A stretch of 64,000 bases of DNA from Candidatus Poseidoniia archaeon. GTDB lineage: Archaea > Thermoplasmatota > Poseidoniia > MGIII > CG-Epi1. Below are positions 1 through 64,000 of this stretch, piece by piece. The first letter of the stretch is position 1, and each line of letters starts with the position of its first letter. Below the pieces are notes generated by a model. That model did no database searches and had not been told where the DNA came from. It worked only from the letters and a program-made list of their open reading frames with translations. The position numbers and the translations under genes were made by a program. The DNA is taken from positions 35,517 through 99,516 of the forward strand of contig JASMLC010000005.1 in the NCBI GenBank assembly GCA_030748895.1, in the 5' to 3' direction.

Positions 1-255
1 CTGAACCGCGACTGCGAGGCGTGCGCGCATCCCAGCGTGGTACCGCTGTCGCGGCTCGCTACGGGCGACGAGGCGCGCGTGCGCGCCATCCTCGACTCGG
101 CCGACATGACGCTCTCGCTCGCGAGCGCCGGACTGAAGCCCGGCGCTCGCGTCAGGGTGGTTGCCGCCGACGGCGGCGGCTGGTCGCTGGCGACCCCGCA
201 AGGCGAGCTGGCGGTCGACGAGCAGCTCGCGCAGCGTATTATCCTGGACCGCTGA
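1..255 (+). CDS. partial CDS (3' end only) ending in a FeoA/SH3-like domain; continues upstream of window
   Basis: Frame is open from the window edge. Terminal ~70 aa (LSRLATGDEARVRAI..GLKPGARVRVV..GELAVDEQLAQRIIL) fit the FeoA-domain pattern. Confidence 0.45.
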   Translation: MNRDCEACAHPSVVPLSRLATGDEARVRAILDSADMTLSLASAGLKPGARVRVVAADGGGWSLATPQGELAVDEQLAQRIILDR

Positions 256-613
256 TGCGGCCACAGTATCTCCTGAGCCTGCTGCTGCCAGCCGTGGTCA
301 TCGCCGGCAACCTCGGCTACGCGTGGCCGGGCGCCGGAATCGGGCTGGCGCTCTTCGCCTATCCGTTGCTCGACCTGCTGCTGGGCGAGCGCGTCGCGGT
401 GCACCACTCGTGGCAGTCGGACGCGCGGCTCAGCCGCTGGTGCTGGTCGAGCTGACGCGGCACCCCGAGCATCACCTCACCGCTTCGCGGCCGTACCACC
501 AGCTACGGTCGCTGCCCGACGCGCCGTAGCTGCCGACCGGCTACTTCGGCTGCTTCTGGCTGGCGCTACTACCACCGGTCTGGAAGCGGGTCATGAGCTC
601 GCGCCTGCCTTAA
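256..613 (+). pseudogene. AlkB-type alkane hydroxylase / membrane desaturase family remnant (internal deletion, frameshift, in-frame TAG)
   Basis: Three collinear pieces: AYPLLDLLLGE...HHSW (frame 1); LVLVELTRHPEHH..RPYHQLRSLP (frame 2, resembles the C-terminal His box LQRHSDHH..RSYQSLR); then after an in-frame TAG at 527-529, LPTGYFG..PVWKRVM. The order mirrors AlkB, but the central ~200 aa with the first His boxes are absent. Confidence 0.5.
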
Positions 614-623
614 ATATCGGTCG

Positions 624-1628
624 TCAGAGAAGTTCGGGGTGGTCGCGCACCCATTCCAGCGTGTCGCGAACGGTCTGCCGAATGGGGCGCGGATGCCAGC
701 CCAGCGCGCGGCGCGCCTTGCTCGTATCGTAAGCCGTCGGCTTGCCGAGATATTCGCGCACGGTTTCCGGCGTCAGCCGCGGCTCGCGCCCAAACCAGCT
801 GCGGAACTGCTCGAGCCGCGCCAGCGCGCGCACCTGCCAGAGCGCCGCCTGGCGGGTTGGCACCGTGATGGTGGGGTCGATGTCGCGCACCAGCGCCACC
901 AGCTCCGCCGCCGGCAGGCACTCGGTGCAGAGAATGTGACGGCCGCGCGCCTGCCGCGTCTCGTAGGCGAGCACGTGCCCCAGCGCGACGTCGCGCGCAT
1001 CAACCAGCCCGTAGGTGATGGGCGGAATGCGGCGCAGCTCGCCGCGCAGCAGCATGCGATACGGCGCGGTCGAAGGCGTGTGGCGGTGAAAGTCGGGGCC
1101 GATGACTGCGGTAGGGTTGATGACCAGCAGGTCGAGCCCGCTCTCCTCGGCAAAGGTCCAGGCGCGGTGTTCCGCCTCCGTTTTCGCGTAGGAGTAGGGA
1201 TGGCGTGACGCGTCATTCCAGTTCGCCTCGGTCAGCGGCGCGCCGTCCGGCCCCGCCCGGCCGACGGCAGCGGTCGACGACGTGAAGACCACGCGCCCGA
1301 CGCCCGCCGCGTGCGCCGCGCGCAGCGCGTTGATGCCGCCGGTTATCGACGGCTCGATGATTTCGCGCTGCGGGTCGCGCGCCCAGCTACGGTAGACCGC
1401 GGCGACCTGAAACAGGCCGTCGCGCCCCTCCATAACCGGCGCGAGCGTCTCCGGCCGCATCAAATCGGCCTCGGCGATTTCGACGCCCAGCGCCTCGAGA
1501 TGCGCCGTGCGGGCGGGGTCGCTGGCGTCGCGCACCGTCGCGCGCACGTCGTAGCCGCGTGCGACCAGCAGCTTCGTGATGGAATAGCCGACGTGGCCGT
1601 TGGCACCGGTGACTACTACGCGCTTCAC
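624..1628 (-). CDS. NAD-dependent epimerase/dehydratase (extended SDR) family protein
   Basis: [15 protein letters not shown] Rossmann motif, YxxxK region. Probable GTG start at 1628 overlapping the stop of the upstream orn (GTGA). The longer ORF-track start at 1763 overlaps orn and is likely spurious. Confidence 0.7.
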   Translation of the reverse strand: MKRVVVTGANGHVGYSITKLLVARGYDVRATVRDASDPARTAHLEALGVEIAEADLMRPETLAPVMEGRDGLFQVAAVYRSWARDPQREIIEPSITGGINALRAAHAAGVGRVVFTSSTAAVGRAGPDGAPLTEANWNDASRHPYSYAKTEAEHRAWTFAEESGLDLLVINPTAVIGPDFHRHTPSTAPYRMLLRGELRRIPPITYGLVDARDVALGHVLAYETRQARGRHILCTECLPAAELVALVRDIDPTITVPTRQAALWQVRALARLEQFRSWFGREPRLTPETVREYLGKPTAYDTSKARRALGWHPRPIRQTVRDTLEWVRDHPELL

Positions 1629-2200
1629 GCGCTCTCCGGCGGCTGCATGAACTGCGCGCGGTAGAACTTGAGCTCGGCGATTGACTCCAGGATGTCGCCC
1701 AGCGCGCGGTGCGCCTCGAGCTTGGGCGGCGCTTGCCGCATCGCCTTGGGATACCAGCGCCACGCCAGTTCCTTGATGCTCGAGACGTCGACGACGCGGT
1801 AGTGGGCGCGGTTCTCGAGCGTCGGCATCTGCGCCTCCATGAACCGCCGGTCGGTGCCGATGGAGTTGCCGCAGAGCGGCGGCCGGTAGTCTGCGGGAAG
1901 GTGTGAGTCGATGAACTCAAGCGTCTGCTGCTCCGCCTCGGCCAGCGTCAGCTCCGAAGCGCGGATTTCGTCGAGCAGCCCCGAGCGGTGGTGCATATCG
2001 TGGACGTAGTCGCCCATCCGCTCCAGCCGCCCCTCGTGGGTATGCACCACCAGGTCCGGCCCCTCGGCGATTACCTCGAGCTGCGCGTCGGTGATGACGG
2101 TCGCAATCTCGACGATGTCGTGATGATTTGAATCGAGCCCCGTCATCTCCAAATCCAGCCACAAAAGTTCTCCGGCCATATCTAACCTAAATTTTATCAA
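1625..2200 (-). CDS. orn: oligoribonuclease (DEDDh 3'-5' exonuclease)
   Basis: 191 aa. [12 protein letters not shown]...HHDIVEIA and the C-terminal H..DI.ESI..L motif are typical of Orn. Confidence 0.75.
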
Positions 2201-3000
2201 CTAAACGCGACATCAAGCACCATCATAACAGAGAAACCGAGCATTACACCCATTGTAGCTATGTCTCCATGACCGCCTCTATGCGCTTCGGGTACCAGTT
2301 CTTCGACCACCACGAAAATCATCGCGCCAGCAGCAAATGCAAGTGCATATGGAAGGAGCGGATCCATGTACACTACCACGGCAGCGCCCAGAACTGCGGC
2401 AATTGGTTCTACCAGAGCAGATAGCTGACCCCACCAGAAGCTCTTTTTCCTTGAAAGACCCTCTCTCCTTAGGGGTAGGGAAACTGCAGCTCCCTCTGGA
2501 AAGTTCTGTAAGCCTATGCCTATTGCCAAGGCAATAGCGGCACCAAAACTGTCTCCTGTGGCTGCTGCACCGAATGCAACGCCAACTGCCAGTCCCTCCG
2601 GTATATTGTGAAGCGTAATTGCTGAAACAAGAAGCATGCTCCTGTGCCATGTGGTCTTAATTCCCTCAGTTTCTTCAGGAGGCGCCCCGGGATGAAGGTG
2701 GGGGAGAAACCTGTCGATTATTCGCATGCAAACGCCTCCAAGCAGGAAACCAACCAGTACGGGAAGGATACCATTCAGGACTGTACTGTCCGAGTGTTCA
2801 ATCGCCGGCGCCAGCAATGACCAGAAACTGGCCGCAATCATTACGCCTGCTGCAAAACCCAGCATCGCATCCAGAATCTTCCTGTCTACCTCCTTGAAAA
2901 AAAAGACCAGCCCGGCACCAGCAGCAGTCATACCCCAGGTGAAAAGTCCGGCAGCCAATGCTTGTTGAACCGGATGCCATCCGTCCAGAAATTCGAACAC
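2197..3000 (-). CDS. ZIP family metal (Zn/Fe) transporter, ZupT-like
   Basis: [20 protein letters not shown] and LGFAAGVM motifs, multiple TM helices. Probable GTG start at 3000 (267 aa); the ORF-track N-terminal extension to 3165 overlaps the divergent RND gene. The gene is visibly lower in GC than its neighbours. Confidence 0.65.
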
Positions 3001-3107
3001 TGACGCAGACCATTTTAGAGGCGTATTTAGCGTTGCCTCATACTCCACAAGAACTACGGTAAACCAGCCTGCCCAGCAGTTTTTATTCACCTGCCGGTCG
3101 CCGCCCG

Positions 3108-5615
3108 ATGGCTGCCAGTATCGCATCGCCGCGCATGGAGGAGCTTTCGCGGCTCGTCGCCGCACGACCGTGGGCGACCGTGCTGCTGGCGCTGCTGGTA
3201 AGCGGACTGGCGCTGCAACCGCTGCAGGCGATGGATACCGAGACGTCGCTCGAGGACTACCTGCCGCCGTCGGACGAGGTCAGCGCGGGGCAGGTCGCCT
3301 ACGGCGACTTCCCGTTGCCGTTCTACGTCTCGGCCGTGGTCGAGGCGCCGGGCGAGAACCTGCTCTCGCGCGAGTCGCTGCAGGAATTGCTGCGGCTCGA
3401 AACGCACATGCTCGCGTCACCCGAAGTGCAAACATGGGCGTATGACACCAACGCAGTCGTGCGGTCGCCCGGCTCGGCCGTGGCGACCTCACTGGCGTTG
3501 CAGGGGCTGGCGCTTGACAGCGCCCCCGACCCGGCGCTACAGCTGGTACTGGGCGCGCTCATCGAGGACCCGCAGGCGGGCGGCATGTTCGGCGCGCCAT
3601 CGCGGGTGGACGGAGTGTGGCAGGCGCGGTCGGTTTTCGTCACCGTGACGGTCGACAAGAAGGGGGCCTACAACGACGAAGAGTCGGAGCTGGCGGTGCG
3701 CGACGCGTTCCACCGCTTCGAGAGCGAGTCGCTGGTGCTGAACTCGATGGCCGCCCCCAACCAGGCGATGCAGGAAGCTTCGCAGGCGACGCTTGCGACG
3801 CTGCTGCCGCTGACGCTGGGCGCAATGGCGGTGCTGCTCTGGTTCTCGCTACGCCGCCCCACCGACGTCATCCTGAGCCTGGGCACGGTGATGCTGGCGC
3901 TGCTCTGGATGTTCTCTGCCGGCGAGATGCTTGGCCTGCGCTTTTCGCAATATACCTTCATCGCACCGATACTGGTGCTGGCGCTGGGCGTCGACGACGC
4001 CATCCACATCCTGCATCGCTACCGCGCCGACCACTATCAGGGACCGGAGCGGGCGCTGCGCATCTCGGTGCGGCTGGTCGGGACGGCGCTGCTGTTGACG
4101 ACGCTGACGACCATGGCCGCCTTCGGCGCCAACCGCGTTTCCGAGGTGCCGGCGATTCGCGATTTCGGCGTGCACGTTGCGCTCGGCATCGGCGCCGCGT
4201 TCGTCCTGACCACCACCTTCCTGCCGGCGGCGCGGCTGCTGCTCGACCGCTGGCTCGACCCGGAGCTCGAGTCGCTCGAGGAGAACTCGATGCTGGCGCC
4301 AGTGCTCGGCGCGCTGGCGACCGCTTCGCAGGCGCGACCGCTAACGGTGATTGCGGTCGCGCTGCTGGTGACGGCCGGTTCGCTCTGGGCGGCAGTGCAG
4401 CTCGACCAGGAGCTGGAGATGCAGGACCTGATTGACCCTACTTCCGAGATGTATCGCGCATGGGTTATCTACGAGCGCGACTTCGCGACCACGTCGGGTG
4501 AGGCGGCCGGAATCCTGATCGAGGGCGATGACCTGATGCGGCCTGAGGTTATGCGCGCGCTGCTCGAGACGCAGGCGGCGATGGCCAACGACTCCAAGGT
4601 GGCGCAACTGGGCGGCCAGCCGCGCGTTTACTCTATCGCAACCGTGATACAACAGGCGTTTCCGTTGGAGGCACCGCAACTCGGCCTGGCCGACAGCGAC
4701 GGCGACGGGCTGCCCGATACCGCGGCCGGGACGCGACAGCTGCTCGGAATCCTGCTGGCGAACGGCACCGGCGACCTGACGCCGACCGAAATCAGGGCGC
4801 TGGTGCGGCCCGACACCAGCGGCGGCGCCGACGGGCTGCTCATCCGCGTCTCCAGCGCCGACATCGGGACCATGGGCGGCGAGGTGCTGCTGGCGGAGCT
4901 GGAGGAGGACGCGGTGCCGCTGGAGGCGCTTGGACTCGGGGCAACCCCGTACGGCCAGCCGATTGAACGCTACCAGATGATGAGCACCATGACTGACGGG
5001 ATGCTGAAGTCGCTGGCGCTCTCCATCGTCATCTGCCTTGGCCTGCTCATAGCACTGCGCCGCTCCTGGGTCGAGGGCGCCGAGGCGATTGTGCCGGTGC
5101 TGCTGGTGACCGCGTGGGTCTACGGCACTATCTGGGCGCTCGGCTGGAGCCTGAACCTTGTTACTGTTTCCATCGCCGCCATCACCATCGGTGTCGGCGT
5201 CGACTTCGCTGTGCACCTGCTCCATCGCTACCGTGAGGCGCTGACGGAGGGCGACCTGCCCGAGGAGGCGATGGTCACGGCGGTACAGCACGCCGGCACG
5301 CCCATCACCGGCGCAGCGCTGACGACCGCGGCCGGCTTCGGCATGCTCTCATTCTCGTCGATGACCGTCTTCAGCCAGTTCGGAATCCTGACCGCGGCGA
5401 TGATACTCTATGCGCTCGCGGCGACGCTGCTGGTGTTGCCGGCGGTCGTGCTGACGGTCGCCGCCTACCGTGCCCCGACCGCCTTCCCACCGCGCGACGA
5501 CGCCGGCGCCACCGGCGCGCCCGACAACGTCTGGGGCGAGAGCGAAGCGCCCCCGCGAGAGCCCGAGCCGCGGCGCCGGATTGTGCGACGCGTGAAGAAA
5601 GTGCGCCGGCACTGA
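3108..5615 (+). CDS. RND superfamily / MMPL-type membrane transporter
   Basis: 835 aa with two repeats of a 6-TM bundle following large extracytoplasmic loops. Conserved GVDDAIH / GVDFAVH motifs. Confidence 0.7.
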
Positions 5616-5630
5616 CGGCGCGGCAGCCTT

Positions 5631-6278
5631 TTGTGGCCGCGCCACTTGCACAGCGTATCCCGCACGGCGTTTGTCGCGCTGCTGCTGATGCTCTCCGGAT
5701 TTGCCGGCTGTATCGACGGCGATGACGGAACCGACATTGAAGCCGCCGCAGCCATCGAAATCCTGCCCGGCGAGGACATCCAGTACATCGTCGACAACAG
5801 CCCTGCGAACTCGACCTTCCTGCTCAAGGCCGGCATCCATCGCATGCAGGAGTTGTGGCCGAGAGCTGGCGACACTTACGAAGGTGAGAACGGGACCATT
5901 CTCAGCGGAGCCCGGGTGCTCACGGAGTTCTCTCGCTCCGACGACCTCTGGTACAGCACGAACCAGACCCAGGAAGGACCGCGCCATGGCGACCAGTTGG
6001 ACCCCGAGAAGGGCTGGGTCTGCGACGACCAGTATCCGCGCTGCGACCGCCCTGAAGACCTCTACTTCAACGACGAACCCCTGCTGCACGTGGGAAGCAT
6101 CGAAGAAGTCGCATCCGGCAGCTGGTTCTTCGATTACGACAACAACACCATCTGGTTCGCCGATGACCCGCAAGGCCACTCGGTCGAGACCAGCGTAACA
6201 TCCTTTGCCTTCGTCGATTCCGCCAATGACGTGACCATCAGGAACCTCGTCATCGAGAAGTTCGCCTCCTGGGTCTAA
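5631..6278 (+). CDS. secreted (lipo)protein, beta-helix-like N-terminal region; interrupted by stop before a C-terminal anchor
   Basis: Signal peptide with LSGFAGC lipobox-like Cys. An in-frame TAA at 6276-6278 is followed directly by LAAVAAALFVLRLRRR-stop (6279-6329), the same C-terminal anchor motif seen on other secreted proteins in the window. Confidence 0.4.
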   Translation: MWPRHLHSVSRTAFVALLLMLSGFAGCIDGDDGTDIEAAAAIEILPGEDIQYIVDNSPANSTFLLKAGIHRMQELWPRAGDTYEGENGTILSGARVLTEFSRSDDLWYSTNQTQEGPRHGDQLDPEKGWVCDDQYPRCDRPEDLYFNDEPLLHVGSIEEVASGSWFFDYDNNTIWFADDPQGHSVETSVTSFAFVDSANDVTIRNLVIEKFASWV

Positions 6279-6456
6279 CTGGCGGCGGTCGCGGCGGCAC
6301 TGTTCGTGCTGCGGCTGCGCCGGCGCTAGGCGCGCGTCAGGCAGCTGCGGCAGGTCACCTGCCGGCGACGGAAACGCTGCATCCATTGCCACTCCTGCTC
6401 GGTGGCGGAATGGCCGCAGAGCGTCGTCCGCTCGCTGCCGGGAAAGTGGCGCTTGT

Positions 6457-8052
6457 TCATTCCTTCAGCAGCGCCGTGCGGCGGCGGCCGCGGATGGTGA
6501 GCGCAATCGCCAGCACGCCCACGGCGGCCAGCTCGGCCAGCTGTAGCAGGCCAAGCTTGGCGAGCAGCGTCTGCAGGCCGGTGCCGATTTCGGCCAGCAG
6601 CGCCGAGACTTCGAAGGTCGGGTCGTGGAGCAGCGCGTCGCCAGCCGGGTAGACGTAACCGCCCAGCAGCACCATGCCACTGACGTGGGCGTCGGCGCGG
6701 ATGTCCTGCAGCTTGTCCGGATTCTCCTTGGCCATGAACGACTGGAGGCCCTCCATGGCGTGGAGCTGGTGGTAGAGTGGCTGTTCGGTAGTCGAGTTGC
6801 CGACCGTAGCGCTGACGTTGCTGACCCAGGTCAGTTTCCCGGCGCGGTCCCAGCTGTCGTGGAACTCGATGGAGTTGGTGCGCAGCCGCTGGACCCGATT
6901 CTCAAACGCCTCGCGGGCGCGATACTTCATCTTGCCGTGCTTGTCGGGGTGGCCGTCCTCGCCAGCCTCGTCATCCTGCCCGGGGGCGAAATGCCGCTCC
7001 TCGCCGGTCTGCTGGTCAATCTCGTAGTCCGTCTCGAACTCGGCGCGGCCCGCGCCGTCGGTCAGGTGCTGGTCGATGAACTGCTGGTTCATCCACTGCG
7101 CGACCTGGTTGGGGACGAAGGTCGCGAAGAAGGTAAAGGTGAGCAGCATCAGCCGGCTATCCTCGCTCCGCTCGCGGTAATCCCAGCCCTCGAGGTAGTG
7201 GTCGTACTTCAGGTGCGACTCGACCGCACGACCGCTGAAAGTGCGTTCGCCATCGCGCTCGCTCGCCTCAACGCCATCGCGCGAAACGGTGACGCGGTAC
7301 CACGGCACGTCAATGCTCTTCTCAACCAGGCTGACGGTGAGCCGGAAGGTAATCGTGACCTCTTCCAGCACCTCCGGGGTTTCGGGCTGGTCCTCGTCGA
7401 CGTATATATAAGGCAGGTCACGCGCCGTGAGCGCGAAGCTGACCTGCGCCGTGCGGTTTTCCTCATCGATGCTGACGTCGCTCTCGGGGTCGAATACCGG
7501 GGTCCAGACGGTGTTCAGGTTGACCATCTTCATCACCGGTTCATGCTGGCCCAGCCCTCCATCCAGAATGCCGACGCCGTGGAAACCGGGCTTCGGCTGG
7601 AAGTCGAAGAGTCCGTTGCCGCCGCCCACATTCTCACGGTGCATCCCGGACTTGCTGGCCTCGTAGCCGCTGTCCTGGAATTCAAGCAGCAGCGGCAGTG
7701 CCTGCCCGCTCGCGCGGACGACAGGCAGCGGAGTCTCGGGAGTGATTACGCCGCCTTCGGGGCCGACGACGGTCGCACCGCCTAGGTAGCGCATCTGCCA
7801 CGAACGCATGTGGATTGCGTTGGGATATTCCTCGGTGCCGTAAACGACAGCGAACCATGTGTCGGCGCCGAGCTGGATGGCGATGAAATCGCCCTGCTCG
7901 CCCAGCTTGTCGCGTGCCTCATCATGCTCGGCGACGGTGCCGACATGCACCTCGAACTCGTCGCGCGCGAAGATTTCCTCGCCGCTCGCGAGTGCGGCGG
8001 TGCCCAGCGAGCTGAGCACCACCGTCAGGGCAACCAGGAATGCACGGAACAT
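6457..8052 (-). CDS. hypothetical secreted protein with C-terminal membrane anchor
   Basis: Likely start MFRAFLVALTVVLSSLG (signal peptide) at 8052. Ends in a hydrophobic helix + RGRRR. Start lies 2 nt downstream of the stop of the preceding gene (operon). The ORF-track extension to 8343 is GC-rich Arg/Ala/Gly junk. Confidence 0.5.
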   Translation of the reverse strand: MFRAFLVALTVVLSSLGTAALASGEEIFARDEFEVHVGTVAEHDEARDKLGEQGDFIAIQLGADTWFAVVYGTEEYPNAIHMRSWQMRYLGGATVVGPEGGVITPETPLPVVRASGQALPLLLEFQDSGYEASKSGMHRENVGGGNGLFDFQPKPGFHGVGILDGGLGQHEPVMKMVNLNTVWTPVFDPESDVSIDEENRTAQVSFALTARDLPYIYVDEDQPETPEVLEEVTITFRLTVSLVEKSIDVPWYRVTVSRDGVEASERDGERTFSGRAVESHLKYDHYLEGWDYRERSEDSRLMLLTFTFFATFVPNQVAQWMNQQFIDQHLTDGAGRAEFETDYEIDQQTGEERHFAPGQDDEAGEDGHPDKHGKMKYRAREAFENRVQRLRTNSIEFHDSWDRAGKLTWVSNVSATVGNSTTEQPLYHQLHAMEGLQSFMAKENPDKLQDIRADAHVSGMVLLGGYVYPAGDALLHDPTFEVSALLAEIGTGLQTLLAKLGLLQLAELAAVGVLAIALTIRGRRRTALLKE

Positions 8053-8054
8053 GT

Positions 8055-8606
8055 TCAGACCTTCTGGAGCCGGTCGCGGAGCTTCTCCTTCAGGTGCTTG
8101 TGGCGGCCGTGCGGCTTCTTGGGCATGTCGCACTCCCCCTCGCCGGAGCTGCACGCCTCCAGCTTGTCGAGCCGGTTTTCGAGGCGCTCTTCCAGGGCAG
8201 CCAGCTTCTCCTCGTCCGCCGGGCACTCCTCGGAGGCGCGGCACTCGGCGATGCGGTCCAGCGCCGCCTGCGTGCGCGCAGTCATCCTCTCGAGCGTTGC
8301 CTCGCGGTGCTCCTCGCGCTTCGCGTCGTGCTCTGCCTTGCACGCCTCGCGGTCAGCGGCGCATTCAGCCAGCTTCGCCTGACGCGTCTCGAGTCGCTCC
8401 TTGAGCGCATCGAGCCGCGATGTGTCGGCGTCATCCGGCAGGTTCTCGCGGAAGTCGGCCAGTCGCGCCAGCCGCTTCTCGATGTGTGCCTGCAGTTTCG
8501 CCAGCCGGTCCGGCTGGTCGCGTTCGGTCTCTTCTTCCGCCATGACTGCGCCGGCAAGGGTGCCGACAAAGAGCAGGGCGGCGAACAGGGCCATGATTTT
8601 TGACAT
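8055..8606 (-). CDS. secreted charged coiled-coil protein (hypothetical)
   Basis: Signal peptide MSKIMALFAALLFVGTLAGAVMA, then a highly charged E/R/K/A-rich helical repeat sequence. Co-transcribed with 6457-8052. Confidence 0.45.
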   Translation of the reverse strand: MSKIMALFAALLFVGTLAGAVMAEEETERDQPDRLAKLQAHIEKRLARLADFRENLPDDADTSRLDALKERLETRQAKLAECAADREACKAEHDAKREEHREATLERMTARTQAALDRIAECRASEECPADEEKLAALEERLENRLDKLEACSSGEGECDMPKKPHGRHKHLKEKLRDRLQKV

Positions 8607-8718
8607 TTTTGTTCTCCAGCGTAGTTACGCTAGGTACCTAGTTAGGCTAGGGATAAATAAAAGTTGACACGGACGCCGCCGCAAGCCAGCCTTATAGCGG
8701 ACGCCCGTATGCGCGCGC

Positions 8719-9672
8719 ATGGGATTCTTTGACCCGCCCGGCTTCGCAAAGCAGGCGGTCGCCGCCATCGAGAAGCAGGTTGGCGGCCGGGCCATCATCG
8801 CCGCCTCAGGCGGCGTCGATTCCATGGCGGCGGCGGTGCTCGCGTCGCAGGCGCTGGGCGAGCGGCTGCTGGCGGTGCACGTTGATACCGGCTACATGCG
8901 GCTGGACGAGCCGGAGGCGGTCGGGCACATGCTCGTCGAGATGGGCGTCAACCACTATGTGGTTGACGCCAGCGACCGCTTCTTTGCAGCGCTGGAAGGG
9001 GTGACCGACCCCGAGCAAAAGCGCACGCTGATTGGCGAGCAGTTCATCCGCGTCTTCGAGGAAGAGGCGCGCAGCTTCGACGCGAAATGGCTAGTGCAGG
9101 GGACCATCGCGCCGGACTGGATTGAGTCGGGCGGCGGGCTGCGCGACACCATCAAGTCGCACCACAACGTCGGCGGCCTGCCGGAAGATATGGAGATGCA
9201 GCTCTGCGAGCCGCTGCGCGAGCTCTACAAGGACGAGGTACGCGCGCTGGCGGAGCATCTCGGCGTCGCGGTCGCGCAGCGGCAACCGTTCCCCGGCCCC
9301 GGCCTGGCGGTGCGGGTGATGGGCGAGGCGACGCGCAAGCGCACCGCGCTGGTGCGGCAGGCGTGCCACATCGTCGAGCAGGAAATCGAGGCTGCCGCGG
9401 AAGCGGGCGAGATGGAGCTGCCGTGGCAGTACTTCGCCGTCCTCCTGCCGGTGCGCACCGTCGGCGTGCAGGGCGACGTCCGCGCCTACGGCCACACGAT
9501 TGCCGTGCGGGCGGTCCAGAGCTACGATGCGATGACTGCGCAAGCGTCAGCGATGCCGTGGGGAGTGCAGCAGCGCATCTCGCGCCGCATCACCAACGAA
9601 CTCAAGGAAGACATCAACCGGGTGGTTTACGACGTCACCGACAAGCCGCCCGGGACCATCGAGTGGGAGTAA
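8719..9672 (+). CDS. guaAb: GMP synthase, ATP-pyrophosphatase subunit B (stand-alone, archaeal split type)
   Basis: 317 aa; SGGVDS P-loop and the C-terminal dimerisation domain of GMP synthase. No glutamine-amidotransferase domain lies upstream, as in archaea. Confidence 0.85.
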   Translation: MGFFDPPGFAKQAVAAIEKQVGGRAIIAASGGVDSMAAAVLASQALGERLLAVHVDTGYMRLDEPEAVGHMLVEMGVNHYVVDASDRFFAALEGVTDPEQKRTLIGEQFIRVFEEEARSFDAKWLVQGTIAPDWIESGGGLRDTIKSHHNVGGLPEDMEMQLCEPLRELYKDEVRALAEHLGVAVAQRQPFPGPGLAVRVMGEATRKRTALVRQACHIVEQEIEAAAEAGEMELPWQYFAVLLPVRTVGVQGDVRAYGHTIAVRAVQSYDAMTAQASAMPWGVQQRISRRITNELKEDINRVVYDVTDKPPGTIEWE

Positions 9673-9748
9673 TGGTGCCGGGGGCGGGGTTTGAACCCGC
9701 GACCTCCGGATTATGAGTCCGGCGCGCTACCAACTACGCCACCCCGGC
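9673..9748 (-). tRNA. tRNA-Met (anticodon CAT), elongator type, CCA encoded
   Basis: Reverse complement folds as a cloverleaf: acceptor GCCGGGG/CCCCGGC, anticodon arm CCGGA-CTCATAA-TCCGG, T arm GCGGG-TTCAAAC-CCCGC. G1:C72 argues against initiator. Confidence 0.85.
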
Positions 9749-9829
9749 ACGCGGTGCGGCGGACGGCAGGCGCCATAAAAGGATTAAGACTCGGGCGGGC
9801 TTTTTAGCGGGCGCCAACTGCCGCACGCG

Positions 9830-12800
9830 ATGGCAGCCGACTCCGTCGGGGATTACGACCCGGTAGCGCTCGAGCAGGCGGTCGCCGCGCGCTGGGCGGC
9901 GGAGGGCACGTTCGCGCAGCAGGTGGCGCAGCGCGAGGGGGCGCAGCCGTTCGTATTCCTGGAGGGGCCACCGACTGCCAATGGCCGTCCGGGTATCCAC
10001 CACGTCGTCTCGCGGACCTACAAGGATTTGGTCTGCCGCTGGCGCGCGATGCAAGGGCGCTACGTCGAGCGCAAGGGCGGCTGGGACACTCATGGGCTAC
10101 CGGTCGAAATCGAGGTGCAGAAAGCGCTCGGGCTGGGGACGAGCAGCGAAATCGAGGATTACGGCATCGAGGCGTTCAACAAGGCGTGTCGCGAAAGCGT
10201 CTGGACCTACGAGTCGGCGTGGCGCGAGATGACCGAGCGCATGGGGTTCTGGGTCGACATGGACGATCCCTACGTCACGCTCCACGACGACTACATCGAG
10301 TCGGCGTGGTGGTCGCTGAAACAGATGTTCGACAAGGGGTTGCTCTACCGCGACTACAAGGTGCTGCCCTACTGCCCGCAGACCGGCACCAGTTACAGCA
10401 GCCACGAAGTCGCGCTGGGCTACAAGGAAGTCAGCGAGGCTTCGCTCTACGCCCGCTTCAGGCTGGTCGACGACGACGCTTCAATCCTGGCGTGGACCAC
10501 GACGCCGTGGACGCTGCCGGGCAACGTTGGCCTGGCCGTTGGGCCGGATATCACCTACTGCCGCGTGCGCGTCACCGCGCCGCCCGAGGGCTGGACCGGC
10601 CCGGGCGGTGCCGCGGTGGGCGACGAACTTATTCTGGCGAAGGAATTGCTGAAGGCGACGCTGCGCCACCAGGCCGAGGTGCTGGAGGAATTCCCCGGCT
10701 CCGAACTTGTCGGCCGGCGCTACGAGCCGCTCTTCCCCGGCGCGATTGACGCGGGCGGCTCGGAAACGGCGTGGACCGTCCTCGCGGCCGACTTCGTCAC
10801 CACCGAGGACGGCACTGGCGTCGTCCACACCGCCGTCATGTATGGCGAGGACGATTTCAATCTGGGGCGCACCGTCGGCCTGCCCGAAGTACACACCGTC
10901 GGCACCGACGGCCGTTTCGTCGCCGGGGTGCATCCCGACCTTGACAGCCGCTACGTCAAGGAGTGCGACGGCGACATCATCGCGCTGCTCGACGAGGCGG
11001 GGCGGCTCTACCGCACCGAGGATTACACCCACGACTACCCCCACTGCTGGCGCACCGACCACCCGCTACTCTACTACGCCATGGATTCGTGGTTCGTGCG
11101 CATGACCGCGGTGCGCGAGCAGCTGCTGGCGCACAATGCGCAGGTGGAGTGGGCGCCGGCGTGGGTCGGCGAGAAGCGGTTCGGCGAGTGGCTCGAGAAC
11201 GTCAAGGACTGGGCCATCAGCCGCGAGCGGTTCTGGGGCACGCCGCTCCCGGTCTGGTGCTGCGGCTGCGGCCACCAGCACTGCGTCGGCAGTCGCGCCG
11301 AGCTGCGCGAGCTGGCGCTTGACCCCGCCACCGTTCCCGAGGAGTTGCACCGGCCTTACGTCGACGCGGTAAAGCTGCGCTGCTCCGAGTGCGGCGGCGA
11401 GATGGCGCGCGAGCCGTTCGTGATGGATTGCTGGTTCGACTCGGGCTGCGCTTCCTTCGCGCAGTGGCACTACCCCTTCGCGGAGGACGGGAAATTCGAG
11501 GCGAATTTCCCGGTCGACTACATCTGCGAGGGGGTTGACCAGACGCGCGGCTGGTTCTACTCGCTGCTGGCGGTCGCGACCGCGGTCTTCGACTCGCCCT
11601 GCTACCGCAGCTGCCTGTCACTCGGCCTTATCCTGGACCACGAAGGCAAGAAGATGTCCAAGTCGCGCGGCAATATCGTCAACCCGGGCGACCACTTCGA
11701 CCGCGAGGGCGCCGACGCCGTGCGCTGGTATATGGTGACGGCGGGCGCCCCGTGGGCCGAGCTACGGTTTGACGCCAAAGGGCTGCGCGAGACCTTCGCG
11801 CGCTTCTTCCTGACTTTGTGGAACACCTACCGTTTCCACGCCGACTACGCCGCGCTCGACGATTTCGACCCGGACGCGGAGCCGCCCCCACTGGCGCCGC
11901 TCGACCGCTGGGCGCTCTCGCGGCTCGCCGCCGTCGTCGAGGAATATACGGCGCTCTTCGAGCAGTGGCGCTTCCACCGCGCGGCGCGGCTGCTGGAGGA
12001 GTTTGTCATCGACGACGTTAGCAACTGGTACGTGCGGCGCTCCCGCCGGCGGCTCTGGAACGACGCCGCATCGGAGGACAAGGCGGCCTGCCAGCACACG
12101 CTGCACACATTGCTCGCGACCGTCTGCCGGCTGATGGCGCCGATTGCGCCCTACATGAGCGACCACATCCATCACACCTTGACGGGCGATAGCGTGCATC
12201 TCACCGACTGGCCGGCGTCCGCAGAGCGCGACACGGCGCTCGAGGAGCAGATGGCACTGGCGCGCGCGCTGGCCGAAGCGGGGCGCCGCGTGCGCGCCGA
12301 GTCGCAGCGGCGCCAGCGGCTGCCGTGCCGCGCCGGCTGGATTGTCGGCGGCCCCGACATCGCGCAATTCCACGAACTGCTGGCGGAGGAGCTGAACGTC
12401 GAAATACTGGCGGTCGCGCCGGAGCTGGGGAAGTTCCAGCAGGTCGAGCTGCGCCCCAATTTCGGCACGCTGGGCGCGAAAGTCAAGGGCGACCTGCCCG
12501 CCGTCAAGACAGCGCTCGAAGCGCTCGACCCCGAGGAGGGCGCCGCGGCGCTCGAGGCCGGCCAGCTCGAGCTGGCCGGCCACGCCATCGCCCCCGAAGA
12601 TATCGAGCTGCTGCGCGTCCAGAAGGAGGGCTTCGCCGCCGCGACGCTCGATTCAGGCGTTTCGCTGGTGCTCGACATGGCGGTCGACGACGCGCTGCTC
12701 TCGAAGGGGCTGGCGCGCGAAATCACCCGCCGCGTGCAGGCGCAGCGCAAGGCGCTCGACTTGGCGATTGAGGACCGCATCACGCTCGAGGTGTGGCTGC

Positions 12801-12958
12801 CCGACGGGACGCCCGAACTGGCGGCTGCCGACTGGGAGTGGGTGCAGGCGGAGACCCGCACCACTGACGCGAAACTGCACCGCAGGGCGGTGCCGAAGCG
12901 GGCGGAGCGCTTCGAGGTCGACGGGGTTGGCTTCGGGTTCAGCGCCCGCCACGCTTAA
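9830..12958 (+). CDS. ileS: isoleucine--tRNA ligase (archaeal/eukaryal type)
   Basis: 1042 aa; class I HIGH region (PPTANGRPGIHHV), KMSKS motif, and editing (CP1) domain signatures. Confidence 0.95.
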   Translation: MAADSVGDYDPVALEQAVAARWAAEGTFAQQVAQREGAQPFVFLEGPPTANGRPGIHHVVSRTYKDLVCRWRAMQGRYVERKGGWDTHGLPVEIEVQKALGLGTSSEIEDYGIEAFNKACRESVWTYESAWREMTERMGFWVDMDDPYVTLHDDYIESAWWSLKQMFDKGLLYRDYKVLPYCPQTGTSYSSHEVALGYKEVSEASLYARFRLVDDDASILAWTTTPWTLPGNVGLAVGPDITYCRVRVTAPPEGWTGPGGAAVGDELILAKELLKATLRHQAEVLEEFPGSELVGRRYEPLFPGAIDAGGSETAWTVLAADFVTTEDGTGVVHTAVMYGEDDFNLGRTVGLPEVHTVGTDGRFVAGVHPDLDSRYVKECDGDIIALLDEAGRLYRTEDYTHDYPHCWRTDHPLLYYAMDSWFVRMTAVREQLLAHNAQVEWAPAWVGEKRFGEWLENVKDWAISRERFWGTPLPVWCCGCGHQHCVGSRAELRELALDPATVPEELHRPYVDAVKLRCSECGGEMAREPFVMDCWFDSGCASFAQWHYPFAEDGKFEANFPVDYICEGVDQTRGWFYSLLAVATAVFDSPCYRSCLSLGLILDHEGKKMSKSRGNIVNPGDHFDREGADAVRWYMVTAGAPWAELRFDAKGLRETFARFFLTLWNTYRFHADYAALDDFDPDAEPPPLAPLDRWALSRLAAVVEEYTALFEQWRFHRAARLLEEFVIDDVSNWYVRRSRRRLWNDAASEDKAACQHTLHTLLATVCRLMAPIAPYMSDHIHHTLTGDSVHLTDWPASAERDTALEEQMALARALAEAGRRVRAESQRRQRLPCRAGWIVGGPDIAQFHELLAEELNVEILAVAPELGKFQQVELRPNFGTLGAKVKGDLPAVKTALEALDPEEGAAALEAGQLELAGHAIAPEDIELLRVQKEGFAAATLDSGVSLVLDMAVDDALLSKGLAREITRRVQAQRKALDLAIEDRITLEVWLPDGTPELAAADWEWVQAETRTTDAKLHRRAVPKRAERFEVDGVGFGFSARHA

Positions 12959-12982
12959 GCAGCGGCGCAGCCTGCGGGCACG

Positions 12983-13504
12983 ATGGAGTACCGCAAGGCA
13001 ACCGACAGCGAAATCGTCGCCGCCGCGGTCGCGACGCTCGAGGCCTCGGGCCACGTCGGGACGCAGGGCGAAATGCAGCGGCTGGTGCTGGCGCGGCTCC
13101 ACGAAGAGGACGGCGAATTCCGGCTCGGCGCCGAACGGATGCGGCGCGTGCTGGTGCACTCCGGCCGCGTCAGGCTCGACATCCGCACCCGCTCGGTCGG
13201 CGCGGCGCCCGAGCCCGACGAAGCGGACCTGCGGCGGATGGGCATGCGCTACGACCCGGTCGTGAAGCGCTGGCGCCGCATTCGCGAAAGGGATGACCTG
13301 TCGGGGCACCACCACCACCGCGGCGAATTCGCCGCGCCCGGAGTCCCGTGCCCGGTCTGCCGCGAGCCGCTGGCGAAGGTGCACAACGCGACGCTCTCGG
13401 GCGGCCGCGTCGCCATCGGCTTCCGCTGCCCGCTCTGCCGCTACACGACGGGGCATCGCTGGCGCGAGCCGGCGCGCTACGGCTTCTCGCTGCGGGAGGC
13501 GTGA
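12983..13504 (+). CDS. hypothetical protein with C-terminal C4 zinc ribbon
   Basis: CPVC...CPLC pairs; stop overlaps the start of the downstream nuclease (TGATG). Confidence 0.45.
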   Translation: MEYRKATDSEIVAAAVATLEASGHVGTQGEMQRLVLARLHEEDGEFRLGAERMRRVLVHSGRVRLDIRTRSVGAAPEPDEADLRRMGMRYDPVVKRWRRIRERDDLSGHHHHRGEFAAPGVPCPVCREPLAKVHNATLSGGRVAIGFRCPLCRYTTGHRWREPARYGFSLREA

Positions 13505-14496
13505 TGCAGGTCTTCGCGCATGACGGCATCTGCGTCTCCAACGGGGAAGGGGCAGTCTACCTTGACCCGTCGCGCGGGCGCGCCGATGGAGTGGTGACGC
13601 ATGCGCACTCCGACCACCTGCGGCCGCGGACGCACATGACTCCCGCGACGGCCGAGGTGATGCACGCGCGCACCGGCAGCCGCAAGGCGCAACTGCACGG
13701 CTACCGCGAGCCGTTCGCGGTGCGCGGCATCGAGGTCGAATTCTACGACGCTGGCCACGTCATCGGCAGCGCGATGGTCGCGGTCGACGGCGGACGCGTA
13801 CTCTACACCGGCGACTTCAACCCCTACGGCACCATCACTGCCGGCCGCGCCGAGCCGCAGCGATGCGAAACGCTGGTCATCGAAGCGACCTACGGCCGGC
13901 CGGAGCAGGTGCTCCCGCCGCGCCACCGCGTGCTGCGCGACCTGCAGGGGTGGATGCTGGCGGTCGCCGCGAACGGCGGCGGCATCGTGGGGGCGTACAC
14001 GCTCGGCAAGGCGCAGGAGGTCGTCGCGGCCGCCAACGCCGTCGGGCTGCGGCCGGCGGTTTCCGACGAGGTGGGCGAGGTGTGCGACATCTACGTGCAG
14101 CACGACGTACCGCTGGAGTACGACCGCTTCGCGGCGCTCTCGCCTGAGCAGCGTGCCGCGCCGGGGATGCTCGTGACATCGACGACCGCGACCAGCGGCC
14201 GCCGCCCCGACGCGGTGGTGCTGGAGCTGCGGCAGCGCGGCGCGCACACCGCGCGCGTCTCCGGCTGGTGCGCCTTCGCGCCGTGGGCGCTGCGCGGTGT
14301 CGACGCGGGGTTCCCGATGAGCGACCACGCCGACTTCACCGGGCTGCTCAACTTCGTCGAGGCGTGCGCGCCGCAGCAGGTCTACACAGTCCATGGCGCG
14401 CAGAGCGAGCTGGCGCGCGAAATCCGTAAACGGCTGGGAATACCTGCACAAGCACTCCCCGACCGGGGGGAAACGACGCTGGAGGAATTTACGTGA
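13504..14496 (+). CDS. MBL-fold beta-CASP family hydrolase (mRNA 3'-end-processing-factor-like / ligase-associated exonuclease-like)
   Basis: HAHSDH metallo-beta-lactamase motif and beta-CASP-type downstream His/Asp motifs. Start taken at MQVFAHDG (13504); the upstream ORF-track extension is Pro/Ala/Arg-rich and overlaps the preceding gene. Confidence 0.6.
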   Translation: MQVFAHDGICVSNGEGAVYLDPSRGRADGVVTHAHSDHLRPRTHMTPATAEVMHARTGSRKAQLHGYREPFAVRGIEVEFYDAGHVIGSAMVAVDGGRVLYTGDFNPYGTITAGRAEPQRCETLVIEATYGRPEQVLPPRHRVLRDLQGWMLAVAANGGGIVGAYTLGKAQEVVAAANAVGLRPAVSDEVGEVCDIYVQHDVPLEYDRFAALSPEQRAAPGMLVTSTTATSGRRPDAVVLELRQRGAHTARVSGWCAFAPWALRGVDAGFPMSDHADFTGLLNFVEACAPQQVYTVHGAQSELAREIRKRLGIPAQALPDRGETTLEEFT

Positions 14497-15143
14497 CTCC
14501 AGGAAAACTTGTACTGGTGCGTCACGGGCTCTCAACCTACAACGACCAGAACCGGTTCACCGGCTGGAAGGACGTGCCGCTCAACGCGCAGGGCATTGCG
14601 GAGGCAGAGCAGGCGGCGCCGCTACTGCGCGGGATGGAGTTCGGCATCGCCTTCACGTCGGTGCTGGTGCGCGCGCAGCATACGCTCGACGTCCTGCTCG
14701 CCGGTCTCGGGCAGGAAGGCATTCCGGTCGAGCGCGACCTGGCGCTCAACGAACGCAACTACGGCGACCTCATCGGGCAGAACAAGGCCGAAGCCGCGGA
14801 ACGCTTCGGAACGGAGCAGGTGCACCAGTGGCGCCGCAGCTTCGACATCGCGCCACCGGGCGGCGAGTCGCTGAAGGAGACGGCCGACCGTGCGATTCCC
14901 TACCTGCGCGACCGCATCCTGCCCGAAATCATGGCGGGGCGCAACGTGCTGGTGAGCGCGCACGGCAACTCGATTCGCGCCATCGTGATGCATCTTCTCG
15001 ACTACAGCCCGGCACAAATCCTGCAGACCGAAATCGGCTGGTGCGAGCCGTGGGTCTTCAGCTTCGGTGACGACGGCTCCGCGGTGGACCTGCAGGTCAT
15101 CCCGCGCCCCGGCATCGAAAGCATGAGCCGGCTGCCGCAATAG
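14493..15143 (+). CDS. histidine phosphatase family, 2,3-bisphosphoglycerate-dependent phosphoglycerate mutase-like
   Basis: LVLVRHGLSTYNDQNRFTGWKDVPL (RHG catalytic His motif), SAHGNS second His motif; 216 aa. Confidence 0.75.
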   Translation: MTPGKLVLVRHGLSTYNDQNRFTGWKDVPLNAQGIAEAEQAAPLLRGMEFGIAFTSVLVRAQHTLDVLLAGLGQEGIPVERDLALNERNYGDLIGQNKAEAAERFGTEQVHQWRRSFDIAPPGGESLKETADRAIPYLRDRILPEIMAGRNVLVSAHGNSIRAIVMHLLDYSPAQILQTEIGWCEPWVFSFGDDGSAVDLQVIPRPGIESMSRLPQ

Positions 15144-15161
15144 ACTACGTACGGGCGCGAC

Positions 15162-15461
15162 TCACTCGCGCGATTTGGACCAGCCCTTGACCTGCTTCAG
15201 GTTACCACGCGTCGGACGCAGCTTCAACTCACGGCCCCATTCGTCCTTCAGGATTATGTAGTCTTCGCGCGGAACGAAGCGCGCCGAGACAAAGTAACCC
15301 GACTCGGACTTGAACTGGATTTCCAGCATCTCGCCCTCGTCCTCCTCCTCGCTCCAGACCAGTGGATAGCCCAGCCCCTCGTAATGGCTGGAAATCGCAT
15401 CCATGAATTTCCTGACCGAGCTCTTCGATGCTGCTTCGCCCATGTTGACTGCTGTGCGCAC
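15162..15461 (-). CDS. small acidic hypothetical protein
   Basis: 99-aa ORF with protein-like composition and no recognisable motif. Confidence 0.3.
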   Translation of the reverse strand: MRTAVNMGEAASKSSVRKFMDAISSHYEGLGYPLVWSEEEDEGEMLEIQFKSESGYFVSARFVPREDYIILKDEWGRELKLRPTRGNLKQVKGWSKSRE

Positions 15462-15496
15462 GCAGAGTGCAAGTTTTAACGCTTGCGCGGGAGCAC

Positions 15497-15504
15497 TTCT
15501 ATAA
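15497..15504 (+). promoter_or_regulatory. archaeal box-A/TATA-like element (TTCTATAA) ~25 nt upstream of tRNA-Gln
   Basis: Seen in sequence; spacing typical of archaeal tRNA promoters. Confidence 0.4.
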
Positions 15505-15528
15505 CCAGCGCCTGCTCGACGGCAGGCA

Positions 15529-15603
15529 GCCCCGTGGTGTAGCGGTCCAGCATGCAGGCCTTTGGAGCCTGTGACCCAGGTTCGAATCCGGGCGGGGCTA
15601 CCA
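15529..15603 (+). tRNA. tRNA-Gln (anticodon TTG), CCA encoded
   Basis: Acceptor AGCCCCG/CGGGGCT; anticodon arm CAGGC-CTTTGGA-GCCTG; T loop GGTTCGAATCC. The 5' half is near-identical to known archaeal tRNA-Gln. One A:G mismatch in the T stem. Confidence 0.75.
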
Positions 15604-16071
15604 CTTTAAGTCTGACCCACAAACAACTTAAGATGGTTGCAAACATTCCAAATCTAGGAGCGTCTCCTTCGTGAAGGATGGTGCTCCCGGACCGCCTTCG
15701 CCCTCTACGGTCATTTCAAGGAAAGAAGTGCGGGCTCATGCCAAATCATTGAGAGAATTCCGGTCGAAGTACAAGGATATCGTTCCGAAATATGATGCAC
15801 TTGAACAGGTAAGACAGTGATGGAATGATTCAATTATGGGTTCTTTATTTGGAGACTCTATCGAAGAGAGGGGGCCTACATGGAGGGTGCAGACCTGACG
15901 GGCGCCGACCTAGGGTTAAAATAGGTTGGGGCACTGTGGATATTGGCAGTTTATATATAGACAATCGTAGATACATTTTGCATCGCCCCGAATGGACTTT
16001 GACTATGTCATAGAGTGACGGGGAGAGGCGGTGCTGGGTGCGGTAACGCTACCCGATTTAGGGCGGTAGGT

Positions 16072-16088
16072 CTATTATATATATTGCG
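16072..16088 (+). promoter_or_regulatory. TATA-like box (TTATATATAT) ~25-30 nt upstream of the first island gene, second copy of a duplicated AT-rich motif
   Basis: Seen in sequence; a GGAAAGG Shine-Dalgarno-like stretch also precedes the ATG at 16107. Confidence 0.35.
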
Positions 16089-16106
16089 ATACATTGCAGG
16101 AAAGGT

Positions 16107-17276
16107 ATGGATAGACCAAAAACGCTCGAAGGATGGGGAAATCAGCCACTGGAAGAAATTCTGTGGCTCTGTCAGGAAACCATAGAAGATATCGAAGTAA
16201 CAACGGTTAAACGCTGGCGGGAAGCGGGCGGAAAAGTACTGGGCCACTTCCAGGTATATTTCCCAGAAGAAATAGCCCATGCTGCTGGCATGCTGCCTAT
16301 GAAGATGTTTGGAGCTTCTGTGGAACCCCGTGAAGCAGATAGCAGATTTGGATCCTTTTTATGTTCGATTTTGAAAACAAATCTGGAACAGGTCCTTTCC
16401 GGCAGGGTGGAAATAGATATGTTCGTCACACATCCTATTTGTGATGCCGCCCGAAATCTGGCCCCAATTTGGGGGCGGAATTTTGATTACCCTTGCCAAA
16501 TTCTTTATCTTCCCCAGAACCCGAACTCTAGTCATTCCGTTCAATATCTGAAAGAAGAGTATGAAAGAATCCAGGGTGTAATCGAAGGAGTTGCGGGCAG
16601 GAAAATAACAAAGGATGACTTGCGAAATTCTATTGCTGTTTTTAACAAAAACCGAGCCTTACTCCGAAAGTTATATGCGATAAAAAGGGAAAGGCCTTGG
16701 CTCATTACTATCAATGAAGCATACGTCTTAGTGGCTTTAGGTGGCTTGATTCCACGGGAAGAACATAATGAATTACTCGAAGCAGTAATTCCTCTAATTG
16801 AGAAGAGAGATGCCCGTGAACAGGATCGCATTCGGGTTGTTTTTGAAGGTGGTTTCTGTGAACAGCCACCACTGGACATGTTGAGGACTATCGGCAGGTC
16901 ATGTTACGTAGTTGATGATGACCTGTTAATTGGAATGCGATACATACTCGAAGATATTGATGCTGGTGATAATCCGTTAGAGGCGATGGCTGAAGCCTAT
17001 ATCAATAACTCATCCTACAGCCCCGTGCAACATGATTTGCGTAAACCGAAAGAAAAGATGTTGAGAGAAAGGTTTGAAAATACGGATGCAGAAGCTGTGA
17101 TTATAACTGCAGCAAAAATGTGCGAACCTGGTCTAGAGGAACAGGTCACTTATACTCAGGAGCTCGAAAAGGATGACACCCCCTATTTTGTGAGCGAATT
17201 TGAGGAAAATATGTCCAGTTTTGACCATTTGGAGATTCAGCTAGAAACGTTCGTAGAGAACCTGATGTTTGATTGA
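16107..17276 (+). CDS. benzoyl-CoA reductase / 2-hydroxyacyl-CoA dehydratase family subunit, BcrC/BzdN-like
   Basis: 389 aa, HGD-D family. First gene of a C-B-A-D-ordered cluster. Confidence 0.7.
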
Positions 17277-18585
17277 GGTGAAAATGAATAATGTAACTAA
17301 AAAAGATATAGTAGGTCGTGGTACCCGGGAAGGGGCTGCTCTTTTTAGAGACTGGTTTCAGGATTTGACGCAGAAGGCCGAAGATGACGAGACTGCAGCC
17401 TATGTTTTTGTCATGGGCAGCATTGCAGAAATACTCCGTGTATTTGATATGCCTATGGTGTTTCCAGAAATTAATTCTCTACAGACTGCTGTTCGCCATG
17501 TAGCAGACGACTTTCTGAATACAGCAGAGGATTATGGGTATTCTCCAGATATTTGCGGATACGTTAAAGCGGATTTTGCAATGCAAATGCAGAATGGGAA
17601 TCACCCCATGGGACGCATACCCAAGCCAGGAATTGCCGTACTGACCAATGCCTGTAATACATATTTCAAATGGGCTGAAATCTGGGAGCGGATTTATGAC
17701 ATTCCCATGGTTTCAATAGATGTGCCAGCAACGCGTGAAGCGGGAACGAGGACCTGGCCGGGAGATGAACAATTTGAGCGAGAAAAGAAATATGTAAAAG
17801 TTCAACTTGAAGAACTGATAGAAACGTGTGAGGAGATAACAGGAAAGAAATTCGATGTCGATCGTCTCAGGGAAGTTCTAGGACACGCTAACACAATGAG
17901 TCGCTGTTGGAAACGAGTACTAGAACTGAATCAGAGCAGCCCTTCTTTGTTCAATGCCCTTACTGATGGAACTGTATATCTAGGGATGTCCAATGTGTTT
18001 CGAGGGACTCCCGAAGGAGCCCGGTTTTTTGAAAGGCTGGTAGAAGAAATGGAGTATATGGCTGCAAATGGCATAGGAACCCTTACCGATGAGAAATATA
18101 GATTGAGTTTCATTGGTGTTCCTTGTTATCCAATCTTCAGACGTTTCAATGAAATGTTCACGAAATGGGGTGGGTCGTTTGTCATGTCATCCTATCTCTG
18201 GTTCGCTTCAGGTGGGACGAATATAGGCGTACAGTATGATTTGGACGACCCTTTTGATTCGCTGGCGGAAGGTGTGTTGATTAGTGTTCGTGACGCCATG
18301 GATTCTATGTTTCACCCCGAACTTACGGTTCTTGCACAATCTGATGAGTTCAATGTCGATGGCGTGGTGTACCACCCCATAAAAAGTTGTAGAACGACTT
18401 CGACAGGTATGGCAGACAATCGTCGCATGTTAATGGAAAAAAGTAATTTGCCGAGTCTATTTATTGAATCAGACATGATGGATTCAAGAGTTGTCGGAGA
18501 AGCCCAGATGAAAAACCGTATTGATGCTTTTTTTGAGGGATTGGCGTCACGGAAGGCAAGGGCTACAGTAGAGGGAGGAGGATAA
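17269..18585 (+). CDS. benzoyl-CoA reductase / 2-hydroxyacyl-CoA dehydratase family subunit, BcrB/BzdO-like
   Basis: 438 aa, HGD-D family; 8-nt overlap with upstream gene. Confidence 0.7.
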
Positions 18586-18586
18586 T

Positions 18587-19393
18587 ATGGCATTAGCTGC
18601 TGGAGTGGATGTGGGTTCTACACAAACAAAAGCTGTTATTATCAATGAGGACCTGAAAATCATCGGCAGGGCATTGATTGATACGGGTGCTAACGTGGTA
18701 CAAGCTGCCGAGAAGGCATACTTCAAAGCACTGAATGAGAGCAAACGTCGGGAAGAAGAAGTTGCCTATGTCATTGGAACTGGTTATGGGCGGTATAAAG
18801 TAACATTTGGGAATACGCAGGTTACGGAAATCAGTTGCCATGGCCGAGGTGCCGTGCATATGTACCCAGAAACAAGGACGGTTCTAGATATGGGTGGACA
18901 GGATACTAAAGCAATCAGTGTTAGTGAAATCGGCGAAATTGTAGATTTTTGTATGAATGACAAATGTGCTGCTGGTACTGGCCGTTTCTTGGGAGCAGCT
19001 TCCATGGCTCTAGATATTCCCCTGAATGAACTAGGCCCCACAGCCTTGAAATCAAAAAAACCAGTTAAGATTAGCACTACATGTACTGTGTTTGCGGAAT
19101 CGGAAGTGTTGTCCTGGCTTGGCAAAGGCAAGAAAATTGAGGACATCCTGTTAGGTGTCCACCAATCGATATCCTCTCGTTCACTTGCTTTATTAAGACG
19201 GGTCGGATTTAACGATGAAATTACTTTTACAGGTGGCGTGGCGAAAAATATTGGTATGGTTGAAGTCTTGACTGCAGGCCTTGGGATGAAAATGAACGTG
19301 AGTGATGAATCACATTACATGGGAGCTCTGGGAGCTGCACTATTCGCTATGGATCACATTATGGAAAGCCGAATACCTGTAGGTGAAACATGA
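18587..19393 (+). CDS. BadF/BadG/BcrA/BcrD-type ATPase (acetate/sugar kinase fold, [4Fe-4S]-bridging reductase ATPase subunit)
   Basis: [12 protein letters not shown]-terminal ATPase motif; DKCAAGTG motif; 268 aa. Confidence 0.8.
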
Positions 19394-20193
19394 AACATGT
19401 CATTGGAGTAGATGTGGGTTCTACATACACCAAGGCTGTGATTCTTTCCCCTGAAAAAAAGGTGATTGGAAAAGCGATGGTACAAACTGGTTTCAAATTG
19501 GATAAGGCAGCCGAAAAGGTATTCGATCAAGTTCTGAAAGAATCGGGTCTGGCCAAAGAAAAGATCGGATATGCCATTTCAACGGGATACGGCCGACATA
19601 TGGTACCTTATCGAGACATTACAGTCACTGACTTAACAGCTACAGCGCGGGGCACAAATTTTTTCTTCCCTGAAACCCGGACTGTACTAGATATCGGCGG
19701 GCAGACTATGAAGGCCAGTCGCCTAGATGAAAAAGTAAAAGTCAGGTCTTTCCGCCTTAATGACAAATGTGCAGCCGGAACGGGAGCGTTTCTCGAAAAA
19801 ACAGCCCGATATATGGGATATGGAACAGAGGAAATCGGCCCCCTCGTTGATACATCAAAGGAGCAAGTTCCCATATCTGGAGTTTGTGCCGTGTTCGCGG
19901 AGTCTGAAGTAATTAATCAATTGTCTTTGGGCTCAGCACCCTCAGATATCATGTTTGGAGCAATGACCTCATTGGTAAAACGTGCAATACAGTTATTGAA
20001 ACGAGTCAAAATGGAATCACAGGTCACACTTACTGGTGGTATTATGCGATTTGGGACGATGGTGAATGTACTAACAGAAAACGTAGATGAAAAAATCAAT
20101 GTACCTGACGGAGACATGGTTCAGTTCACGACCGCGCTCGGTGCTGCAACACTGGCCCTACAACGCCTAGAGAAAGTGGGGGCATCTGCATGA
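19390..20193 (+). CDS. BadF/BadG/BcrA/BcrD-type ATPase, second subunit
   Basis: [11 protein letters not shown]; DKCAAGTG; 267 aa; ATGA overlap with upstream gene. Confidence 0.8.
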
Positions 20194-20429
20194 GCGAACT
20201 TTGCGGCATGGCAGATTCTCCGCGAGACGAGAGATTAAAGGCGAAAGGATGGGCAAGGCAATTTACCTGTGGGGAACCACGTTTGACTGAAGCATGCGAA
20301 CTGTTTGAGTCTATGGGAAAGAAAATTCATTTAGAATCAATGGCAAAGGAGGACCAACCCATGGGAGCTTCCTGTGATGCTTGTTTAGCCGGCTGTGGTG
20401 ACGAAATGAAAACAATCTGGGTTCGGTAA
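20190..20429 (+). CDS. small Cys-rich protein of unknown function (6 Cys; C-terminal CDACLAGC)
   Basis: 79-aa ORF translationally coupled (ATGA) to the second ATPase. No canonical CxxCxxCxxxCP ferredoxin motif. Confidence 0.4.
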   Translation: MSELCGMADSPRDERLKAKGWARQFTCGEPRLTEACELFESMGKKIHLESMAKEDQPMGASCDACLAGCGDEMKTIWVR

Positions 20430-20453
20430 TCTGCAAAAAATCAGGAACTAAAA

Positions 20454-21665
20454 ATGGTAGGATTAAAGACAGTATTTGACATATTCGCATTTTATGATGA
20501 TGTGAAGGCCAGCGGGAAAAAAATAGCTTGGTGTTCCGCATTTGCCCCCACTGAAGTCCTTATGGCAATGGATATTATCCCTGTATACCCTGAAAACCAT
20601 GCTGCAATACTGGGCGCCCTATCTCCTGATAGAAACCCTGACAATCCGTACAGCCAAGATTCTATCAAATTATCTGAGGCAAGTGGGTTAAGCTCACCCA
20701 TACTATGTAAATATGCCCTCAGTGATATCGGGATACTCCTAGGAGATGTAGCCTCTCCCATCCACGGCCTCCCCGAACCGGATATGTTTTATGCCTGCAA
20801 CAGCCAATGTTCAGTTGTGGAACGGTGGGGCAATGAGGTCCAGAAAATATTTTCACAGCAAAACAAAGATGTCCCTCATTATGTACTGCGGGCACCGCCT
20901 CTGGTAAGAAAAGAAGAGCATTCACCAGAGGAATTACAGCATTTTAAAGAGAAAATCGAACAACACATAAAGGAAATATGTGACCGTTTTGAATTGAACT
21001 ATAATGAAGAAAAACTAAATGAAATTGTAGAAGAAGCAGACAAGGCCAATCGATTATGGCAGAAATGTCTTGAACTAGCGAAAAGAAAACCGACACCATG
21101 GACCAATATTGATGCTTTTACTGCTATGGCACCAATTGTAGTCGCACGAGGAACAAAAATCTGTACGGATTATTACCGCTCGCTTCTGTCTGAACTGGAG
21201 GAAAGAATTGAAAAAGGAATCCAAGCGGTGCCCGATGAAAAAATAAGACTTGTCTGGGACGCAATCCCCATCTGGCCGCGAAAAAACTGGCTGGCAAAAT
21301 ACTGCGAAGAAAACAATGTTGCTTTTGTAGCCAGTACATACACACATAGTTGGTGGTTCAATTTTGACGCAAATCATGCAATGGACTCTCTAGTGAGAAG
21401 ATACGCATGGAATACCATGAATCGTTCAAAAGACTGGATTTTGAATTGGACCATCAATATGGTCAAGGAATATCAGGCAGATGGGATTGTTGCTCATTGG
21501 AACAACAGTTGCAGCATTTGGAACAGTTATGTTAAACGCCGACTTCCGGGATATGAAGCGGCAGGGATCCCCACTGTAATGATTGAGGCAGATATGGTAG
21601 ATGCACGATTCTTTGATGAAGCAAAAATCACTGAGCAACTGGATAATTTTGTTCAATCATTTTAA
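20454..21665 (+). CDS. 2-hydroxyacyl-CoA dehydratase / benzoyl-CoA reductase family subunit (HGD-D family)
   Basis: 403 aa, HGD-D family fold; paralog of the 16107 and 23402 products. Confidence 0.65.
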   Translation: MVGLKTVFDIFAFYDDVKASGKKIAWCSAFAPTEVLMAMDIIPVYPENHAAILGALSPDRNPDNPYSQDSIKLSEASGLSSPILCKYALSDIGILLGDVASPIHGLPEPDMFYACNSQCSVVERWGNEVQKIFSQQNKDVPHYVLRAPPLVRKEEHSPEELQHFKEKIEQHIKEICDRFELNYNEEKLNEIVEEADKANRLWQKCLELAKRKPTPWTNIDAFTAMAPIVVARGTKICTDYYRSLLSELEERIEKGIQAVPDEKIRLVWDAIPIWPRKNWLAKYCEENNVAFVASTYTHSWWFNFDANHAMDSLVRRYAWNTMNRSKDWILNWTINMVKEYQADGIVAHWNNSCSIWNSYVKRRLPGYEAAGIPTVMIEADMVDARFFDEAKITEQLDNFVQSF

Positions 21666-21673
21666 TTGATTAA

Positions 21674-23398
21674 ATGGAAGTAGCAGATAAAATATATAAG
21701 AGCGAAATTGATTTAATGAAATTTCCGCAGAATCTGGCGGTAATGCTTAATCAAAATGGCGAAAATTTTTCAAGCTCAGCCGTTTATCAAGAACCAAGAA
21801 ATGGTGAATATAAAGTATTAACCTGGTCTCAATTTGTTAGAGATATTTCAGCTATTCAAGAATATCTACGTTCCATGGGGCTTAAGCAGGGTGATAGAAT
21901 TGCCATTCTATCGCGCAATTGCCAGGAAATGCTAGAACTGGAGTTGGCTGTTATGGCTATGGGTGCTATTTCAGTTCCCATTTTTGCAGGGTATCCAGAT
22001 GATCAGGCTAATCGTCTGCTGGATTTTTGTAACCCGACATTTGCAGCAGTAGCTGATAATATTCAATATGCAAAAATCAAGACTCCCGAATCATTGCGAA
22101 AAATCATTCATTTTTCTGGCGATGAAGGAAAATTTGGTTCAAACTCCATCTCTTTCGGGGATATGGTTTCTCATTATATTGGCGTTACGGATGTTACCGG
22201 GTTAGATATCCCGGCTGACACTGTATCATTGATGATGTACACTTCCGGTACTATGGGAAGGCCCAAATGTGTACAGTTGACTCACGGAAATATTCTATCG
22301 CAGCAGGCGGCTATGAAGGCCTTGTGGGATTTGAATCAAGAAGACAGATTCCTGTCCTACCTTCCGTGGCACCATAGTTTTGGCGGAATTTTTGAGAAAT
22401 TCGCTGCAATTGTGAATGGGGCAACTCTATCTCTTGAAAATGGATATGGTAAAGATATTAGTACCCTTTTAAAAAACTGGAACCATGTACGGCCAACGGT
22501 ATTTTTCAGCGTCCCTCGTATTTACCAAGAGATCGCTATCAGGGCCACGCAAGATCCGGCTATAGAGAAAACGATTTTTCATGATGAACTACGTTTCGTC
22601 TTTACGGCAGCAGCTGCCCTGCCCAAAAATATAGCTGATCTCTTTGCAAACTATGGAGTGCCAGTCATCGAGGGATGGGGATTGACTGAAACTTCTCCCT
22701 GTTGTACCACGACTGACCCAAATATTGAGAGAGAAACTGGGGTTGTGGGCAAGCCGATTCCTGGTGTATCTGTGAGAATTGCCTCTGATGGGGAAATACT
22801 GGTTAAAGGTCCGAATGTAATGGCCGGATACTACAGCAATTCTGAAGCCACTACTGAAGTGATCGAGGAAAGTGGATGGTTTCACACAGGCGACATAGGG
22901 GAATACACAGACACTGGCCTGAAACTCATCTCCAGGAAAGGCAGGATATTCAAGTTGATTAATGGTGAAAACGTGGTCCCCACGGAAGTTGAAAATCTGA
23001 TTTCAAAGGATTGTGCATATCTATCGCACACCTTTTTGAGTGGTCGCAACCGTGATTATCCAGTAATTCTTCTTTTCCCAAATAAGAATGTGTTTTCCCA
23101 AAAACCTGATAAGTCTATGTTATGCGATAGGTGTCAATGCCCATCAAATATGCTGGAATATTTAAAGTGTTTAAGCGAATGTCTAAAGATATGGAACCAG
23201 GCTATTACACCGAAATATGCTCGTTACAAAAAAGCGTTGGTACTTGACTATGAACTGACTATCGAGAATGAAGAACTGACTCCTTCAATGAAGCTTTCTC
23301 CAAAAGTAGTGGAGAATATCTTTCAAGATGATATCGCCTCTCTCTACGAATCTGAAAAACCAATATCTAAAAAGGCATATGTGATTAATCTGGAATAG
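21674..23398 (+). CDS. AMP-dependent acyl-CoA synthetase/ligase
   Basis: YTSGTMGRPKCVQLTHGNI (AMP-binding motif I), GWGLTETS, FHTGDIG..GRIFKLINGENVVP motifs; 574 aa. Confidence 0.85.
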   Translation: MEVADKIYKSEIDLMKFPQNLAVMLNQNGENFSSSAVYQEPRNGEYKVLTWSQFVRDISAIQEYLRSMGLKQGDRIAILSRNCQEMLELELAVMAMGAISVPIFAGYPDDQANRLLDFCNPTFAAVADNIQYAKIKTPESLRKIIHFSGDEGKFGSNSISFGDMVSHYIGVTDVTGLDIPADTVSLMMYTSGTMGRPKCVQLTHGNILSQQAAMKALWDLNQEDRFLSYLPWHHSFGGIFEKFAAIVNGATLSLENGYGKDISTLLKNWNHVRPTVFFSVPRIYQEIAIRATQDPAIEKTIFHDELRFVFTAAAALPKNIADLFANYGVPVIEGWGLTETSPCCTTTDPNIERETGVVGKPIPGVSVRIASDGEILVKGPNVMAGYYSNSEATTEVIEESGWFHTGDIGEYTDTGLKLISRKGRIFKLINGENVVPTEVENLISKDCAYLSHTFLSGRNRDYPVILLFPNKNVFSQKPDKSMLCDRCQCPSNMLEYLKCLSECLKIWNQAITPKYARYKKALVLDYELTIENEELTPSMKLSPKVVENIFQDDIASLYESEKPISKKAYVINLE

Positions 23399-23401
23399 AA
23401 A

Positions 23402-24601
23402 ATGGCTAGACTCGAATCACAAAAAAGACTGAAAGAAGTTCTGAAAGATTACTATACGGGAATGAAATCTCCGATAGCTTGGTGCACTAGTGCTGGGCCG
23501 GCGGAGATACTGCGGGCTCTTGGATTTGAGGTGTATTTCCCAGAAAATCATGGTGCCTTTCTGGGAGCGTCACGCACAGCTGAAAAATACATTCCACGTG
23601 CTCATCAGGCAGGTTTTGACGGTGAAATCTGCTCCTATCTTACGGCAGACATTGGTGCTTGGTTGATGAAAGAGACTCCCCTGACAAAAGTGTATGGTCT
23701 GAAATCCATTCCCGAACCTGATATTATAGTGTACAACACAAATCAGTGCAGGGAAGTGTCCGAATGGTTCAACTTTTTTGGTCGTGAATATAACTGTCCT
23801 GTGGTCGGAATATATCCGCCACGCTATTTAGAGGAAGTTTCAGAAGCTGATGTAGATAATGTAACGGCTCAATTAAGGGGTCTGATTTCCGTTGGAGAAG
23901 AAATTATTGGAAAACCTTTGGATTATCAGAAACTGTCGGAGACACTTGCACTGAGTTTTGAAGGTTCGAAACTCTGGAAAAAAATGCTGGAAACTGCGAG
24001 CCAGACGCCAGCACCACTAACATTTTTTGATGGATGTATTTTAATGGCTCCTATTGTTATCCTGCGTGGAACGGAGATATGTGTTGATTTCTATAGAGAA
24101 GCGTTGACGGAACTTGAGGAATTAGTTGCAAGAAACCAAGGTGCCGTCCCTGATGAGAAAGTGAGAATTTACTGGGAAGGCATGCCGGTCTGGGGACGTT
24201 TAAGAAACCTGGCCGAGCTTTTCGCCGAAAATAATACTGCTGTGGTGGCCTCAACCTACTGCAATAGCTGGGTATTCGATGATTTTGACCCGGAAAGGCC
24301 TTTGGAATCTATGGCTTATGCGTATACTCAAATTTTCATTAACAGGGGAGAAAATGCAAAGCTAGAAGTGATGAAGAATTTGATGAAAACCTTCAGAGTT
24401 GACGGCGTCGTATTTCACGATTCAAAAACTTGTTTCAACAACGCGAACAGTCGTTTTGGCTTGCCTCAACGAGTTGAAGAAGCTACAGGCAAGGATAGCA
24501 TATCCTTCGATGGAGACTTAGTGGATTTGAGATTCTTTTCCGATGGTCAGACACGAACAAAACTTGAAACATTCATCGAACAACTGAAATTCAAGAAATA
24601 G
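23402..24601 (+). CDS. 2-hydroxyacyl-CoA dehydratase / benzoyl-CoA reductase family subunit (HGD-D family)
   Basis: 399 aa; same family as 20454; the two are separated by the CoA ligase gene. Confidence 0.65.
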   Translation: MARLESQKRLKEVLKDYYTGMKSPIAWCTSAGPAEILRALGFEVYFPENHGAFLGASRTAEKYIPRAHQAGFDGEICSYLTADIGAWLMKETPLTKVYGLKSIPEPDIIVYNTNQCREVSEWFNFFGREYNCPVVGIYPPRYLEEVSEADVDNVTAQLRGLISVGEEIIGKPLDYQKLSETLALSFEGSKLWKKMLETASQTPAPLTFFDGCILMAPIVILRGTEICVDFYREALTELEELVARNQGAVPDEKVRIYWEGMPVWGRLRNLAELFAENNTAVVASTYCNSWVFDDFDPERPLESMAYAYTQIFINRGENAKLEVMKNLMKTFRVDGVVFHDSKTCFNNANSRFGLPQRVEEATGKDSISFDGDLVDLRFFSDGQTRTKLETFIEQLKFKK

Positions 24602-24609
24602 ATTAAATT

Positions 24610-25578
24610 ATGGAAGGAAATATAGTGAAGATATCTGATGCTCAATTAAGGATAGGTATAATCGGTGGAGGACCAGCCGGGCTCACATTAGCAGCCCATC
24701 TAATTGAAGCTGGAGCAATGGTAGTTGTGTGTGACCTTATAACTGAAAAAATTGATGTGATAAAAAAATCCGGCATTAAACTGACAAAGACAATCAACAA
24801 ACATGTAAGCATCAACCATGTCTGCTGCACTATTTCTGAACTGGGTGATTATGACCTAGACGTGATTGTAATATCTGTAAAAACCACAGCACTAAATGCT
24901 GTTGTTGAGCAATTAACTCGGATTGATTCCGGAAAAATGTTTGTCATGTGTGCTCAGAATGGCATTGATAACGAATTAATCGCTGCAGAGGCCTTCGGTA
25001 AAGATAGAACCTTGCGGATGGTCATAAATTATGCAGGTGAAATGAAAAATTTGAATACGGTCAAAGTGACCTTTTTCCATCCGCCTAATCACATAGCCGC
25101 TTTAACAGCAAATGGAAAAGAGATTTCAGAAGCAATTAGAAATTTATTGAATTCTGTGAAACTGAAGACAGAAATTTCGGGACCGGATAAGATAAGGAAT
25201 TATGTCTGGGAAAAATCCATTTTGAATGCTTCATTGAGCTGTTTATGCGCCATATCACATTGCACTATGAAAGAGGTGATGACTTTTCCTGAAACAAAGA
25301 ATCTAGTCGCAGGAATCATTGATGAATCTATCATGGTTGCGGAAAAGGAAAAGATAGAGATACGGAATGGTTTTCGAAGAGATTGTATTCTTTACCTGGA
25401 AAAGGCAGGCAATCACAAGCCCTCTATGCTAATCGATATCGAGAATGGGGCAATGACCGAAATTGACCGACTAAATGGGAAAATTCTGGAGTATGGATTA
25501 AAACATGGCATAGACACACCGCTGAATCGTGCCGTTACTGCGCTAATCCATCTTCAAGAAAAGAAAGAAAATGGATAA
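24610..25578 (+). CDS. ketopantoate reductase (PanE/ApbA) family 2-oxoacid reductase
   Basis: N-terminal Rossmann IGIIGGGPAGL, ApbA N and C domains; 322 aa. Confidence 0.65.
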   Translation: MEGNIVKISDAQLRIGIIGGGPAGLTLAAHLIEAGAMVVVCDLITEKIDVIKKSGIKLTKTINKHVSINHVCCTISELGDYDLDVIVISVKTTALNAVVEQLTRIDSGKMFVMCAQNGIDNELIAAEAFGKDRTLRMVINYAGEMKNLNTVKVTFFHPPNHIAALTANGKEISEAIRNLLNSVKLKTEISGPDKIRNYVWEKSILNASLSCLCAISHCTMKEVMTFPETKNLVAGIIDESIMVAEKEKIEIRNGFRRDCILYLEKAGNHKPSMLIDIENGAMTEIDRLNGKILEYGLKHGIDTPLNRAVTALIHLQEKKENG

Positions 25579-26332
25579 ACATCATCTTGGCATAGACTTG
25601 GGTTCCTCTTACACAAAGTTTGTTGTCACGAACGGTTCAAATGATTTGGTAATCAAAAGTGTAATTCCTTCACTAAGCAGGAACAAGAATCTATTCAAGA
25701 GCCAGTTGTCTAAAATAAAAGAACAATTCTCAATCAATGGAGTCTGTACAACTGGATACGGTCGAGATAGTTTTCAGGGGGATGTGAAAAAAACGGAATT
25801 GATTTGTGCATCGGCAGGAATATCTGTGCCATACCCTAAGCATAAATGCATCGTTGATATTGGTGGCGAAGATATTAAAATTATAGAGAGTGGACCGTCG
25901 GGAGAAGTAATTAATTTCCACATGAATGATAAATGTGCTGCGGGTACAGGGACCTTTATCACTGAAATTGCTGAGAGGGCCGAACTTAAAATTGATGAAA
26001 TGAGCGAACTTGCCCAGTTGGCCACCGGCTCGAAGATAATCAACAGTTTCTGCACAGTATTCGCCAAATCAGAGATTCTAGGATGGAAATTCAATGATAT
26101 CCCCATCGAGGAAATATCCAAGGGAATATATCTGTCAATCGTAAACCGGATCCGAAAACTTCCTGTCAAAACCGATATTCCTGTAATTCTTTGTGGAGGT
26201 GTAATAGCATTTCATCCATACCTGCAGGAACTGTTAACGAAAGAATTTTCGGCTGAGGTGGAAACCGCGCCCAATCCCCAATTTGCGGTTGCATTAGGCG
26301 CATCTGTTCTGGCACAGAAAGAATGTTCCTGA
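25571..26332 (+). CDS. BadF/BadG/BcrA/BcrD-type ATPase (HgdC-like activase)
   Basis: IDLGSSYTKFVV; DKCAAGTG; 253 aa; third paralog in the island. Confidence 0.75.
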   Translation: MDKHHLGIDLGSSYTKFVVTNGSNDLVIKSVIPSLSRNKNLFKSQLSKIKEQFSINGVCTTGYGRDSFQGDVKKTELICASAGISVPYPKHKCIVDIGGEDIKIIESGPSGEVINFHMNDKCAAGTGTFITEIAERAELKIDEMSELAQLATGSKIINSFCTVFAKSEILGWKFNDIPIEEISKGIYLSIVNRIRKLPVKTDIPVILCGGVIAFHPYLQELLTKEFSAEVETAPNPQFAVALGASVLAQKECS

Positions 26333-26401
26333 AACTTAGATATATCCGTTATATGTGCTCAAACGACGCTAATACTAATTAAAGACAAAGTCAGGAATGA
26401 T

Positions 26402-27457
26402 ATGAATACAATAAAGGCATGGCAAATGGTTGCTAAAAGCCAGCCCTTTGAGCTAGGAACGATTCCGGTCCAAAAGTTAGAAAAGAATGAGGTACTCGTG
26501 GAAGTAGCTGGCTGTGGCGTGTGTCATACGGATCTGAGTTTCTGGCATTATGGGGTCCCTACCCGTCATGAGATTCCCCTAGTCCTAGGGCATGAAATCA
26601 GCGGGACTGTTGTTGCGGGAGTATCTGACCTTATTGGCAAGCCGGTTATTATCCCTGCAGTGATGCCATGTGGGGGATGTGATCTTTGCGAGACGGGGAG
26701 AAGTAATATTTGTCAAAAACAGCAAATGCCAGGAAATGATTTTCATGGTGGATTTGCGAGTCATACAGTGGTACCAGCACAGTATCTGGCAGAAGTACCT
26801 GTTTCCGTTCTGTCAAAACACAGTCTTCCTGAACTTGCTGTAATTGCCGATGCCATTTCAACACCTTATCAGGTGATGCTAAAGAGTGGAATCCAGGAAG
26901 GTGATTTTGCAATCATAATTGGAGTTGGGGGTGTAGGGATTTATGGGGCTCAACTTGCAAGTGTTTTCGGAGGAAAAGTACTGGCACTGGACATCTCACA
27001 GGAAAAACTGGATCAACTCGGCCAAATAGGTATAGGGCAGACACTGAATATATCTGACATGGGTATAAGAGAAATAAAAAAGGCTGTAAAGGAGAAATGT
27101 CAAGAGATGGGTGCACCACCCAATCGCTGGAAAATTTACGAGATGTCTGGAACTAGAGCAGGTCAAGAGTTGGCATTTGCACTGATGGGGATTGCTAGTA
27201 CCTTATCTATTGTTGGTTTCACCATGGACAAACTAGAAGTGCGTCTTAGCAACCTAATGGCGTTTGATGCAACCTTGATTGGTACTTGGGGATGTAAGCC
27301 TGAATTATACAATAACGTTCTGGGACTAGTCGATGAGGGAAAAATTGAAATAAAACCATTTACTGAAACCTTTCCCATGTCGCAAATCAACGAAATCTTT
27401 AAAAAGACCTTGGAACACCAATTAAGCAGACGTTCGGTGATGATTCCAGATTTTTGA
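26402..27457 (+). CDS. Zn-dependent alcohol dehydrogenase (MDR) family; Had-like candidate
   Basis: GCGVCHTDL, GHEISGTV, Rossmann GVGGVG; 351 aa. Sits directly upstream of the ring-hydrolase-like crotonase. Confidence 0.75.
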   Translation: MNTIKAWQMVAKSQPFELGTIPVQKLEKNEVLVEVAGCGVCHTDLSFWHYGVPTRHEIPLVLGHEISGTVVAGVSDLIGKPVIIPAVMPCGGCDLCETGRSNICQKQQMPGNDFHGGFASHTVVPAQYLAEVPVSVLSKHSLPELAVIADAISTPYQVMLKSGIQEGDFAIIIGVGGVGIYGAQLASVFGGKVLALDISQEKLDQLGQIGIGQTLNISDMGIREIKKAVKEKCQEMGAPPNRWKIYEMSGTRAGQELAFALMGIASTLSIVGFTMDKLEVRLSNLMAFDATLIGTWGCKPELYNNVLGLVDEGKIEIKPFTETFPMSQINEIFKKTLEHQLSRRSVMIPDF

Positions 27458-27490
27458 ATAGGAACAAAAAATGAACAACAGACAAAATAA

Positions 27491-28591
27491 TTGGAGCAAA
27501 AAATGAATAACAACTTGGCAAGTCACAATCTGGTCGAAACAAATTTCAAAGAAATAATCTATGAGTCACGCCCCTGTCTGGACAATGACGGAAAGGCGGT
27601 TAATGGACTGAACAATGCATGGATTTTACTGAATAATCCTGAGCAGTATAACTCTTACACAACCGCGGCCGTGAAGGAGATTATTTTGGCATTTCGAGCG
27701 GCATCCAATGACCGCAGTGTTGTTGCAGTTGTATTCTCAGCTGTAGGCGATACGGCATTCTGTACTGGCGGAAATACAAAAGAATATGCTGAGTATTATG
27801 CAGGCAATCCACAAGAATATAAACAATATATGCGTCTGTTCAACGACATGGTTTCTGCTATTCTGATGTGTGACAAACCCGTAATCAATCGAGTGAATGG
27901 AATGCGAATCGCCGGCGGTCAGGAAATCGGAATGGCTTGTGATTTCTCGATTGCACAGGACCTGGCCCGTTTCGGGCAGGCTGGCCCGAAGCATGGTAGC
28001 GCTCCCGACGGTGGCTCAACTGATTTTCTGCATCTGTTTGTTGGTGCGGAATTGGCAATGCTTTCCTGTACAGTATGCGAACCATGGAGCGCGCACGAAG
28101 CACTACGGCATGGATTACTGTCAGAAATAGTACCTGCTCTGAAAGTTGACGGTAAGTTCATTCCAAACCCACTAGTCAGAACAGATAGATGGATCAGCAA
28201 GTGCAAGGGTGAAATCATCTTTGGCCTCCCCAGAAAAGGAAAAGCGCTGGACGAAGCAAAAGCAATACTGAAAAAGGGTGAAATAGATCTATCATTGCTT
28301 GACAGTACCGTGGAAAAAATGTGTACTAAACTGATGTTGACATTCCCCAATTGCTTGAGTAAAACCCTCAACTCCGTCCGCAAGAAAAAGCTGGAACACT
28401 GGGACAGAAACAAGGAGAGCAACCGCGATTGGCTGGCGTTAAATATGATGACAGAAGCAAAGGCTGGTTTCAGGGCATTCAATGAGGGTCAGAAAGGAAA
28501 CCGCGAAGTGGACTTCATCAAGCTACGGCAGATGCTGGCTGAAGGGCTGCCATGGGATGGCGATATGCTCAAGGCAATTTTACCCAGGTAA
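27491..28591 (+). CDS. enoyl-CoA hydratase/isomerase (crotonase) superfamily, long form; candidate 6-oxocyclohex-1-ene-1-carbonyl-CoA hydrolase (Oah/BamA-like)
   Basis: 366 aa, crotonase fold with long C-terminal extension. Size and gene context (after a Zn-ADH, near a short crotonase) match Oah. Confidence 0.55.
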   Translation: MEQKMNNNLASHNLVETNFKEIIYESRPCLDNDGKAVNGLNNAWILLNNPEQYNSYTTAAVKEIILAFRAASNDRSVVAVVFSAVGDTAFCTGGNTKEYAEYYAGNPQEYKQYMRLFNDMVSAILMCDKPVINRVNGMRIAGGQEIGMACDFSIAQDLARFGQAGPKHGSAPDGGSTDFLHLFVGAELAMLSCTVCEPWSAHEALRHGLLSEIVPALKVDGKFIPNPLVRTDRWISKCKGEIIFGLPRKGKALDEAKAILKKGEIDLSLLDSTVEKMCTKLMLTFPNCLSKTLNSVRKKKLEHWDRNKESNRDWLALNMMTEAKAGFRAFNEGQKGNREVDFIKLRQMLAEGLPWDGDMLKAILPR

Positions 28592-28618
28592 TCTTACATG
28601 ACTGAGTTTTTCAAGCCT
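28580..28618 (+). repeat. 39-bp perfect direct repeat, left copy (TTACCCAGGTAATCTTACATGACTGAGTTTTTCAAGCCT)
   Basis: Identical to 30403-30441. The left copy includes the hydratase stop codon and a decoy start MTEFFKP-stop. Confidence 0.9.
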
Positions 28619-28672
28619 TGAAAGTTCCTATTTCAAGATTGTCAATATTTACCACCCCCTAGGTAAACAACG

Positions 28673-29080
28673 GTGTCTCACAGTATAACAGTTCTGAAAT
28701 CTAAATTGCACAATGCGGTAGTAACACACGCTCTCAAAGACTATGTGGGTTCTGTTGCGCTAAGCCAGGACTTGATTGATTTGGGCAAATTTCGAATTCA
28801 TGAACAAGTACACCTGTGGAACATAACACAAGGCACTCGACTGGTCACCTACGTCATGAAATATGAAGGAGAAGATAGAGGTATAATCTGTGTGAATGGT
28901 GCAGCAGCACATCTTGCTAATTCAGGAGACAAAGTTATTCTTGCTACATTTGCAGAAATAGATTCGGAGGAATCTTGGAAACCTCACGTAGTCATCATGA
29001 ATGATGAAAATCGTATTGATGAACGTGAAGAGGAAAAAGCAGAGGATTTGGATAACTATGATTTGAGGTGTGACATTTGA
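28673..29080 (+). CDS. panD: aspartate 1-decarboxylase (pyruvoyl-dependent, PanD family)
   Basis: 135 aa. The N-terminus aligns to bacterial PanD, including the self-processing Gly-Ser site (KDYVGSVALSQD vs E. coli LHYEGSCAIDQD) and the GAAAH region. GTG start. Confidence 0.75.
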   Translation: MSHSITVLKSKLHNAVVTHALKDYVGSVALSQDLIDLGKFRIHEQVHLWNITQGTRLVTYVMKYEGEDRGIICVNGAAAHLANSGDKVILATFAEIDSEESWKPHVVIMNDENRIDEREEEKAEDLDNYDLRCDI

Positions 29081-30390
29081 CAAAATCAGTACCGATACCC
29101 GAAGGGACCCTGTCCAAGATTTTTGACGAAGCTGGGTACGACTCTAACAATTTGTCAATCCGTGAGACAAGTCATTTGGCATCTCTTATAAGTAAAGAAT
29201 ACGGAATCGAATTTGTAAGGATGGAAATGGGCATTCCCAACATTCCTGCTCCTGATATCGCAAGGGAGGCTGAGAAGAAGGCTATAGATGACGGTTTACA
29301 AGGTACGTATCCGCCATTTGATGGAATCCCACAATTAAAAAAAGCTGGAAGCGATTTTGTCAAGGCATTTTTGGATTTGGATGTGAAGCCCGAACATGTA
29401 GTGCCTACAAGTGGATCATTGCAAGGTGGATACATCTCTCAAGCACTCGCGGGAAATATGCATCCGGGAAAGAATACTATATTATATCTTGACCCAACCT
29501 TTCCAGTAAGTAGGTATCAGGCCCGGTTTCTCGGATTGGAAAGTGATGGAATTGAAATGTATGATAATCGAGGATCTGAACTAGTGAATGCGGTAGAAAA
29601 ACGAATTTCTAAGGGAGATATTGGGGGAATTCTATGGTCATCACCAAACAATCCCAGCTGGTCTTGTTTAACGAAAGAAGAATTAAAAGAAATAGCCAGA
29701 ATATGTGACGATAATCAGATACTGGCAATTGAGGACCTCGCGTATTTAGGAATGGATTTCAGAAAGGACTATTCTGTACCGTACTCAGAACCATACATAC
29801 CTTCGATTGGCAAATTCGGTACCAACTGGATCACGTTAATCTCAGCGTCCAAGGCTTTCTCATTACCTGGGTCAAGATGTGCGATCGCAGTCATCTCCCC
29901 TGAGCTTACCGAACAGGAATTCGAGGGTTTGAAAAGGTTTTGTGGAAGAAACCGATTCGGCCACGCGTTTTCCCTTGGGGGCTTGTACGTAACGACCGCG
30001 GGAACTAGTCACACTGCACAATATGCCCTATCAAAAATGCTTGAAAGTGCGACCAAAGGTGATTTCAATTTTATAGACACTACTAGAATTTATGGAGAAA
30101 GGGCAAGCCATGTCAGAAAAATATTCCTGAAATACGGTTTTAAACAAGTTTATGATAAGGATATGGATGAACCGGTAGGAGACGGGTTCTATCTTACAAT
30201 GTCCTATCCTGGCTATGACGGGAATAACCTGATGATAGAATTGTTGAAGTATGGAATTTCCACAATTACTCTAAAATCGACCGGTTCAAATAGGCACGAA
30301 GGGTTGAGAATCTGCATATCTTTTGTGGACTCCGAAGACATCCCTGTTTTAGAAGATAGATTGCAAAAATTCATGGAGAACAACAATTGA
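29077..30390 (+). CDS. class I (AspC/TyrB fold-type I) PLP aminotransferase
   Basis: SASKAFSLPGSR matches the SxSKxFGLxGxR Lys motif of class I aminotransferases; 437 aa; ATGA-coupled to panD. Confidence 0.6.
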   Translation: MTKSVPIPEGTLSKIFDEAGYDSNNLSIRETSHLASLISKEYGIEFVRMEMGIPNIPAPDIAREAEKKAIDDGLQGTYPPFDGIPQLKKAGSDFVKAFLDLDVKPEHVVPTSGSLQGGYISQALAGNMHPGKNTILYLDPTFPVSRYQARFLGLESDGIEMYDNRGSELVNAVEKRISKGDIGGILWSSPNNPSWSCLTKEELKEIARICDDNQILAIEDLAYLGMDFRKDYSVPYSEPYIPSIGKFGTNWITLISASKAFSLPGSRCAIAVISPELTEQEFEGLKRFCGRNRFGHAFSLGGLYVTTAGTSHTAQYALSKMLESATKGDFNFIDTTRIYGERASHVRKIFLKYGFKQVYDKDMDEPVGDGFYLTMSYPGYDGNNLMIELLKYGISTITLKSTGSNRHEGLRICISFVDSEDIPVLEDRLQKFMENNN

Positions 30391-30402
30391 AATTAAACGA
30401 CA

Positions 30403-30441
30403 TTACCCAGGTAATCTTACATGACTGAGTTTTTCAAGCCT
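30403..30441 (+). repeat. 39-bp perfect direct repeat, right copy
   Basis: Identical to 28580-28618. Contains the ribosome-binding region and first 7 codons of the transglutaminase-like gene. Confidence 0.9.
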
Positions 30442-31104
30442 GAATTTAAACAGTACCTTCGGTCAGGTTGTTTTGTCGATAGTGATGCTCCTGCAGTAGT
30501 TGAATTTGCTCAGGCGGTGAGCTCTGGATCGGCGGAAAAGAGAGAGAAAGCAGTCAGTATCTACTACGCTGTGCGAGATACAATTCGCTACGACCCATAC
30601 AACATCGATTTAGCTCCTGAAGCTCTGACTGCCAGTTCTGTTCTGGCTAAGGGCAGAGGATTCTGCATAGTAAAAGCTAACCTACTGGCTGCCGCTGCAA
30701 GGGTGGTAGGTATCCCCAGTCGCCTCGGATATGCTAACGTACGCAACCACCTAACCACAGAGCGCCTTAACCAGTACATGAGGAGCGATGTTTTCGCCTT
30801 TCACGGTTTCACAGAACTTTACCTTGAGGGGCGCTGGGTGAAGGCAACGCCTGCCTTCAACCTCTCCCTCTGCCAGCGTTTTGACGTCAAGCCTCTGGAA
30901 TTTGACGGACAGAACGATTCCATATTTCATGAATACGATTCTCAGGGTCAACGCCATATGGAATACTTGCAGGATCTAGGTCACTATGCCGACTTACCCC
31001 GAAAACTGATGATTGCTACATTCCGAAAACATTATCCTCATCTCTACGATGGAACCGCCACCACACTCGATGGTGATTTTGAAGCAGATGCCTCTTTATC
31101 TTGA
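30421..31104 (+). CDS. transglutaminase-like superfamily protein (Cys-His-Asp core)
   Basis: GRGFCIVKANLLAAAARVVGIPSRLGYAN fits the transglutaminase-core GxCxxxAxxxxxxxRxxGIPAR signature; 227 aa. Confidence 0.6.
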   Translation: MTEFFKPEFKQYLRSGCFVDSDAPAVVEFAQAVSSGSAEKREKAVSIYYAVRDTIRYDPYNIDLAPEALTASSVLAKGRGFCIVKANLLAAAARVVGIPSRLGYANVRNHLTTERLNQYMRSDVFAFHGFTELYLEGRWVKATPAFNLSLCQRFDVKPLEFDGQNDSIFHEYDSQGQRHMEYLQDLGHYADLPRKLMIATFRKHYPHLYDGTATTLDGDFEADASLS

Positions 31105-31155
31105 GGTCAAACTGAGATACCCTACAGCCTTTAATGTGATTCTAGCTAGGTAATC

Positions 31156-31923
31156 ATGGAGAAAGTAATTACAGAGTCATTTTTTGATGGGCAGGTGGTT
31201 CGGTTTGTCCTGAATGCGCCTAAAATCAACGTACTGGATGCCGAGATGATGGCAGAATTACAGTCGGGATTGGGAACTATGGGTCACGACGTTAAGCTGA
31301 TACAGTTTATGGGAGCTGAAGATAATTTCAGTTATGGCGCATCAGTACCAGAACACACCAAAGAAAATGCTCAGGAAATGTTGATCCAGTTCCATGGACT
31401 TTTCAAAACTCTAATGCGCCTGTCGGTCCCTACAATGGCAATGGTGTCGGGACAATGTCTTGGTGGTGGAATGGAACTGGCTATTTCGTGTAACTTCCTT
31501 TTCCTAGACGAAACTGCAAGATTGGGCCAACCCGAAATTGTGTTGGGAGTATTCGCACCTCCGGCATCCTTGATTCTGCCAATGAAGGTTGGTCAGGCCA
31601 AAGCCGATGAATTGCTTCTTTCCGGCAGGAGCATGAAACCTAATGAGGTTATGTCTTCCGGTTTGGGGACGCAGCTTTTTGAGAGCCAACAATCAATGAT
31701 AGATGGTGCCAATAACTGGGTCGAAAAACACATCTTGGGAAAGAGTGCATCATCTCTGCGTTTTGCCAGCCGCGCAGCACGGACGGCATTTAACGAAAAC
31801 TTATCTGTGAGTCTGGACAAACTTGCTGAGACATACACAACCAAATTAATGGAAACTCACGATGCTAATGAAGGTATAGAAGCTTTTTTGGAGAAACGGA
31901 AGCCGAAGTGGACAAATAGTTGA
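31156..31923 (+). CDS. enoyl-CoA hydratase (short crotonase); Dch-like candidate (cyclohexa-1,5-diene-1-carbonyl-CoA hydratase)
   Basis: 255 aa crotonase fold; oxyanion-hole region GGGMELAISC. Confidence 0.65.
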   Translation: MEKVITESFFDGQVVRFVLNAPKINVLDAEMMAELQSGLGTMGHDVKLIQFMGAEDNFSYGASVPEHTKENAQEMLIQFHGLFKTLMRLSVPTMAMVSGQCLGGGMELAISCNFLFLDETARLGQPEIVLGVFAPPASLILPMKVGQAKADELLLSGRSMKPNEVMSSGLGTQLFESQQSMIDGANNWVEKHILGKSASSLRFASRAARTAFNENLSVSLDKLAETYTTKLMETHDANEGIEAFLEKRKPKWTNS

Positions 31924-31984
31924 TAGATAGAATCATCCATTTTGGAATAATAAATTGGTGCAAGGATTATGAAGGCTTACAACC

Positions 31985-32503
31985 ATGATCCATTGTGAGC
32001 TTCGAATCTGTGTGGGTTGCCGCATGTGCGAGGTTGCTTGCAGCTCGTTTCACTTTGGCAGTGTCACCCGGGCTATGTCCCGCATTCGTGTCGCCAAGCT
32101 GGAAAGTGTAGGTTTGGAGATGGCCATTGCCTGCCTCAGTTGCTTGGAGAAACCCTGTTTAGAGTGCCCCACTACGGCATTGTCTGTAGGCGACAAAGGC
32201 GAAATAATTCTGGATGAAGATTTATGCACGTCCTGCCAAATCTGTGTGGATGCATGCCCGGTGGGTGCTATCGGATTTTACGATCACTTGCCTCTTTATT
32301 GTGATCTGTGTGATGGTGCCACTTCCTGCGTGACCGCCTGCCCCAGCGGCGCTCTCTCATACATCGAAGATCACCGGGACAGTAGTCTGGTATCCTTCCT
32401 CCAGACTGATGGAAATCCCAATCAGAAACGTGCGAATTACGTTTCCGTGCAGGGTGAACCAATCCGCGAAGAATGGAAGGATGGCTTGAGGGTAGATTCG
32501 TGA
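31985..32503 (+). CDS. multi-cluster 4Fe-4S ferredoxin
   Basis: 172 aa with about 16 Cys in CxxCxxC(x)nCP-type groups; precedes and overlaps the AOR gene. Confidence 0.75.
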   Translation: MIHCELRICVGCRMCEVACSSFHFGSVTRAMSRIRVAKLESVGLEMAIACLSCLEKPCLECPTTALSVGDKGEIILDEDLCTSCQICVDACPVGAIGFYDHLPLYCDLCDGATSCVTACPSGALSYIEDHRDSSLVSFLQTDGNPNQKRANYVSVQGEPIREEWKDGLRVDS

Positions 32504-34284
32504 GTATCTGCCGAGGAACAAGTCTGCGAGTGGATCTGACTTACGGCAAGGTCGAAAAAAGTCAAACACCAGATAATGGAATTGGAGGGCGAACATGGAA
32601 CAGTATCACACTAATGAATGAATTAAAGCCCGGGATAGATCCACTGGGGCCAGAGAATATTCTTTGTATTGCAGTGGGACCACTTACAGGAAGCGAATTG
32701 ATCGGAACCTGCCGATTTATCGCCAGCGCCAAGAGTCCACTTACGGGGATTCTAGGAGATTCGGGAGCCAGAGGATTTTTCGCCCCGGAGCTACGGTGGG
32801 CCGGTTATCAACAAATTGTTTTCACAGGAGCTTCAGACAGGTGGACTTATCTTTTTATCGACGATGACAAAGTAGAACTCCGTGACGCTTCACACTTGGT
32901 GGGCCTGGACATCACAGAGACAACCGTCCAGCTTCAAGATGAACTTCACGATCCTGATCTCCAGGTTGCCGCCATTGGTCCCGCCGGAGAGAACCTAGTT
33001 CGATACTCAATAATTTCCTGCAATCTCGCTCGGGCTGCCGGTCGGACAGGAATGGGGGCAGTTATGGGGTCGAAGAAACTCAAAGCTATTGTTGTCCGGG
33101 GTAGTAAGCCAGTAACAGCCGTAGATCCAAAACGGTTCAAGAATACATGCGAACAGTTCAAACAGAGGATTGAAGAGAACGATGAGTTTGAAGACCGGCA
33201 TAAGTTTGGAACAACAAAAATCATGGATGAACTAGCAGAGATGGGCGTGTTACCAGCTTATCACTACAGAACAGCTCTTTTTGATGACCTAAAAAAAGTC
33301 AATGGTACGGCTCTACGCTGCGAACATGTCGTAAAAGCGAAATCGTGCTATAACTGCAATATCTATTGTTCTCGCTACACATATACAAAGTATAATGAAG
33401 GAGAAGGCCCAGAGTATGAGGCCCAGGCGGGATTTACCGTTAAATGTGGAAATCCCGATTTGGAACTGGCTGTAGCTGTATCCAATACAGTCAATAGGCT
33501 TGGGCTCGACTGCATCAGTATGGGAGAAGTCATCGCTTGGCTTATGGAATGCAGACACGAAGGAATAGTATCGGATGCGGAGGTTGGCGATATAGATCTA
33601 TCTTGGGGTTCGAAGGAAGCCCTGCTTCGACTCCCTGAAATGGTTGCTCACAGGGAGGGAATAGGTGACCTGTTGGCGGAAGGGACAAAGCGTGCAGCAA
33701 AGCAATTTGGTGAAGAAGCGCAAAAACTGACAGCCGAAGTGAAGGGGTTAGAACTGTTTTCTGCTGATCCCCGGGGGATTAAGGGATATGCTCTCATGAA
33801 TGCTGTCAATTCCCGGGGCGGAGATCACTATCGCGGCGAACCGTCTATTGAATTGACAGGAGATGAGGAATTGGCTCTGAAGCGTACAGGAAACCGGGAT
33901 GCGGCCCATAGATTAAAAGAGGAGGGGAAAGGGGTATTGGTTAACTATGCCGAACATATGGGGATTCTTTCTGACAGCATGACTCTTTGCAAGAATATTT
34001 CCTGTTGTATGGTGGATGTCATCGGCTTTGATTTCGCAGCAGAGGCTTACTCAGGGCTGCTAGGGCGTGATATAAAGGCGCAACAACTTTGGGAAATCTG
34101 TTCCTATGTCAGCCAAGTCGAAAGAGAATTCAACATTCGCGAAGGCCTCCAACCAGAAGATGACACTCTTCCTGCCCGCTTTGTGGATTACCCCATTCCA
34201 GATGGACCGGCGAAGGGGACGACGATAGATATTGATAGAATGGTCAAGGATTATTACAAAGAAAAAGGGTGGAAAAACAACTAA
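32473..34284 (+). CDS. aldehyde:ferredoxin oxidoreductase (tungsten AOR family)
   Basis: 603 aa; N-terminal LRVDLT..G region, Cys ligands and overall AOR architecture. True start may be slightly downstream of 32473. Confidence 0.8.
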   Translation: MEGWLEGRFVSICRGTSLRVDLTYGKVEKSQTPDNGIGGRTWNSITLMNELKPGIDPLGPENILCIAVGPLTGSELIGTCRFIASAKSPLTGILGDSGARGFFAPELRWAGYQQIVFTGASDRWTYLFIDDDKVELRDASHLVGLDITETTVQLQDELHDPDLQVAAIGPAGENLVRYSIISCNLARAAGRTGMGAVMGSKKLKAIVVRGSKPVTAVDPKRFKNTCEQFKQRIEENDEFEDRHKFGTTKIMDELAEMGVLPAYHYRTALFDDLKKVNGTALRCEHVVKAKSCYNCNIYCSRYTYTKYNEGEGPEYEAQAGFTVKCGNPDLELAVAVSNTVNRLGLDCISMGEVIAWLMECRHEGIVSDAEVGDIDLSWGSKEALLRLPEMVAHREGIGDLLAEGTKRAAKQFGEEAQKLTAEVKGLELFSADPRGIKGYALMNAVNSRGGDHYRGEPSIELTGDEELALKRTGNRDAAHRLKEEGKGVLVNYAEHMGILSDSMTLCKNISCCMVDVIGFDFAAEAYSGLLGRDIKAQQLWEICSYVSQVEREFNIREGLQPEDDTLPARFVDYPIPDGPAKGTTIDIDRMVKDYYKEKGWKNN

Positions 34285-34305
34285 CAGGAAAATTATGGAG
34301 ATTTT

Positions 34306-35055
34306 ATGAGCAAACGCTTGGAAGGAAAGACAGCATTAGTAACTGGGGGAAGCTCCGGGATTGGTACAGCCATCGTTCAGAGTCTAGCAGGAGAAGGTGC
34401 GAATGTCGCTTTCACATATCACAGCAATAAGGAAGGGGCGGAAACAGTTCTTGCAGAAATAGAATCAATGGGCGTGAAGGGTATATATTTTCAGGCAGAT
34501 ATGGCAGATTATGCTAAAGCTCAAGAAATAGTAGACCAGGCCATTGAAAAATTTGGAACCTTGGATATTCTGGTGAATAATGCCGGCGCCAATCAGGATA
34601 GGGTAATTTGGAAAATGACAGAAACAATGTGGGACGAAGTCATTGCTACTGATTTAAAAGGTGTTTTCAACTATATTCGGGCCGCAGCTCCCACTTTCAG
34701 GGAAAAGAAATCTGGCCGAATCATTACCATTTCGTCCATTAACGCCCTCCGGGGAAAGTTTGGCCAATCGAATTATGCTGCTGCCAAAGCTGGTGTGATT
34801 GGCTTGTCTAAAAGTGTGGCCAAGGAAATGGGACGGGCAAATGTAACTGTGAATGTCATCTGTCCCGGACTTATCGCGACTAAAATGATCCAGAGTATGC
34901 CGGATGATTTCAAGAAGAAAGCACTGGAAGAAATTGTGCTGGGCCGCATCGGTAGCCCAGAAGATATTGCCGAATTGACCACCTTTTTGGCTAGTGACAG
35001 TGCAAAACACATTACCGGTGAAGTTATCAAAGTAGATGGAGGACAATATATCTGA
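34306..35055 (+). CDS. short-chain dehydrogenase/reductase (FabG-like 3-oxoacyl / 3-hydroxyacyl-CoA dehydrogenase)
   Basis: TGGSSGIG, NNAG, YxxxK motifs; 249 aa. Confidence 0.8.
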   Translation: MSKRLEGKTALVTGGSSGIGTAIVQSLAGEGANVAFTYHSNKEGAETVLAEIESMGVKGIYFQADMADYAKAQEIVDQAIEKFGTLDILVNNAGANQDRVIWKMTETMWDEVIATDLKGVFNYIRAAAPTFREKKSGRIITISSINALRGKFGQSNYAAAKAGVIGLSKSVAKEMGRANVTVNVICPGLIATKMIQSMPDDFKKKALEEIVLGRIGSPEDIAELTTFLASDSAKHITGEVIKVDGGQYI

Positions 35056-36191
35056 TGAATCCAGTTTTTTTAATTGACGGCTGCCGTTCACCAATTGGTA
35101 GGGGCCATCCAGAAAAGGGACTATACCATAACCTTCGTGCGGATGAATTATCTGTTCAAGTTCTTCAGGCTCTGATTGATCGTACCGAGCTCAATCCGGA
35201 ACAGATTGATGATTTTTATCTCGGATGTGTCGGTCAGCATCTGGAACAGGGAAAGAATTTAGCCCGGTTAATTATTCTTCTGGCCGATTTGCCTGAAACA
35301 ACACCAGGCGCTACGGTTAATCGCCTGTGCAGCTCTAGTCTGACTGCCCTCCAGATGGCAACCGACAGTATCAGGGCAGGAACGAATAGCCAGATGCTGG
35401 TTGGCGGCGTCGAGCATCTGGGCCATGTCCCCATGACGGCAGCTTTGGGATACCATCCGAATCTTTTCAAGAGCTACGATTTTCAGTGGACCAATATGGG
35501 CCTTACTGCGGAAAAGCTATCAGAAGATTTTGGCATTAACCGGACTGAGCAGGACGCATTTGCGATGGAATCCAACCGGCGATACTTTGATGCCTGCGAG
35601 GCTGGTTTCCTTACTAGGGAGAGGGTACCTGTGACTTTGCCTGACGGGAAGGTTGTCACCGAAGACCAAGAGCCCCGTCTCTCAACACTGGAATCACTAT
35701 CGGGGCTGCGAACAGTCTTCAAGGAAAATGGCACGGTCACGGCGGCGAACAGTTCAGGAATTTCAGACGGTGCCTGCATGGCCTGGATAGGGGACCAAGG
35801 CACTGTCGAGCAGTCCGGCAAAGAACCGCTAGCGGAAATCATGACGACCGCCAATGTCGGGTTGAATCCGGAAACCATGGGTCTTGGTCCTGTTTCTGCA
35901 ATAAGAAAATTACTGAAGATGACGGGACTATCACTGGATGAAATCGACCTGTTCGAAATTAATGAGGCCTTTGCGGTACAGGTACTAGCATGTCAACGAA
36001 AACTCGGTATTGATGAAACTAAATTGAACATTCATGGTGGCGCCGTTGCCCTAGGACATCCGCTAGGGATGTCTGGTCTGAGGATTGCGGTGACACTTGC
36101 CCATAGCATGGGTGCACAGAATGCCCACTATGGAATAGCTTCACTCTGTGTGGGGCATGGGCAGGGAGTGGCTATGCTTTTGAAACGATAA
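35055..36191 (+). CDS. thiolase (acetyl-CoA C-acyltransferase, FadA-like)
   Basis: NRLCSSSL active-site Cys region, C-terminal GHPLG and CVGHGQG motifs; 378 aa. Confidence 0.85.
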   Translation: MNPVFLIDGCRSPIGRGHPEKGLYHNLRADELSVQVLQALIDRTELNPEQIDDFYLGCVGQHLEQGKNLARLIILLADLPETTPGATVNRLCSSSLTALQMATDSIRAGTNSQMLVGGVEHLGHVPMTAALGYHPNLFKSYDFQWTNMGLTAEKLSEDFGINRTEQDAFAMESNRRYFDACEAGFLTRERVPVTLPDGKVVTEDQEPRLSTLESLSGLRTVFKENGTVTAANSSGISDGACMAWIGDQGTVEQSGKEPLAEIMTTANVGLNPETMGLGPVSAIRKLLKMTGLSLDEIDLFEINEAFAVQVLACQRKLGIDETKLNIHGGAVALGHPLGMSGLRIAVTLAHSMGAQNAHYGIASLCVGHGQGVAMLLKR

Positions 36192-36203
36192 AACGACCAA
36201 TTC

Positions 36204-36671
36204 ATGGAAAAAATTCAATTAAGCATTAATGGTTCGGTACGTACTATTCTAATAGATTCTCATGAGACAATCCTTGAAACCCTTCGCAATCGACTAAATC
36301 TCACTGGGACCAAACAATGCTGTAATGAAGGCACTTGCGGCAGTTGTACGATTCTGCTGGACGGCAAACCTGTTCTGGGGTGCCTGACACTGGCAATCTG
36401 TTGTGTTGATAAGGAAATTGTTACTATTGAAGGAGTCAGCCCGGGAAATGACTTACACCCCGTACAAAAATATCTGGTACAAGACGGTGGTTTGCAGTGC
36501 GGTTTCTGTACACCTGGAGTGGTGATGACCTCGATTCCATTTCTAGAAAAAAACCCCAACCCTTCCAGAGCTGAAATCAGAGAGGGTATTGCAGGAAATT
36601 TATGCCGGTGCACGGGTTATAAAAAAATCATTGAAGCAATCGAAGATGCTGCTGAGGAGATGAATAGATGA
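36204..36671 (+). CDS. (2Fe-2S)-binding small subunit of an XDH/CODH/HcrC-family molybdenum hydroxylase
   Basis: CNEGTCGSCT and CGFCTPG / CRCTGY motifs; 155 aa. Confidence 0.85.
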   Translation: MEKIQLSINGSVRTILIDSHETILETLRNRLNLTGTKQCCNEGTCGSCTILLDGKPVLGCLTLAICCVDKEIVTIEGVSPGNDLHPVQKYLVQDGGLQCGFCTPGVVMTSIPFLEKNPNPSRAEIREGIAGNLCRCTGYKKIIEAIEDAAEEMNR

Positions 36672-38944
36672 ATGGTCCTATTGGGAAGCCGACGCCCTCC
36701 ATCGACGGAGTTCAGAAAGTGACTGGACAGGCTATGTACACTGACGATTTGAGGTTCCCTAACATGCTTTTTGTCGGCTTACTAAGAAGTCCCTATGCCC
36801 ATGCCCGTATCAAGCATATTGACACGTCTGTAGCAAAAGCAGACCCGGATGTGGCAGCAGTTACCGTTGGTACTGATCTACCTATTTCCTTCGGTGTTTT
36901 AGCTATCAGTCCTGATGAAAATGCCATGGCTGTTGAAAAAGTAAGGTATGTGGGTGAAATCGTTGCTGCTGTTGCTGCAGAAACTATGGAGGCCGCTTGG
37001 AACGGTGTGAAAAAAATAATCGTAGAGTATGAGCCTCTCCGTGAATTTCTTGACCCTCACGAATCACTGGAAACTTGTAGGGAAGATGAACAGATTCACA
37101 GCCATACAAAGGATAATAAGAATATCCACAAGACTGCTGAACTACGATTTAATGAACCAGAAAAGGCATTGAGAAACTTACCATTCCAGCGGAAGGAGTC
37201 ATTCAAATTTGCAGGCGTAACTCACGCATTTACTGAACCGCATTCGACCATTGCTATCTGGAATGGAGACGAAACCCTCACGGTCATCAGTGCGACACAG
37301 GTTCCCCACTATCTCCACAAGAACTTGTCAAAAGTGTTAGAACTCCCTATGCATCGAATTCAGGTTAAGAAACCTGCACTGGGAGGTGGTTTCGGTGGAA
37401 AGAGTGACCCCTTTCCCCATGAAATGATTACTGCATATCTATCCATGAAGACTAGAAGGCCAGTGAAATGCACCTTTTCCAGAGAAGAAGTTTTCATCAC
37501 CAATCACGGCCGACACCCCACCCAGATCGAGATGTCTGTCGGTTGTGATGATGATGGAAAAATAATCGCCTTGGATACAGATGTCATAATTGATGGTGGA
37601 GCCTACGGAAGTTTCGGAGTAGTAACCTCCTATTACAATGGTGTATTGCTTCAGGGCCCTTACAAGATAGATAAATTTGGTTTCCGGACACGGCGAACTT
37701 ACACGAACAAACCTCAGTGTGGTGCCATGCGTGGGCATGGTGCTGTGAATCCCAGGTATGCCATTGAAGTAATACTAGATATGTTGTCACATGACATGGA
37801 TATGGATCCCTGTGACCTGCGGCAAATAAATTTTCTGCCCGAAAATACCTTGACTGTTGGGCAACTGCGTATCACCAGTAACGGCGTGCAGGATTGCCTG
37901 AAGGCAGTACGCAAAAAATCGGACTGGGATAACCGTTACGGAAAGCTCCCGTACGGTCGTGGGCTTGGTGTTGCCTGTGGTTTTTTCATCAGTGGCAGTG
38001 CGCTACCTATTATCTGGAACCGTTATCCACAGACTGTGGTGCATGCAAAACTCGACTTTGATGGCAGAGTCGTCATGTTCAGTGGTGCCAGTGACATTGG
38101 TCAGGGGAGTGATACACTACTGGTTCAGATTGCTGCCGAAGAACTAGGCATTCCCATGGATTTTGTGCAGGTGGAGACAGCAGATACCAAGACCACCCCG
38201 GTTGATTTAGGCAGCTATTCCAGCCGTGTTACTTTCATGGCCGGAAATGCCGCAAAAGTAGCTGCCGAAAAAATCCGTAACGAATTGGCTTGCGCAATTG
38301 CCAATGAGAAGGGAGTGCCTGTAGATGATATTTGCTTCAGTAATGGGAAAATATTCACTGATGATGGGACCTTGGACATATTATGGGAAGATGGCGTAGA
38401 AATTGCCATGGCTGGCCGGGGTTCGTTCGTTAAAAGTGGATATTATATCTCACCCAAGATGGGAGGTGATTTCAAGGGTGCTGGAGCCGGGCAGAGTCCC
38501 GCATACAGTTTTGGTGCTTTTATCTCCGAAGTAGTAGTAAATTCGGATACGGGGGCTGTAAATGTTGAGAAAGTCTGGGCCGCCCATGACTGCGGGAAGG
38601 CATTGAATCCGCTGGCTGTCGAAGGCCAGATTGAAGGCAGCATTCATATGGGGCTGGGCCAAGTCGTTTCCGAAGACATGCGCTATGAAAAGGGCCAGAT
38701 AATGAATGCCAACTTCTTTGACTATCGCATTCCCTACAGTGTAGATACTCCGGAAATGGATGTGACAATTATTGAATCCAATGATGAAGAAGGCCCATAT
38801 GGTGCTAAAGAGGCTGGCGAAGGGCCTATTCATCCAGTCTTACCATCTATCGGGAATGCTATTTTTGACGCGGTGGGAATCCGGATGACAGAATTGCCTC
38901 TCACCCCAGAAAAAATACTGGCAAAAATTCAGGAGAAAAACTGA
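36668..38944 (+). CDS. molybdopterin-binding large subunit (XDH/CODH/HcrA family)
   Basis: 758 aa; aldehyde oxidase/xanthine DH a/b hammerhead and Mo-binding domains. Confidence 0.8.
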   Translation: MNGPIGKPTPSIDGVQKVTGQAMYTDDLRFPNMLFVGLLRSPYAHARIKHIDTSVAKADPDVAAVTVGTDLPISFGVLAISPDENAMAVEKVRYVGEIVAAVAAETMEAAWNGVKKIIVEYEPLREFLDPHESLETCREDEQIHSHTKDNKNIHKTAELRFNEPEKALRNLPFQRKESFKFAGVTHAFTEPHSTIAIWNGDETLTVISATQVPHYLHKNLSKVLELPMHRIQVKKPALGGGFGGKSDPFPHEMITAYLSMKTRRPVKCTFSREEVFITNHGRHPTQIEMSVGCDDDGKIIALDTDVIIDGGAYGSFGVVTSYYNGVLLQGPYKIDKFGFRTRRTYTNKPQCGAMRGHGAVNPRYAIEVILDMLSHDMDMDPCDLRQINFLPENTLTVGQLRITSNGVQDCLKAVRKKSDWDNRYGKLPYGRGLGVACGFFISGSALPIIWNRYPQTVVHAKLDFDGRVVMFSGASDIGQGSDTLLVQIAAEELGIPMDFVQVETADTKTTPVDLGSYSSRVTFMAGNAAKVAAEKIRNELACAIANEKGVPVDDICFSNGKIFTDDGTLDILWEDGVEIAMAGRGSFVKSGYYISPKMGGDFKGAGAGQSPAYSFGAFISEVVVNSDTGAVNVEKVWAAHDCGKALNPLAVEGQIEGSIHMGLGQVVSEDMRYEKGQIMNANFFDYRIPYSVDTPEMDVTIIESNDEEGPYGAKEAGEGPIHPVLPSIGNAIFDAVGIRMTELPLTPEKILAKIQEKN

Positions 38945-40071
38945 TGGATTTTGAGTTGAATAGTGATCAGGAATTGATTCAGAAAACATTTCGTGATTTT
39001 GTAGAGCAAGCAGTCATACCACAAGCAGAGGCGATTGATCAAAGGAAAGAGTTTCCAATGGAATTGTTCAAGAAGGTGGCAGACCTTGGCTTTTTTGGTA
39101 TGCGCTATCCTGAGGATGCGGGTGGGGTTGGTGCAGATACCATTTCTTACTGTCTTGCAACTATTGAATTAGCCAAAGGTTCACTCTCGCTGGCAGCTGC
39201 CTGTACCATGCAATCACTGATGGCTACCTATTTCCTCTACCGTTTCGGCGATGATGATTTGAAACCGTATTTTGACCAAGCATTGAAAGGCGGAAAAATT
39301 GGCACAATCTGCATGACCGAACCTGACGCCGGAAGTGACCTGAACAGTATCCGCACAATGGCTAACGTACTTGATGACGGTTTCGTCCTGAGTGGACAAA
39401 AAATTTGGGTAACATCTGCACCAGTAGCAGATTTTCTGACTGTTTTCGCCAAAACAGACAATCATGAAAAAATCTCTATATTCTTTGTCCCAACCAATCT
39501 AGAAGGTGTCACAATTGGAAAGAACATAGATAAACTCGGTGTTCGCGGCTCCGTAACCAGTGAAGTGTCTTTCGATAGGGTGAAGCTTCCCGGGAACTAC
39601 CTACTAGGTGAGATTGGTGAGGGGACGACATGCCTCAGAGAAATTCTTGCAGAGATAAGAATAATGACTGCTGCCCTCTCCGTAGGGGTAGCAACGGCCG
39701 CTCTTGAAGAGGCTGTCAAATATGCCAAAACACGTGTCCAATTCGGAAGGCCTATCGGAAAGTTCCAGGCCATAAGGACCAAGTGCGCCGAAATGACTGT
39801 CCAACTTGAGACTGCACGCCATTACCTCTTCTACGCGGCATCTCTCACTGACCGTGATTTACCAAGACAAAAAGAGTCGATGATTGCCAAACTGTACGCC
39901 TCCGAATGTGCCAATTCGATTTGCGATGTGGCGTCTAGGATTTTTGCGTCTTACGGCTATGCCACTGAATACCCGTTACAGAGGTATCTGCGTGATGCTC
40001 GGTTCCTCCTCATCGGCGGTGGGACATCTGAAATCCTCTCAATTAATATAGGTAAGGAGATGGGGCTGTGA
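38944..40071 (+). CDS. acyl-CoA dehydrogenase
   Basis: 375 aa; N-terminal helical, middle beta and C-terminal domains; GGGTSEI C-terminal motif. Confidence 0.85.
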   Translation: MDFELNSDQELIQKTFRDFVEQAVIPQAEAIDQRKEFPMELFKKVADLGFFGMRYPEDAGGVGADTISYCLATIELAKGSLSLAAACTMQSLMATYFLYRFGDDDLKPYFDQALKGGKIGTICMTEPDAGSDLNSIRTMANVLDDGFVLSGQKIWVTSAPVADFLTVFAKTDNHEKISIFFVPTNLEGVTIGKNIDKLGVRGSVTSEVSFDRVKLPGNYLLGEIGEGTTCLREILAEIRIMTAALSVGVATAALEEAVKYAKTRVQFGRPIGKFQAIRTKCAEMTVQLETARHYLFYAASLTDRDLPRQKESMIAKLYASECANSICDVASRIFASYGYATEYPLQRYLRDARFLLIGGGTSEILSINIGKEMGL

Positions 40072-40140
40072 ACCACTCCTTTTCCAGCATTATCTTCTCG
40101 AGTCTCGACGACGAAACGCAATTCATATATCCTTTCTTAC

Positions 40141-41361
40141 ATGGAGCGAACTATGCAATATAGGAACGCCTACATTCCCTATGGTGGTTATTGGAGCACC
40201 CCGTTCTGCAAGTGGCAGGGTAGTTTTGCTAATCTGCACCCAATGAAATTCGCAGCTAAAGTTGCGAGGGATGCACTGGCAACGCGCCAACTTTCTGCGA
40301 AGATCTTCGACGCTCTACATCTGGGAACAACCGTGCCTTCCAAGTCATCGTTCTACGGTGCACCTTGGATGGCAGGTATGATTGGTGCGGAAAACATTAC
40401 TGGTCCGACAATTGGGCAAGCGTGTGCCACTTCAGCGCGAGTAATTGCCAGTGCTGCGTTCGAGGTAGAAACTGGTGATAAGGCTGAATCTGCGATTCTT
40501 TGCATTACGGCTGATCGCACATCCAACGGACCTCACCTGCTCTACCCAAATCCAGCCTCGCCGGGTGGTAAGGGTGATGCTGAAGATTGGGTTTGGGACA
40601 ATTTCAACTGGGACCCGTTTGCGCGCAATGCTATGCTAGACACTGCCGAAAATGTGGCCAGAGAGGTAGGTATAAGCACAGAAGAGCAGCATGAAGTTGC
40701 TCTGTTGCGCTACGAACAGTATCAGGCTGCACTGATGGACGACGCAGCTTTCCAGCGTCGCTACATGGTTTCGCCAGTAGAAATCAACCCTAGTGGGCGT
40801 AAAGTTATTGGCACAATCAAGACCGATGAGGGGATATTTCCCACAACGTTTGAAGGTTTGGCAAAACTCAAACCAGTACTGCCAGAAGGTAGTGTCACTT
40901 TTGGTGGACAGACCTTCCCAGCAGATGGCAACGCGGGCATGATAATCACCACAGCAGAACGCGCCGCGAAATTAAGTGTGAATTCAGCTATCACAGTACA
41001 GTTACTCAGTTTTGCTCAGGCCAGGGCGAAGAAGGGCTTCATGCCCATGGCAAACGTTCCTGCATCACAACGCGCACTGGAACTGGCTGGAATAGGCATA
41101 TCCGATGTAAAGACAATCAAAACACACAACCCATTTGCAGTGAACGACATCTTCTTCTCACGCGAAATGGGTGTGTCAAAAGAGGCCCTGAATAATTATG
41201 GCTCATCACTAGTCTGGGGCCATCCACAGGGACCAACAGGTATGCGACTGATCATGGAAATGATCGAAGAACTCGCGCATCTTGGTGGAGGCTACGGTCT
41301 GTTCACCGGTTGCGCTGCTGGTGACACTGCGGCGGCGATTGTGTTACGGCTGGATGCATAG
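40141..41361 (+). CDS. thiolase-like protein (acetyl-CoA acetyltransferase family)
   Basis: 406 aa; GQACATSARV active-site Cys region; C-terminal VWGHPQGPTG...GCAAGDT thiolase motifs. Confidence 0.7.
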   Translation: MERTMQYRNAYIPYGGYWSTPFCKWQGSFANLHPMKFAAKVARDALATRQLSAKIFDALHLGTTVPSKSSFYGAPWMAGMIGAENITGPTIGQACATSARVIASAAFEVETGDKAESAILCITADRTSNGPHLLYPNPASPGGKGDAEDWVWDNFNWDPFARNAMLDTAENVAREVGISTEEQHEVALLRYEQYQAALMDDAAFQRRYMVSPVEINPSGRKVIGTIKTDEGIFPTTFEGLAKLKPVLPEGSVTFGGQTFPADGNAGMIITTAERAAKLSVNSAITVQLLSFAQARAKKGFMPMANVPASQRALELAGIGISDVKTIKTHNPFAVNDIFFSREMGVSKEALNNYGSSLVWGHPQGPTGMRLIMEMIEELAHLGGGYGLFTGCAAGDTAAAIVLRLDA

Positions 41362-41412
41362 TTTTACCATCAGCTGGTTTAGAATAATACGTATAATAAG
41401 CGACGGGACTGA

Positions 41413-41793
41413 ATGAAAATCTTACTGTCAAAACCTGGACTTGATGGCCATGATGTAGGTGTGAAGGTGCTAGCGCACGCACTCAGGGAAGCGGGTTTCG
41501 ACATTTTTTACACAGGTCTGAGAAAATCAATCGAGGAAATCGTGAATCAGGCCAGAGAAGTTAACGCCGATATGATAGGCCTTTCCATACTTTCAGGAAC
41601 TCATGTCATCATCTGTCAACGGATGCAGGAAGTTCTGGATGAAGAGGGAGTTACTATTCCGTGGCTGGTTGGCGGCAATATACCACTCGAAGACTTGGAG
41701 ATGATGGAAGGTTGCGGTGCCACAGCAATTTTCCCAACAGGGACAAAAATAGATGAAGTCGTCACTTTTCTCAAAGAATATCAAACAGTATGA
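41413..41793 (+). CDS. cobalamin (B12)-binding small subunit of an acyl-CoA mutase
   Basis: 126 aa; DGHDVG (DxHxxG) B12-binding motif, MCM C-terminal-domain-like. Confidence 0.85.
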   Translation: MKILLSKPGLDGHDVGVKVLAHALREAGFDIFYTGLRKSIEEIVNQAREVNADMIGLSILSGTHVIICQRMQEVLDEEGVTIPWLVGGNIPLEDLEMMEGCGATAIFPTGTKIDEVVTFLKEYQTV

Positions 41794-43430
41794 AAAATCC
41801 AGACAAGAATGAAGGCAATGGCAAATTGTCTAATTTGATGACAGATGATATGAAAAAAGTTCTATTGGAATCTGGTATTGAGGTAAAATCTCTCTACACA
41901 AAAGAAGACGTGGAGAAGTCGGAAGCTGACCATAATCTTCCGGGAGAATATCCTTTCACACGCGGCATCCATCCCTTGATGTATCGTAAACGTCCCTTTA
42001 CCATCAGGCAATACGCTGGCTTCGCGTCTCCCGAAGAAACCAATAAACGATTCAAGTTTTTGATTGAAAATGGCCAAACGGGCCTGAATGTAGCCTTTGA
42101 TCTGCCGACTCAATGCGGATATGATTCGGATAATCCAAAGGCATTTGGTGAAGTGGGGCGTGTTGGTATGGCTGTAGACACACTGGATGATTTCGAAATA
42201 GCATTTGACGGCATCGACCTAGATAAAATAACTGTCTCTCTGACCATCAATGGCGCTGCAATAGTTCTAATGGCGATGTATTTCGCTCTAGCTGAAAAGA
42301 GAGGGTTTGATATTCGCACCTTGAGAGGGACCGCCCAGAATGATATCCTGAAGGAATTCATCGGTAGAGGAACGTGGATTTTTCCAGTAGGCACATCTGT
42401 AAAACTGGTGGTAGACACTGTAGAGTATTGTGCCCGAAACGTCCCCAAATACAGCCCCGTTAGCGTCTGTGGCTACCATATTCGGGAATCGGGCGCTAAT
42501 CCAGTCCAGGAAATGGCTTACGCTTTCAGTATTGCCAAAGCATACACCGATGAAACTCTGAAACGGGGTGTGGACATCGATGAATTCGCATCTCGTCTAT
42601 CATTCAATTTCGATATTTACGGGAATTTATTTGAACAAATTGCCAAGTTCCGTGGAGGTCGCCGTTTATGGGCCAAAATCATTCGAGAAGAATATCGTGC
42701 AAAGAATGACCGGTCATCGTGGATGCGAATGATTGCTGGCGGTGGTGGTGGTGGCCTTACCAAAGAACAGCCTGAGAACAACATTATTCGCAGTGCATAC
42801 TATGCATTAATCAGCGCTCTGTCAGGAACCCAAACCATGGCACTTTGCTCTTATGACGAAGCCTATACCATCCCAACAGAAAAAGCTGCGGAACTTTCAC
42901 TCAGAACTATGCAAATACTTATCCACGAAATGGGGATATGTGACACCGTGGATCCTTTGGGGGGCTCATATTATGTAGAGACACTAACAGATAAGTTTGA
43001 GAACAAAATTAGGGCTGAGATGAAGAAAGTCGAAGCTATGGGAGGTATAGTCGCTGCAATTACTACTGGCGAAATTCAGGATATTATTTCGCATCAGGCA
43101 TATGATAGAGAGAAGAGAATTCAAGGGGGTGACATACCCAAAGTCGGGGTCAACATTTTCCAGAGAGAAGAAACTCCCAAATCGGTAGAATTTCATCCCT
43201 ACAACGCAGAGGCAACAGACTTTCAGGTAGAGAAACTACGTAAGATGAGGAAGAAAAGGAATTCCAAAAAAGTCAATCAATGCCTCAATCTATTGAGAGA
43301 GGATGCCAGAAACGACAAGAATTTGTTACCCCCTGTCATTGAGGCCGTGAAGGAATACGCAACTGTCGGTGAAATTATTCAAACACTCAAAGATGTTTAT
43401 GGTGAATATGAAGAACCTATTTTCTTTTAG
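41790..43430 (+). CDS. acyl-CoA mutase large (catalytic) subunit, methylmalonyl-CoA mutase family
   Basis: 546 aa; FTRGIHPLMYRKRPFTIRQYAGF and TIM-barrel substrate-binding region typical of MCM N-terminal domain; ATGA-coupled to the B12 subunit. Confidence 0.85.
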   Translation: MKNPDKNEGNGKLSNLMTDDMKKVLLESGIEVKSLYTKEDVEKSEADHNLPGEYPFTRGIHPLMYRKRPFTIRQYAGFASPEETNKRFKFLIENGQTGLNVAFDLPTQCGYDSDNPKAFGEVGRVGMAVDTLDDFEIAFDGIDLDKITVSLTINGAAIVLMAMYFALAEKRGFDIRTLRGTAQNDILKEFIGRGTWIFPVGTSVKLVVDTVEYCARNVPKYSPVSVCGYHIRESGANPVQEMAYAFSIAKAYTDETLKRGVDIDEFASRLSFNFDIYGNLFEQIAKFRGGRRLWAKIIREEYRAKNDRSSWMRMIAGGGGGGLTKEQPENNIIRSAYYALISALSGTQTMALCSYDEAYTIPTEKAAELSLRTMQILIHEMGICDTVDPLGGSYYVETLTDKFENKIRAEMKKVEAMGGIVAAITTGEIQDIISHQAYDREKRIQGGDIPKVGVNIFQREETPKSVEFHPYNAEATDFQVEKLRKMRKKRNSKKVNQCLNLLREDARNDKNLLPPVIEAVKEYATVGEIIQTLKDVYGEYEEPIFF

Positions 43431-43601
43431 AGGTTATTAACCATCCACACAATACTTTCTCTTGAGCAAGCACTCACGCTTCCCTACGCTACGCAGCGTT
43501 TCGTCCAGCTGGGCTGGCGAGTCATTCGTATTGAAGCGCCGCGAAAATCAGAACATGAAAACTCTGGTGATCCAAATCGCTATATTGGAGAAGATACAGG
43601 A

Positions 43602-44639
43602 GTGGATGATCTTCACGCCTACTACATCGCTCCGAATGTGGGAAAAGAAGCGATTACTATAAACCTTCAGAAAACAGAAGGGCAGACATTACTAAAACAA
43701 CTAATTCATGAACTCAAAGTTGACATCTTCTTGTGCAACACCCTCCCTAAACGCTATCAGCAGCTGGGCATAGATTTCGAGAGTTTGAAGGAAGCTAATC
43801 CAGCCCTAATCTGGTGCGGGATTTCCGCTTTTGGACCAGACTATCCTGAACGGGCCGGATATGATCCTGCTCTTCAGGCGATGCTCGGATATATGCATCT
43901 AACTGGAGAGTCTGATCGTGATCCTACGATGTGTGGTCTCCCTATTATTGACTTGAGAACCGGCGATGAGGCATTCACACAGATTCTGCTGGCCTTGATG
44001 GAACAGAAAGAAACAGGAAAGGGCAAACGAATTGATGTCTCCATGGCACAATGCGCTGTGTCGTGGCTGATTACAGCATTGCCACAGCTGTCTTTTGTAA
44101 ACAATGAAAAAGACCTCTTCAAACGAAGTGGAAATGAACATCGTAGTTTCATCCCATCTAATTGTTATCCTACAAAAGATGGGTATGTGTACTTGGCTAT
44201 TGGGAGCGACACTCAATGGCTGAAATTAACTCAAATCAAGGATTTCGAACATCTTTCGAAGCCAAGTAGAAATACAAATAACGGACGAAAAGAGGAGAGA
44301 GAAAAAATTTATGCCGATATCAGGAAAGGCCTGAAAAATTATACAACGAAAGCATTTATTGAAATATGCTTGGAGAATAATTTGGCCGTGGCCCCGGTTA
44401 ACACTGTCAAAGAAGTAGCAGCTCTTGATTTTGTCAGAGAGCAAATGGTCAAAACGTGTTTGCCGAACGGTAATGAAGTAAATCTTTTCCCTGCCCCTTT
44501 AATTACAGAATTTTTGGAAGAGAATGATTGTAAGTTGAGTTGTGCACCGAGATTGGGTGAACATAATGAGAGCATTCTGAGCGAAGCTGGTCTTGCTTCA
44601 GAAGAGATTCTAAGGCTGAATAACACTGGCGTGATTTGA
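43602..44639 (+). CDS. family III CoA-transferase (CaiB/BaiF); N-terminus anomalous
   Basis: Homology (LPYATQ...GWRVIRIEAP...GD) continues upstream, in frame, to the stop at 43428-43430 with no ATG/GTG. About 15-20 N-terminal residues of the canonical Rossmann start appear absent. Confidence 0.6.
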   Translation: MDDLHAYYIAPNVGKEAITINLQKTEGQTLLKQLIHELKVDIFLCNTLPKRYQQLGIDFESLKEANPALIWCGISAFGPDYPERAGYDPALQAMLGYMHLTGESDRDPTMCGLPIIDLRTGDEAFTQILLALMEQKETGKGKRIDVSMAQCAVSWLITALPQLSFVNNEKDLFKRSGNEHRSFIPSNCYPTKDGYVYLAIGSDTQWLKLTQIKDFEHLSKPSRNTNNGRKEEREKIYADIRKGLKNYTTKAFIEICLENNLAVAPVNTVKEVAALDFVREQMVKTCLPNGNEVNLFPAPLITEFLEENDCKLSCAPRLGEHNESILSEAGLASEEILRLNNTGVI

Positions 44640-47167
44640 AAGAAACCCACAATTCCAGATTTCAAAACCAAGTTGATGCGTCTGCAGGCAGCACTTTTAT
44701 CCTACAGGGAAATTCTGCTTTTGCACTAGGTGTCATCCACGCCGGTTATCATGCGGCAACTGGATATCCGGGAACGCCAAGTACGGAGGTGATCGATAAA
44801 TCTCTGGCTCACGTCAAGGACCGAATCCAAGTCGGCTGGTCTGTCAACGAGGCGGTAGCCGTTTCCACGGCCTTAGGTCATGCTATGGCAGGTCATGACG
44901 CTCTCGTCACGATGAAAATTCCTGGTGTGTATCAAGCTGCAGATGCTATCACTACCAGTGCGTTTTTCAGTGGAGATGCAGGTGCCCTGGTAATTTACGC
45001 CCCGACTGACTACGTTCCATCAAGCACCCAGCACTTGGTAGACCCCCGCTACTTCTTCGCTTCGACACGGTTGCCAGTATTAGAGCCTCGGAATCACCAG
45101 GAGATGTACGATATTGCCTCAACGGCCGCAGATCTCAGCAGGAAATTCCATACTCCAGTAGTAGTCCTGGCATCAGGAATCCTCGCTCATTCTGAAGCTC
45201 TGATTCGTACAAGAGAATCTCGAATTACTGAGCCACGGGAGCTCCCTGACAATCTCCATGAGTGGATGCTTCTTCCAAATATTGCCAGAGCGAATTATAA
45301 TGAAGCAACCAGAAAGCGAATACCCGAAATTAGGAAGTGGTGTACATCAAGTGACCTTGTTACAGAAACATACGGAACAGAAGACTGGGGGATTATTGCC
45401 AGTGGCTGGAGTGAAATTATTGTCAGGGAAGCCCTTGATATTGCTGAAGCGGATCCATCCATACTTTCCCTCGCCATGACCAATCCTGTCCCTGAAGAGG
45501 CCATAAGGCATTTTGCTCAAAAAATTAAGGGGAAACTGTTTGTCATCGAGGACGGAGACCGGTTTCTGGAGGAAAGAATACGGCTGCTGGATATTCAGGT
45601 CACTGGCAAGGAAGAACTAAGTGTTATCACTAACTGGACTCCTGAAGATGTTCTGAGTTTCCTCTCCGAACACTCGATTATCAGTCACCTGCCTGAGAAA
45701 AAAGATATAGGGCTTGAACCCCTTCCCAGACCGCCTGCAATTTGCCCCGGCTGTCCCTACAAAGCATTCGCCCTAGCAATAGCCAAACTCAAACGAAAAC
45801 GGAAGCTGTATGCGTCTTTTGGCGACATCGGCTGCTCGACACTGCTCTATTTCTACGATGCACTGGATACCGTATCATGCATGGGCGCTTCCGATTCTAT
45901 GCGCCAAGGTTTTGTTCTGTCGCGGCCTGAGATGGCTCATCAGACCATCAGTGTTATTGGCGATTCAACCGAATGCCACTCGGGTATGGATTCCACTCGT
46001 AATGCCGTATTCAGGAATGTCCCTGGCGTGAAGATCATTCTTGATAATTATTCCACGGCAATGACTGGTGGGCAGCCTGCTCCTAGTTCGGAGGTCAATC
46101 TAGAAGGACGACCACACAATTTCAGTCTGAGGAAGGCTATAGAGGCTGAAGGAGGGAGGACTGTTGTCGTAGATGCATTTGACTTGAAAGCCGTTGAAAA
46201 GGAACTGATCACATCCTTGGCTTTGGCTGAGGAAGGTTCATATTCAACTATAATCCTTGAAGGAGACTGCATTCTGGGTGTAGATAAACAGAAGTTAAGC
46301 AGGAGCATAGAATTTGATTATGATAGCTGCCGAAAGTGCGATTTGTGCAATATGTGCCCCGGGATAGAGACAGACAATGAGAGAAAGCCCCACTACACGA
46401 CTCTATGCACCAATTGTGCTGCCAACAATCCAGTCTGTCTACAGCGCTGCCCCTTCGATGCAATTGTAGCTATAGATGAGGGATTGAAAAGTAGGCCACA
46501 GCTACCCGAGCCAGAACCAGTCGAACTGCCAACTATCGAAAGGGATAGTCTGCCTGATTCATTACGAGTCGCCATCAGGGGGATAGGGGGTCAAGGAAAT
46601 CTGTTCTTCGGCAAAATCCTCTCGGAGGTGGCACTAAGGACTCCCTATGCTAATAGCCACATTGTGAAAGGGGACACACAAGGTATGGCTCAATTGGGTG
46701 GCCCCGTTCTCTCTACATTCGGTTGTGGAGATGTTGTCTCTCCAATATTAGCACCAAGTTCTGCTGATGTTTTAGTCGTGATGGAAATCAGTGAAATTCT
46801 CAGACCGGGATTTCTGGGGATGCTGAAACCCGGAGGAACAATCATACTGAACAAGTTCGCTCTGTTGCCGATAACGGCCCAAGAGGAGGAGTATCCACCT
46901 GAGGAAGAAATAATCAAGGCACTTGAGGGGCACAAGGTGGTCCAGATTGATGCCACCGAGGTGGCAATAGATTCTGGAGATCAAACTGCCGAAACAGCAA
47001 ACATGGTGATGCTGGGGGTGCTTTCCATCACAGAACCATTCAATTATATTCCGGACGAAACATGGCAAACCGCTATTCTTGCTCTATCACCTAATCACCG
47101 GAGAGCAATGAATATTGTTGCGTATAACAATGGCCGAAAACAGGGAGAGAATCTGATTCCAACTTAA
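44636..47167 (+). CDS. indolepyruvate/arylpyruvate:ferredoxin oxidoreductase, fused IorA-IorB
   Basis: 843 aa; TPP motif FGDIGCST; two ferredoxin-type Cys groups (CRKCDLCNMCP, CTNCAANNPVCLQRCP); C-terminal ~220 aa resembles the IorB/POR-gamma catalytic domain (GIGGQG). Confidence 0.75.
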   Translation: MKETHNSRFQNQVDASAGSTFILQGNSAFALGVIHAGYHAATGYPGTPSTEVIDKSLAHVKDRIQVGWSVNEAVAVSTALGHAMAGHDALVTMKIPGVYQAADAITTSAFFSGDAGALVIYAPTDYVPSSTQHLVDPRYFFASTRLPVLEPRNHQEMYDIASTAADLSRKFHTPVVVLASGILAHSEALIRTRESRITEPRELPDNLHEWMLLPNIARANYNEATRKRIPEIRKWCTSSDLVTETYGTEDWGIIASGWSEIIVREALDIAEADPSILSLAMTNPVPEEAIRHFAQKIKGKLFVIEDGDRFLEERIRLLDIQVTGKEELSVITNWTPEDVLSFLSEHSIISHLPEKKDIGLEPLPRPPAICPGCPYKAFALAIAKLKRKRKLYASFGDIGCSTLLYFYDALDTVSCMGASDSMRQGFVLSRPEMAHQTISVIGDSTECHSGMDSTRNAVFRNVPGVKIILDNYSTAMTGGQPAPSSEVNLEGRPHNFSLRKAIEAEGGRTVVVDAFDLKAVEKELITSLALAEEGSYSTIILEGDCILGVDKQKLSRSIEFDYDSCRKCDLCNMCPGIETDNERKPHYTTLCTNCAANNPVCLQRCPFDAIVAIDEGLKSRPQLPEPEPVELPTIERDSLPDSLRVAIRGIGGQGNLFFGKILSEVALRTPYANSHIVKGDTQGMAQLGGPVLSTFGCGDVVSPILAPSSADVLVVMEISEILRPGFLGMLKPGGTIILNKFALLPITAQEEEYPPEEEIIKALEGHKVVQIDATEVAIDSGDQTAETANMVMLGVLSITEPFNYIPDETWQTAILALSPNHRRAMNIVAYNNGRKQGENLIPT

Positions 47168-47200
47168 ACATGAACTAACGTCACCCCTGATACCAAGATT

Positions 47201-47698
47201 ATGGAAGAAAACTCCTTTAATATATCATTCACAATCAACGGCAGTTACTGTGAAAAGCAGATTCCTGCATCTCTCCTCCTCATCAATTTGATTCGAGATG
47301 AGTTGAAATTGAAAGGTACTAAACCTGGATGCATGGAAGGGGAGTGTGGCGCCTGTACTGTACTAGTCGATGGAAAGGCGATTAACTCCTGCCTCTTTCC
47401 AGCCATTAACATTACTGGCAGGGAGGTCGTAACAATCGAAGGAATACCAGATGGTGAGAAAACGCTTGATTCGGTACAGGAATCACTAATTCAGCATGGA
47501 GCGGTACAATGCGGTTTCTGCACGCCAGGGATGGTGATGGCCATAAAGTCATTTGTCGATCAATGCAAGATGGAAGGGCATCTCCCAACGAGAGAGGAGA
47601 TTGAGGATTCATTGTCGGGGAATATCTGTCGCTGTACAGGCTACACCAAGATTATCGATGCTTCTGAAGCACTTTTCGATGAATCCTCAGGAACTTGA
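47201..47698 (+). CDS. (2Fe-2S)-binding small subunit of a second XDH/CODH/HcrC-family enzyme
   Basis: CMEGECGACT, CGFCTPG, CRCTGY; 165 aa. Confidence 0.85.
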   Translation: MEENSFNISFTINGSYCEKQIPASLLLINLIRDELKLKGTKPGCMEGECGACTVLVDGKAINSCLFPAINITGREVVTIEGIPDGEKTLDSVQESLIQHGAVQCGFCTPGMVMAIKSFVDQCKMEGHLPTREEIEDSLSGNICRCTGYTKIIDASEALFDESSGT

Positions 47699-50001
47699 TG
47701 AATGTGGAAATGAGTACAATCGGCAAACCAACGCCAAAATTGGATGCTGCTGACCGCGTGAGCGGCAAGGCAGTTTATGGTCCAGACATCGAAATTTCCG
47801 GGATGCTGCATGGTGCTATTTTACGGACTGAATACCCTTCAGCCAGAATAGATTCAATCGATGTGTCACAAGCATTGTCCCTGCCAGGAGTCGAGTGTGT
47901 TATTACTGCAAGTGACATTGATACGAATAACCTCGGTTACCGGAAGGATCATCCCGTCATGAAAGGTGATGAAGTCAATTGTATCAGGGATGAAGTTGCT
48001 GCCGTGGCTGCTGTTACGAAGGAATTGGCTATGGAGGCGCTCAAACTGATTAAAGTAGAATATTCACCACGAAAGGGTATTTTCAATCCGTTCGATGCAC
48101 TGAAAACCACAGCCCCGCAGATTAACCGATTCAACCACGACAAAGAAGGTAATCCGAATATTTCGGAGTCTTTTCATTACGAACACGGCGATATGCAAAA
48201 ACAGAAGGAGAAAAGCACTTGTGTGGTTAGCAGACAGTATGTCCTGCCGAAGGTAGCACATAGTTGCATGGCAACAAGCAACGTTACGGCCAACTATTCT
48301 GATGTGGATGGCAGACTGACGATGTACAGTTCAACCCAGGTCCCCTTCCTCTATCAACGAGAGATTGCACATGCTCTTAAGATGAAACCGTCAAAAATTC
48401 GGGTCATTCAACCTATTATTGGTGGCGGATTTGGAAGTAAACTCGATCTTCACCCATTCGAACCAATCTGTGCTTTACTTTCAATGAAGACGGGGCGGCC
48501 TGTCCAAATTCTATACGACAGGAAAGAGGAATTCATCGCCTCTGCCATCAGACAGTCCATGATAATCGACCTCACCACTGGTATGGACGAGAACGGGAAT
48601 TTTACTTTCAGGGAAGTGAAAATCACAAAGGACAATGGTGCCTACACTTCATGGGGTGCAAGGAGCTCTTTCGTGATGATGCAAACGTTTTCATCACTCT
48701 ACAAAATTCCAGCTTGTACCTATAATGCAGATGCTGTCTACACGAACAATGTCTTTGCTGGCTCCTTTCGGGGATTCGGCAATCCTCAAGCTACTTTCGC
48801 CCTCGAGCGGAACATAGATCTGATGGCTGATAAACTGGGCATTGATAGAGCAGAAATACGCCTACTCAATGCCAATCTTCCTGGAGAAATTACTGGTCAG
48901 GAACTAGTGTACGGTACGTGTGGGCATAAACAAGCTCTAGAATCTGTAGTTAAAAACAGCGATTACAATACGAAGAAAAACGGAACGACCTGTTCCAATC
49001 GCTACAGGCGCGGAATTGGTTTTGCCTCCATGCTCCATGTGGGTGGCGGTGCCAAAATATATCCTTCTGACGGATGCGGTACCACTCTCAAGCTTGATAC
49101 CTATGGCTATTTGACTATCATATCAGGCTCCAGCGAAATCGGACAAGGTTCAGAAACCATATTGGCCATGTTTGCCCGGGAAGAACTGGGGATTGATCTG
49201 GAGAAAATTCGGATTATCAACAGCGATACTGACGTAAAGCCATGGGACGTAGGCGTTCACGCTTCGCGTACAGCTTTCGTGGCTGGTAATTCACTTCTTG
49301 GAGCGCTGAAGAAACTAAAGCATAAGCTTTCGTCAAAAGCCTCCCAGCTACTTGACACGGTCCCAGAAGATTTGATTTATATTGATGGAAATATCCAATC
49401 TGACAAGACAGGTGACTCATACAAAATTGACAAAGTCGTGAGGGAGATCCACTTCAAGACACCACATGAACTGTGTGAAGTTTCATATTTCTATGAGCCT
49501 TCCAGTGAATTTCAGGACAAGCAATACAAGGGAAATGTATCGGGGTGTTACGCATTTGCATCCCAAGCGGTAGAGGTCCAAGTAGACACTCTCACTGGAA
49601 AAGTTGAGGTTCTGGACGTCTATATGGCACAGGATGTAGGAAAAGTACTGAACCCACTGGGGCTTGAAGGACAGATTGAGGGGGGAGTTGCAATGGGGCT
49701 GGGTTACGCCCTGAGCGAAGAACTGTTTTCTGATGAGGGATATCTGCTAAATCCGACATTTCATGATTATAAGTTGCCCACTACGCGTGACATCCCAAGG
49801 ATTCATTTTTATCCTGTGGAAACTGACGAACCGTCGGGACCGTATGGTGCGAAAGGAGTGGCAGAAGCGCCATTAGTCCCTACAGCGGCAGCCGTTACGA
49901 ATGCTGTATGTCACGCCCTAGGTGTTGAAATCAACACCATTCCGCTTACTCCGGAGAGAGTCCTTAGGGCTCTTGACGGGAAACAACAGATTAACAATTG
50001 A
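47695..50001 (+). CDS. molybdopterin-binding large subunit (second copy)
   Basis: 768 aa; paralog of 36668-38944. Confidence 0.8.
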   Translation: MMNVEMSTIGKPTPKLDAADRVSGKAVYGPDIEISGMLHGAILRTEYPSARIDSIDVSQALSLPGVECVITASDIDTNNLGYRKDHPVMKGDEVNCIRDEVAAVAAVTKELAMEALKLIKVEYSPRKGIFNPFDALKTTAPQINRFNHDKEGNPNISESFHYEHGDMQKQKEKSTCVVSRQYVLPKVAHSCMATSNVTANYSDVDGRLTMYSSTQVPFLYQREIAHALKMKPSKIRVIQPIIGGGFGSKLDLHPFEPICALLSMKTGRPVQILYDRKEEFIASAIRQSMIIDLTTGMDENGNFTFREVKITKDNGAYTSWGARSSFVMMQTFSSLYKIPACTYNADAVYTNNVFAGSFRGFGNPQATFALERNIDLMADKLGIDRAEIRLLNANLPGEITGQELVYGTCGHKQALESVVKNSDYNTKKNGTTCSNRYRRGIGFASMLHVGGGAKIYPSDGCGTTLKLDTYGYLTIISGSSEIGQGSETILAMFAREELGIDLEKIRIINSDTDVKPWDVGVHASRTAFVAGNSLLGALKKLKHKLSSKASQLLDTVPEDLIYIDGNIQSDKTGDSYKIDKVVREIHFKTPHELCEVSYFYEPSSEFQDKQYKGNVSGCYAFASQAVEVQVDTLTGKVEVLDVYMAQDVGKVLNPLGLEGQIEGGVAMGLGYALSEELFSDEGYLLNPTFHDYKLPTTRDIPRIHFYPVETDEPSGPYGAKGVAEAPLVPTAAAVTNAVCHALGVEINTIPLTPERVLRALDGKQQINN

Positions 50002-50002
50002 A

Positions 50003-50872
50003 ATGGGAATCGAGATAGAAACACCCGAAACGACCGAAGACCTCCTACAGATAATCAACCGGAATATCAACGGTAATTTCAGATTCGGCGCAGGATATAC
50101 TGACCTAGTTCTTGAGTTGAAGCAGGAACCACAAAAAGACTTGCTGATAATCAATTTGGCCCAGATGGATGACAGTGATTTTACAACAATTCAATTCGTA
50201 GATGAAGGCATCAGAATTGGAGCTTTAACAACTATTGCTGAAATCATGACGGACAAGAAAGTTCGCCATCGGGCACCTGTTGTGGTTCAGGCAGCGGAAA
50301 ACTTTGCCTCACGCCAGATTCGAGAGGTTGCTACTGTGGGCGGAAACATTTGCACAGCTTCTCCTGCTGGAGACATGTCATGTGCTTTGACAGCTCTGGA
50401 AGCAAGCTGCGAGATACTGAATGTAGAGGGAGATGTGCGTTCCGTCCCAATTGCAGAATTTTTTTCGGGTGTCAAACAGACTGTCTTGAGGGCAGAAGAA
50501 GTTTTGCGGAGTGTGGTTTTCCCCTTGAACAGAACTGAGGACATCGTGCACTCTCGTTTCGTCAAGGTTGGTGTCAGAAACGCGATGGAGATAGCTATCG
50601 TATCTCTTGCGTTCCATGTACTGGCGAACAATGATGGAAATGTCACATCGTCAGGTGTGGCCATTGGCTCTGTGGCCCCGACAATCAAGTTTGCAAGATC
50701 TGCCTGCGATTTCTTAGCAGGCAAAAATCATTCCCGTTTAACAAACAATGAACGTGAAAAATTTGCCACTATGGTGCTCGATTGTGCCAGTCCAATCACG
50801 GATCTGCGCGCCTCGGAATGGTACCGCCGAGAAGTACTTTGGAATATCTGCAGGGACATCTTTAATGATTGA
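50003..50872 (+). CDS. FAD-binding medium subunit (CoxM/XdhB-like), no FeS insertion
   Basis: Start taken at MGIEIETP immediately after the large-subunit stop. FAD-binding GxxGGN region. Confidence 0.7.
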   Translation: MGIEIETPETTEDLLQIINRNINGNFRFGAGYTDLVLELKQEPQKDLLIINLAQMDDSDFTTIQFVDEGIRIGALTTIAEIMTDKKVRHRAPVVVQAAENFASRQIREVATVGGNICTASPAGDMSCALTALEASCEILNVEGDVRSVPIAEFFSGVKQTVLRAEEVLRSVVFPLNRTEDIVHSRFVKVGVRNAMEIAIVSLAFHVLANNDGNVTSSGVAIGSVAPTIKFARSACDFLAGKNHSRLTNNEREKFATMVLDCASPITDLRASEWYRREVLWNICRDIFND

Positions 50873-50956
50873 ATTGAAAGAGAATCTATACACAAGCTCA
50901 AAGACACCACTTAGTAGAGTGTGGTATGTGTATGACGTGAAATTTTTTGGTGAACC

Positions 50957-52975
50957 ATGAGTTACCGTTACAAAACCTTATCCATATCTAAGCTTTCGAT
51001 AATCGGTGCTGGTCAGATAGGGCCTGATATATGCCTGCACTTTTCGAAAGTGTTTTCGAAAAGCAGTGTTGAACTGATCCTGGTTGATATATCTAATGAC
51101 GCACTTTCGAATGCAAAGACCAGAATAGAAAAGAAAATCCAAAGAGGTGTTGAAAGCGGTGCGTTCAGACCAGCAATGGCTGAAACAATGAGGAACAGTA
51201 TATCGTATACCACAGATTATCAGGCAATCGCAGGTTCGGCAGTAGTTCTGGAAGCTGCCACAGAGGACGAAAAAATAAAAAAAATAATTTTCAGCCAAGT
51301 CGAAGAGATTTGTGGAGAAAAATGCCTGTTCCTGTCAAATTCGTCTCACATGCGCCCGGAAGTAATTTTTCAGAATATTGTCGAAAAAGAACGCTGCCTT
51401 GTCACTCACTACTTTTTCCCAGCTGAACGCAACCCTGTTGTAGAAATAGTACCTGGTGCAGACACTAGCGAAACAATTACCACTTCGCTTATGGAGTTCT
51501 ATGAAGCTATCGGAAAGGTTCCCATCAGGGTGAAAAGTTCCTACGGTTACGCTATCGACCCTATTTTTGAAGGACTTTGCCAGATGGCTATTTTATGCCT
51601 TGAAAAGGGATATGGCACCGTAAAGGAGATTGATGCTGCCGCCTGCAAGGCACTGGGACTGGGTGTGGGCCCCTTCACTGCGTTGACCCTGACGGGGGGA
51701 AACCCCATCACTGACCATGGTCTGGATGAAATGAACCATGAACTCATGCCTTGGTTTAAGTCACCCAAGACACTGCAAGAAGAGGTCAGAAATGGTACTA
51801 GTTGGGAGATTGCCCAACGGGGCGAGGAAGTGAACATTGCCTCGGAAAAGGAGGCCATTTTGGAAAAACAATTTCTCGGCGCTTATTTTGCACTCTCTTC
51901 CTTCATTATAGATAAGGGAATCAGCAATGTTAATGATCTTGATATGGCGTGTGAGATAGCGTTGGTAATGAAAGCTCCTTTTACTCTAATGAATAAACTC
52001 GGTCTCAACAATGTTTACCAGCTTGTTGAAGATTTTTGCAATGAGCAGGATGGATTTTCCATTCCAGCATCGCTCGAAGCTGCGCGGGCAGCAGGAAAAT
52101 GGGAGATTTCCCGAATAGTAAAAAAACTGGAAGGTCGGGTCGCAGTCTTTACTATCCGGCGTCCGAAAGTTTTGAACGCACTTAATCTTGGTGTAATTGC
52201 TGAACTGGAGAAAGGTTTGCTTGAAGCTGAAAAAGATACGTCGGTTATCGGTTCGGTCATCACTGGTTTTGGTGTAAAGGCATTTGTTTCGGGAGCAGAT
52301 ATCAACATGCTTGCCTCTCTGAAGACCGCTGATCAAGGATACGAAAATGCACGCCGCTTTCAGACTGTATTCAGTCGAATTCAGGCTCTTGGAAAACCTG
52401 TTGTTTGTGCCATGAACGGATTTGCTTTCGGCGGCGGAAATGAACTGGCCATGTCCTGTAGTGCCCGAATATGTCGGAAAGGATTAGCTGTTCTAGTCAG
52501 ACAGCCAGAGGTTAATCTTGGTTTCATCCCTGGTGCTGGTGCTACACAGAGACTGCCACGGCTGGTGGGGGTCGACATAGCAGCAGAAATATTGCGAACA
52601 GGCCGCACTATTTCCTCTAAGGAAGCAACCGAAATTGGCTTAGTCCACAAGGAAGTGGAAAGTGACTTAATCGAAGCTGCAATTTTTCTGGTGGGACAAC
52701 TGGCAGATGGGGCTCTGGAACTCGCACCTATAGCTGAACACCCTCTCAGCCAAAGTGGCGATATTCCCGACTTGGACATTGGCCATCTGAGCCAGAAGAT
52801 AGACTCCCTAATCACTGAGGCGATCTATGGAGGGAGCAAAATGACCTTGGATGCAGGACTCGACTTCGAAGCGCAGCTTTTCGGGCAGTGTCTCGAAACC
52901 AAAGATATGAAAATTGGTTTAGCAAATTTCCTGACTAACGGCCCGAGAGCAAAAGCAAAATTTGTGCACAAGTAG
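50957..52975 (+). CDS. bifunctional 3-hydroxyacyl-CoA dehydrogenase (N-terminal) / enoyl-CoA hydratase (C-terminal)
   Basis: IIGAGQIG Rossmann plus 3HCDH C-domain, then a crotonase fold (AMNGFAFGGGNELAMSC); 672 aa. Confidence 0.8.
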   Translation: MSYRYKTLSISKLSIIGAGQIGPDICLHFSKVFSKSSVELILVDISNDALSNAKTRIEKKIQRGVESGAFRPAMAETMRNSISYTTDYQAIAGSAVVLEAATEDEKIKKIIFSQVEEICGEKCLFLSNSSHMRPEVIFQNIVEKERCLVTHYFFPAERNPVVEIVPGADTSETITTSLMEFYEAIGKVPIRVKSSYGYAIDPIFEGLCQMAILCLEKGYGTVKEIDAAACKALGLGVGPFTALTLTGGNPITDHGLDEMNHELMPWFKSPKTLQEEVRNGTSWEIAQRGEEVNIASEKEAILEKQFLGAYFALSSFIIDKGISNVNDLDMACEIALVMKAPFTLMNKLGLNNVYQLVEDFCNEQDGFSIPASLEAARAAGKWEISRIVKKLEGRVAVFTIRRPKVLNALNLGVIAELEKGLLEAEKDTSVIGSVITGFGVKAFVSGADINMLASLKTADQGYENARRFQTVFSRIQALGKPVVCAMNGFAFGGGNELAMSCSARICRKGLAVLVRQPEVNLGFIPGAGATQRLPRLVGVDIAAEILRTGRTISSKEATEIGLVHKEVESDLIEAAIFLVGQLADGALELAPIAEHPLSQSGDIPDLDIGHLSQKIDSLITEAIYGGSKMTLDAGLDFEAQLFGQCLETKDMKIGLANFLTNGPRAKAKFVHK

Positions 52976-53004
52976 AGAAGGCAACACTTACTTTTAGAAA
53001 CTAC

Positions 53005-55122
53005 ATGAGATACAAACTTGGTATAGATGTGGGCGGAACATTCACGGATTTCTTCCTTGTTTCCGCTAAAGGTGAAATGGTAATACACAAGACACTGTCT
53101 ACACCGGAGGATTCCTCTATTGGTTTCATTACAGGGATAAAGGAATTAGGAAAAAAGCTCCACAAAGATGCCTCAGAATTTATCTCGAGCATCGATACCA
53201 TAGTACATGGAACTACGGTTGCCACTAATGCACTCCTTACGGCTCAGGGGGCGAAAACTGCCCTGATAACGACACTCGGTATGCGAGATGCCCTAGAAAT
53301 GCGACGCGGCATCCGGGAAGAGCAGTACAACAACCACTATCGAAATGTCACACCACTTGTTCCAAGATATCTCAGGCTAGTAGTAAATGAACGAATTGAT
53401 TCCGAAGGTAACGTACAGACTCCATTAAACAAATCCGATTTGGACTCACTAATTGAGAGGTTGAAAGATGAACAAGTAGAGGCTGTTGCAGTCTGTTTCA
53501 TGAATTCCTACATGAACGAAATGCATGAGAGACAGGCTACAGAGTATCTGAGGGACCGCTTAGATAGTGTATTCATTACCGGCTCTTATGAAGTGCTACC
53601 ATCCATCCGATTCTATGAGCGGTTGAGCACCACGGTTGTGAATGCTTGCATCGGTGTACTGGTTGACAAATATCTCCAGTCCCTTCTAGAGAAACTGAAA
53701 GATTTAAAGTTCGGAGGGAGTCTCCTGATAATGCAATCCAATGGAGGTGTAGTGACCCCGGAAGTTGCACGAAAAATACCAGCAGTGACGGTCTTGTCTG
53801 GTCCAGCTGCCGCTCCAGTCGCAGGAGCATATTACGCAGGGATTTTAGGATACAATAATTGCATAACCATTGATATGGGTGGGACCAGTTTCGATGCCAG
53901 TATGGTGGTGGAGAGGGAATGTGTAACCAGTACAGATGGAGAAATCAATCGCTATAGGGTCGCCCTCCCAACCCTTGACATTGTAACCATTGGGGCTGGA
54001 GGCGGCAGCATCGGTTGGATAAACCGTGGCGGCTTGCTACAGATGGGGCCCCAGAGCGCCGGTTCGCGACCTGGCCCTGTGTGTTACAACCAAGGTGGTG
54101 AAGAACTGACTTGTACTGATGCTGACCTGATCCTTGGTTATCTTGATCCAGATTTCTTTGCTGGGGGAAAATACAAGTTGGATGCTGAAAAAGCCCTCGA
54201 ACAAACAGGCGTAGAACTTGCCCAGCCCCTTAATCTCTCTACTGTCGAGACCGCTGCAGGCATGTATCGCGTCATCAACACGAATATGGCCCAAGGTGTT
54301 CGCCAAGTCTCTGTAGAGAGAGGATATGATCCAAGGGAATTCTTGATGATTGTGGCTGGAGGAGCTGGCCCCATTCATGCTGGAGAAATCTGTCGTGAGT
54401 TGGAAATACCGATGTTCGTGGTGCCTGATGTTGCACCGATCTTCTGTGCTACCGGCATGCTGCTAGGAGACCTGAAATACGATTTTGTCAGGTCGTACAT
54501 TACCAGGCTTTCTGAAATCGACAAAGATTCTTTTCTCGAGGTCCTCGGAGAACTGATAGCTGAGTGCGAACTTACCATGTCAAAAGAAGGGATTGCCAAA
54601 GAATGCGTTCAACTACAGCCTTCATTGGATTTGCGCTATGTGGGACAGTATCATGAAGTGCCACTTCCTACGAGCATGGATGATATAGCATCATTCAATT
54701 TGGAGAGAATCCAACGTGAATTTCACAAGGAACACAACCGCCAGTTTGGATATTCACTTGAACAGGAAGGGACTGAACTGGAGATTATCAACCTCCGTCT
54801 CAGGGCAATTGGCGTCATCGAAAAGCCAAATCTTCCTGCCGAAATTGATAGTTCAACGCCGGTTCGAAATCCCAATACTGCACTGAAAGGCAGACGAAGA
54901 GCTTACGTGCCGGAAATAGATGAGCTGAAAGAAGTTCCGGTTTACGATGGAGATAAGCTAACGGAAAGATACACTATCGAAGGTCCTGCAATTATCGAGC
55001 AGGTCAATACTACGATTTTTCTGGGAAATTCCTACGATTGTGATAGTGGAATTGGGGGTTCGTTCATTGTATACAACCGAGATAAATATCCAGAGGGTTT
55101 CAGACTTGAGCCAACCAACTAA
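53005..55122 (+). CDS. hydantoinase A / oxoprolinase / acetone-carboxylase-beta family ATPase
   Basis: MRYKLGIDVGGTFTDF N-terminus, ASKHA fold repeats; 705 aa. Confidence 0.8.
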   Translation: MRYKLGIDVGGTFTDFFLVSAKGEMVIHKTLSTPEDSSIGFITGIKELGKKLHKDASEFISSIDTIVHGTTVATNALLTAQGAKTALITTLGMRDALEMRRGIREEQYNNHYRNVTPLVPRYLRLVVNERIDSEGNVQTPLNKSDLDSLIERLKDEQVEAVAVCFMNSYMNEMHERQATEYLRDRLDSVFITGSYEVLPSIRFYERLSTTVVNACIGVLVDKYLQSLLEKLKDLKFGGSLLIMQSNGGVVTPEVARKIPAVTVLSGPAAAPVAGAYYAGILGYNNCITIDMGGTSFDASMVVERECVTSTDGEINRYRVALPTLDIVTIGAGGGSIGWINRGGLLQMGPQSAGSRPGPVCYNQGGEELTCTDADLILGYLDPDFFAGGKYKLDAEKALEQTGVELAQPLNLSTVETAAGMYRVINTNMAQGVRQVSVERGYDPREFLMIVAGGAGPIHAGEICRELEIPMFVVPDVAPIFCATGMLLGDLKYDFVRSYITRLSEIDKDSFLEVLGELIAECELTMSKEGIAKECVQLQPSLDLRYVGQYHEVPLPTSMDDIASFNLERIQREFHKEHNRQFGYSLEQEGTELEIINLRLRAIGVIEKPNLPAEIDSSTPVRNPNTALKGRRRAYVPEIDELKEVPVYDGDKLTERYTIEGPAIIEQVNTTIFLGNSYDCDSGIGGSFIVYNRDKYPEGFRLEPTN

Positions 55123-55133
55123 AAGAGGGTGCA

Positions 55134-56819
55134 ATGGTAGATATTGACAGAATTCTTCTCTCGATTTTTCAACGGGCATTCAAATCCATTACGGATGAAA
55201 TGAGTATTTCACTGACCAAGACTACTCGCTCTCCAATCCTCTGCGAAGCAAAGGATTTCGTGACTGGACTTTATGACGCCGAAGGGCGGATGCTGGAGCA
55301 GACTGAAAATCTGCCGATTCTCTCATTTTCTTTGGGACCCGTTTGCAGAGTCATTCTAGAACAGTATGGTGAAGATATACATCCAGGAGATGTCATCATA
55401 CACAACGATGTGTTTTCCATGGGTAATCAGAACAACGACGTCGCTGTCTTCAAGCCCATTTTTTACGATGAGACCTTAATTGGCTGGGCTGCCGCGAAGG
55501 GGCACCAGGCAGACATTGGAGGGGCGGTGCAGGGAGGGTACAACCCAAACGCCACGGAAGTGTGGCAAGAAGCAATCCGAATCCCGGCTGTCAAAATCTA
55601 TGAAAAAGGGCAGCTGAGGGAGGATGTCTGGAATCTGATTTTTGCAAATATTCGGCTAGACATAGTTCAGGAAGACATTAAAGCCCAAGTTGGTGCTTGT
55701 ACACTGGGTGAGAGGAGGTTAAAAGCGCTGGCAGCAAAGTACGGTGTAGGGTGCTATGAAGCTCACAAGGAGAAACTTTTCAGTTCTACGGAAAAAATGA
55801 TGCGGAGTGAAATAGCCTCCATCCCCAATGGTATTTATGAGGGTGAGAGCATAGTATTCTATGACGGAAAGCATGAGGGAACTCAATTTACCGTGCGCGC
55901 AAAAATCACGGTTGAGGATGAAACTATCTGCTTTGATTTCTCCAAATCATCTCCCCAGACAAAAGGTTTCGTGAACGGCACCTACACATCTACATGCTCA
56001 GCCATCACGCTTACATTCCTCCAGATGATTAACCCAGATATTCCACATAATGAAGGAATGATAAAACCACTGCGTTATGTTGTGCCTGAAGGCATAATCC
56101 TGAACGCTGCCTATCCTGCAGCCACTACATTCGGAAATCATCTATGCCCACAAGTAGCCGATTCCATTTTCAAGGCCCTAAGTCTGGCAATTCCAGAACG
56201 CGTCACTGCGGGGTGGAATCATCTTTTGTGTTCGCTTTTTACAGGTGTTCACCCTGGAACAGACGAAAAATATGTAGACATCTGCTTCCTCGGCATGAAG
56301 GGTGGTTCAGGGGCATTGCATCAGTCAGACGGCTACGATCATATTGGTATGATAGACGCCTCAGGAGGTGTGCTTGATCAGGACTATGAAATGTTCGAGC
56401 GGCAAACACCGCATAAATTGATGCGGCATGAGTATCTAAAAGATTCCGCCGGAGCGGGAAAGTGGCGAGGAGGTCTGGGCGTGATAACTGAAATTGAGTT
56501 GGGTGGTAATAACACCACCATGGTAGTTTTCGGGGATGGCGACATAAAACCACCCTACGGCCTATTTGGAGGCAAGGAGAGTATCCTGAACAGAATTTGC
56601 CTCACTTACGCCGATGGGAAAGAAGTCGTACCCATGAGTAAGGATATGATTGAGGGAATACCGGCTGGTACAGTCTACCATCAGGTCGCCAGTGGTGGTG
56701 GCGGATATGGAAAACCTGAGGAGAGAAGACGTGAAAAAGTGTTGAGAGACGTGCGGGACGAGGTAGTCTCGCAGAAGCAGGCTGAAGAGATATATAAGGT
56801 CAAATCTGATGCGGACTGA
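55134..56819 (+). CDS. hydantoinase B / oxoprolinase family subunit
   Basis: 561 aa; HyuB family conserved core. Confidence 0.75.
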   Translation: MVDIDRILLSIFQRAFKSITDEMSISLTKTTRSPILCEAKDFVTGLYDAEGRMLEQTENLPILSFSLGPVCRVILEQYGEDIHPGDVIIHNDVFSMGNQNNDVAVFKPIFYDETLIGWAAAKGHQADIGGAVQGGYNPNATEVWQEAIRIPAVKIYEKGQLREDVWNLIFANIRLDIVQEDIKAQVGACTLGERRLKALAAKYGVGCYEAHKEKLFSSTEKMMRSEIASIPNGIYEGESIVFYDGKHEGTQFTVRAKITVEDETICFDFSKSSPQTKGFVNGTYTSTCSAITLTFLQMINPDIPHNEGMIKPLRYVVPEGIILNAAYPAATTFGNHLCPQVADSIFKALSLAIPERVTAGWNHLLCSLFTGVHPGTDEKYVDICFLGMKGGSGALHQSDGYDHIGMIDASGGVLDQDYEMFERQTPHKLMRHEYLKDSAGAGKWRGGLGVITEIELGGNNTTMVVFGDGDIKPPYGLFGGKESILNRICLTYADGKEVVPMSKDMIEGIPAGTVYHQVASGGGGYGKPEERRREKVLRDVRDEVVSQKQAEEIYKVKSDAD

Positions 56820-56825
56820 AAGCAT

Positions 56826-57323
56826 ATGAACTACACACTCGAACAGAGATTCAAGGCACTCTGTCAGATTAGTAGAGCGACTTTCTTCGAATGGAGAGAA
56901 ACCTTCATGAAAATGTATCCCGAAAGGTCGCCCATGGATGCTGTACTGCAATACTGGGAGATTGCAGGACACGATACGGCCAAAGCCTATCTTCGAAAAG
57001 TGGAAAGGGACAAGCCTGTCTCACCCCAGATTGCCCAGATGATAGTGGATAGTTCCCTCTCCATGGGTGAAAGTGCACGCGTCGTTGACAATGATGACGA
57101 GGTCAGCGTTATTCATGATGTGTGCCCGTGGCATGACTGGCACGTCAAGTTTGATGCTGTGGAGGAAGATCAGCCTGGCTGCGACTGCTGGTTCAAGACA
57201 ATTACAACTGATTTCAACCGTGAACTGGGTACTGATATAGAGGTGGAAACGGTAAGTTCAATACCAGCCGGCGATGAGCGTTGTGAAAGAATTTTCAGGG
57301 AGAAGGATTCGGATCGTGAGTAG
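56826..57323 (+). CDS. small Cys/His-containing protein, candidate third (gamma-like) subunit of the hydantoinase-type enzyme
   Basis: 165 aa, immediately downstream of HyuB; CPWHDWH and CDCW motifs. Confidence 0.35.
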   Translation: MNYTLEQRFKALCQISRATFFEWRETFMKMYPERSPMDAVLQYWEIAGHDTAKAYLRKVERDKPVSPQIAQMIVDSSLSMGESARVVDNDDEVSVIHDVCPWHDWHVKFDAVEEDQPGCDCWFKTITTDFNRELGTDIEVETVSSIPAGDERCERIFREKDSDRE

Positions 57324-58260
57324 CTTTTTCCGCCCAGCCACAGTCAAGGAGGCCCTTTCTCTGGCATCAGACCGGCCGGGAAAGTGTGTATATTTTGGGG
57401 GTGGAACCGACCTGCTGATTTACCGGAAACATAAACTGGTAAATGAGGAAACTATCATTGACCTGAGCGAACTCGTGGATACCTCTGCGTTTAAGGTTGA
57501 CAGAAATTCGCTAAGACTTGGAGCTGCCATTACTCTGGATGACATCGCTACTTGCTCAGAGATTAAGAATCATTTTCCGATACTAATTGAAGCTGCTAAG
57601 TCTGTGGCAACACCAGTAATCAGAAAAACTGCTACCCTTGGCGGCAATTTGTTGGTTAACAACCGTTGCACATTCTACAACCAGTCACAGGAATGGCGGG
57701 ATGCAATTGGCTCCTGTATAAGGGATGTAGGAGATATATGCCTAGTAACCGGAGGAAAGGGTAAGTGCTTTTCCCGAAATGTGTCAGATACGGCGCCGGC
57801 TCTGATTGCCCTTGGTGCCACAGTTAAGATTCAGTCCCAGAAGGGGAAAAAACAAATCAACCTGAAAGATGTTTATGTTCCGGATGGGATTAATTTCCAC
57901 CAGCATCTGGGTGACAATGCAATCCTGACTGATATCCAGGTTTCAGAAAAGCCGGCAAGCTGGTGGTTCCGGAAACTCCGCTTACGGAAAACACTGGACT
58001 TCACTTCTCTGACAGTCGCTGCGACAGTCAATAGTGGCGGCGTTGCCCGGGTCTGTCTGAATGGAGTGTCCATGTCACCTGTTCTCATCGAGGAATCTCT
58101 CGTAGACCTGACATTGGAAAGTCTCGTCAAGGCAGCTCGGAAGAATTGTAAGACAGTTAACAATGACCTCATGCCATTGAAATACCGCCGACAGATGATT
58201 GACCTGTTTCTTCGGGACTGGTGGAAAAGCATCGATCAGAGCCTTCCCAAAAACAAATGA
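57313..58260 (+). CDS. FAD-binding medium subunit with a 4-Cys inserted loop (HcrB-like; FAD + putative [4Fe-4S])
   Basis: Start probably GTG at 57313 (MSSFFRPATVKEAL..). After the GGN motif there is an insertion, absent from the 50003 paralog, with spacing C-x15-C-x7-C-x8-C. Confidence 0.65.
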   Translation: MVSSFFRPATVKEALSLASDRPGKCVYFGGGTDLLIYRKHKLVNEETIIDLSELVDTSAFKVDRNSLRLGAAITLDDIATCSEIKNHFPILIEAAKSVATPVIRKTATLGGNLLVNNRCTFYNQSQEWRDAIGSCIRDVGDICLVTGGKGKCFSRNVSDTAPALIALGATVKIQSQKGKKQINLKDVYVPDGINFHQHLGDNAILTDIQVSEKPASWWFRKLRLRKTLDFTSLTVAATVNSGGVARVCLNGVSMSPVLIEESLVDLTLESLVKAARKNCKTVNNDLMPLKYRRQMIDLFLRDWWKSIDQSLPKNK

Positions 58261-59384
58261 ACGAACTCGAACAGATAATAAAGGCTTACCAACAGTGCCG
58301 CGATTCTGGTAAATCTTCTGTTTTGGCAACGTTGGTAAAAGTGCAGGGCTCTCATTACCGGAAACCGGGTGCCCAAGCCTTGATAGTCGAATCTGGGGAA
58401 TTTGTGGGCAACATCAGTGGTGGTTGCCTGGAAACAGACTTGCTACATCATGCGGAAAAAGCACTCTCGACTGGAGAAATATTACTGATGAAATATGATA
58501 CTTCGTCACCTGAGGACATAGTATTCGGACTTGGGATTGGTTGTGGCGGCGAAGTTGATATTTTGCTCGAGCCAGTATCTGTTAATAAATCTCATTTTTT
58601 CCTAGAACATATTGGCCGTCTGATTGAACAGGACTCCTCGGTCAGGTCGGTTGTTATTCACAGGTCCGGGAACAAAAAAGAGGTGGGAAACAGACTATTT
58701 CTGGCTGAGGACAATCGATTGATTACGGATATAGTCTCCCAGACTACCATTGAGACAATTCAGTCCTTGGTAAGAAAAATGCCGGTCGGTTCTAACAGTG
58801 CGAACCAGATTTCACTCACGGAGTTGGGCGAGATGGAAATTTTTTCCAATGTCATTTGCCCACCCATTAACTTGCTGGTAATTGGTGCTGGGAGCGATGC
58901 ACTGCCACTAGTATCCTTTGCGAAACGCCTCGGTTGGCGAGTTACCGTTACAGACCATCGTCCTGCATACCTTACCGAAGAGAAATTTCCCGACGCAGAC
59001 AACCTAGTTCAGGCTGCATCTGAGAACTTGGTCAATAGCGTAAATCTCTCCAAAGTCGATGCTGCAGTAATCCTTACGCACAACTATCTCCGTGACGCCA
59101 AATTGTTGAAAATACTGCTACCGGTGGGTTTGGATTATCTTGGGCTTCTTGGTACAAAAATCCGCACTGATAACCTCCTGAAAGAAGTTGAATTGGCAGA
59201 AGTAATGAGTATTTCAGACGCAAGGAAAAGACTCCACTCCCCGGTTGGACTGGATATCGGCAGCGAAACTCCGGCTGAAATAGCACTATCAATAGTATCG
59301 GAGATACAGGCAATCCTGAGCAAGAGTGCAGGAGACGTCCTGAAAAGTCCAGAGATAATGGAACTCAATGTCGCCAGATTCTGA
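58257..59384 (+). CDS. XdhC/CoxI family molybdenum-hydroxylase maturation protein
   Basis: XdhC_CoxI N-domain and Rossmann-like C-domain (LLVIGAGSDALPL); ATGA overlap with upstream gene. Confidence 0.75.
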   Translation: MNELEQIIKAYQQCRDSGKSSVLATLVKVQGSHYRKPGAQALIVESGEFVGNISGGCLETDLLHHAEKALSTGEILLMKYDTSSPEDIVFGLGIGCGGEVDILLEPVSVNKSHFFLEHIGRLIEQDSSVRSVVIHRSGNKKEVGNRLFLAEDNRLITDIVSQTTIETIQSLVRKMPVGSNSANQISLTELGEMEIFSNVICPPINLLVIGAGSDALPLVSFAKRLGWRVTVTDHRPAYLTEEKFPDADNLVQAASENLVNSVNLSKVDAAVILTHNYLRDAKLLKILLPVGLDYLGLLGTKIRTDNLLKEVELAEVMSISDARKRLHSPVGLDIGSETPAEIALSIVSEIQAILSKSAGDVLKSPEIMELNVARF

Positions 59385-59988
59385 CGGCAGACTGGATATA
59401 TGTGCCATCATACTGGCAGCAGGCTCTTCCGAACGGCTAGGAGTTCCAAAACAGTTACTTCCCTATAGAGATACAACTCTTCTTGGTCACACTATCCGGT
59501 GTGTCATGGCCTCAAAATGCAGTGAAGTTATTGTAGTGCTGGGCGCCCATGCTCCATCCATCCACGGCAGTATTTTTGAGCTCCCAGTACATCCGGTACA
59601 GAATAAATATTGGAGGTCCGGGATAGCTTCCTCTATCCGAACAGGACTGGAGGAAATGGAAGTAATTAACAATAATACACGCGCAGCCCTGTTTCTGGTC
59701 TGCGACCAGCCCTTTCTAACAGCGAAAGTCATTGACTCGCTCATTGATCTGTTCCTATCTGGGTATACGATTACCGCTAGCGATTATGACGGAATCTTGG
59801 GTGTTCCAGCCCTCTTTGAAAAACAATATTTCCCCGAGCTAAAAATGCTGAGTAATGATTCTGGAGCGAAAAAAATCCTACATAATCGCGCGGAGAAGAT
59901 CGGGGCAGTCCTTTTCCCTCAGGGTGGGATTGACGTGGACAGACCCGGTGACCTACCGGATAATCTGGAATCAAGTCATACCTCGTGA
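59368..59988 (+). CDS. MobA-like NTP transferase; molybdenum cofactor cytidylyl/guanylyl-transferase (MocA/MobA)
   Basis: ILAAGSSERLG N-terminal motif; 206 aa; last gene of the island. Confidence 0.7.
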   Translation: MSPDSDGRLDICAIILAAGSSERLGVPKQLLPYRDTTLLGHTIRCVMASKCSEVIVVLGAHAPSIHGSIFELPVHPVQNKYWRSGIASSIRTGLEEMEVINNNTRAALFLVCDQPFLTAKVIDSLIDLFLSGYTITASDYDGILGVPALFEKQYFPELKMLSNDSGAKKILHNRAEKIGAVLFPQGGIDVDRPGDLPDNLESSHTS

Positions 59989-60178
59989 TACTGTTTTGAG
60001 TATAGTGACTAACAAGTTGTCTTGTGACATATCAACCATCTTCCCTGGGTCTAATATAAAGAAAGTTCATAAATTAGTTTGTGAATAAATATAGTTTTTT
60101 CACAGAAAAGATTGCGCTTCACCACCGGCGGTCCAACTCATCCAGTGAATGCACCTCGACCTTTCCATCCATGATTAA

Positions 60179-61060
60179 GGCTATGCAACAGACCCGAACA
60201 AGTGGCTGGTCCTGGGTGGCCACTACGACGCCACCATCAGCAGTGACTCAGGCGCCTACGACAACGCCGTCGGCACCGCCACCGTGCTCGAGCTGGCGCG
60301 CTACTTCACACAGGAGGTAGCGGCGCAGCCGGAAGTCTCGCTGGTCTTCGGCGCGTGGGACTCGGAAGAGGAGGGCGGGCAGGGCGCGCAGCTGTTCGTC
60401 GAGTCGGCCCGCGGCAACGCGACCGTGCTGGCGAACCTGAATTTCGACATGTTCGGGCTCTCGTACCCGGTCCCGAACCGCGCCAGCCTCTCGCCGCTCT
60501 GCGATGAGGAATTTTTCAAGCTCTACCTCTACACCTCGCCAGTCGAGGACTTCTCCGGCTACGCCGACTACGAGTACGACAACCAGACTCGCGCCAACTT
60601 CTCGATGCTGCGCAAAGCCCTGGAGCAGGTCGCCTACGACTATCTGGAATTGCCGCCCGAATGGGTGCTCGCCATCGATGACACCGAGACCAACTCAGAC
60701 CAGGCCGCATTCATCCGCGTCGGCATCCCCGCCATCTGGTTCCGCGGCATGCACGAGTACGCCTGGCAGGAGGACGACGGCTGCGAGCAGACCTTCAAGC
60801 ACTTCTCGACCGACCGGCTCGAATCGCTCGAGCTCATCGCCGGCTCGCACGCCAACCTGCTGGCGGGATTCCAGACCGGCCTCGATATTGCGTCGGGGCT
60901 GGTAACAGAGCTGGCGTACGCGGACGCGCAGCCACCGGCTGCCGGCGACGACAGGGGCAGCGCCGGCCGGACAGTGCTGGCGCTGCTCGTTATCGCCGTC
61001 GCGGTCGCCGGAGTGGCGGTGCTGGTGCGCTGGCGGCAGGGGCGTCAGGCCAGCCCGTAA
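60179..61060 (+). pseudogene. 5'-truncated M28-family Zn aminopeptidase (C-terminal ~294 aa only) with C-terminal TM anchor
   Basis: Reading back from the annotated ORF, the frame gives GYATDPNKWLVLGGHYDATISSDSGAYDNAVGTATVLELARYF (M28 HxD / DN Zn-ligand motifs), then hits a stop at 60176-60178 exactly where GC content changes. No N-terminal region remains. Confidence 0.65.
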
Positions 61061-62535
61061 AGCGCCCCGAACTTCGCTTTCAGGTAACGCACGAAAGCCT
61101 CAGCCCCGGGCTCCGCGCCGCTGGCGCGCTGCACCAGCTCCTCCGGCTCCCAGCGGCTGCCGTGCTGGTGGATGTGGCTGCGCATCCATTCCAGCAGCGG
61201 CGCGGTCTCTCCACGCGATATCTGCTGCGGCAGGTCGGGCAGGTCACGCAGCGTGGCGTCCCACAGCTGCGCCGCGTAGAGATTGCCAAGGGTGTAGGTC
61301 GGGAAGTAGCCAATGGCGCCCATTGACCAGTGGATGTCCTGCAGGACGCCCTGCGCGTCGTTCGGGGGCGTGATACCGAGGTATTTCTCCATGCGCGAGT
61401 TCCAGAACTGCGGCAGGTCGCCTACCGGGACTTCGCCGTTGACCAGCGCCTTCTCGACCTCGTAGCGCAGCATGATGTGCAGGTTGTAGGTCGCCTCGTC
61501 GGCCTCGACCCGAATCAGCGACGGGTGGACGCGGTTCACCGCACGGTGGATGGTTTCCACATCGAGGTCGCCGACGTGCGGAAACGTCTCGCGGAAGTCA
61601 GGCAGCCAGTGCTCCCAGAACTCGCGGCTGCGGCCGACCAGGTTCTCCCACAGCCGTGACTGCGATTCATGCACTCCGAGCGACACCGCTTTGCCGAGCG
61701 GGGTGCCCTCGTGCTCCGCCAGCAGCCCCTGCTCGTAGAGTCCGTGGCCGGTCTCGTGCATCACGCCGTAGAGGCAGCCGAAGGGGAACGACTCGTCGTA
61801 GCGTGTCGTGAAGCGCACGTCGCGCGGGCCGGCGCCGGAGCAGAAGGGGTGCGTCGATGTATCCATGCGGCCGGCGTCGAAATCGAAGCCGATGGACGCC
61901 GCGACGCGCAGCGAAAACTCGCGCTGCCCCGCCTCGGGGAACGGCCCGCGCTCCATGAACGACATATCGGGCTGGTCGCAGCGGCCGATGGCCTTCACCA
62001 GCGGCACGATTTCCTCGCGCAGCCCGGCGAAGAGTGGGTCGAGCTGCGCGACCGTCATCCCCTGCTCGTAGTTGTCGAGCAGCGCGTCGTAGATGTTGTC
62101 GTCGTAGCCGTAGTGCTCCGCCGCCCGGCATTGCAGCTCGACCATCTTCTCGAGGGCAGGCTGGAACTTCGCGAAATCGTCTTCGGCGCGCGCCTCTTGC
62201 CATATTTGCAGCGCCAGCGACTTGTGCCGCGCGATTTCCTCGACCAGTTCGGCCGGCAGCTTCGTCGCCTTCTCCCAGGCGTGGCGCACCTCGCGCACGT
62301 TGGCCGCCTCTCCCTCGTCGAGCTCGGCGTCCGCGAGCTTCACGAGCAGCTCGCCCATCGCCGGATCGACCAGCCGCGCGTGCGCCAGCCCCGAGAGGAA
62401 CGCCAGCGACTCGGCACGCAGCTTCCCGCCCTTCGGCGGCATCATGGTTTCCTGGTCCCAGCCGAGCAGCCCGCCGATGCCCTCGATAGTCGAGAGCTCC
62501 TCCACGCGAGCGATGAAATCGTCGTAGACCGACAT
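61045..62535 (-). CDS. carboxypeptidase Taq (M32 family) metallopeptidase
   Basis: 496 aa; HETGHGLYEQG (HExxH) and GVHESQSRLWEN motifs characteristic of M32. Confidence 0.85.
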   Translation of the reverse strand: MSVYDDFIARVEELSTIEGIGGLLGWDQETMMPPKGGKLRAESLAFLSGLAHARLVDPAMGELLVKLADAELDEGEAANVREVRHAWEKATKLPAELVEEIARHKSLALQIWQEARAEDDFAKFQPALEKMVELQCRAAEHYGYDDNIYDALLDNYEQGMTVAQLDPLFAGLREEIVPLVKAIGRCDQPDMSFMERGPFPEAGQREFSLRVAASIGFDFDAGRMDTSTHPFCSGAGPRDVRFTTRYDESFPFGCLYGVMHETGHGLYEQGLLAEHEGTPLGKAVSLGVHESQSRLWENLVGRSREFWEHWLPDFRETFPHVGDLDVETIHRAVNRVHPSLIRVEADEATYNLHIMLRYEVEKALVNGEVPVGDLPQFWNSRMEKYLGITPPNDAQGVLQDIHWSMGAIGYFPTYTLGNLYAAQLWDATLRDLPDLPQQISRGETAPLLEWMRSHIHQHGSRWEPEELVQRASGAEPGAEAFVRYLKAKFGALYGLA

Positions 62536-62609
62536 GCTCCCGCTATTGGCCCGGAGATAAAGGGTTTGACGCGGGAAATCGTATTTGCGCCCGCGGCTAG
62601 TGGGGCGCG

Positions 62610-63995
62610 ATGCGGCAGTTGATTTTGCTGGCTACGCTATTGCTCTGGCTGGCGCCAGCTACGGCGGGCGAGCCGCCTGAGCAGGTGCATCTGGCGACGA
62701 ATGCCCTAGGCGACGGAATGGTTGTGCAGTGGGGCACCGCTGAAGCCACGACGCTGCTCTGCACCTCGTCCAGCGACATCGAATACGGCCTCGGACCGGA
62801 CAGCCTCAACCAGACCGCATCGGGTTCGTGGGAGATGTATGACTGGACCACCTGTATCCATACTGTCGAGCTGGCTGGCCTCGCTCCCAACAACACCTAC
62901 CACTACCGCGTCGGCGGCGACGGCGAGTGGAGCGACGTCGCCAGTTTCGTGACCGTGCCGCAGGGTAGCCGCCCGGTGCGTATCGGTGCCATCGCTGACC
63001 ATGGCATTTCCTCTGACGCCGAAGCGACAACGCAGAAAATGCGCGCCGCGAGCCTGGACCTAGTCATCCACGCCGGCGACATATCGTACGCTAACGACGT
63101 CGGCTCGGGGGGCGTAGCGGACCAGTCCCTCTGGGATGACTACCAGAACCAGATCCAGCCGCTGGCGGCAACGGTGCCGCACATGTATGCTCCCGGCAAC
63201 CACGAGGATGAGGCCTACTACGAGTTCGACGCGTATGAAACGCGGTTCTACACGTCAGGGTCGAACCCGTTCTGGTACAGCTTCAGTTTCGAGGGGATTC
63301 ACTTTATATCTCTGTCGTCGGAGCACGACTACGGGCCCGGCAGCCAGCAGTACAACTGGCTAGAGAGCGAACTCCAAGAGGTGGACCGCCAAGCGACGCC
63401 GTGGCTGGTGGTGTTCGCGCACCGGCCGATGTACAGCTCCAACTCGGCACACGGCAGCGAAGTTGATTTCCGTGACGCGATGGAAGAACTGCTCTACGAT
63501 TACGGCGTCGACCTCGCCGTCTGGGGGCACGACCACAGCTACGAACGCAGCTACCCCGTCTTCCAGGAAGAACCTCTCTCAAATTCTACTTCCAGCGCGA
63601 CGGAACCGTACCGCAACCCCGGCGCACCCATCCATGTCGTCGTCGGCACCGGTGGCCGCTCGCTCTACGACGAGTTCGAAGAACCACAGCCCGCTTGGTC
63701 CGCCTACCGCGAGGCATCCTACGGTTACTCGGTCTTCGAAGTTACCCCGCAAGGCGAGCTGCACTTCAGCTTCATCCGCAACTCCGACGGCGCGGTCGCC
63801 GACCAGTTCTGGATTTCGAAGGCGTCGTCGCCCGGTCCGGGCAGCGGCGACGGGAACGGCGACAACATGACCGACCCCGACGGCAACGCCAGTGACTCGA
63901 AAGCGGGATGGCAGCAGAAACTCGAGGATCTGCCCGGCCCCGGCCTGCCGGTCACGCTCAGCGTGATGTCAATCGCCGCACGGCGGCGGCGCTGA
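62610..63995 (+). CDS. secreted purple-acid-phosphatase-like metallophosphoesterase with C-terminal anchor
   Basis: Signal peptide; GDISY, GNHE, VVFAHRP, GHDHSYER metallophos motifs; ends PGPGLPVTLSVMSIAARRRR. Confidence 0.8.
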   Translation: MRQLILLATLLLWLAPATAGEPPEQVHLATNALGDGMVVQWGTAEATTLLCTSSSDIEYGLGPDSLNQTASGSWEMYDWTTCIHTVELAGLAPNNTYHYRVGGDGEWSDVASFVTVPQGSRPVRIGAIADHGISSDAEATTQKMRAASLDLVIHAGDISYANDVGSGGVADQSLWDDYQNQIQPLAATVPHMYAPGNHEDEAYYEFDAYETRFYTSGSNPFWYSFSFEGIHFISLSSEHDYGPGSQQYNWLESELQEVDRQATPWLVVFAHRPMYSSNSAHGSEVDFRDAMEELLYDYGVDLAVWGHDHSYERSYPVFQEEPLSNSTSSATEPYRNPGAPIHVVVGTGGRSLYDEFEEPQPAWSAYREASYGYSVFEVTPQGELHFSFIRNSDGAVADQFWISKASSPGPGSGDGNGDNMTDPDGNASDSKAGWQQKLEDLPGPGLPVTLSVMSIAARRRR

Positions 63996-64000
63996 CTACT

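Follow-up and report, generated by a model that had tools for sequence, protein, structure and literature searches.

A probable MBR-type class I aryl-carboxyl-CoA reductase operon in a Poseidoniia archaeon and its widespread small CxxC protein

Introduction

Which type of enzyme is encoded by the five translationally coupled genes that span 16107–20429 in a stretch of 64,000 nucleotides from Candidatus Poseidoniia archaeon (GCA_030748895.1 JASMLC010000005.1:35517-99516, hereafter the window), and what does the last and smallest of them contribute? Two of the five encode HGD-D subunits, two encode BcrAD-type ATPases, and the last is an ORF of 79 aa with 6 Cys. Enzymes of the 3-methylbenzoyl-CoA reductase (MBR) type carry out the ATP-driven, oxygen-independent breaking of aromatic rings, by a two-electron reduction of (methyl)benzoyl-CoA to a dienoyl-CoA. 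Three types of class I reductases are recognised, i.e., BCR, MBR, and BZD, and the mechanism has likewise been published (PMC11971306). Here we argue that 16107–20193 probably encodes an MBR-type class I aryl-carboxyl-CoA reductase, acting on benzoyl-CoA or a substituted form of it, and that the 79-aa gene is the local copy of a widespread small CxxC protein.

Results and Discussion

Operon layout

The genes of the module are as follows.

16107–17276, + strand: gamma subunit (MbdN / BcrC-like), 389 aa; Pfam HGD-D 1.2e-62
17284–18585, + strand: beta substrate-binding subunit (MbdO / BcrB-like), 433 aa from ATG; HGD-D family
18587–19393, + strand: alpha ATPase subunit (MbdQ / BcrA-like), 268 aa; Pfam BcrAD_BadFG 3.4e-62
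19390–20193, + strand: delta ATPase subunit (MbdP / BcrD-like), 267 aa; Pfam BcrAD_BadFG 7.7e-53
20190–20429, + strand: small CxxC protein, 79 aa; its start overlaps the delta stop codon (ATGA)

For beta, the longest ORF is 17269–18585 with a TTG start (438 aa; Pfam HGD-D 7.1e-62), and the ATG at 17284 is the start used by four independent annotations of the same gene (L015–L018). The genes are tightly packed, with gaps of 7 nt between gamma and beta and 1 nt between beta and alpha, and with a 4-nt ATGA overlap at both the alpha/delta and the delta/small junctions. The order is gamma-beta-alpha-delta, that is, C-B-A-D in Bcr naming, as the initial annotation had it. Its ORF placement, sizes, and families (HGD-D proteins of 389 and 438 aa, ATPases of 268/267 aa) are also reproduced by ORF calls and Pfam. 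Just downstream, at 20454–26332, lies a separate, more Had-like HGD-D system.

Identity of the reductase

Judged from their sequences, the four large proteins are clear orthologs of MbdN/O/Q/P, the subunits of the 3-methylbenzoyl-CoA reductase solved from Thauera chlorobenzoica. Against PDB chains, their identity to these subunits is 55–73% with E-values from 1e-90 to 1e-167, and each of the four pairs with a different Mbd chain, i.e., gamma with MbdN (9G87_B; 62.7% identity, E 9.6e-167, 559 bits), beta with MbdO (9G87_A; 54.6%, 2.5e-162, 544 bits), alpha with MbdQ (9GAI_D; 73.1%, 5e-122, 409 bits), and delta with MbdP (9GAI_C; 56.7%, 5e-90, 305 bits). The best solved chains outside MBR score only 130 and 136 bits for the catalytic subunits, and 214 and 180 bits for the ATPases (HadI activator). 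In the PDB search the Mbd chains are thus far above HadBC (HadC 130 bits for gamma, HadB 136 bits for beta), BzdNO (BzdN 91 and BzdO 84 bits, respectively), and the double-cubane protein.

The cysteines follow the same pattern. Gamma keeps seven of the eight Cys of MbdN, and C96, C129, and C374 of beta are conserved with MbdO. Alpha keeps all four Cys of MbdQ (C84, C122, C127, and C166), of which C127 and C166 are presumably the bridging-cluster positions, as in HgdC; the same two, C127 and C166, are kept by delta in comparison with MbdP. Judged by residue numbering, which is nearly equal, C96/C129/C374 of beta would correspond to Cys95/128/380 of BzdO, the ligands of the catalytic [4Fe-4S] cluster (PMC11971306).

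BcrCBAD is absent from the PDB and was compared through NCBIfam models only, a library that holds no MBR model. Among these, BcrC and BcrB are the best matches of gamma and beta, although all four proteins stay below the BCR equivalog cut-offs: 240 bits versus 421 for gamma on BcrC, 193 versus 487 for beta on BcrB, 218 versus 578 for alpha on BcrA, and 137 versus 313 for delta on BcrD. The BZD cut-offs are likewise not reached by the catalytic subunits (BzdN 96 versus 454, BzdO 95 versus 449) or by alpha (BzdQ 188 versus 380). Actually, authentic MbdN/O of T. chlorobenzoica score 230/221 bits on the BcrC/BcrB models, much like the 240/193 bits of the window proteins.

We have compared the module with each of the known systems. 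MBR (MbdONQP of T. chlorobenzoica; PDB 9G87, 9GAI, 9GAL, 9GBA) has the same four subunits with conserved Cys, Had/Oah/Dch-type genes nearby, and a small CxxC ORF after delta. It differs in gene order, which is beta-gamma-alpha-delta in Thauera, and in host, which is here a marine Poseidoniia archaeon with a Marinimicrobia-like island. The initial annotation had described a mixture of Thauera gene order with Azoarcus-size ATPases. Since small ATPases are normal for MBR (269 and 273 aa in T. chlorobenzoica versus 268 and 267 aa here), there is no such hybrid. BCR (BcrCBAD of Thauera aromatica; NCBIfam TIGR02259-02263) shares the architecture and the C-B-A-D order, but the match of alpha is confined to the C-terminal half of the BcrA model (432 residues), and no fdx gene is adjacent here. 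BZD (BzdNOPQ of Aromatoleum sp. CIB; PDB 8S02; PMC11971306) belongs to the same radical-enzyme family, but the window proteins score only 84–96 bits against BzdN/O. The association of BzdNO with BzdPQ is predicted to be only transient, while MBR is a stable tetramer (PMC11971306). On these comparisons, the four large genes can be taken to encode a typical representative of an enzyme type that is already known and whose structure has been solved.

The 2-hydroxyacyl-CoA dehydratases (HadBC with HadI, HgdAB with HgdC; PDB 3O3M, 4EHT, 1HUX) share the HGD-D fold and a BcrAD-type ATPase with a bridging cluster, so that the module might be read as a dehydratase with its activator and no ring reductase at all. 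Both large subunits do fall in Pfam HGD-D and match the HadB/HadC models at 164–171 bits. However, these scores are far under the NCBIfam cut-offs (HadB 164 versus 750, HadC 171 versus 700), and the PDB scores to Had chains are four times lower than those to MbdN/O. In addition, dehydratase systems have one homodimeric, catalytically acting activator, whereas two distinct ATPase genes are found here, together with the Had/Oah/Dch ring pathway in the same operon. We consider a dehydratase very improbable, and the Mbd versus Had scores support the class I, ATP-dependent benzoyl-CoA-reductase module of the initial annotation.

Ring pathway and proposed mechanism

Three genes of the downstream ring pathway, for a hydroxyacyl-CoA dehydrogenase (Had), the ring hydrolase (Oah), and a dienoyl-CoA hydratase (Dch), are encoded in the operon.

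26402–27457, + strand: Had; NCBIfam TIGR03201 437 bits, above the equivalog cut-off of 338.65
27491–28591, + strand: Oah, the ring-opening 6-oxocyclohex-1-ene-1-carbonyl-CoA hydrolase; NCBIfam TIGR03200 578 bits, above the cut-off of 464.45
31156–31923, + strand: Dch, probable; best NCBIfam match TIGR03189 at 216 bits, below the cut-off of 292.5

The assignment of Dch is probable only, because of its score below the cut-off. As expected for the MBR type, two HGD-D catalytic subunits and two distinct BcrAD-type ATPases are thus linked to genes for Had, Oah, and, as a best match only, Dch. The predicted identity of the reductase draws on three things that are shown directly, namely the orthology to MbdN/O/Q/P, the Cys shared with the solved MBR subunits, and this pathway context.

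If the published mechanism carries over to these orthologs, the two ATPases, alpha and delta, would pair up around a single bridging [4Fe-4S] cluster, and their heterodimer would accept an electron from reduced ferredoxin. ATP hydrolysis would then provide the very low potential at which this electron is passed to the catalytic dimer of gamma and beta, where the aromatic ring of the CoA thioester would be converted into a cyclic dienoyl-CoA. Dch, Had, and Oah would subsequently hydrate, oxidise, and open the ring.

That the enzyme is specialised for a ring with substituents, such as methyl-, halo-, or hydroxy-benzoyl-CoA or some other aryl-CoA, in place of benzoyl-CoA itself is a serious possibility, albeit one that we lean against. 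Among characterised enzymes, the nearest one bears the name 3-methylbenzoyl-CoA reductase. The island around the operon also contains an indolepyruvate-type oxidoreductase, the second HGD-D system, and two Mo enzymes that resemble 4-hydroxybenzoyl-CoA reductase (TIGR03194 scores of 812 and 560 bits, both under the cut-off). On the other hand, the substrate-binding subunit is no more than 55% identical to MbdO, the models that Had and Oah pass were built on the unsubstituted pathway, and specificity is not readable from sequence here.

The small CxxC protein and its family

The initial annotation had pictured the 79-aa ORF as translationally coupled, with 6 Cys, a C-terminal CDACLAGC, and no ferredoxin motif, and all of this is confirmed. 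The Cys are C5, C27, C36, C62, C65, and C69, and neither a CxxCxxCxxxC motif nor a Fer4 match was found by motif scan, Pfam, and NCBIfam. Compared with rubredoxin, zinc-ribbon, and HMA domains, the protein lacks two CxxC knuckles and has no significant sequence or fold match. Structure prediction and profile searches, which the initial annotation had called for, gave the following picture. The AF2 model (pLDDT 79.4) shows an alternation of helix and strand with a confident core (residues 11–50 above 90), and the CxxC loop, at a pLDDT of about 60, is its only low-confidence loop; Pfam, NCBIfam, PDB, and fold searches gave no match.

Close homologs are found in 10 clusters at 56–100% identity, always in the same position. 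Against its relatives the gene shows pN of 0.14–0.26 and pS of 0.65–0.99, with dN/dS of 0.11–0.16 where computable. It is therefore a real gene under purifying selection, more than a chance ORF. Profile searches have further revealed a family of 323 representatives at 50% identity and at least 3,568 clusters at 90%. We define its members as proteins of 70–110 aa with GW-(K/R)(Q/R)F, EPRLSE, LG-EV-LEP, CxxC, and TI(Y/W)TR, and the window protein carries all five motifs. The family is large and has never been studied; it is unnamed, and all its clusters are annotated "hypothetical". "Cys-rich" turns out to be no family trait, as only C62-x2-C65 is invariant (127/127 members), whereas the other four Cys are clade-specific and occur in 6–8 of the 127. 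Within the clade of the window protein, four are invariant, i.e., C27, C62, C65, and C69.

The small gene lies downstream of delta in about 60 of 80 GTDB species loci, both bacterial and archaeal (Marinimicrobia, Poseidoniia archaea, Acidobacteriota, Gemmatimonadota, and Chloroflexota), and in all but four of those loci its match starts 30–193 nt past the delta match. Since the ORF is conserved across homologous clusters and the module is not dehydratase-like, the initial annotation stands on both points. Nevertheless, the small gene is not a constant part of MBR-like operons: a scan of up to 10 kb on either side did not find it in 19 of the 80 loci, mainly of Pyrinomonadaceae and Blastocatellia (Acidobacteriota), and it was not found in the Magnetospirillum sp. 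XM-1 operon. Nor is it peculiar to the present operon, because a family copy lies directly after mbdP in the characterised operon of T. chlorobenzoica (E 5.7e-11). That copy is divergent (R31K, E34Q, C-terminal motif lost, no ATG start) and unannotated at NCBI, while the present gene starts with ATG, is well conserved, and has four clade-invariant Cys.

Relatives are also found beside BZD-type genes. Three of five sampled distant family members adjoin a BzdP/BzdQ-type ATPase pair (BzdQ 384–437 bits versus a cut-off of 380.2), and the other two are nowhere near BcrAD genes. In L104, the order BzdP-like, BzdQ, 104-aa ferredoxin, 83-aa ORF, and small-family member mirrors P-Q-M-S-T of the Azoarcus/Aromatoleum operon bzdNOPQMSTUVWXYZA, which includes genes of unknown function (PMC6678401). 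The likeness to genes S, T, and U is a positional lead. Overall, the gene neighbourhoods point to the small protein as a widespread companion of the ATPase/electron-input genes in class I reductases of the MBR and BZD types.

Possible roles of the small protein

The small protein is not needed for catalysis in vitro. As a stoichiometric subunit of the solved enzyme it is not borne out either, since MBR was solved as four protein chains and no PDB chain matches it, including those of 9G87/9GAI/9GAL/9GBA. The initial annotation had taken it for a ferredoxin stand-in; however, L102 and L104, two of the three BZD-type clusters examined, have a separate ferredoxin gene alongside the family member. 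From the patchy occurrence, this co-occurrence, and the single family-wide CxxC, it follows that the small protein is an accessory, often present but dispensable, and that it does not take the place of ferredoxin.

We tentatively propose that this accessory docks, non-stoichiometrically, on the delta side of the ATPases, and that a metal or Fe-S centre held by its CxxC serves the bridging cluster. Docking may occur through the well-predicted beta-alpha-beta core. That the invariant CxxC holds such a centre is a conjecture, with only two invariant Cys; C27 and C69 could supply extra ligands in this clade, and a second copy of the protein could do so elsewhere. The centre would serve in the assembly, repair, or gating of the bridging cluster, which is exposed. 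More broadly, and still speculatively, both MBR and BZD systems might have a fifth component that has gone unrecognised, namely the small CxxC protein, with a part in the maturation, repair, protection, or gating of the oxygen-labile bridging [4Fe-4S] cluster or in docking of the electron donor. If so, its omission could partly explain the difficulty of producing and studying these enzymes.

Two other roles have to be weighed against this proposal. The protein could be a docking or adaptor domain that tethers partner enzymes into a metabolon passing on the labile dienoyl-CoA, with the CxxC being structural, e.g., a zinc site. This accords with the fusions that we have observed, i.e., of the small domain to the N-terminus of an enoyl-CoA hydratase in four Thalassarchaeaceae MAG loci (L033, L034, L052, and L053; a 371-aa ORF, ECH_1 2e-51) and in frame to delta in L028, and with the acidic [ED][ED]L[FW] tails, typical of docking peptides, in some members and in the neighbouring 83-aa protein of L104. 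But neighbouring genes can become fused by neutral accident, few lineages show such fusions, and the window protein has no acidic tail, which makes an adaptor rather unlikely. A new electron carrier that supplies the ATPase dimer, replacing ferredoxin or bridging to it, seems a distinctly unlikely role. The four clade-invariant Cys would suit it, no small 2[4Fe-4S] ferredoxin gene was found in the island, and BZD-type clusters place the family member among electron-supply genes (ferredoxin, NuoEF/BzdV-like module). Yet only two Cys are conserved family-wide, the family member occurs alongside and not instead of ferredoxin in L102 and L104, the window protein shows neither a ferredoxin or rubredoxin motif nor a fold match, and some operons do without it.

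Genomic island and host

The reductase operon opens a low-GC, Marinimicrobia-like island inserted at a tRNA-Gln gene of the Poseidoniia archaeon.

15528–15603, + strand: tRNA-Gln (TTG), found by ARAGORN; its 3' end is the left edge of the insertion in the empty-site alignment
15607–60974, no strand: insertion carrying the operon, 45.4 kb, from the GC profile and the empty-site alignment

GC is 0.40–0.49 within the island (about 15650 to 60180) and 0.62–0.71 in the flanks, and the + strand carries all the ORFs of at least 150 aa found within the low-GC block. Such a sharp step at both ends, together with several MAG contigs that break within the gamma gene, might suggest an assembly chimera of high-GC archaeal DNA and a low-GC operon, whose context would then be meaningless. 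This is hardly credible, as the left junction was assembled independently in five data sets and the right one in two, and one 100-kb NCBI contig spans both flanks and the island. Moreover, related genomes have an empty site: L105 and L106 align to 9672–15606 and 60975–64000 of the window, with about 100 bp between the two blocks, and the insertion begins exactly at the 3' end of tRNA-Gln. The last ~800 bp of the island (60180–60974) are high-GC and contain most of a truncated M28 peptidase gene. As a caution for the reductase reading, the host is a planktonic archaeon that acquired the island.

An MBR-type reductase with its downstream ring pathway

Five closely packed open reading frames (ORFs) are found on the plus strand:

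16107-17276, +, gamma gene (MbdN-like), 389 aa, Pfam HGD-D
17269-18585, +, beta gene (MbdO-like), 438 aa from a TTG start, Pfam HGD-D
18587-19393, +, alpha ATPase gene (MbdQ-like), 268 aa, Pfam BcrAD_BadFG
19390-20193, +, delta ATPase gene (MbdP-like), 267 aa, Pfam BcrAD_BadFG
20190-20429, +, small gene, 79 aa, six Cys

In other annotations of the identical beta gene, the start is the ATG at 17284, which gives 433 aa. The last two junctions, alpha/delta and delta/small, are both ATGA overlaps. The 79-aa protein has no match in Pfam or NCBIfam, and a ferredoxin motif is absent from it. The ORF and Pfam/NCBIfam results thus confirm the five-gene layout, the six Cys and the lack of a ferredoxin motif described in the initial annotation. 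Scans for sigma-70 promoters and terminators around the operon gave signals at or below chance.

In the PDB, the gamma, beta, alpha and delta proteins match one-to-one MbdN, MbdO, MbdQ and MbdP of 3-methylbenzoyl-CoA reductase (9G87, 9GAI, 9GAL, 9GBA), with identities of 62.7%, 54.6%, 73.1% and 56.7%, respectively, and E-values from 5e-90 to 1e-166. According to the homolog search, the source organism of the PDB protein is Thauera chlorobenzoica. For the catalytic subunits, the runner-up solved relatives score 3- to 6-fold lower, namely HadBC (2-hydroxyisocaproyl-CoA dehydratase) with 130–136 bits and BzdNO with 84–91 bits. Three types of class I reductases, BCR, MBR and BZD, have been distinguished, and the MBR enzyme is a stable heterotetramer (Fuchs et al. 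2025, PMC11971306). Based on the one-to-one matches and this three-type scheme, the module is, judging from its sequence, an MBR-type enzyme. What had appeared to be an odd mix of Thauera-like gene order and small Azoarcus-like ATPases is simply how the MBR type looks, since the ATPases of the Thauera MBR are 269 and 273 aa long. For BcrB/C and BzdN/O, the window proteins stay under the NCBIfam equivalog cut-offs, and the authentic Thauera MbdN/O (230 and 221 bits) fall short to the same degree; the NCBIfam library is without any MBR model.

In addition, C127 and C166 are kept in both alpha and delta, as in the solved MBR subunits; by HgdC, we take these to be the positions that hold the bridging cluster. 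C96, C129 and C374 of beta are conserved with the solved MBR subunit, and their numbering nearly equals, by number and not by direct alignment, that of Cys95/128/380 of BzdO, which ligate the catalytic aqua-[4Fe-4S] (PMC11971306). As an ordinary ortholog of an enzyme with known structure, the predicted reductase adds little that is new. In the literature on 3-methylbenzoyl-CoA reductase, MbdONQP or the PDB codes, we have found no paper on the MBR structure.

Further downstream on the same strand as the reductase genes lie genes for the three steps after ring reduction:

26402-27457, +, Had, TIGR03201 437 bits (cut-off 339)
27491-28591, +, Oah, TIGR03200 578 bits (cut-off 464)
31156-31923, +, Dch-like hydratase, best match TIGR03189 216 bits (under cut-off)

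Together with the two distinct ATPase genes, these ring-pathway genes exclude the reading of the module as a dehydratase.

The small gene is a widespread companion of the ATPase genes

Ten close clusters of the small gene (56–100% identity) are found on marine metagenome contigs, all between the delta ATPase gene and the next gene. Between the small gene and its relatives, the non-synonymous divergence is 0.14–0.26, whereas the synonymous sites are almost saturated. Among 1.84 billion representatives, a profile search returned 323 family members, and a search with a broader alignment returned 3,568 clusters at 90% identity, nearly all of which are unnamed or called 'hypothetical protein' and none of which has a Pfam domain. 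A tblastn search of 72,556 plasmids with a family member as query gave no matches.

We have scanned 80 species-representative genome loci, each encoding a close relative of the delta subunit. The small gene is downstream of delta in ~60 of them, where, with four exceptions, its match begins 30–193 nt beyond that of delta. The hosts that carry both genes include Marinimicrobia, Poseidoniia archaea, Acidobacteriota, Gemmatimonadota and Chloroflexota. Even in T. chlorobenzoica (CP018839.1; 10791-11117 of the compared locus, L100), a small-family ORF overlaps the end of mbdP (E 5.7e-11). It is without NCBI annotation there and is called as a 106-aa gene in another assembly. This copy diverges at otherwise invariant positions (R31K, E34Q), has lost the C-terminal motif and has no ATG start. 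With the ~60 loci and the Thauera copy, the ORF is conserved across homologous clusters, and the possibility of an unconserved ORF, which the initial annotation had named as speaking against it, does not apply. The small gene is also not unique to this operon, but is widespread beside class I reductase ATPase genes.

No small gene is found within the fetched DNA, up to 10 kb either side, at 19 of the 80 loci, mainly from Pyrinomonadaceae and Blastocatellia. Likewise, no family member is found in 12.9 kb of Magnetospirillum sp. XM-1, where the order is beta-gamma-alpha-delta and then directly acyl-CoA dehydrogenase, and the family has no match among the PDB chains, those of the four MBR entries included. 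These absences, together with the divergent Thauera copy, indicate that the small protein is a frequent but dispensable companion and not a stoichiometric subunit.

As a partner of class I reductase ATPase genes, the small gene is real, widely distributed and so far unstudied; papers dealing with the bzd and mbd operons give no description of the small ORFs. There is demand for class I reductases as catalysts of a mild 'biological Birch reduction'. Earlier attempts at structure determination of the tetrameric enzymes failed (PMC11971306). The small gene stands beside ATPase genes in thousands of clusters, has no name and lacks annotation even in the reference genome of Thauera; as a candidate helper, it is testable at low cost.

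Family features and possible role of the small protein

The family-wide invariants are L16, G20, W21, P30, R31, L32, E34, C62 and C65. The only universal Cys pair is C62-x2-C65 (127/127), whereas C5, C27, C36 and C69 are present in 6–8 of 127 members, a Marinimicrobia-type clade that includes the window copy; inside this clade C27, C62, C65 and C69 are invariant. The description as Cys-rich, hence, does not hold for the family. The AlphaFold2 model built from 127 sequences (pLDDT 79.4) predicts an alternating helix/strand fold (H11-18, E22-27, H31-41, E46-50, H63-69, E74-78), in which the core exceeds pLDDT 90 and the CxxC-bearing loop is at ~60. No solved structure resembling this fold was found. 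Matches to designed pentatricopeptide repeats (phmmer, E about 1e-6) are artefacts, as ten weak matches to one 16-residue helix were summed and no single stretch is significant. A relationship with the CopA HMA domain, from profile comparison with the PDB, is insufficiently supported (E 0.67).

Among five sampled distant members, three adjoin a BZD-type ATPase pair, with BzdQ above its equivalog cut-off. At one distant-member locus, P and Q are followed by ferredoxin, an 83-aa ORF and the small protein, and another distant member stands after a ferredoxin and a NuoEF/BzdV-like module. These neighbourhoods show that the small family accompanies the genes for electron input into class I reductases, alongside ferredoxin, and this co-existence in BZD-type clusters argues against the earlier idea of a ferredoxin substitute. 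The other two of the five are in unrelated gene contexts, so the family is broader than reductase operons.

The small domain also occurs in fusions. In a MAG labelled Parcubacteria (L028 4161-5240) it is joined in frame to the C-terminus of the delta ATPase, and four Thalassarchaeaceae MAG loci (L033 4301-5416, L034, L052, L053) have it at the N-terminal end of an enoyl-CoA hydratase. Long stop-to-stop ORFs in high-GC loci had suggested further delta-small fusions, and a frame check left L028 alone as a true one.

We conclude that the small protein is a partner of the ATPase module with an accessory role. Its CxxC probably holds a metal or Fe-S centre, and the protein would most likely help to assemble, repair or gate the bridging cluster. 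Taken as one specific role, such a CxxC metal or Fe-S accessory for the bridging cluster is a tentative assignment, and rather doubtful as a whole. Its main rivals regard the small protein as a docking adaptor or as an electron carrier.

Several family members (e.g. P0015, P0023, P0025, P0028, P0040 and P0058) end with an acidic-aromatic tail, [ED][ED]L[FW], which is absent from the window protein. The same ending is found on an unrelated protein of 83 aa that neighbours a family member in a BZD-type cluster (L104 6673-6924), and the tail could be a shared docking peptide.

The operon lies on an inserted catabolic island

The GC content steps from ~0.67 to ~0.44 near 15650 and up again near 60180. 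In the low-GC part, where GC ranges over 0.40–0.49, every ORF of at least 150 aa is on the plus strand. The flanking proteins match exactly those of Candidatus Poseidoniia archaeon MAGs, with cluster mates labelled Marine Group III. Two related genomes with an empty site (L105, L106) align to 9672-15606 and 60975-64000, with ~100 bp between the blocks, and reveal an insertion starting at the 3' end of a tRNA gene:

15528-15603, tRNA-Gln, 3' end at the insertion start
15607-60974, insertion of 45.4 kb, from the empty-site alignment

Both the left and right junctions recur in independent assemblies. No direct repeats flanking the island and no integrase inside it were found. At the right edge, an M28 peptidase gene (60284-61060) is N-terminally truncated, with the Pfam match starting from profile position 40; as this gene is almost wholly missing from the empty-site genomes, a deletion has occurred on one or other side of the insertion site.

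Marinimicrobia loci of comparable GC share the gene order of the island (68–78% nucleotide identity), and Marinimicrobia are the likely source of the island. The 500 bp upstream of gamma (15607-16106) show no blastn similarity to the relatives from Marinimicrobia, in which a gene for a MarR regulator lies upstream of gamma. AT-rich TATA-like runs are found at about 15951-15961 and 16075-16088, the latter ~20–30 bp before the ATG, and this distinct region might be an adaptation to archaeal transcription.

Other Poseidoniia MAG contigs (Poseidoniales/Thalassarchaeaceae: L045, L047, L033, L052, L053) carry their own MBR-type operons, with delta subunits 67–70% identical to the window copy and contig GC of 0.43–0.55. 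The ring-reduction pathway may be widespread in planktonic marine archaea, the hosts being known by MAG binning labels alone. In the planktonic Poseidoniia archaeon of the window, a predicted complete ATP-dependent ring-reduction pathway is encoded by a 45-kb island of bacterial type. This finding and the related operons of Marinimicrobia and Thalassarchaeaceae MAGs hint that aromatic breakdown without oxygen is perhaps commoner in low-oxygen sea water than assumed.

The island also carries the following cargo:

20454-26332, second BCR/HAD-family system: two HGD-D proteins (403 and 399 aa), ligase, dehydrogenase and activase
36204-38944, 47201-50872 and 57274-59988, two xanthine-dehydrogenase-family Mo enzyme sets with XdhC and MobA maturation genes
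28673-31104, 31985-34284, 41413-47167 and 53005-56819, further catabolic island genes

Both HGD-D proteins of the second system are of the alpha (HadB/MbdO) type (142–148 bits to HadB), and no beta-type (HadC-like) partner is found in 20454-26332. The 403-aa gene is absent from some Marinimicrobia relatives. This system also has an acyl-CoA ligase (574 aa), a ketopantoate-reductase-like dehydrogenase (322 aa) and a single activase (253 aa). The best match of the Mo-enzyme large subunits is 4-hydroxybenzoyl-CoA reductase alpha, with 812 and 560 bits, under the cut-off of 995. The further cargo includes aspartate decarboxylase, an aminotransferase, a transglutaminase-like protein, a 172-aa poly-ferredoxin with aldehyde:ferredoxin oxidoreductase, B12-dependent mutase subunits, a family III CoA-transferase, a fused 843-aa indolepyruvate-type oxidoreductase, and hydantoinase A/B-type subunits.

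Follow-up and report, generated by a model that had tools for sequence, protein, structure and literature searches.

Every 2-hydroxyacyl-CoA dehydratase characterised to date pairs an alpha with a beta subunit, and the recycled electron is thought to reside on the cluster of the latter (PMC7317905). HadBC with its activator HadI (Clostridioides difficile), FldABC with FldI (Clostridium sporogenes) and HgdAB with HgdC share superfamily and fold with two HGD-D proteins, designated D1 and D2 here, that are encoded in a five-gene block within a 64,000-nucleotide stretch of DNA (the window) from a Candidatus Poseidoniia archaeon. The five genes comprise a widely conserved, uncharacterised unit (ligase, D2, PanE-like dehydrogenase and activator ATPase) and an extra paralog, D1, and the four-gene unit probably converts aromatic 2-oxo acids into benzoyl-CoA precursors. 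A search of the literature found no paper describing this module and no characterised enzyme of the D1/D2 lineage.

The five-gene block and its surroundings

All five open reading frames are present between positions 20454 and 26332 on the plus strand, and their families, assigned with Pfam and NCBIfam profiles, confirm the gene content given in the preliminary description, including a third activase. This content matches the toolkit of a 2-hydroxyacyl-CoA dehydratase route, as had been proposed.

20454..21665, plus strand: D1, HGD-D protein, 403 aa (Pfam HGD-D, E 5.7e-54)
21674..23398, plus strand: LIG, AMP-forming CoA ligase, 574 aa (AMP-binding, E 1.2e-66, plus AMP-binding_C_3)
23402..24601, plus strand: D2, HGD-D protein, 399 aa (Pfam HGD-D, E 1.2e-59)
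24610..25578, plus strand: PanE-like, PanE/ApbA-family dehydrogenase, 322 aa (ApbA and ApbA_C; TIGR00745, 154.6 bits, cutoff 141)
25571..26332, plus strand: ATP3, HgdC-type activator ATPase, 253 aa (BcrAD_BadFG, E 1.9e-35; TIGR00241, 'acyl-CoA dehydratase activase', 164 bits, cutoff 125)

The E-values of the five domain matches are far beyond chance. Gaps of 8, 3 and 8 bp separate D1 from LIG, LIG from D2 and D2 from the PanE-like gene, which in turn overlaps ATP3 by 8 bp; the short spacers and the overlap thus indicate an operon-like arrangement of the five genes. The tightly packed block is bordered by a benzoyl-CoA reductase (BCR)-like gene set on one side and by had, oah and dch on the other, and further genes of likely relevance lie downstream.

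16107..20193, plus strand: class I benzoyl-CoA-reductase-like set of four genes (C-type, B-type and two small ATPases)
20190..20429, plus strand: short Cys-rich ORF of 79 aa that separates the BCR ATPase genes from D1
26402..28591, plus strand: had (at 26402) and oah (at 27491), benzoyl-CoA lower pathway, directly downstream of ATP3
29077: aminotransferase
31156..31923, plus strand: dch-like dienoyl-CoA hydratase (TIGR03189, 215.7 bits, under the cutoff of 292)
34306..36191, plus strand: SDR and thiolase (NCBIfam and Pfam matches)
38944: acyl-CoA dehydrogenase (glutaryl-CoA dehydrogenase match, sub-threshold)
44636: fused IOR alpha-beta
50957..52975, plus strand: FadB-like fusion of 3-hydroxyacyl-CoA dehydrogenase and enoyl-CoA hydratase (NCBIfam FadJ/FadB matches)

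Within the BCR-like set, the large subunits score 240 bits (BcrC) and 193 bits (BcrB) on NCBIfam models, both under the equivalog cutoffs, the two ATPases score 259 and 210 bits on TIGR00241, and the B subunit clusters with MbdO in a neighbour-joining (NJ) tree. ATP3, whose sequence contains the motifs DKCAAGTG and CTVFAKSE, comes third among the BcrAD-family ATPases of the window, after those at 18587-19393 and 19390-20193, with which it shares 30-31% identity. The had and oah products exceed their profile cutoffs (TIGR03201, 437 bits against 339; TIGR03200, 578 bits against 464), and the SDR and thiolase are candidates for the beta-oxidation of an enoyl-CoA product or of 3-hydroxypimeloyl-CoA. 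The 79-aa ORF has no Pfam matches; it is kept at 41-75% identity in Marinimicrobia-type clusters and is an annotated gene in public assemblies.

The surrounding context cited in the preliminary description (had, oah, dch, the aminotransferase and the fused IOR) is thus in place, and its aromatic character is strong, as IOR, AOR, 4-hydroxybenzoyl-CoA-reductase-like and iaa-like genes are also encoded in the same island. The support that had been drawn from the class I aminotransferase is not borne out: the gene is present, but it belongs to a panD-aminotransferase-transglutaminase insert found only in this lineage, and the HisC-family aminotransferase that recurs with the cluster elsewhere is absent from the window. 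The entire cluster forms a 44.5-kb low-GC island inserted beside a tRNA-Gln gene in the archaeal host genome, and both island junctions are confirmed by independent assemblies.

Subunit type, gene order and partner enzymes

D1 and D2 were initially taken for the two subunits of one enzyme, split by the ligase gene. They are paralogs with 33% identity, each belonging to the catalytic alpha/B type. The best NCBIfam match of D1 is HadB (alpha; 178 bits, against 87 bits for BcrB), D2 scores 199.6 bits on HadB alpha and 138 bits on BcrB, and neither protein matches any of the NCBIfam beta/C-type models. The best PDB match of D1 is the HadB alpha chain 3o3m_A (E 3e-40), and D2 matches 3o3m_A (E 4e-42), MbdO (9e-27) and BzdO (2e-21). 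Profile comparison of D2 with hhalign favours the B family (E 1e-79) over the C family (7.5e-12), and an AF2 model of D2 (pLDDT 80.6) gives TM-scores of 0.86-0.88 to HadB alpha, 0.83 to MbdO/BzdO and 0.77 to DCCP, falling to 0.66-0.71 against beta-type chains. A beta/C-type partner is not encoded in the five-gene block.

Cys77, Cys116, Cys344 and Glu48 of D2, and the conserved Cys85, Cys119, Cys353 and Glu47 of D1, align with the cluster ligands and catalytic Glu of HadB and BzdO, so that by alignment both proteins would be expected to carry the three-Cys [4Fe-4S] cluster with an open iron site and the active-site Glu that are typical of the dehydratases. D2 has seven cysteines (positions 28, 77, 116, 132, 227, 287 and 344), of which Cys28 and Cys287 are near-invariant extra residues not found in HadB and BzdO. 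In an NJ tree D1 and D2 form a lineage of their own, with a distance of 0.76 to HadB and 0.77 to BCR-B; profiles, PDB matches and fold agree in placing them outside the BCR B/C clades, in line with the preliminary description.

A genome scan gave 580 relatives of D2, and the best 80 of these loci, from Marinimicrobia, Fidelibacterota, Zixibacteria, Bacteroidota, Ignavibacteria, Acidobacteria and others, were examined. The conserved order among them is acyl-CoA synthetase, D2, PanE-like and ATPase, and in all 80 the module has a single HGD-D gene and lacks D1. The synthetase lies directly upstream of D2 in 67/68 loci and is AMP-forming in 55/68 and ADP-forming in 12/68; this non-orthologous displacement points to the acid-activation step being required. 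A PanE-like gene directly follows D2 in 74/76 loci, the ATPase is located within two genes of D2 in 67/72, and the two are fused in 30. BCR-like genes are found upstream of D2 in 50/58 loci and both had and oah downstream in 49/54, and in most loci a thiolase and a FadB-like gene adjoin the module. Locus L054 has the order ligase, D2, PanE, ATPase, thiolase, FadB and hydratase with no BCR nearby, and L057 likewise has no adjacent BCR. In six loci the cluster is flanked by HisC-family aminotransferases, and in L066 and L080 such a gene lies within the module.

The full order of the window, D1-ligase-D2-PanE-ATPase, is repeated in L001, L002 and L013. Other close relatives have either D1 or D2. 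Loci L018-L022 also carry D2 without D1; D1 is found without D2 in L007, L008, L011 and L012, and in L009, L010 and L016 it stands alone. D1 relatives with 59-64% identity are solitary genes on the contigs inspected (P0035, P0069 and P0011). D1 is therefore a lineage-specific paralog outside the conserved module, and the unusual interleaving noted previously is better described as D1 placed before a conserved ligase-D2-PanE-ATPase unit. D1 could widen the range of substrates accepted or stand in for D2. In one group of close relatives (variant B) the ligase, PanE and D1 are kept and D2 and the third ATPase are both absent, which suggests that D2 and ATP3 work as a pair.

LIG is a long 'FAA1/FadD11-like' AMP-forming acyl-CoA synthetase and no canonical benzoate- or phenylacetate-CoA ligase. 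Its best NCBIfam matches are PRK12582 and FadD11, all far under their cutoffs, and its best PDB match is a feruloyl-CoA synthetase (E 2e-37).

When aligned to Escherichia coli PanE, the PanE-like protein keeps Lys72, Asn98, Lys176, Asn180, Ser244 and Glu256, and the catalytic Lys176, Glu256, Asn98 and Ser244 (E. coli numbering) are also kept in 15 D2-linked orthologs. Asn194 and Asn241, the ligands of the pantoate C4-hydroxyl in the E. coli ternary complex, are replaced by Met and His, and Arg31, the ligand of the NADPH 2'-phosphate, is replaced by Leu. In the D2-linked orthologs checked, the Asn194 position is Met (Ile in two), the Asn241 position is His and the Arg31 position is Leu. The D-mandelate dehydrogenase 3wfi likewise has Met and His at these two positions, and the PanE-like protein, 3wfi, 2ew2 and 8wl1 all have the motif H-x-P-S-M together with a hydrophobic side chain where E. 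coli PanE has Asn194. The protein is thus predicted from its residues to be an NADH-dependent D-2-hydroxyacid dehydrogenase and not a ketopantoate reductase, in keeping with the 2-oxoacid reductase of the preliminary description. PanE-family enzymes with this activity have been documented (bioRxiv 10.1101/2024.01.05.573888).

Proposed route and competing readings

From the gene content, families, subunit type, catalytic residues, synteny and fusions observed, we infer the catalytic steps that follow, the oligomeric state of D2 and the substrate. The PanE-like enzyme would reduce a 2-oxo acid to the (R)-2-hydroxy acid using NADH, and LIG would convert the latter to the 2-hydroxyacyl-CoA. A ligase is expected here in preference to a CoA-transferase since an oxidative route has no CoA-ester end product to recycle. 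ATP3 would then drive one low-potential electron into D2 at the expense of ATP, and D2, probably a homodimer that acts alone, with no beta subunit and with an open iron site in its [4Fe-4S] cluster, would dehydrate the thioester to the 2-enoyl-CoA through a ketyl radical, as 2-hydroxyacyl-CoA dehydratases are known to do. One acetyl-CoA could then be removed from this product by the hydratase/dehydrogenase and thiolase encoded nearby. The substrates are probably arylpyruvates, which if derived from Phe or Tyr would give benzoyl-CoA or 4-hydroxybenzoyl-CoA, and these may feed the adjacent BCR-like and 4-hydroxybenzoyl-CoA-reductase-like enzymes and dch/had/oah. To this sequence of 2-oxo acid, (R)-2-hydroxy acid, CoA ester and enoyl-CoA, followed by beta-oxidation to benzoyl-CoA, we assign a probability of about one half.

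In favour of the dehydratase route are the proximity of D2 to HadB in sequence and fold, with the three Cys ligands and the Glu kept, the synteny of synthetase, PanE-like gene and ATPase with D2, including the PanE-ATPase fusions, and the presence in the PanE-like protein of the residues for 2-oxo-acid reduction without the pantoate-specific ones. The unit in L054 that lacks a nearby BCR, the HisC aminotransferases and the aromatic genes of the island are also in its favour. Against it, the module has no beta-type gene, unlike all characterised dehydratases; D1 and D2 are a lineage of their own that is barely nearer to HadB than to BCR-B, with extra cysteines in D2; the fusion of dehydrogenase and activator is not predicted by a dehydratase model; the variant B loci retain ligase and PanE with D1 in the absence of the third ATPase; and the module is tied to BCR, had, oah and dch far more consistently than to aminotransferases. 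A role within the benzoyl-CoA pathway itself is thus conceivable, and LIG might be the benzoate or aryl-carboxylate ligase of that pathway.

Such a role would be filled if D2 and ATP3 used ATP to drive a reduction, or some other radical reaction of the BCR/HAD family, with an intermediate of the benzoyl-CoA pathway or a substituted benzoyl-CoA analogue as substrate, with LIG as the aromatic-acid CoA ligase of the pathway and the PanE-like protein separate in role or redox-linked. This is consistent with the position of D2 in most loci, where BCR-like genes lie on one side of it and had/oah/dch on the other, with the clusters of the examined D2 loci, in which no second CoA ligase was seen, with the near equal distance of D2 to HadB and BCR-B and its extra conserved cysteines, and with the fusion of the ATPase to an NAD-binding dehydrogenase; homodimeric DCCP with its own ATPase provides a precedent for a single-subunit reductase (PMC7317905). 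We nevertheless regard it as unlikely, as dch, had and oah already cover all steps after ring reduction, the 2-oxo-acid/2-hydroxy-acid active site of the PanE-like protein is complete in fused forms also, carboxylate-binding Ser included, and this protein has no flavin or Fe-S domain for conversion of hydride to single electrons. Moreover, the seven-Cys motif of DCCP is missing (NF040772, 58 bits against a cutoff of 350), and L054 and L057 have no adjacent BCR. The same enzyme logic would also fit conversion of 2-oxoglutarate via (R)-2-hydroxyglutarate and its CoA ester to glutaconyl-CoA, in either direction. The benzoyl-CoA pathway ends at glutaryl/glutaconyl-CoA, which such a module would link to glutamate/2-oxoglutarate; the ADP-forming synthetases that replace the ligase in 12 loci are reversible, and the acyl-CoA dehydrogenase at 38944 matches glutaryl-CoA dehydrogenase, though under the threshold. 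The pocket of the PanE-like protein, however, has the Met/His pair of the D-mandelate dehydrogenase, which takes bulky hydrophobic substrates, with no added basic residue evident, acyl-CoA dehydrogenase genes are not conserved neighbours among the examined D2 loci, and the reverse direction is ill-suited to an AMP-forming ligase, so that this reading appears very unlikely.

The two remaining readings join D1 to D2. That they are the subunits of one heterodimeric 2-hydroxyacyl-CoA dehydratase, with an interleaved ligase gene, accords with their location in one tight operon with a single activator and with the recurrence of this order in three further loci; two alpha-type proteins with 33% identity, neither of which fits a beta/C model, and the separate occurrence of D2 (80/80 of the best 80 of 580, and L018-L022) and of D1 (seven loci, three of them with D1 alone) make it quite improbable. 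The HGD-D and ATPase families of the block are also those of BCR subunits (PF06050 and PF01869) and the block adjoins the BCR-like set, yet a second class I benzoyl-CoA reductase is the least credible of the alternatives: a C/N-type subunit is absent, there is one ATPase and not two, D1 and D2 reach 87-138 bits on the BcrB equivalog TIGR02260 (cutoff 486.55), and the idea is contradicted by subunit typing, fold and sequence being nearest to HadB alpha.

The route via D2-catalysed dehydration has a wider implication, which we put forward tentatively and would not count on. D2-type proteins, with D1 as sister, may constitute a third, beta-free radical lineage beside BCR and HAD, whose activator is in many cases joined to PanE in one protein; together with a CoA synthetase they may make up a widespread oxidative route, not described before, by which Marinimicrobia, Bacteroidota, Zixibacteria and others convert aryl-lactates derived from Phe/Tyr to benzoyl-CoA. 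The archaeal host possibly acquired this route in a single block along with the complete benzoyl-CoA pathway.

Comparison with known systems

The module resembles the HadBC, FldABC and HgdAB systems in having a dedicated HgdC-type ATPase and a predicted D-2-hydroxyacid dehydrogenase gene in the operon. The subunit that D1 and D2 resemble most is HadB, the alpha chain that binds the substrate, and they keep its three Cys ligands and Glu. Unlike HadBC, FldBC, HgdAB and LcdAB, it has no beta subunit of the HadC/HgdB type. HAD systems activate their substrate with a family III CoA-transferase, whereas an AMP-forming or ADP-forming synthetase would do so here; their dehydrogenase is of the D-isomer-specific 2-hydroxyacid dehydrogenase family, in place of a PanE-family protein often fused to the activator; and their operons serve reductive Stickland fermentation, in contrast to the oxidative benzoyl-CoA degradation operon that contains this module. 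D1 and D2 also differ from the HAD proteins as a separate lineage with extra conserved cysteines.

With BcrB, BzdO and MbdO, D2 shares the alpha/B-type HGD-D fold (TM 0.83), the positions of the three Cys and the Glu, predicted ATP-dependent electron activation by a BcrAD-family ATPase, and the operon itself. The module differs from class I BCR (BcrCBAD/BzdNOPQ) in lacking the C/N-type double-cubane partner and in having one ATPase gene instead of two, and D1 and D2 are slightly nearer to HadB and score far under the BCR equivalog cutoffs. DCCP/DCCP-R of Carboxydothermus hydrogenoformans and YjiM/YjiL also combine a single HGD-D protein with a single homodimeric ATPase, an arrangement comparable to the predicted homodimer with its own reductase, although the Cys spacings of D1 and D2 do not fit the motif CX19CX18-19CX29CX166-170CX32-34CX32C of DCCP and YjiM, their NF040772 scores (58-65 bits) are far from the DCCP cutoff of 350, and the TM-score of the D2 model to DCCP is lower (0.77). 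The PanE-like protein shares with the Enterococcus faecium D-mandelate dehydrogenase (3wfi) and Lactococcus lactis PanE the PanE/ApbA fold, the catalytic Lys, Glu, Asn and Ser, the Met and His that stand in place of E. coli Asn194 and Asn241 and the absence of Arg31. Its similarity to 3wfi is modest (E 4e-18), and unlike either enzyme it is encoded in a radical-enzyme operon, often as a fusion with the activator ATPase.

The five genes and the subunit type of D1 and D2

All five open reading frames named for this segment in the preliminary description are present exactly as described, on the + strand, with Pfam E-values of 1e-35 to 1e-67 for the five proteins. The spacers from D1 to the PanE-like gene are 8, 3 and 8 bp, and the PanE-like and ATP3 genes overlap by 8 bp.

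Features of the segment (window positions)
16107-20193, upstream of D1: C-type and B-type HGD-D genes and two small ATPases
20190-20429, upstream of D1, after the ATPases of the class I benzoyl-CoA reductase (BCR): 79-aa Cys-rich ORF
20454-21665, + strand: D1, 403 aa, HGD-D
21674-23398, + strand: LIG, the ligase, 574 aa, AMP-binding plus AMP-binding_C_3
23402-24601, + strand: D2, 399 aa, HGD-D
24610-25578, + strand: PanE-like dehydrogenase, 322 aa, ApbA plus ApbA_C
25571-26332, + strand: ATP3, third BcrAD-type ATPase, 253 aa, BcrAD_BadFG
28673-31104, between oah and the dch-like gene: panD-aminotransferase-transglutaminase trio

ATP3 exceeds the cutoff of the NCBIfam 'acyl-CoA dehydratase activase' model and the PanE-like protein that of the apbA_panE subfamily model; downstream of ATP3, the benzoyl-CoA lower-pathway genes had and oah both exceed NCBIfam equivalog cutoffs. 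The trio, seen only in the window, L001 and L002 among the loci examined, encodes a PanD aspartate 1-decarboxylase (above equivalog cutoff), a 437-aa class I/II aminotransferase, which is the one cited in the preliminary description, and a transglutaminase-like protein; a role in beta-alanine or CoA supply is raised as a question only. Farther downstream are found ferredoxin plus AOR, SDR, thiolases, a B12 mutase, a CoA-transferase, a fused IOR, a FadB-like gene, hydantoinase A/B and two xanthine-dehydrogenase-family sets that resemble 4-hydroxybenzoyl-CoA reductase. The 79-aa ORF carries several cysteines, including a C-x2-C-x3-C near its C-terminus, has no Pfam match, is kept at 41-75% identity in Marinimicrobia-type clusters and might be a small metal-binding or electron-transfer partner.

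D1 and D2 had been taken for two subunits of one dehydratase, a claim that is not supported. Identity between the two proteins is 33% over their full length and 23-26% between either of them and the window's B-type subunit, and neither has BLAST similarity to the C-type subunit. The top NCBIfam match of both (D1 178 bits, D2 200 bits) is HadB, the alpha subunit of 2-hydroxyisocaproyl-CoA dehydratase; BcrB ranks behind it (87 and 138 bits, respectively) and the beta, C and N models are matched by neither. Their nearest solved relative is 3o3m chain A (HadB), followed by MbdO and BzdO, and in profile-profile comparison D2 matches the B family at E 1e-79 and the C family at 7.5e-12, with 1e-91 for D1 versus D2. 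An AlphaFold2 model of D2 (pLDDT 80.6, pTM 0.85) superposes best on the HadB alpha subunit (TM 0.86-0.88), followed by MbdO/BzdO (0.83), the double-cubane cluster protein (DCCP; 0.77) and the beta-type HadC, MbdN and BzdN (0.66-0.71). A benzoyl-CoA reductase B/C grouping, which the preliminary description had considered, was looked for; in a crude NJ tree whose references were HadB and MbdO only, D1 and D2 form sister clades on their own branch within the alpha/B group, apart from both HadB and the BCR-B clade (MbdO and the window's B subunit), at mean distances of 0.76-0.77 to HadB and 0.77-0.85 to BCR-B. As judged from HMM scores, PDB matches, the fold search and this tree, D1 and D2 are two alpha-type paralogs rather than a BCR B/C pair or a canonical alpha/beta dehydratase.

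By alignment, the cluster ligands are kept in D2 (Cys77, Cys116, Cys344), together with the active-site Glu48 of a 'PEN' motif, and in D1 (Cys85, Cys119, Cys353) with Glu47. Cys95, Cys128 and Cys380 of BzdO hold an open-site [4Fe-4S] cluster and HadB coordination is identical (PMC11971306). Further near-invariant cysteines, absent from HadB and BzdO, occur in D2 (Cys28, Cys287) and D1 (Cys27, Cys115, Cys205). His131 of BzdO was rejected as a reductase-versus-dehydratase marker, as MbdO and the window's B subunit also have no His there.

The D2 module across genomes

A scan of one genome per species yielded at least 580 D2 relatives, the best 80 loci of which were tabulated against the island proteins. 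Among these best 80, a PanE-like gene directly follows D2 in 74 of 76 assessable loci, an ATPase lies within two genes of it in 67 of 72, an AMP-forming ligase stands immediately 5' in 55 of 68, BCR-like genes are found 5' in 50 of 58 and had plus oah 3' in 49 of 54; D1 occurs in none of the 80. An ADP-forming acyl-CoA synthetase (~700 aa; CoA_binding_2, Succ_CoA_lig and ATP-grasp_5 domains) takes the ligase slot in 12 of the 68, all Bacteroidota-type loci (L063, L066, L074, L078, L080, L083, L089, L094, L095, L097, L098 and L102). Its top NCBIfam matches are ADP-forming 4-hydroxybutyrate- and 3-hydroxypropionate-CoA ligases, and the exchange is a non-orthologous displacement, which indicates that acid activation at this slot is under selection. 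In 30 of the best 80 loci the PanE-like protein and the ATPase are fused into a single protein of 616-656 aa with the dehydrogenase catalytic residues intact, a fusion verified by Pfam in L074 (11614-13581; ApbA, ApbA_C and BcrAD_BadFG) and called as a 569-aa gene in L018/L019 (L018 9208-10917).

Since the neighbours of D2 are conserved across these loci and D1 is in none of them, the conserved functional unit is an acyl-CoA synthetase, one HGD-D protein, a PanE-type dehydrogenase and one activator, without D1. The 'interleaved' gene order of the preliminary description is real, and arises because D1 is a lineage add-on in front of this unit; the ligase does not split a subunit pair. In L057 the operon begins at the ligase gene, and L054 has ligase-D2-PanE-ATPase-thiolase-FadB-hydratase-AOR-ferredoxin without BCR. 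In six Marinimicrobia-type loci a HisC-family aminotransferase precedes MarR and the BCR genes; in L066 and L080 one lies within the module (D2-PanE-aminotransferase-PanE). On plasmids of cultured bacteria, the only D2 matches were of 26% identity or less.

D1 itself is found in two arrangements, D1-LIG-D2-PanE-ATP3 (the window, L001, L002 and L013) and D1-LIG-PanE-had (L007/L008 at 92% identity, L011/L012 at 82%), the latter missing both D2 and the third ATPase. Remoter relatives (59-64% identity) come from a Planctomycetes MAG, a SAR324 MAG and an untitled metagenome scaffold, and each is a solitary HGD-D gene (L009 10001-11245; L010 10001-11203; L016 10001-11260) with no ATPase within 10 kb. 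They adjoin SDR or NRPS/PKS-type genes: two of the three are divergently paired with an SDR, with AhpC-type genes near, and one is downstream of an NRPS.

The PanE-like family was aligned to E. coli PanE (L103), the ketopantoate-specific residues having been a point against the earlier reading had they been present. Lys72, Asn98, Lys176, Asn180, Ser244 and Glu256 (E. coli numbering) are kept. Met, His and Leu replace Asn194, Asn241 and Arg31 in the window protein and all checked D2-linked orthologs, fused ones included, with Ile in place of the Met in two of the orthologs, so that the ketopantoate-specific residues are absent; in the E. coli ternary complex, Asn194 and Asn241 bind the pantoate C4 hydroxyl and Arg31 the NADPH 2'-phosphate. 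The Met and His (motif H-x-P-S-M) are shared with 3wfi, the Enterococcus faecium D-mandelate dehydrogenase; 2ew2 and 8wl1 have the His as well. Some proteins annotated as PanE are NADH-dependent D-2-hydroxyacid dehydrogenases (bioRxiv 10.1101/2024.01.05.573888).

Other features of these loci were observed. The BCR-like C and B subunits (16107-18585) of the window and its closest Marinimicrobia relatives are ~30% identical to those of most other D2 loci (L028-L102), across which ligase, D2, PanE, ATPase, had and oah hold 50-75% identity; reductase and D2 module seem to have separate evolutionary histories. In L066 (4895-7447) and L080 (4899-7466) an 851-aa protein that combines 2Fe-2S and 4Fe-4S domains with GltD/NfnB-like FAD/NAD(P) domains is encoded between the BCR ATPases and the synthetase; it could serve the reductase as an NAD(P)H-linked source of electrons. 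In one Bacteroidota locus (L077 5815-7104), oxygen-responsive control is hinted at by a Crp/Fnr-type regulator and a hemerythrin-domain protein directly 5' of the module.

The surrounding genomic island

The module lies in a 44.5-kb island (15604-60200; borders ~15,650 and 60,110-60,200) with all genes on one strand. G+C is 60-71% to ~15,600, 40-49% from ~15,650 to ~60,150 and 64% beyond; flank genes have a GC3 of 0.80-0.89, island genes one of 0.36-0.45. The flank proteins bear the name Candidatus Poseidoniia (Marine Group II archaea), and the proteins of the window are numbered consecutively by accession within a single Poseidoniia MAG. Island proteins at least 90% identical have been placed in other bins under Marinimicrobia, Nitrospina, Deltaproteobacteria or Scalindua; the island genes most resemble those of Marinimicrobia/Fidelibacterota, to which the closest longer contigs also belong. 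All 10 of 10 independent metagenome assemblies carrying an identical IleRS contain the left junction, and the right junction occurs in at least seven independent assemblies; a chimeric assembly is thereby ruled out and the island is a real insertion. Over 21 kb, L001 and the window share 99.93% identity. It looks as though an archaeon has recently acquired a complete, oxygen-sensitive benzoyl-CoA pathway from bacteria.

The low-GC block starts directly after tRNA-Gln (15528-15603) and its right end abuts an M28-peptidase-like ORF (60284-61060) without an N-terminus; the host M28-peptidase gene seems to have been truncated by the insertion or a linked deletion. The reading frame of this ORF starts inside the conserved 'GHYDA...DNAVGTATVLELAR' region, and an identical 258-aa remnant is called in all assemblies with the right junction. 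No same-strand k-mer of 10 nt or more is shared between the island borders, including the tRNA-Gln 3' end, as an att-type direct repeat would be, no integrase ORF was found, and no MarR/aminotransferase remnants were detected between tRNA-Gln and bcrC, inside which homology to bacterial clusters first begins. The 500 bp from tRNA-Gln to the first island gene are unlike both the bacterial upstream region (MarR plus aminotransferase) and the archaeal flank. Two similar AT-rich elements occur within 15900-16106, 'TTTATATATAGACAATCGTAGATACATTTTGCA' and 'ATTATATATATTGCGATACATTGCA', and the latter, some 30 nt 5' of the start codon, might serve as a TATA-type archaeal promoter.

Elsewhere in the island, in 41413-56819, a mutase large subunit is accompanied by a 126-aa B12-binding small subunit with a DxHxxG motif; the stretch also encodes a CoA-transferase of family III, a fused IOR, a xanthine-dehydrogenase-family enzyme of three subunits, a FadB-like protein and hydantoinase A/B. 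This set resembles the Aromatoleum anaerobic indoleacetate (iaa) pathway, with its IaaGH mutase and IaaL transferase (PMC8360864), a likeness suggesting that tryptophan or indoleacetate is degraded to (2-amino)benzoyl-CoA.

Possible route and relation to known systems

For the substrate and chemistry of the module we infer a 2-hydroxyacyl-CoA dehydratase route, with aromatic substrates as the most likely case, at a probability of about 0.5. The preliminary reading, which proposed such a route, is supported in part: its gene content is confirmed, and its D1/D2 subunit pair finds no support. The PanE-type enzyme would use NADH to reduce a 2-oxo acid to its (R)-2-hydroxy acid, the synthetase would form the CoA thioester, and ATP3 would give D2 one ATP-driven electron for conversion of the thioester to the enoyl-CoA via a ketyl radical, the mode of known dehydratases (PMC11971306, PMC7317905). 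Acetyl-CoA would then be removed by neighbouring FadB-like or SDR enzymes and thiolase, such that phenylpyruvate and 4-hydroxyphenylpyruvate would yield benzoyl-CoA and 4-hydroxybenzoyl-CoA, the predicted substrates of adjacent enzymes. A synthetase rather than a CoA-transferase would be logical, since an oxidative route has no CoA-ester product to recycle.

Several observations count against the dehydratase route, namely the missing beta subunit, the additional cysteines of D2 (Cys28/Cys287) and D1 (Cys27/Cys115/Cys205) that HadB and BzdO lack, the dehydrogenase-activator fusion in 30 loci, which a simple pathway model does not predict, and the D1-LIG-PanE-had loci without a third ATPase. The module is also linked far more tightly to BCR, had and oah than to aminotransferases, so that it may instead act on a compound of the benzoyl-CoA pathway, the ligase then being that pathway's own ligase for aromatic acids. 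An ATP-driven reductase or other radical role for D2 is a minor, rather unlikely possibility. A D1-D2 heterodimer is improbable, and a hydroxyglutarate-type link is more doubtful still. A second BCR is scarcely credible: compared with class I BCR, the module has no C/N subunit and one ATPase only, and it scores far below the cutoffs.

To our knowledge, the conversion of aromatic amino acids to benzoyl-CoA is poorly known in strict or facultative anaerobes beyond well-studied denitrifiers and clostridia. The wide occurrence of the module, in several hundred species-representative genomes (at least 580 relatives) and nearly always within a benzoyl-CoA operon, makes it a concrete, testable candidate for this step. 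If the dehydratase route is correct, D2 would be the first 2-hydroxyacyl-CoA-dehydratase-type enzyme with a single alpha-type subunit, bearing on the part that the beta-subunit cluster is proposed to play in recycling the electron. Oxygen-sensitive radical enzymes and a complete benzoyl-CoA pathway, acquired from bacteria by a Marine Group II archaeon, would alter current ideas of the capabilities of these abundant archaea in low-oxygen water. In work on a benzene degrader, a 2026 paper postulates phenyllactyl-CoA to cinnamoyl-CoA to benzoyl-CoA with an 'unassigned dehydratase' (PMC13416013), so that the dehydration step is a recognised gap. Literature searches turned up no account of the module or of a PanE/HAD (2-hydroxyacyl-CoA dehydratase) link, and none describing benzoyl-CoA genes from Marine Group II.

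This is a real and conserved module of unusual architecture that is as yet uncharacterised. Class II BCR (BamB) was rejected as an identity for the AOR-family genes of the window and L054, which match aldehyde:ferredoxin oxidoreductase 1aor best, and DCCP as an identity for D1 and D2, whose Cys spacings do not match its 7-Cys motif (PMC7317905). The module would work like HadBC/HadI and FldABC/FldI, but their two defining features, the beta subunit and the CoA-transferase, are both absent from it, and it is therefore not filed as a member of the HadBC/FldABC family.

Follow-up and report, generated by a model that had tools for sequence, protein, structure and literature searches.

The island and the genes around HyuAB

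The window analysed here is a stretch of 64,000 nucleotides whose source is the genome of a Marine Group II/III archaeon. The features given with exact gene coordinates below lie on its plus strand. Three genes follow one another closely: a HyuA/IaaC-like gene whose product is predicted to bind ATP as the kinase subunit of an ATP-dependent lactamase (53005..55122, 705 aa), a HyuB/IaaE-like gene for the predicted hydrolytic subunit (55134..56819, 561 aa), and a gene for a small protein placed putatively in the V4R/ATC_hydrolase superfamily (56826..57323, 165 aa). The spacers are 11 nt between HyuA and HyuB and 6 nt between HyuB and the small ORF, whose 3′ end is overlapped by the next gene. The initial annotation had singled out this trio, and its open reading frames, Pfam domains and the CPWHDWH and CDCW motifs of the third product were all confirmed.

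The trio is located within a 44-kb low-GC island (~15604 to 60130), and both island junctions were reproduced in independent assemblies. The left border is a tRNA-Gln(ttg) gene (15528..15603, ARAGORN), directly after which the GC drop begins. The island contains two Mo-hydroxylase sets and many further catabolic genes. The location in an aromatic-degradation island proposed earlier holds. An aminotransferase, an AFOR and BCR-like reductases (16-26 kb) are also present in it.

The genes adjoining HyuAB, a thiolase among them, form a complete iaa-type cluster, as known for anaerobic indoleacetate breakdown. It includes an IaaF-type (benzylmalonyl-CoA) acyl-CoA dehydrogenase (38944..40071) with Pfam ACAD domains, in which GGG replaces YEG ('FLLIGGGTSEIL'), a replacement described as diagnostic of IaaF (PMC8360864). 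The IaaG/IaaH-like B12-dependent mutase (41413..43430) consists of a small B12-binding subunit (41413-41793) and a large subunit (41790-43430; Pfam MM_CoA_mutase, E 1e-190). The small subunit is a 126-aa ORF, and the related locus L001 has a 126-aa PF02310 B12-binding gene at the same position. The IaaL-like class III CoA-transferase (43449..44639; Pfam CoA_transf_3) has its true start upstream of the GTG at 43602, as the alignment with the L001 ortholog opens at ~43449 and the frame is open there. Next lies a fused indolepyruvate:ferredoxin oxidoreductase-like enzyme, IorA plus IorB (44636..47167; NCBIfam IOR_alpha, 363 bits, and IOR_beta; Pfam POR_N, TPP_enzyme_C and POR). The IaaI/J/K-like Mo-hydroxylase set of 2Fe-2S, MoCo and FAD subunits (47201..50872; Pfam Fer2_2, MoCoBD_1/2, FAD_binding_5 and CO_deh_flav_C) is a candidate indoleacetyl-CoA hydroxylase. 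A fused 3-hydroxyacyl-CoA dehydrogenase/enoyl-CoA hydratase (50957..52975; Pfam 3HCDH_N and ECH_1), for which we propose a role in beta-oxidation of 2-aminocinnamoyl-CoA, lies immediately 5′ of HyuA, as it does in Marinimicrobia-type loci. Genes for an HcrB-like FAD subunit (4hydrxCoA_B, 200 bits), XdhC and MobA (NTP_transf_3), that is a Mo-enzyme subunit and cofactor maturation proteins (57274..59988), make up the end of the island.

Orthologous HyuB genes (65-92% identity) occur amid the same gene set in ~160 loci, including operons of the published Aromatoleum order. Mo-hydroxylase, IaaL-type CoA-transferase, IaaGH mutase and GGG-motif IaaF stand alongside HyuAB in the window and likewise in loci L001-L173; the mutase and Mo-hydroxylase genes keep their synteny in the related loci. 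In the iaa operon of Aromatoleum aromaticum and Azoarcus evansii, which has the same four elements around its hydantoinase-like genes, IaaC/IaaE is the predicted 2-oxoindoleacetyl-CoA gamma-lactamase (a hydantoinase-like hydrolase). Aromatoleum IaaC and IaaE (Q5P602/Q5P600) have 707 and 564 aa and the same two-subunit architecture as the window pair, of which they are putative orthologs by operon synteny and statements in the literature. The HyuB proteins of proteobacterial-type operons with the published order are 65-68% identical to that of the window. The window differs in its archaeal genome, in the extra 165-aa V4R-like gene, and in the enzyme beside the module, which is IOR-like and not a ligase.

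Family placement of HyuA and HyuB

The HyuA protein has the Pfam domains Hydant_A_N, Hydantoinase_A and Hydant_A_C (E 9e-89), and its NCBIfam scores were 650 bits to caprolactamase alpha and 376 to ApcC. Compared with sequences from the PDB, it scored highest to CapA (476 bits), followed by N-methylhydantoinase (403), Apc gamma (360) and Acx beta (257). Its translation shows DVGGTFTD, DMGGT and (S)RPGP, all three ATP-binding motifs of Hyd-branch lactamases, which have been defined as DxGGTxTD, DxGGT and GxxPGP (PMC8453981). HyuB belongs to Pfam Hydantoinase_B (E 8e-145) and gave 309 bits to CapB, 265 to N-methylhydantoinase, 102 to ApcD and 63 to AcxA. In NCBIfam, where the equivalog cutoffs stand at 1000 bits, HyuA reached 650 and HyuB 403, both below the threshold.

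The length of HyuB, 561 aa, is of the Hyd type, whereas ApcD and AcxA have 684 and 776 aa. Neither the PDB bit scores of HyuA and HyuB nor the length of HyuB points to the Acx/Apc branch. The two large subunits of AcxABC and Apc come from the same superfamily as HyuAB and the large-large-small gene order is superficially alike, but the window HyuB is 120-215 aa shorter and the similarity is only distant. The layout is that of a two-gene hydAB system, with HyuB directly after HyuA and a third gene unrelated to gamma. By sequence comparison, HyuAB is assigned to the hydrolase type, since its scores to caprolactamase and N-methylhydantoinase far exceed those to Apc or Acx.

CapAB of Pseudomonas jessenii (PDB 6YRA) is the top solved-structure match for both subunits and shares with HyuAB the ATP-binding motifs and three of the four metal ligands. 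In the ungapped alignment to CapB the metal site of HyuB reads D41, Q99, D102 and H124, so with Gln at position 99 the window HyuB does not have the full canonical four-ligand site of the Hyd branch. CapAB carries His99, and the replacement by Gln is clade-wide in IaaE-type HyuBs: the GNQNND motif did not vary among 31 syntenic orthologs and 120 database homologs of HyuB, nor in alignment A2. Full conservation has been reported for the metal-ligand His of the HyuB family, and the CapB-H99A variant has no activity (PMC8453981), so the chemistry at the Gln site may differ. Gln99 constitutes a variant site and no evidence against membership in the Hyd branch. The enzymes probably differ in substrate too, with caprolactam for CapAB and a CoA-bound oxindole for the window HyuAB.

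The small 165-aa protein

The small ORF is a real gene: at least 129 genomes have homologs, ~161 aa long and 43-85% identical to it. CPWHDWH corresponds to residues 100-106 and CDCW to residues 119-122. Invariant in the family are H97, C100, P101, W102, W105, C119, D120, W122 and C153, while H103 and C121 vary among homologs. The many invariant polar residues include E82, E114, D115, Q116, D120 and R155; an enzyme active site or a protein interface could account for such a set as well. The protein has no CxxC pairs, and among its cysteines only C100, C119 and C153 are invariant.

The match of the window protein to PF14196 (ATC_hydrolase) is weak (E 0.003, 18.8 bits against the Pfam cutoff of 28.1) and full-length, aligning residues 15-156 with positions 4-144 of the 145-position model. 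This model was matched by 17 of 18 family members (E<=0.1; best 1.3e-7) and MetOD1 by 8 of the 18, and many homologs have a precomputed PF14196 assignment. The AF2 model (pLDDT 91.7) gave Foldseek hits to Bet3/TRAPPC3 (E 3.5e-6, TM 0.57-0.59) and to H-NOX (E 9e-5). Sequence similarity to V4R was not significant (hhalign E 0.13); the predicted fold is of the H-NOX/V4R/Bet3 type and comes with the three conserved cysteines. Relationships of V4R with Bet3 and of ATC_hydrolase, V4R and HNOB have been published, with three conserved Cys (PMC2253512, PMC5847659).

On the model and the family matches, we regard the small protein as a probable, divergent PF14196 member with a predicted V4R/H-NOX/Bet3 fold, and as a putative, uncharacterised metalloprotein. 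V4R domains bind zinc. By analogy with V4R sensor domains, zinc is the most likely metal of the putative His-Cys3 site (H97/C100/C119/C153). With the PF14196 protein AtcB, L-2-amino-thiazoline-4-carboxylate hydrolase, it has in common the weak full-length HMM match, a putative cluster of conserved Cys and similar size, but it stays under the gathering cutoff and belongs to a separate subfamily linked with iaa-type and OYE-type neighbourhoods. Gene context gives no reason to expect L-ATC as its substrate. The fold class is common to BchJ, the sensor domains of MopR/PoxR/DmpR, H-NOX and Bet3/TRAPPC3. However, Cys spacing differs between the small protein (19/34) and V4R (26/9), and the small protein stands alone, without an AAA+ or DNA-binding domain.

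The gene is found mostly inside iaa-type clusters, and six OYE-small gene pairs lie outside any of them. Its 5′ neighbour was an OYE-like reductase in 28 of 80 loci, HyuB in 21 and thiolase in 7, and an ACAD gene followed 3′ in 20 loci. It overlaps HyuB by 4 nt in L001, and in L014 and L023 it follows a ~30%-identical D-H-D-H HyuAB paralog, not the IaaE-type ortholog. All 80 proteobacterial-type iaa operons examined carry orthologous Q99-type HyuAB and are without the small gene. In the Pseudorhodoplanes iaa operon a PF02830 V4R protein lies at the operon end, the spot of the small gene in many Phycisphaerae operons. The small gene is conserved at the level of iaa-type clusters, but it does not consistently adjoin HyuB.

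Competing readings and the proposed lactamase

The initial annotation had favoured an acetone/acetophenone-carboxylase-like enzyme, an ATP-dependent ketone (aryl-ketone or phenolic) carboxylase of the Acx/Apc kind with the third gene as its metal-binding gamma subunit. The gene order mimics acxABC, and the small protein approaches Acx gamma in size and has conserved Cys and His. Yet Apc/Acx gamma is defined by a four-Cys zinc finger with two CxxC pairs (Apc gamma C22/C25/C75/C78; PMC5214803), which the small protein does not have; no match to Acetone_carb_G (PF08882), even at E<=10, or to NCBIfam families was found, its fold class is another one, the HyuB scores favour CapB, and the gene context is iaa-type rather than ketone catabolism. 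This reading is largely refuted and highly improbable. Its fallback, a lactam- or hydantoin-opening amidase, is the part that stood, as an anaerobic indoleacetate cluster is where IaaC/IaaE-type lactamases are expected. That HyuAB opens another lactam or hydantoin (5-oxoproline, for instance, or a different hydroxylated N-heterocycle) and lies beside the iaa genes without serving their pathway would suit the richness of the island in other catabolic genes; it is improbable given that orthologous HyuB lies between GGG-ACAD, mutase and CoA-transferase in every sampled lineage whose flanks reach far enough.

What the small protein does can be read in several ways. As a third structural subunit of the lactamase clade, non-homologous to gamma and with an analogous stabilising role, it would explain the very short spacers and the position directly 3′ of HyuB in 21 loci, kept even behind the paralog of L014 and L023. 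We consider this unlikely: the OYE-like reductase precedes the gene more often, proteobacterial-type operons do without it, and adjacency cannot single out HyuB as partner because the small gene also precedes ACAD in those loci. ATC hydrolase opens a five-membered C=N heterocycle, and the family relationship raises the option of an enzyme, either a ring hydrolase dependent on a metal or a tautomerase/epimerase, with an oxindole/lactim or quinolone-type side product as its substrate. The unusually high number of acidic and basic residues that are invariant around the Cys/His site (EEDQPGCDxW, R155) is in line with this, as would be pathway intermediates chemically prone to cyclisation. The sub-threshold PF14196 score, the mostly ligand-binding superfamily (V4R, H-NOX, Bet3) and a His-Cys3 set more typical of structural metal sites make it a rather unlikely option. 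A redox carrier with a His-Cys3-ligated Fe-S cluster could serve the IaaF-type ACAD, the OYE-like reductase and the HcrB-like FAD subunit; flavoproteins are very frequent immediate neighbours of the small gene, in the window the FAD subunit, and IaaF is described as having no known physiological electron acceptor (PMC8360864). The small protein showed no Fe-S family signature, however, its V4R relatives are described as zinc-binding, and the proteobacterial iaa operons lack the gene, so we find this role doubtful.

The iaa-type cluster of Mo-hydroxylase, CoA-transferase, B12 mutase and GGG-type ACAD therefore makes HyuAB most likely an IaaC/IaaE-type 2-oxoindoleacetyl-CoA gamma-lactamase. The substrate we infer from this context. 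We judge it probable that HyuAB is an ATP-dependent gamma-lactamase in anaerobic indoleacetate (auxin/tryptophan) breakdown and the small protein a V4R-like accessory. In the proposed order of reactions, the Mo-hydroxylase would convert indoleacetyl-CoA to 2-oxoindole-3-acetyl-CoA, and HyuA would phosphorylate its lactim oxygen at the expense of ATP. The activated intermediate would pass to the HyuB metal site, where water would open the ring to give (2-aminophenyl)succinyl-CoA. CoA-transferase, B12 mutase, the GGG-type decarboxylating ACAD, hydratase/dehydrogenase and thiolase would then lead to 2-aminobenzoyl-CoA, which the BCR-like reductases may dearomatise. Tryptophan would be fed into the pathway by the aminotransferase, the IOR-like enzyme and the AFOR of the island.

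Among the roles considered for the small protein we tentatively favour that of a small-molecule-binding accessory, which would hold the oxindole and 2-aminophenyl CoA intermediates, prone to re-lactamise, and hand them between the pathway enzymes. We see the protein as an accessory of particular lineages and not as an obligate subunit; its gene accompanies the pathway in many non-proteobacterial genomes.

Hydrolase type and metal site of the HyuA-HyuB pair

Three ORFs lie close together on the + strand, in the order reported by the initial annotation: HyuA (705 aa, 53005-55122), with the Pfam domains Hydant_A_N, Hydantoinase_A and Hydant_A_C; HyuB (561 aa, 55134-56819), with Hydantoinase_B at E 8e-145; and a small protein of 165 aa (56826-57323) with the motifs CPWHDWH and CDCW. 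Spacers of 11 and 6 nt separate them, and the 3′ neighbour of the small ORF begins before that ORF ends.

Which hydantoinase-family enzymes does this pair resemble most? In the NCBIfam ranking, caprolactamase alpha and beta were top for HyuA and HyuB; their 650 and 403 bits fall short of the equivalog cutoff, which is 1000, and the acetophenone carboxylase subunit models were far behind (376 and 105 bits). Comparison with solved structures gave the same two subunits of caprolactamase: HyuA scored 476 bits with CapA, 403 with N-methylhydantoinase (NMHase), 360 with acetophenone carboxylase (Apc) and 257 with acetone carboxylase (Acx), while HyuB scored 309 with CapB, 265 with NMHase, 102 with ApcD and 63 with AcxA. 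The length of HyuB, 561 aa, also differs from the 684 and 776 aa of its Apc/Acx counterparts. Hydantoinase-type clusters are described as two-gene hydAB units without a gamma ortholog (PMC5214803, the Apc structure paper). Since both proteins are of the hydrolase type, the pair is best read as a lactamase of the IaaC/IaaE type, the HyuA/HyuB-type lactamase of the anaerobic indoleacetate (iaa) pathway. Tblastn of HyuB against plasmids gave matches of at most 39% identity. Separate searches for HyuB homologs gave, among the matches listed, metagenomic relatives only. At one locus of a high-GC MAG labelled 'Deltaproteobacteria' (L072, 6127-9993), HyuA and HyuB form a single 1288-aa open frame, which is either a fusion resembling eukaryotic oxoprolinase or the product of a missed stop codon.

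The metal tetrad of CapB consists of Asp41, His99, Asp102 and His124; the latter three were reported to be fully conserved, and the H99A variant is inactive (PMC8453981). In an ungapped alignment to CapB, the window HyuB has D41, Q99, D102 and H124. Its GNQNND motif is unchanged in 31 syntenic orthologs, which come from many phyla, and in 120 homologs taken from databases, and HyuB paralogs of about 30% identity, present in some of those same loci, keep His99. The D-Q-D-H tetrad was found in 27 of the 150 nearest cluster representatives (clusters of 50% identity; P0151-P0300), down to about 38% identity, together with the variants DSDH, DTDH and DNDH, and Gln99 is invariant in proteobacterial-type iaa operons too. 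As those operons have no small gene, coupling of Gln99 to the small protein is ruled out, and the frequency of D-Q-D-H among the representatives also speaks against it. Thus Gln99, judged from these alignments, marks a subfamily and not this locus. At E<=1e-30, the HyuB clade has over 4,000 homologs in the database. To our knowledge, the iaa-type lactamase has so far been a predicted enzyme only, so this well-defined, very abundant clade with its distinctive Asp-Gln-Asp-His site offers a concrete target for biochemistry.

Gene content and flanks of the island

The genes of the surrounding island (approximately 15.6-60.1 kb) all lie on the + strand and are all catabolic. Two sets of subunits resemble those of benzoyl-CoA reductase/2-hydroxyacyl-CoA dehydratase and come with BcrAD-type ATPases; there are also genes for an AMP-ligase, an aminotransferase, an aldehyde:ferredoxin oxidoreductase, beta-oxidation enzymes and two sets of Mo-hydroxylase. 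Further genes encode an acyl-CoA dehydrogenase, a class III CoA-transferase, a B12 mutase plus its small subunit, a fusion enzyme resembling indolepyruvate:ferredoxin oxidoreductase (IOR-like), and the proteins XdhC and MobA. Such a set of genes is that of the anaerobic iaa pathway described for Azoarcus and Aromatoleum. There, Mo-dependent hydroxylation gives the 2-oxo compound, a hydantoinase-like enzyme opens the lactam, CoA is transferred, and a B12-dependent rearrangement yields (2-aminobenzyl)malonyl-CoA; oxidative decarboxylation by the acyl-CoA dehydrogenase IaaF and then beta-oxidation follow (PMC8360864, PMC8453981). In dehydrogenases of the IaaF subclass, whose genes occur exclusively in iaa clusters, GGG always takes the place of the YEG active-site motif (PMC8360864). 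The window acyl-CoA dehydrogenase reads FLLIGGGTSEIL at this diagnostic site, so that the GGG motif agrees as an independent criterion. The lactam- or hydantoin-opening amidase that had been offered as an alternative gains support from both the HyuAB scores and this context.

In the scheme that we consider quite probable as a whole, HyuA would phosphorylate the lactim form of 2-oxoindoleacetyl-CoA, the activated intermediate would be hydrolysed at the HyuB metal site to (2-aminophenyl)succinyl-CoA, and the enzymes of the neighbouring genes would convert this to 2-aminobenzoyl-CoA.

Two further details of the island concern single genes. The second Mo-hydroxylase pair (36204-38944) is nearest to 4-hydroxybenzoyl-CoA reductase alpha (812 bits, cutoff 995) and has no adjoining FAD subunit; an HcrB-like FAD subunit lies directly after the small gene (57274-58260), 18 kb away, and the two may form a 4-hydroxybenzoyl-CoA-reductase-like enzyme. 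Within 43431-43602, the CoA-transferase frame is open and homologous from about 43449 and contains no ATG, GTG or TTG before 43602; truncation is improbable, and the gene probably begins at an unusual start codon.

The island (15528-60130) is approximately 44.5 kb long with about 45% GC, against 60-70% GC in the flanks (1-15527 and 60131-64000), and starts directly after tRNA-Gln. The flanks are archaeal: their isoleucyl-tRNA synthetase and M32 peptidase fall in clusters named Candidatus Poseidoniia or Marine Group III euryarchaeote. A MAG contig of 100 kb carries the genes of the window's proteins. The left junction recurs in three assemblies (99.6-99.9% identity) and the right one in one (99.8%), and this recurrence in independent assemblies rules out an assembly chimera. 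No integrase was seen, and no att-type direct repeat at the island borders, which have no common 10-mer or longer. Beyond this island lineage, the closest protein relatives are bacterial (Marinimicrobia, 78-86%).

Six marine-metagenome contigs (L085-L090), matching window positions 45106-59994, carry the island with 99.2-99.3% nucleotide identity, and the match extends to 6 nt beyond the stop codon of MobA. From locus position 14886 they continue into a different flank of 66% GC with MoaE, an AEC transporter and MoaE, so that the island has two right-flank arrangements; this flank, too, is of Marine Group II/III archaea, and its AEC transporter is a gene of that group. In some MAGs, island proteins of at least 90% identity bear the labels Arenicellales, Nitrospinota or Marinimicrobia, probably by mis-binning. 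At the right border, the match of an M28 peptidase ORF (60284-61060) begins at Pfam model position 40, so the ORF appears 5′-truncated; about 130 bp of 28% GC separate it from the island end.

Family and neighbourhood of the small protein

The initial annotation had proposed a three-component ketone carboxylase of the AcxABC/Apc type, with the small protein as gamma subunit. However, no Acetone_carb_G match to it was obtained even at E<=10, and the NCBIfam scan was likewise empty. An AlphaFold2 model (pLDDT 91.7) matched Bet3/TRAPPC3 (E 3.5e-6, TM 0.57-0.59) and H-NOX (E 9e-5) in Foldseek, in agreement with the published links of V4R to Bet3 (PMC2253512) and of ATC_hydrolase to V4R and HNOB, with three conserved Cys in common (PMC5847659). 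The Apc/Acx gamma subunits, in contrast, are four-Cys zinc fingers. This excludes the small protein as a gamma subunit, and with HyuAB nearer to CapAB and NMHase the carboxylase reading is rejected. The family profile found nothing among PDB sequences except one spurious de novo design, and tblastn against plasmids gave no match.

The small protein matches PF14196 (ATC_hydrolase) weakly but over its full length, with E 0.003 and 18.8 bits against a cutoff of 28.1. Its homologs have 43-85% identity and about 161 aa, and PF14196 is assigned to most of them; in individual scans, 17 of 18 family members matched PF14196 (best 1.3e-7) and 8 of 18 MetOD1. Invariant in their alignment are H97, C100, P101, W102, W105, E114-D120, W122, C153 and R155, and C121 of CDCW varies. 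In the genome scan, at least 129 genomes had a relative, from phyla including Marinimicrobia, Bacteroidota, Planctomycetota, Gemmatimonadota, Myxococcota, Acidobacteriota and KSB1, and 80 loci were looked at in detail. Directly downstream of the small gene lies an IaaF-type acyl-CoA dehydrogenase (ACAD) in 20/80 loci and an IOR-like gene in 7/80; the upstream gene is an OYE-like flavoenzyme in 28, HyuB in 21 and thiolase in 7.

As an unbiased counter-sample, 80 loci were gathered via HyuB rather than via the small gene. These are proteobacterial-type operons of the order thiolase-ligase-HyuA-HyuB-ACAD-B12-mutase-FAD-FeS-MoCo-CoAT, and tblastn, HMM search and inspection of the HyuB-ACAD gaps found the small gene in none of the 80; gaps of 300-1500 nt in 11 of them held no small-protein homolog. 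Other components differ between the small-gene and HyuB samples as well: IOR-like genes occur in 21/80 against 1/80 loci, OYE-like genes in 33/80 against 4/80, and ligase genes in 2/80 against 39/80. Given these varied neighbours and its absence from proteobacterial-type operons, the small protein accompanies iaa-type clusters as an accessory of particular lineages and is not an obligate lactamase subunit.

In a Pseudorhodoplanes iaa-type operon (L091/L092, 19726-20286), a 186-aa stand-alone V4R protein (PF02830) is encoded between the CoA-transferase and a periplasmic binding protein, the position after CoA-transferase that the small gene takes in many Phycisphaerae operons. In hhalign, its Cys columns line up with those of the small-protein family, but at E 0.13 the match lacks significance; the V4R protein is possibly a functional counterpart. 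HyuB-ACAD gaps of 300-400 nt in six loci (L114, L124, L135, L144, L148 and L150) have a conserved GC-rich sequence in common, in which 'GVSGVRFPEVKE' and 'GDMEGIGHP' recur as pseudo-peptides; a repeat element or a structured RNA may lie behind it.

Possible roles of the small protein

The role that we tentatively favour is that of a zinc-stabilised ligand-binding carrier for cyclisation-prone intermediates. An ATC-hydrolase-like enzyme is unlikely. Adjacency to HyuB would suit a true third subunit of the lactamase, which the HyuB-sampled operons make decidedly improbable.

A His-Cys3 Fe-S redox partner of adjoining flavoenzymes would accord with the OYE-like gene upstream, an FMN/FAD reductase of 650-720 aa with Oxidored_FMN and Pyr_redox_2 domains (e.g. 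L024 7957-9921, L044 7507-9669, and 26 more among L005-L084). Of these 28 pairs, 17 lie within iaa-type clusters, and around 6 at least 5 kb of sequence is free of iaa genes; the OYE-like gene is absent from the window's island. We regard such a redox partner as very unlikely.

A wider proposal is made with reserve: alongside the Gln-for-His lactamase clade, the V4R/ATC_hydrolase-like His-Cys3 protein could have a working part, so far unrecognised, in anaerobic indoleacetate/tryptophan breakdown, both in anaerobes outside the Proteobacteria and in Marine Group II/III archaea, acting as a carrier that protects re-lactamising 2-aminophenyl-CoA intermediates, as a lactim/heterocycle hydrolase, or as the missing redox partner of IaaF- or OYE-type enzymes. 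As a conserved gene tied to the pathway, it may bear on the electron acceptor of IaaF and on the handling of labile aminophenyl intermediates. Our literature search found no description of such an island in Marine Group II/III archaea. Here, the cluster is present in these planktonic organisms on a 44-kb island of bacterial composition, and its expression, if it takes place, could allow the archaea to break down tryptophan, auxin and aromatics of the benzoyl-CoA type via oxygen-sensitive enzymes.
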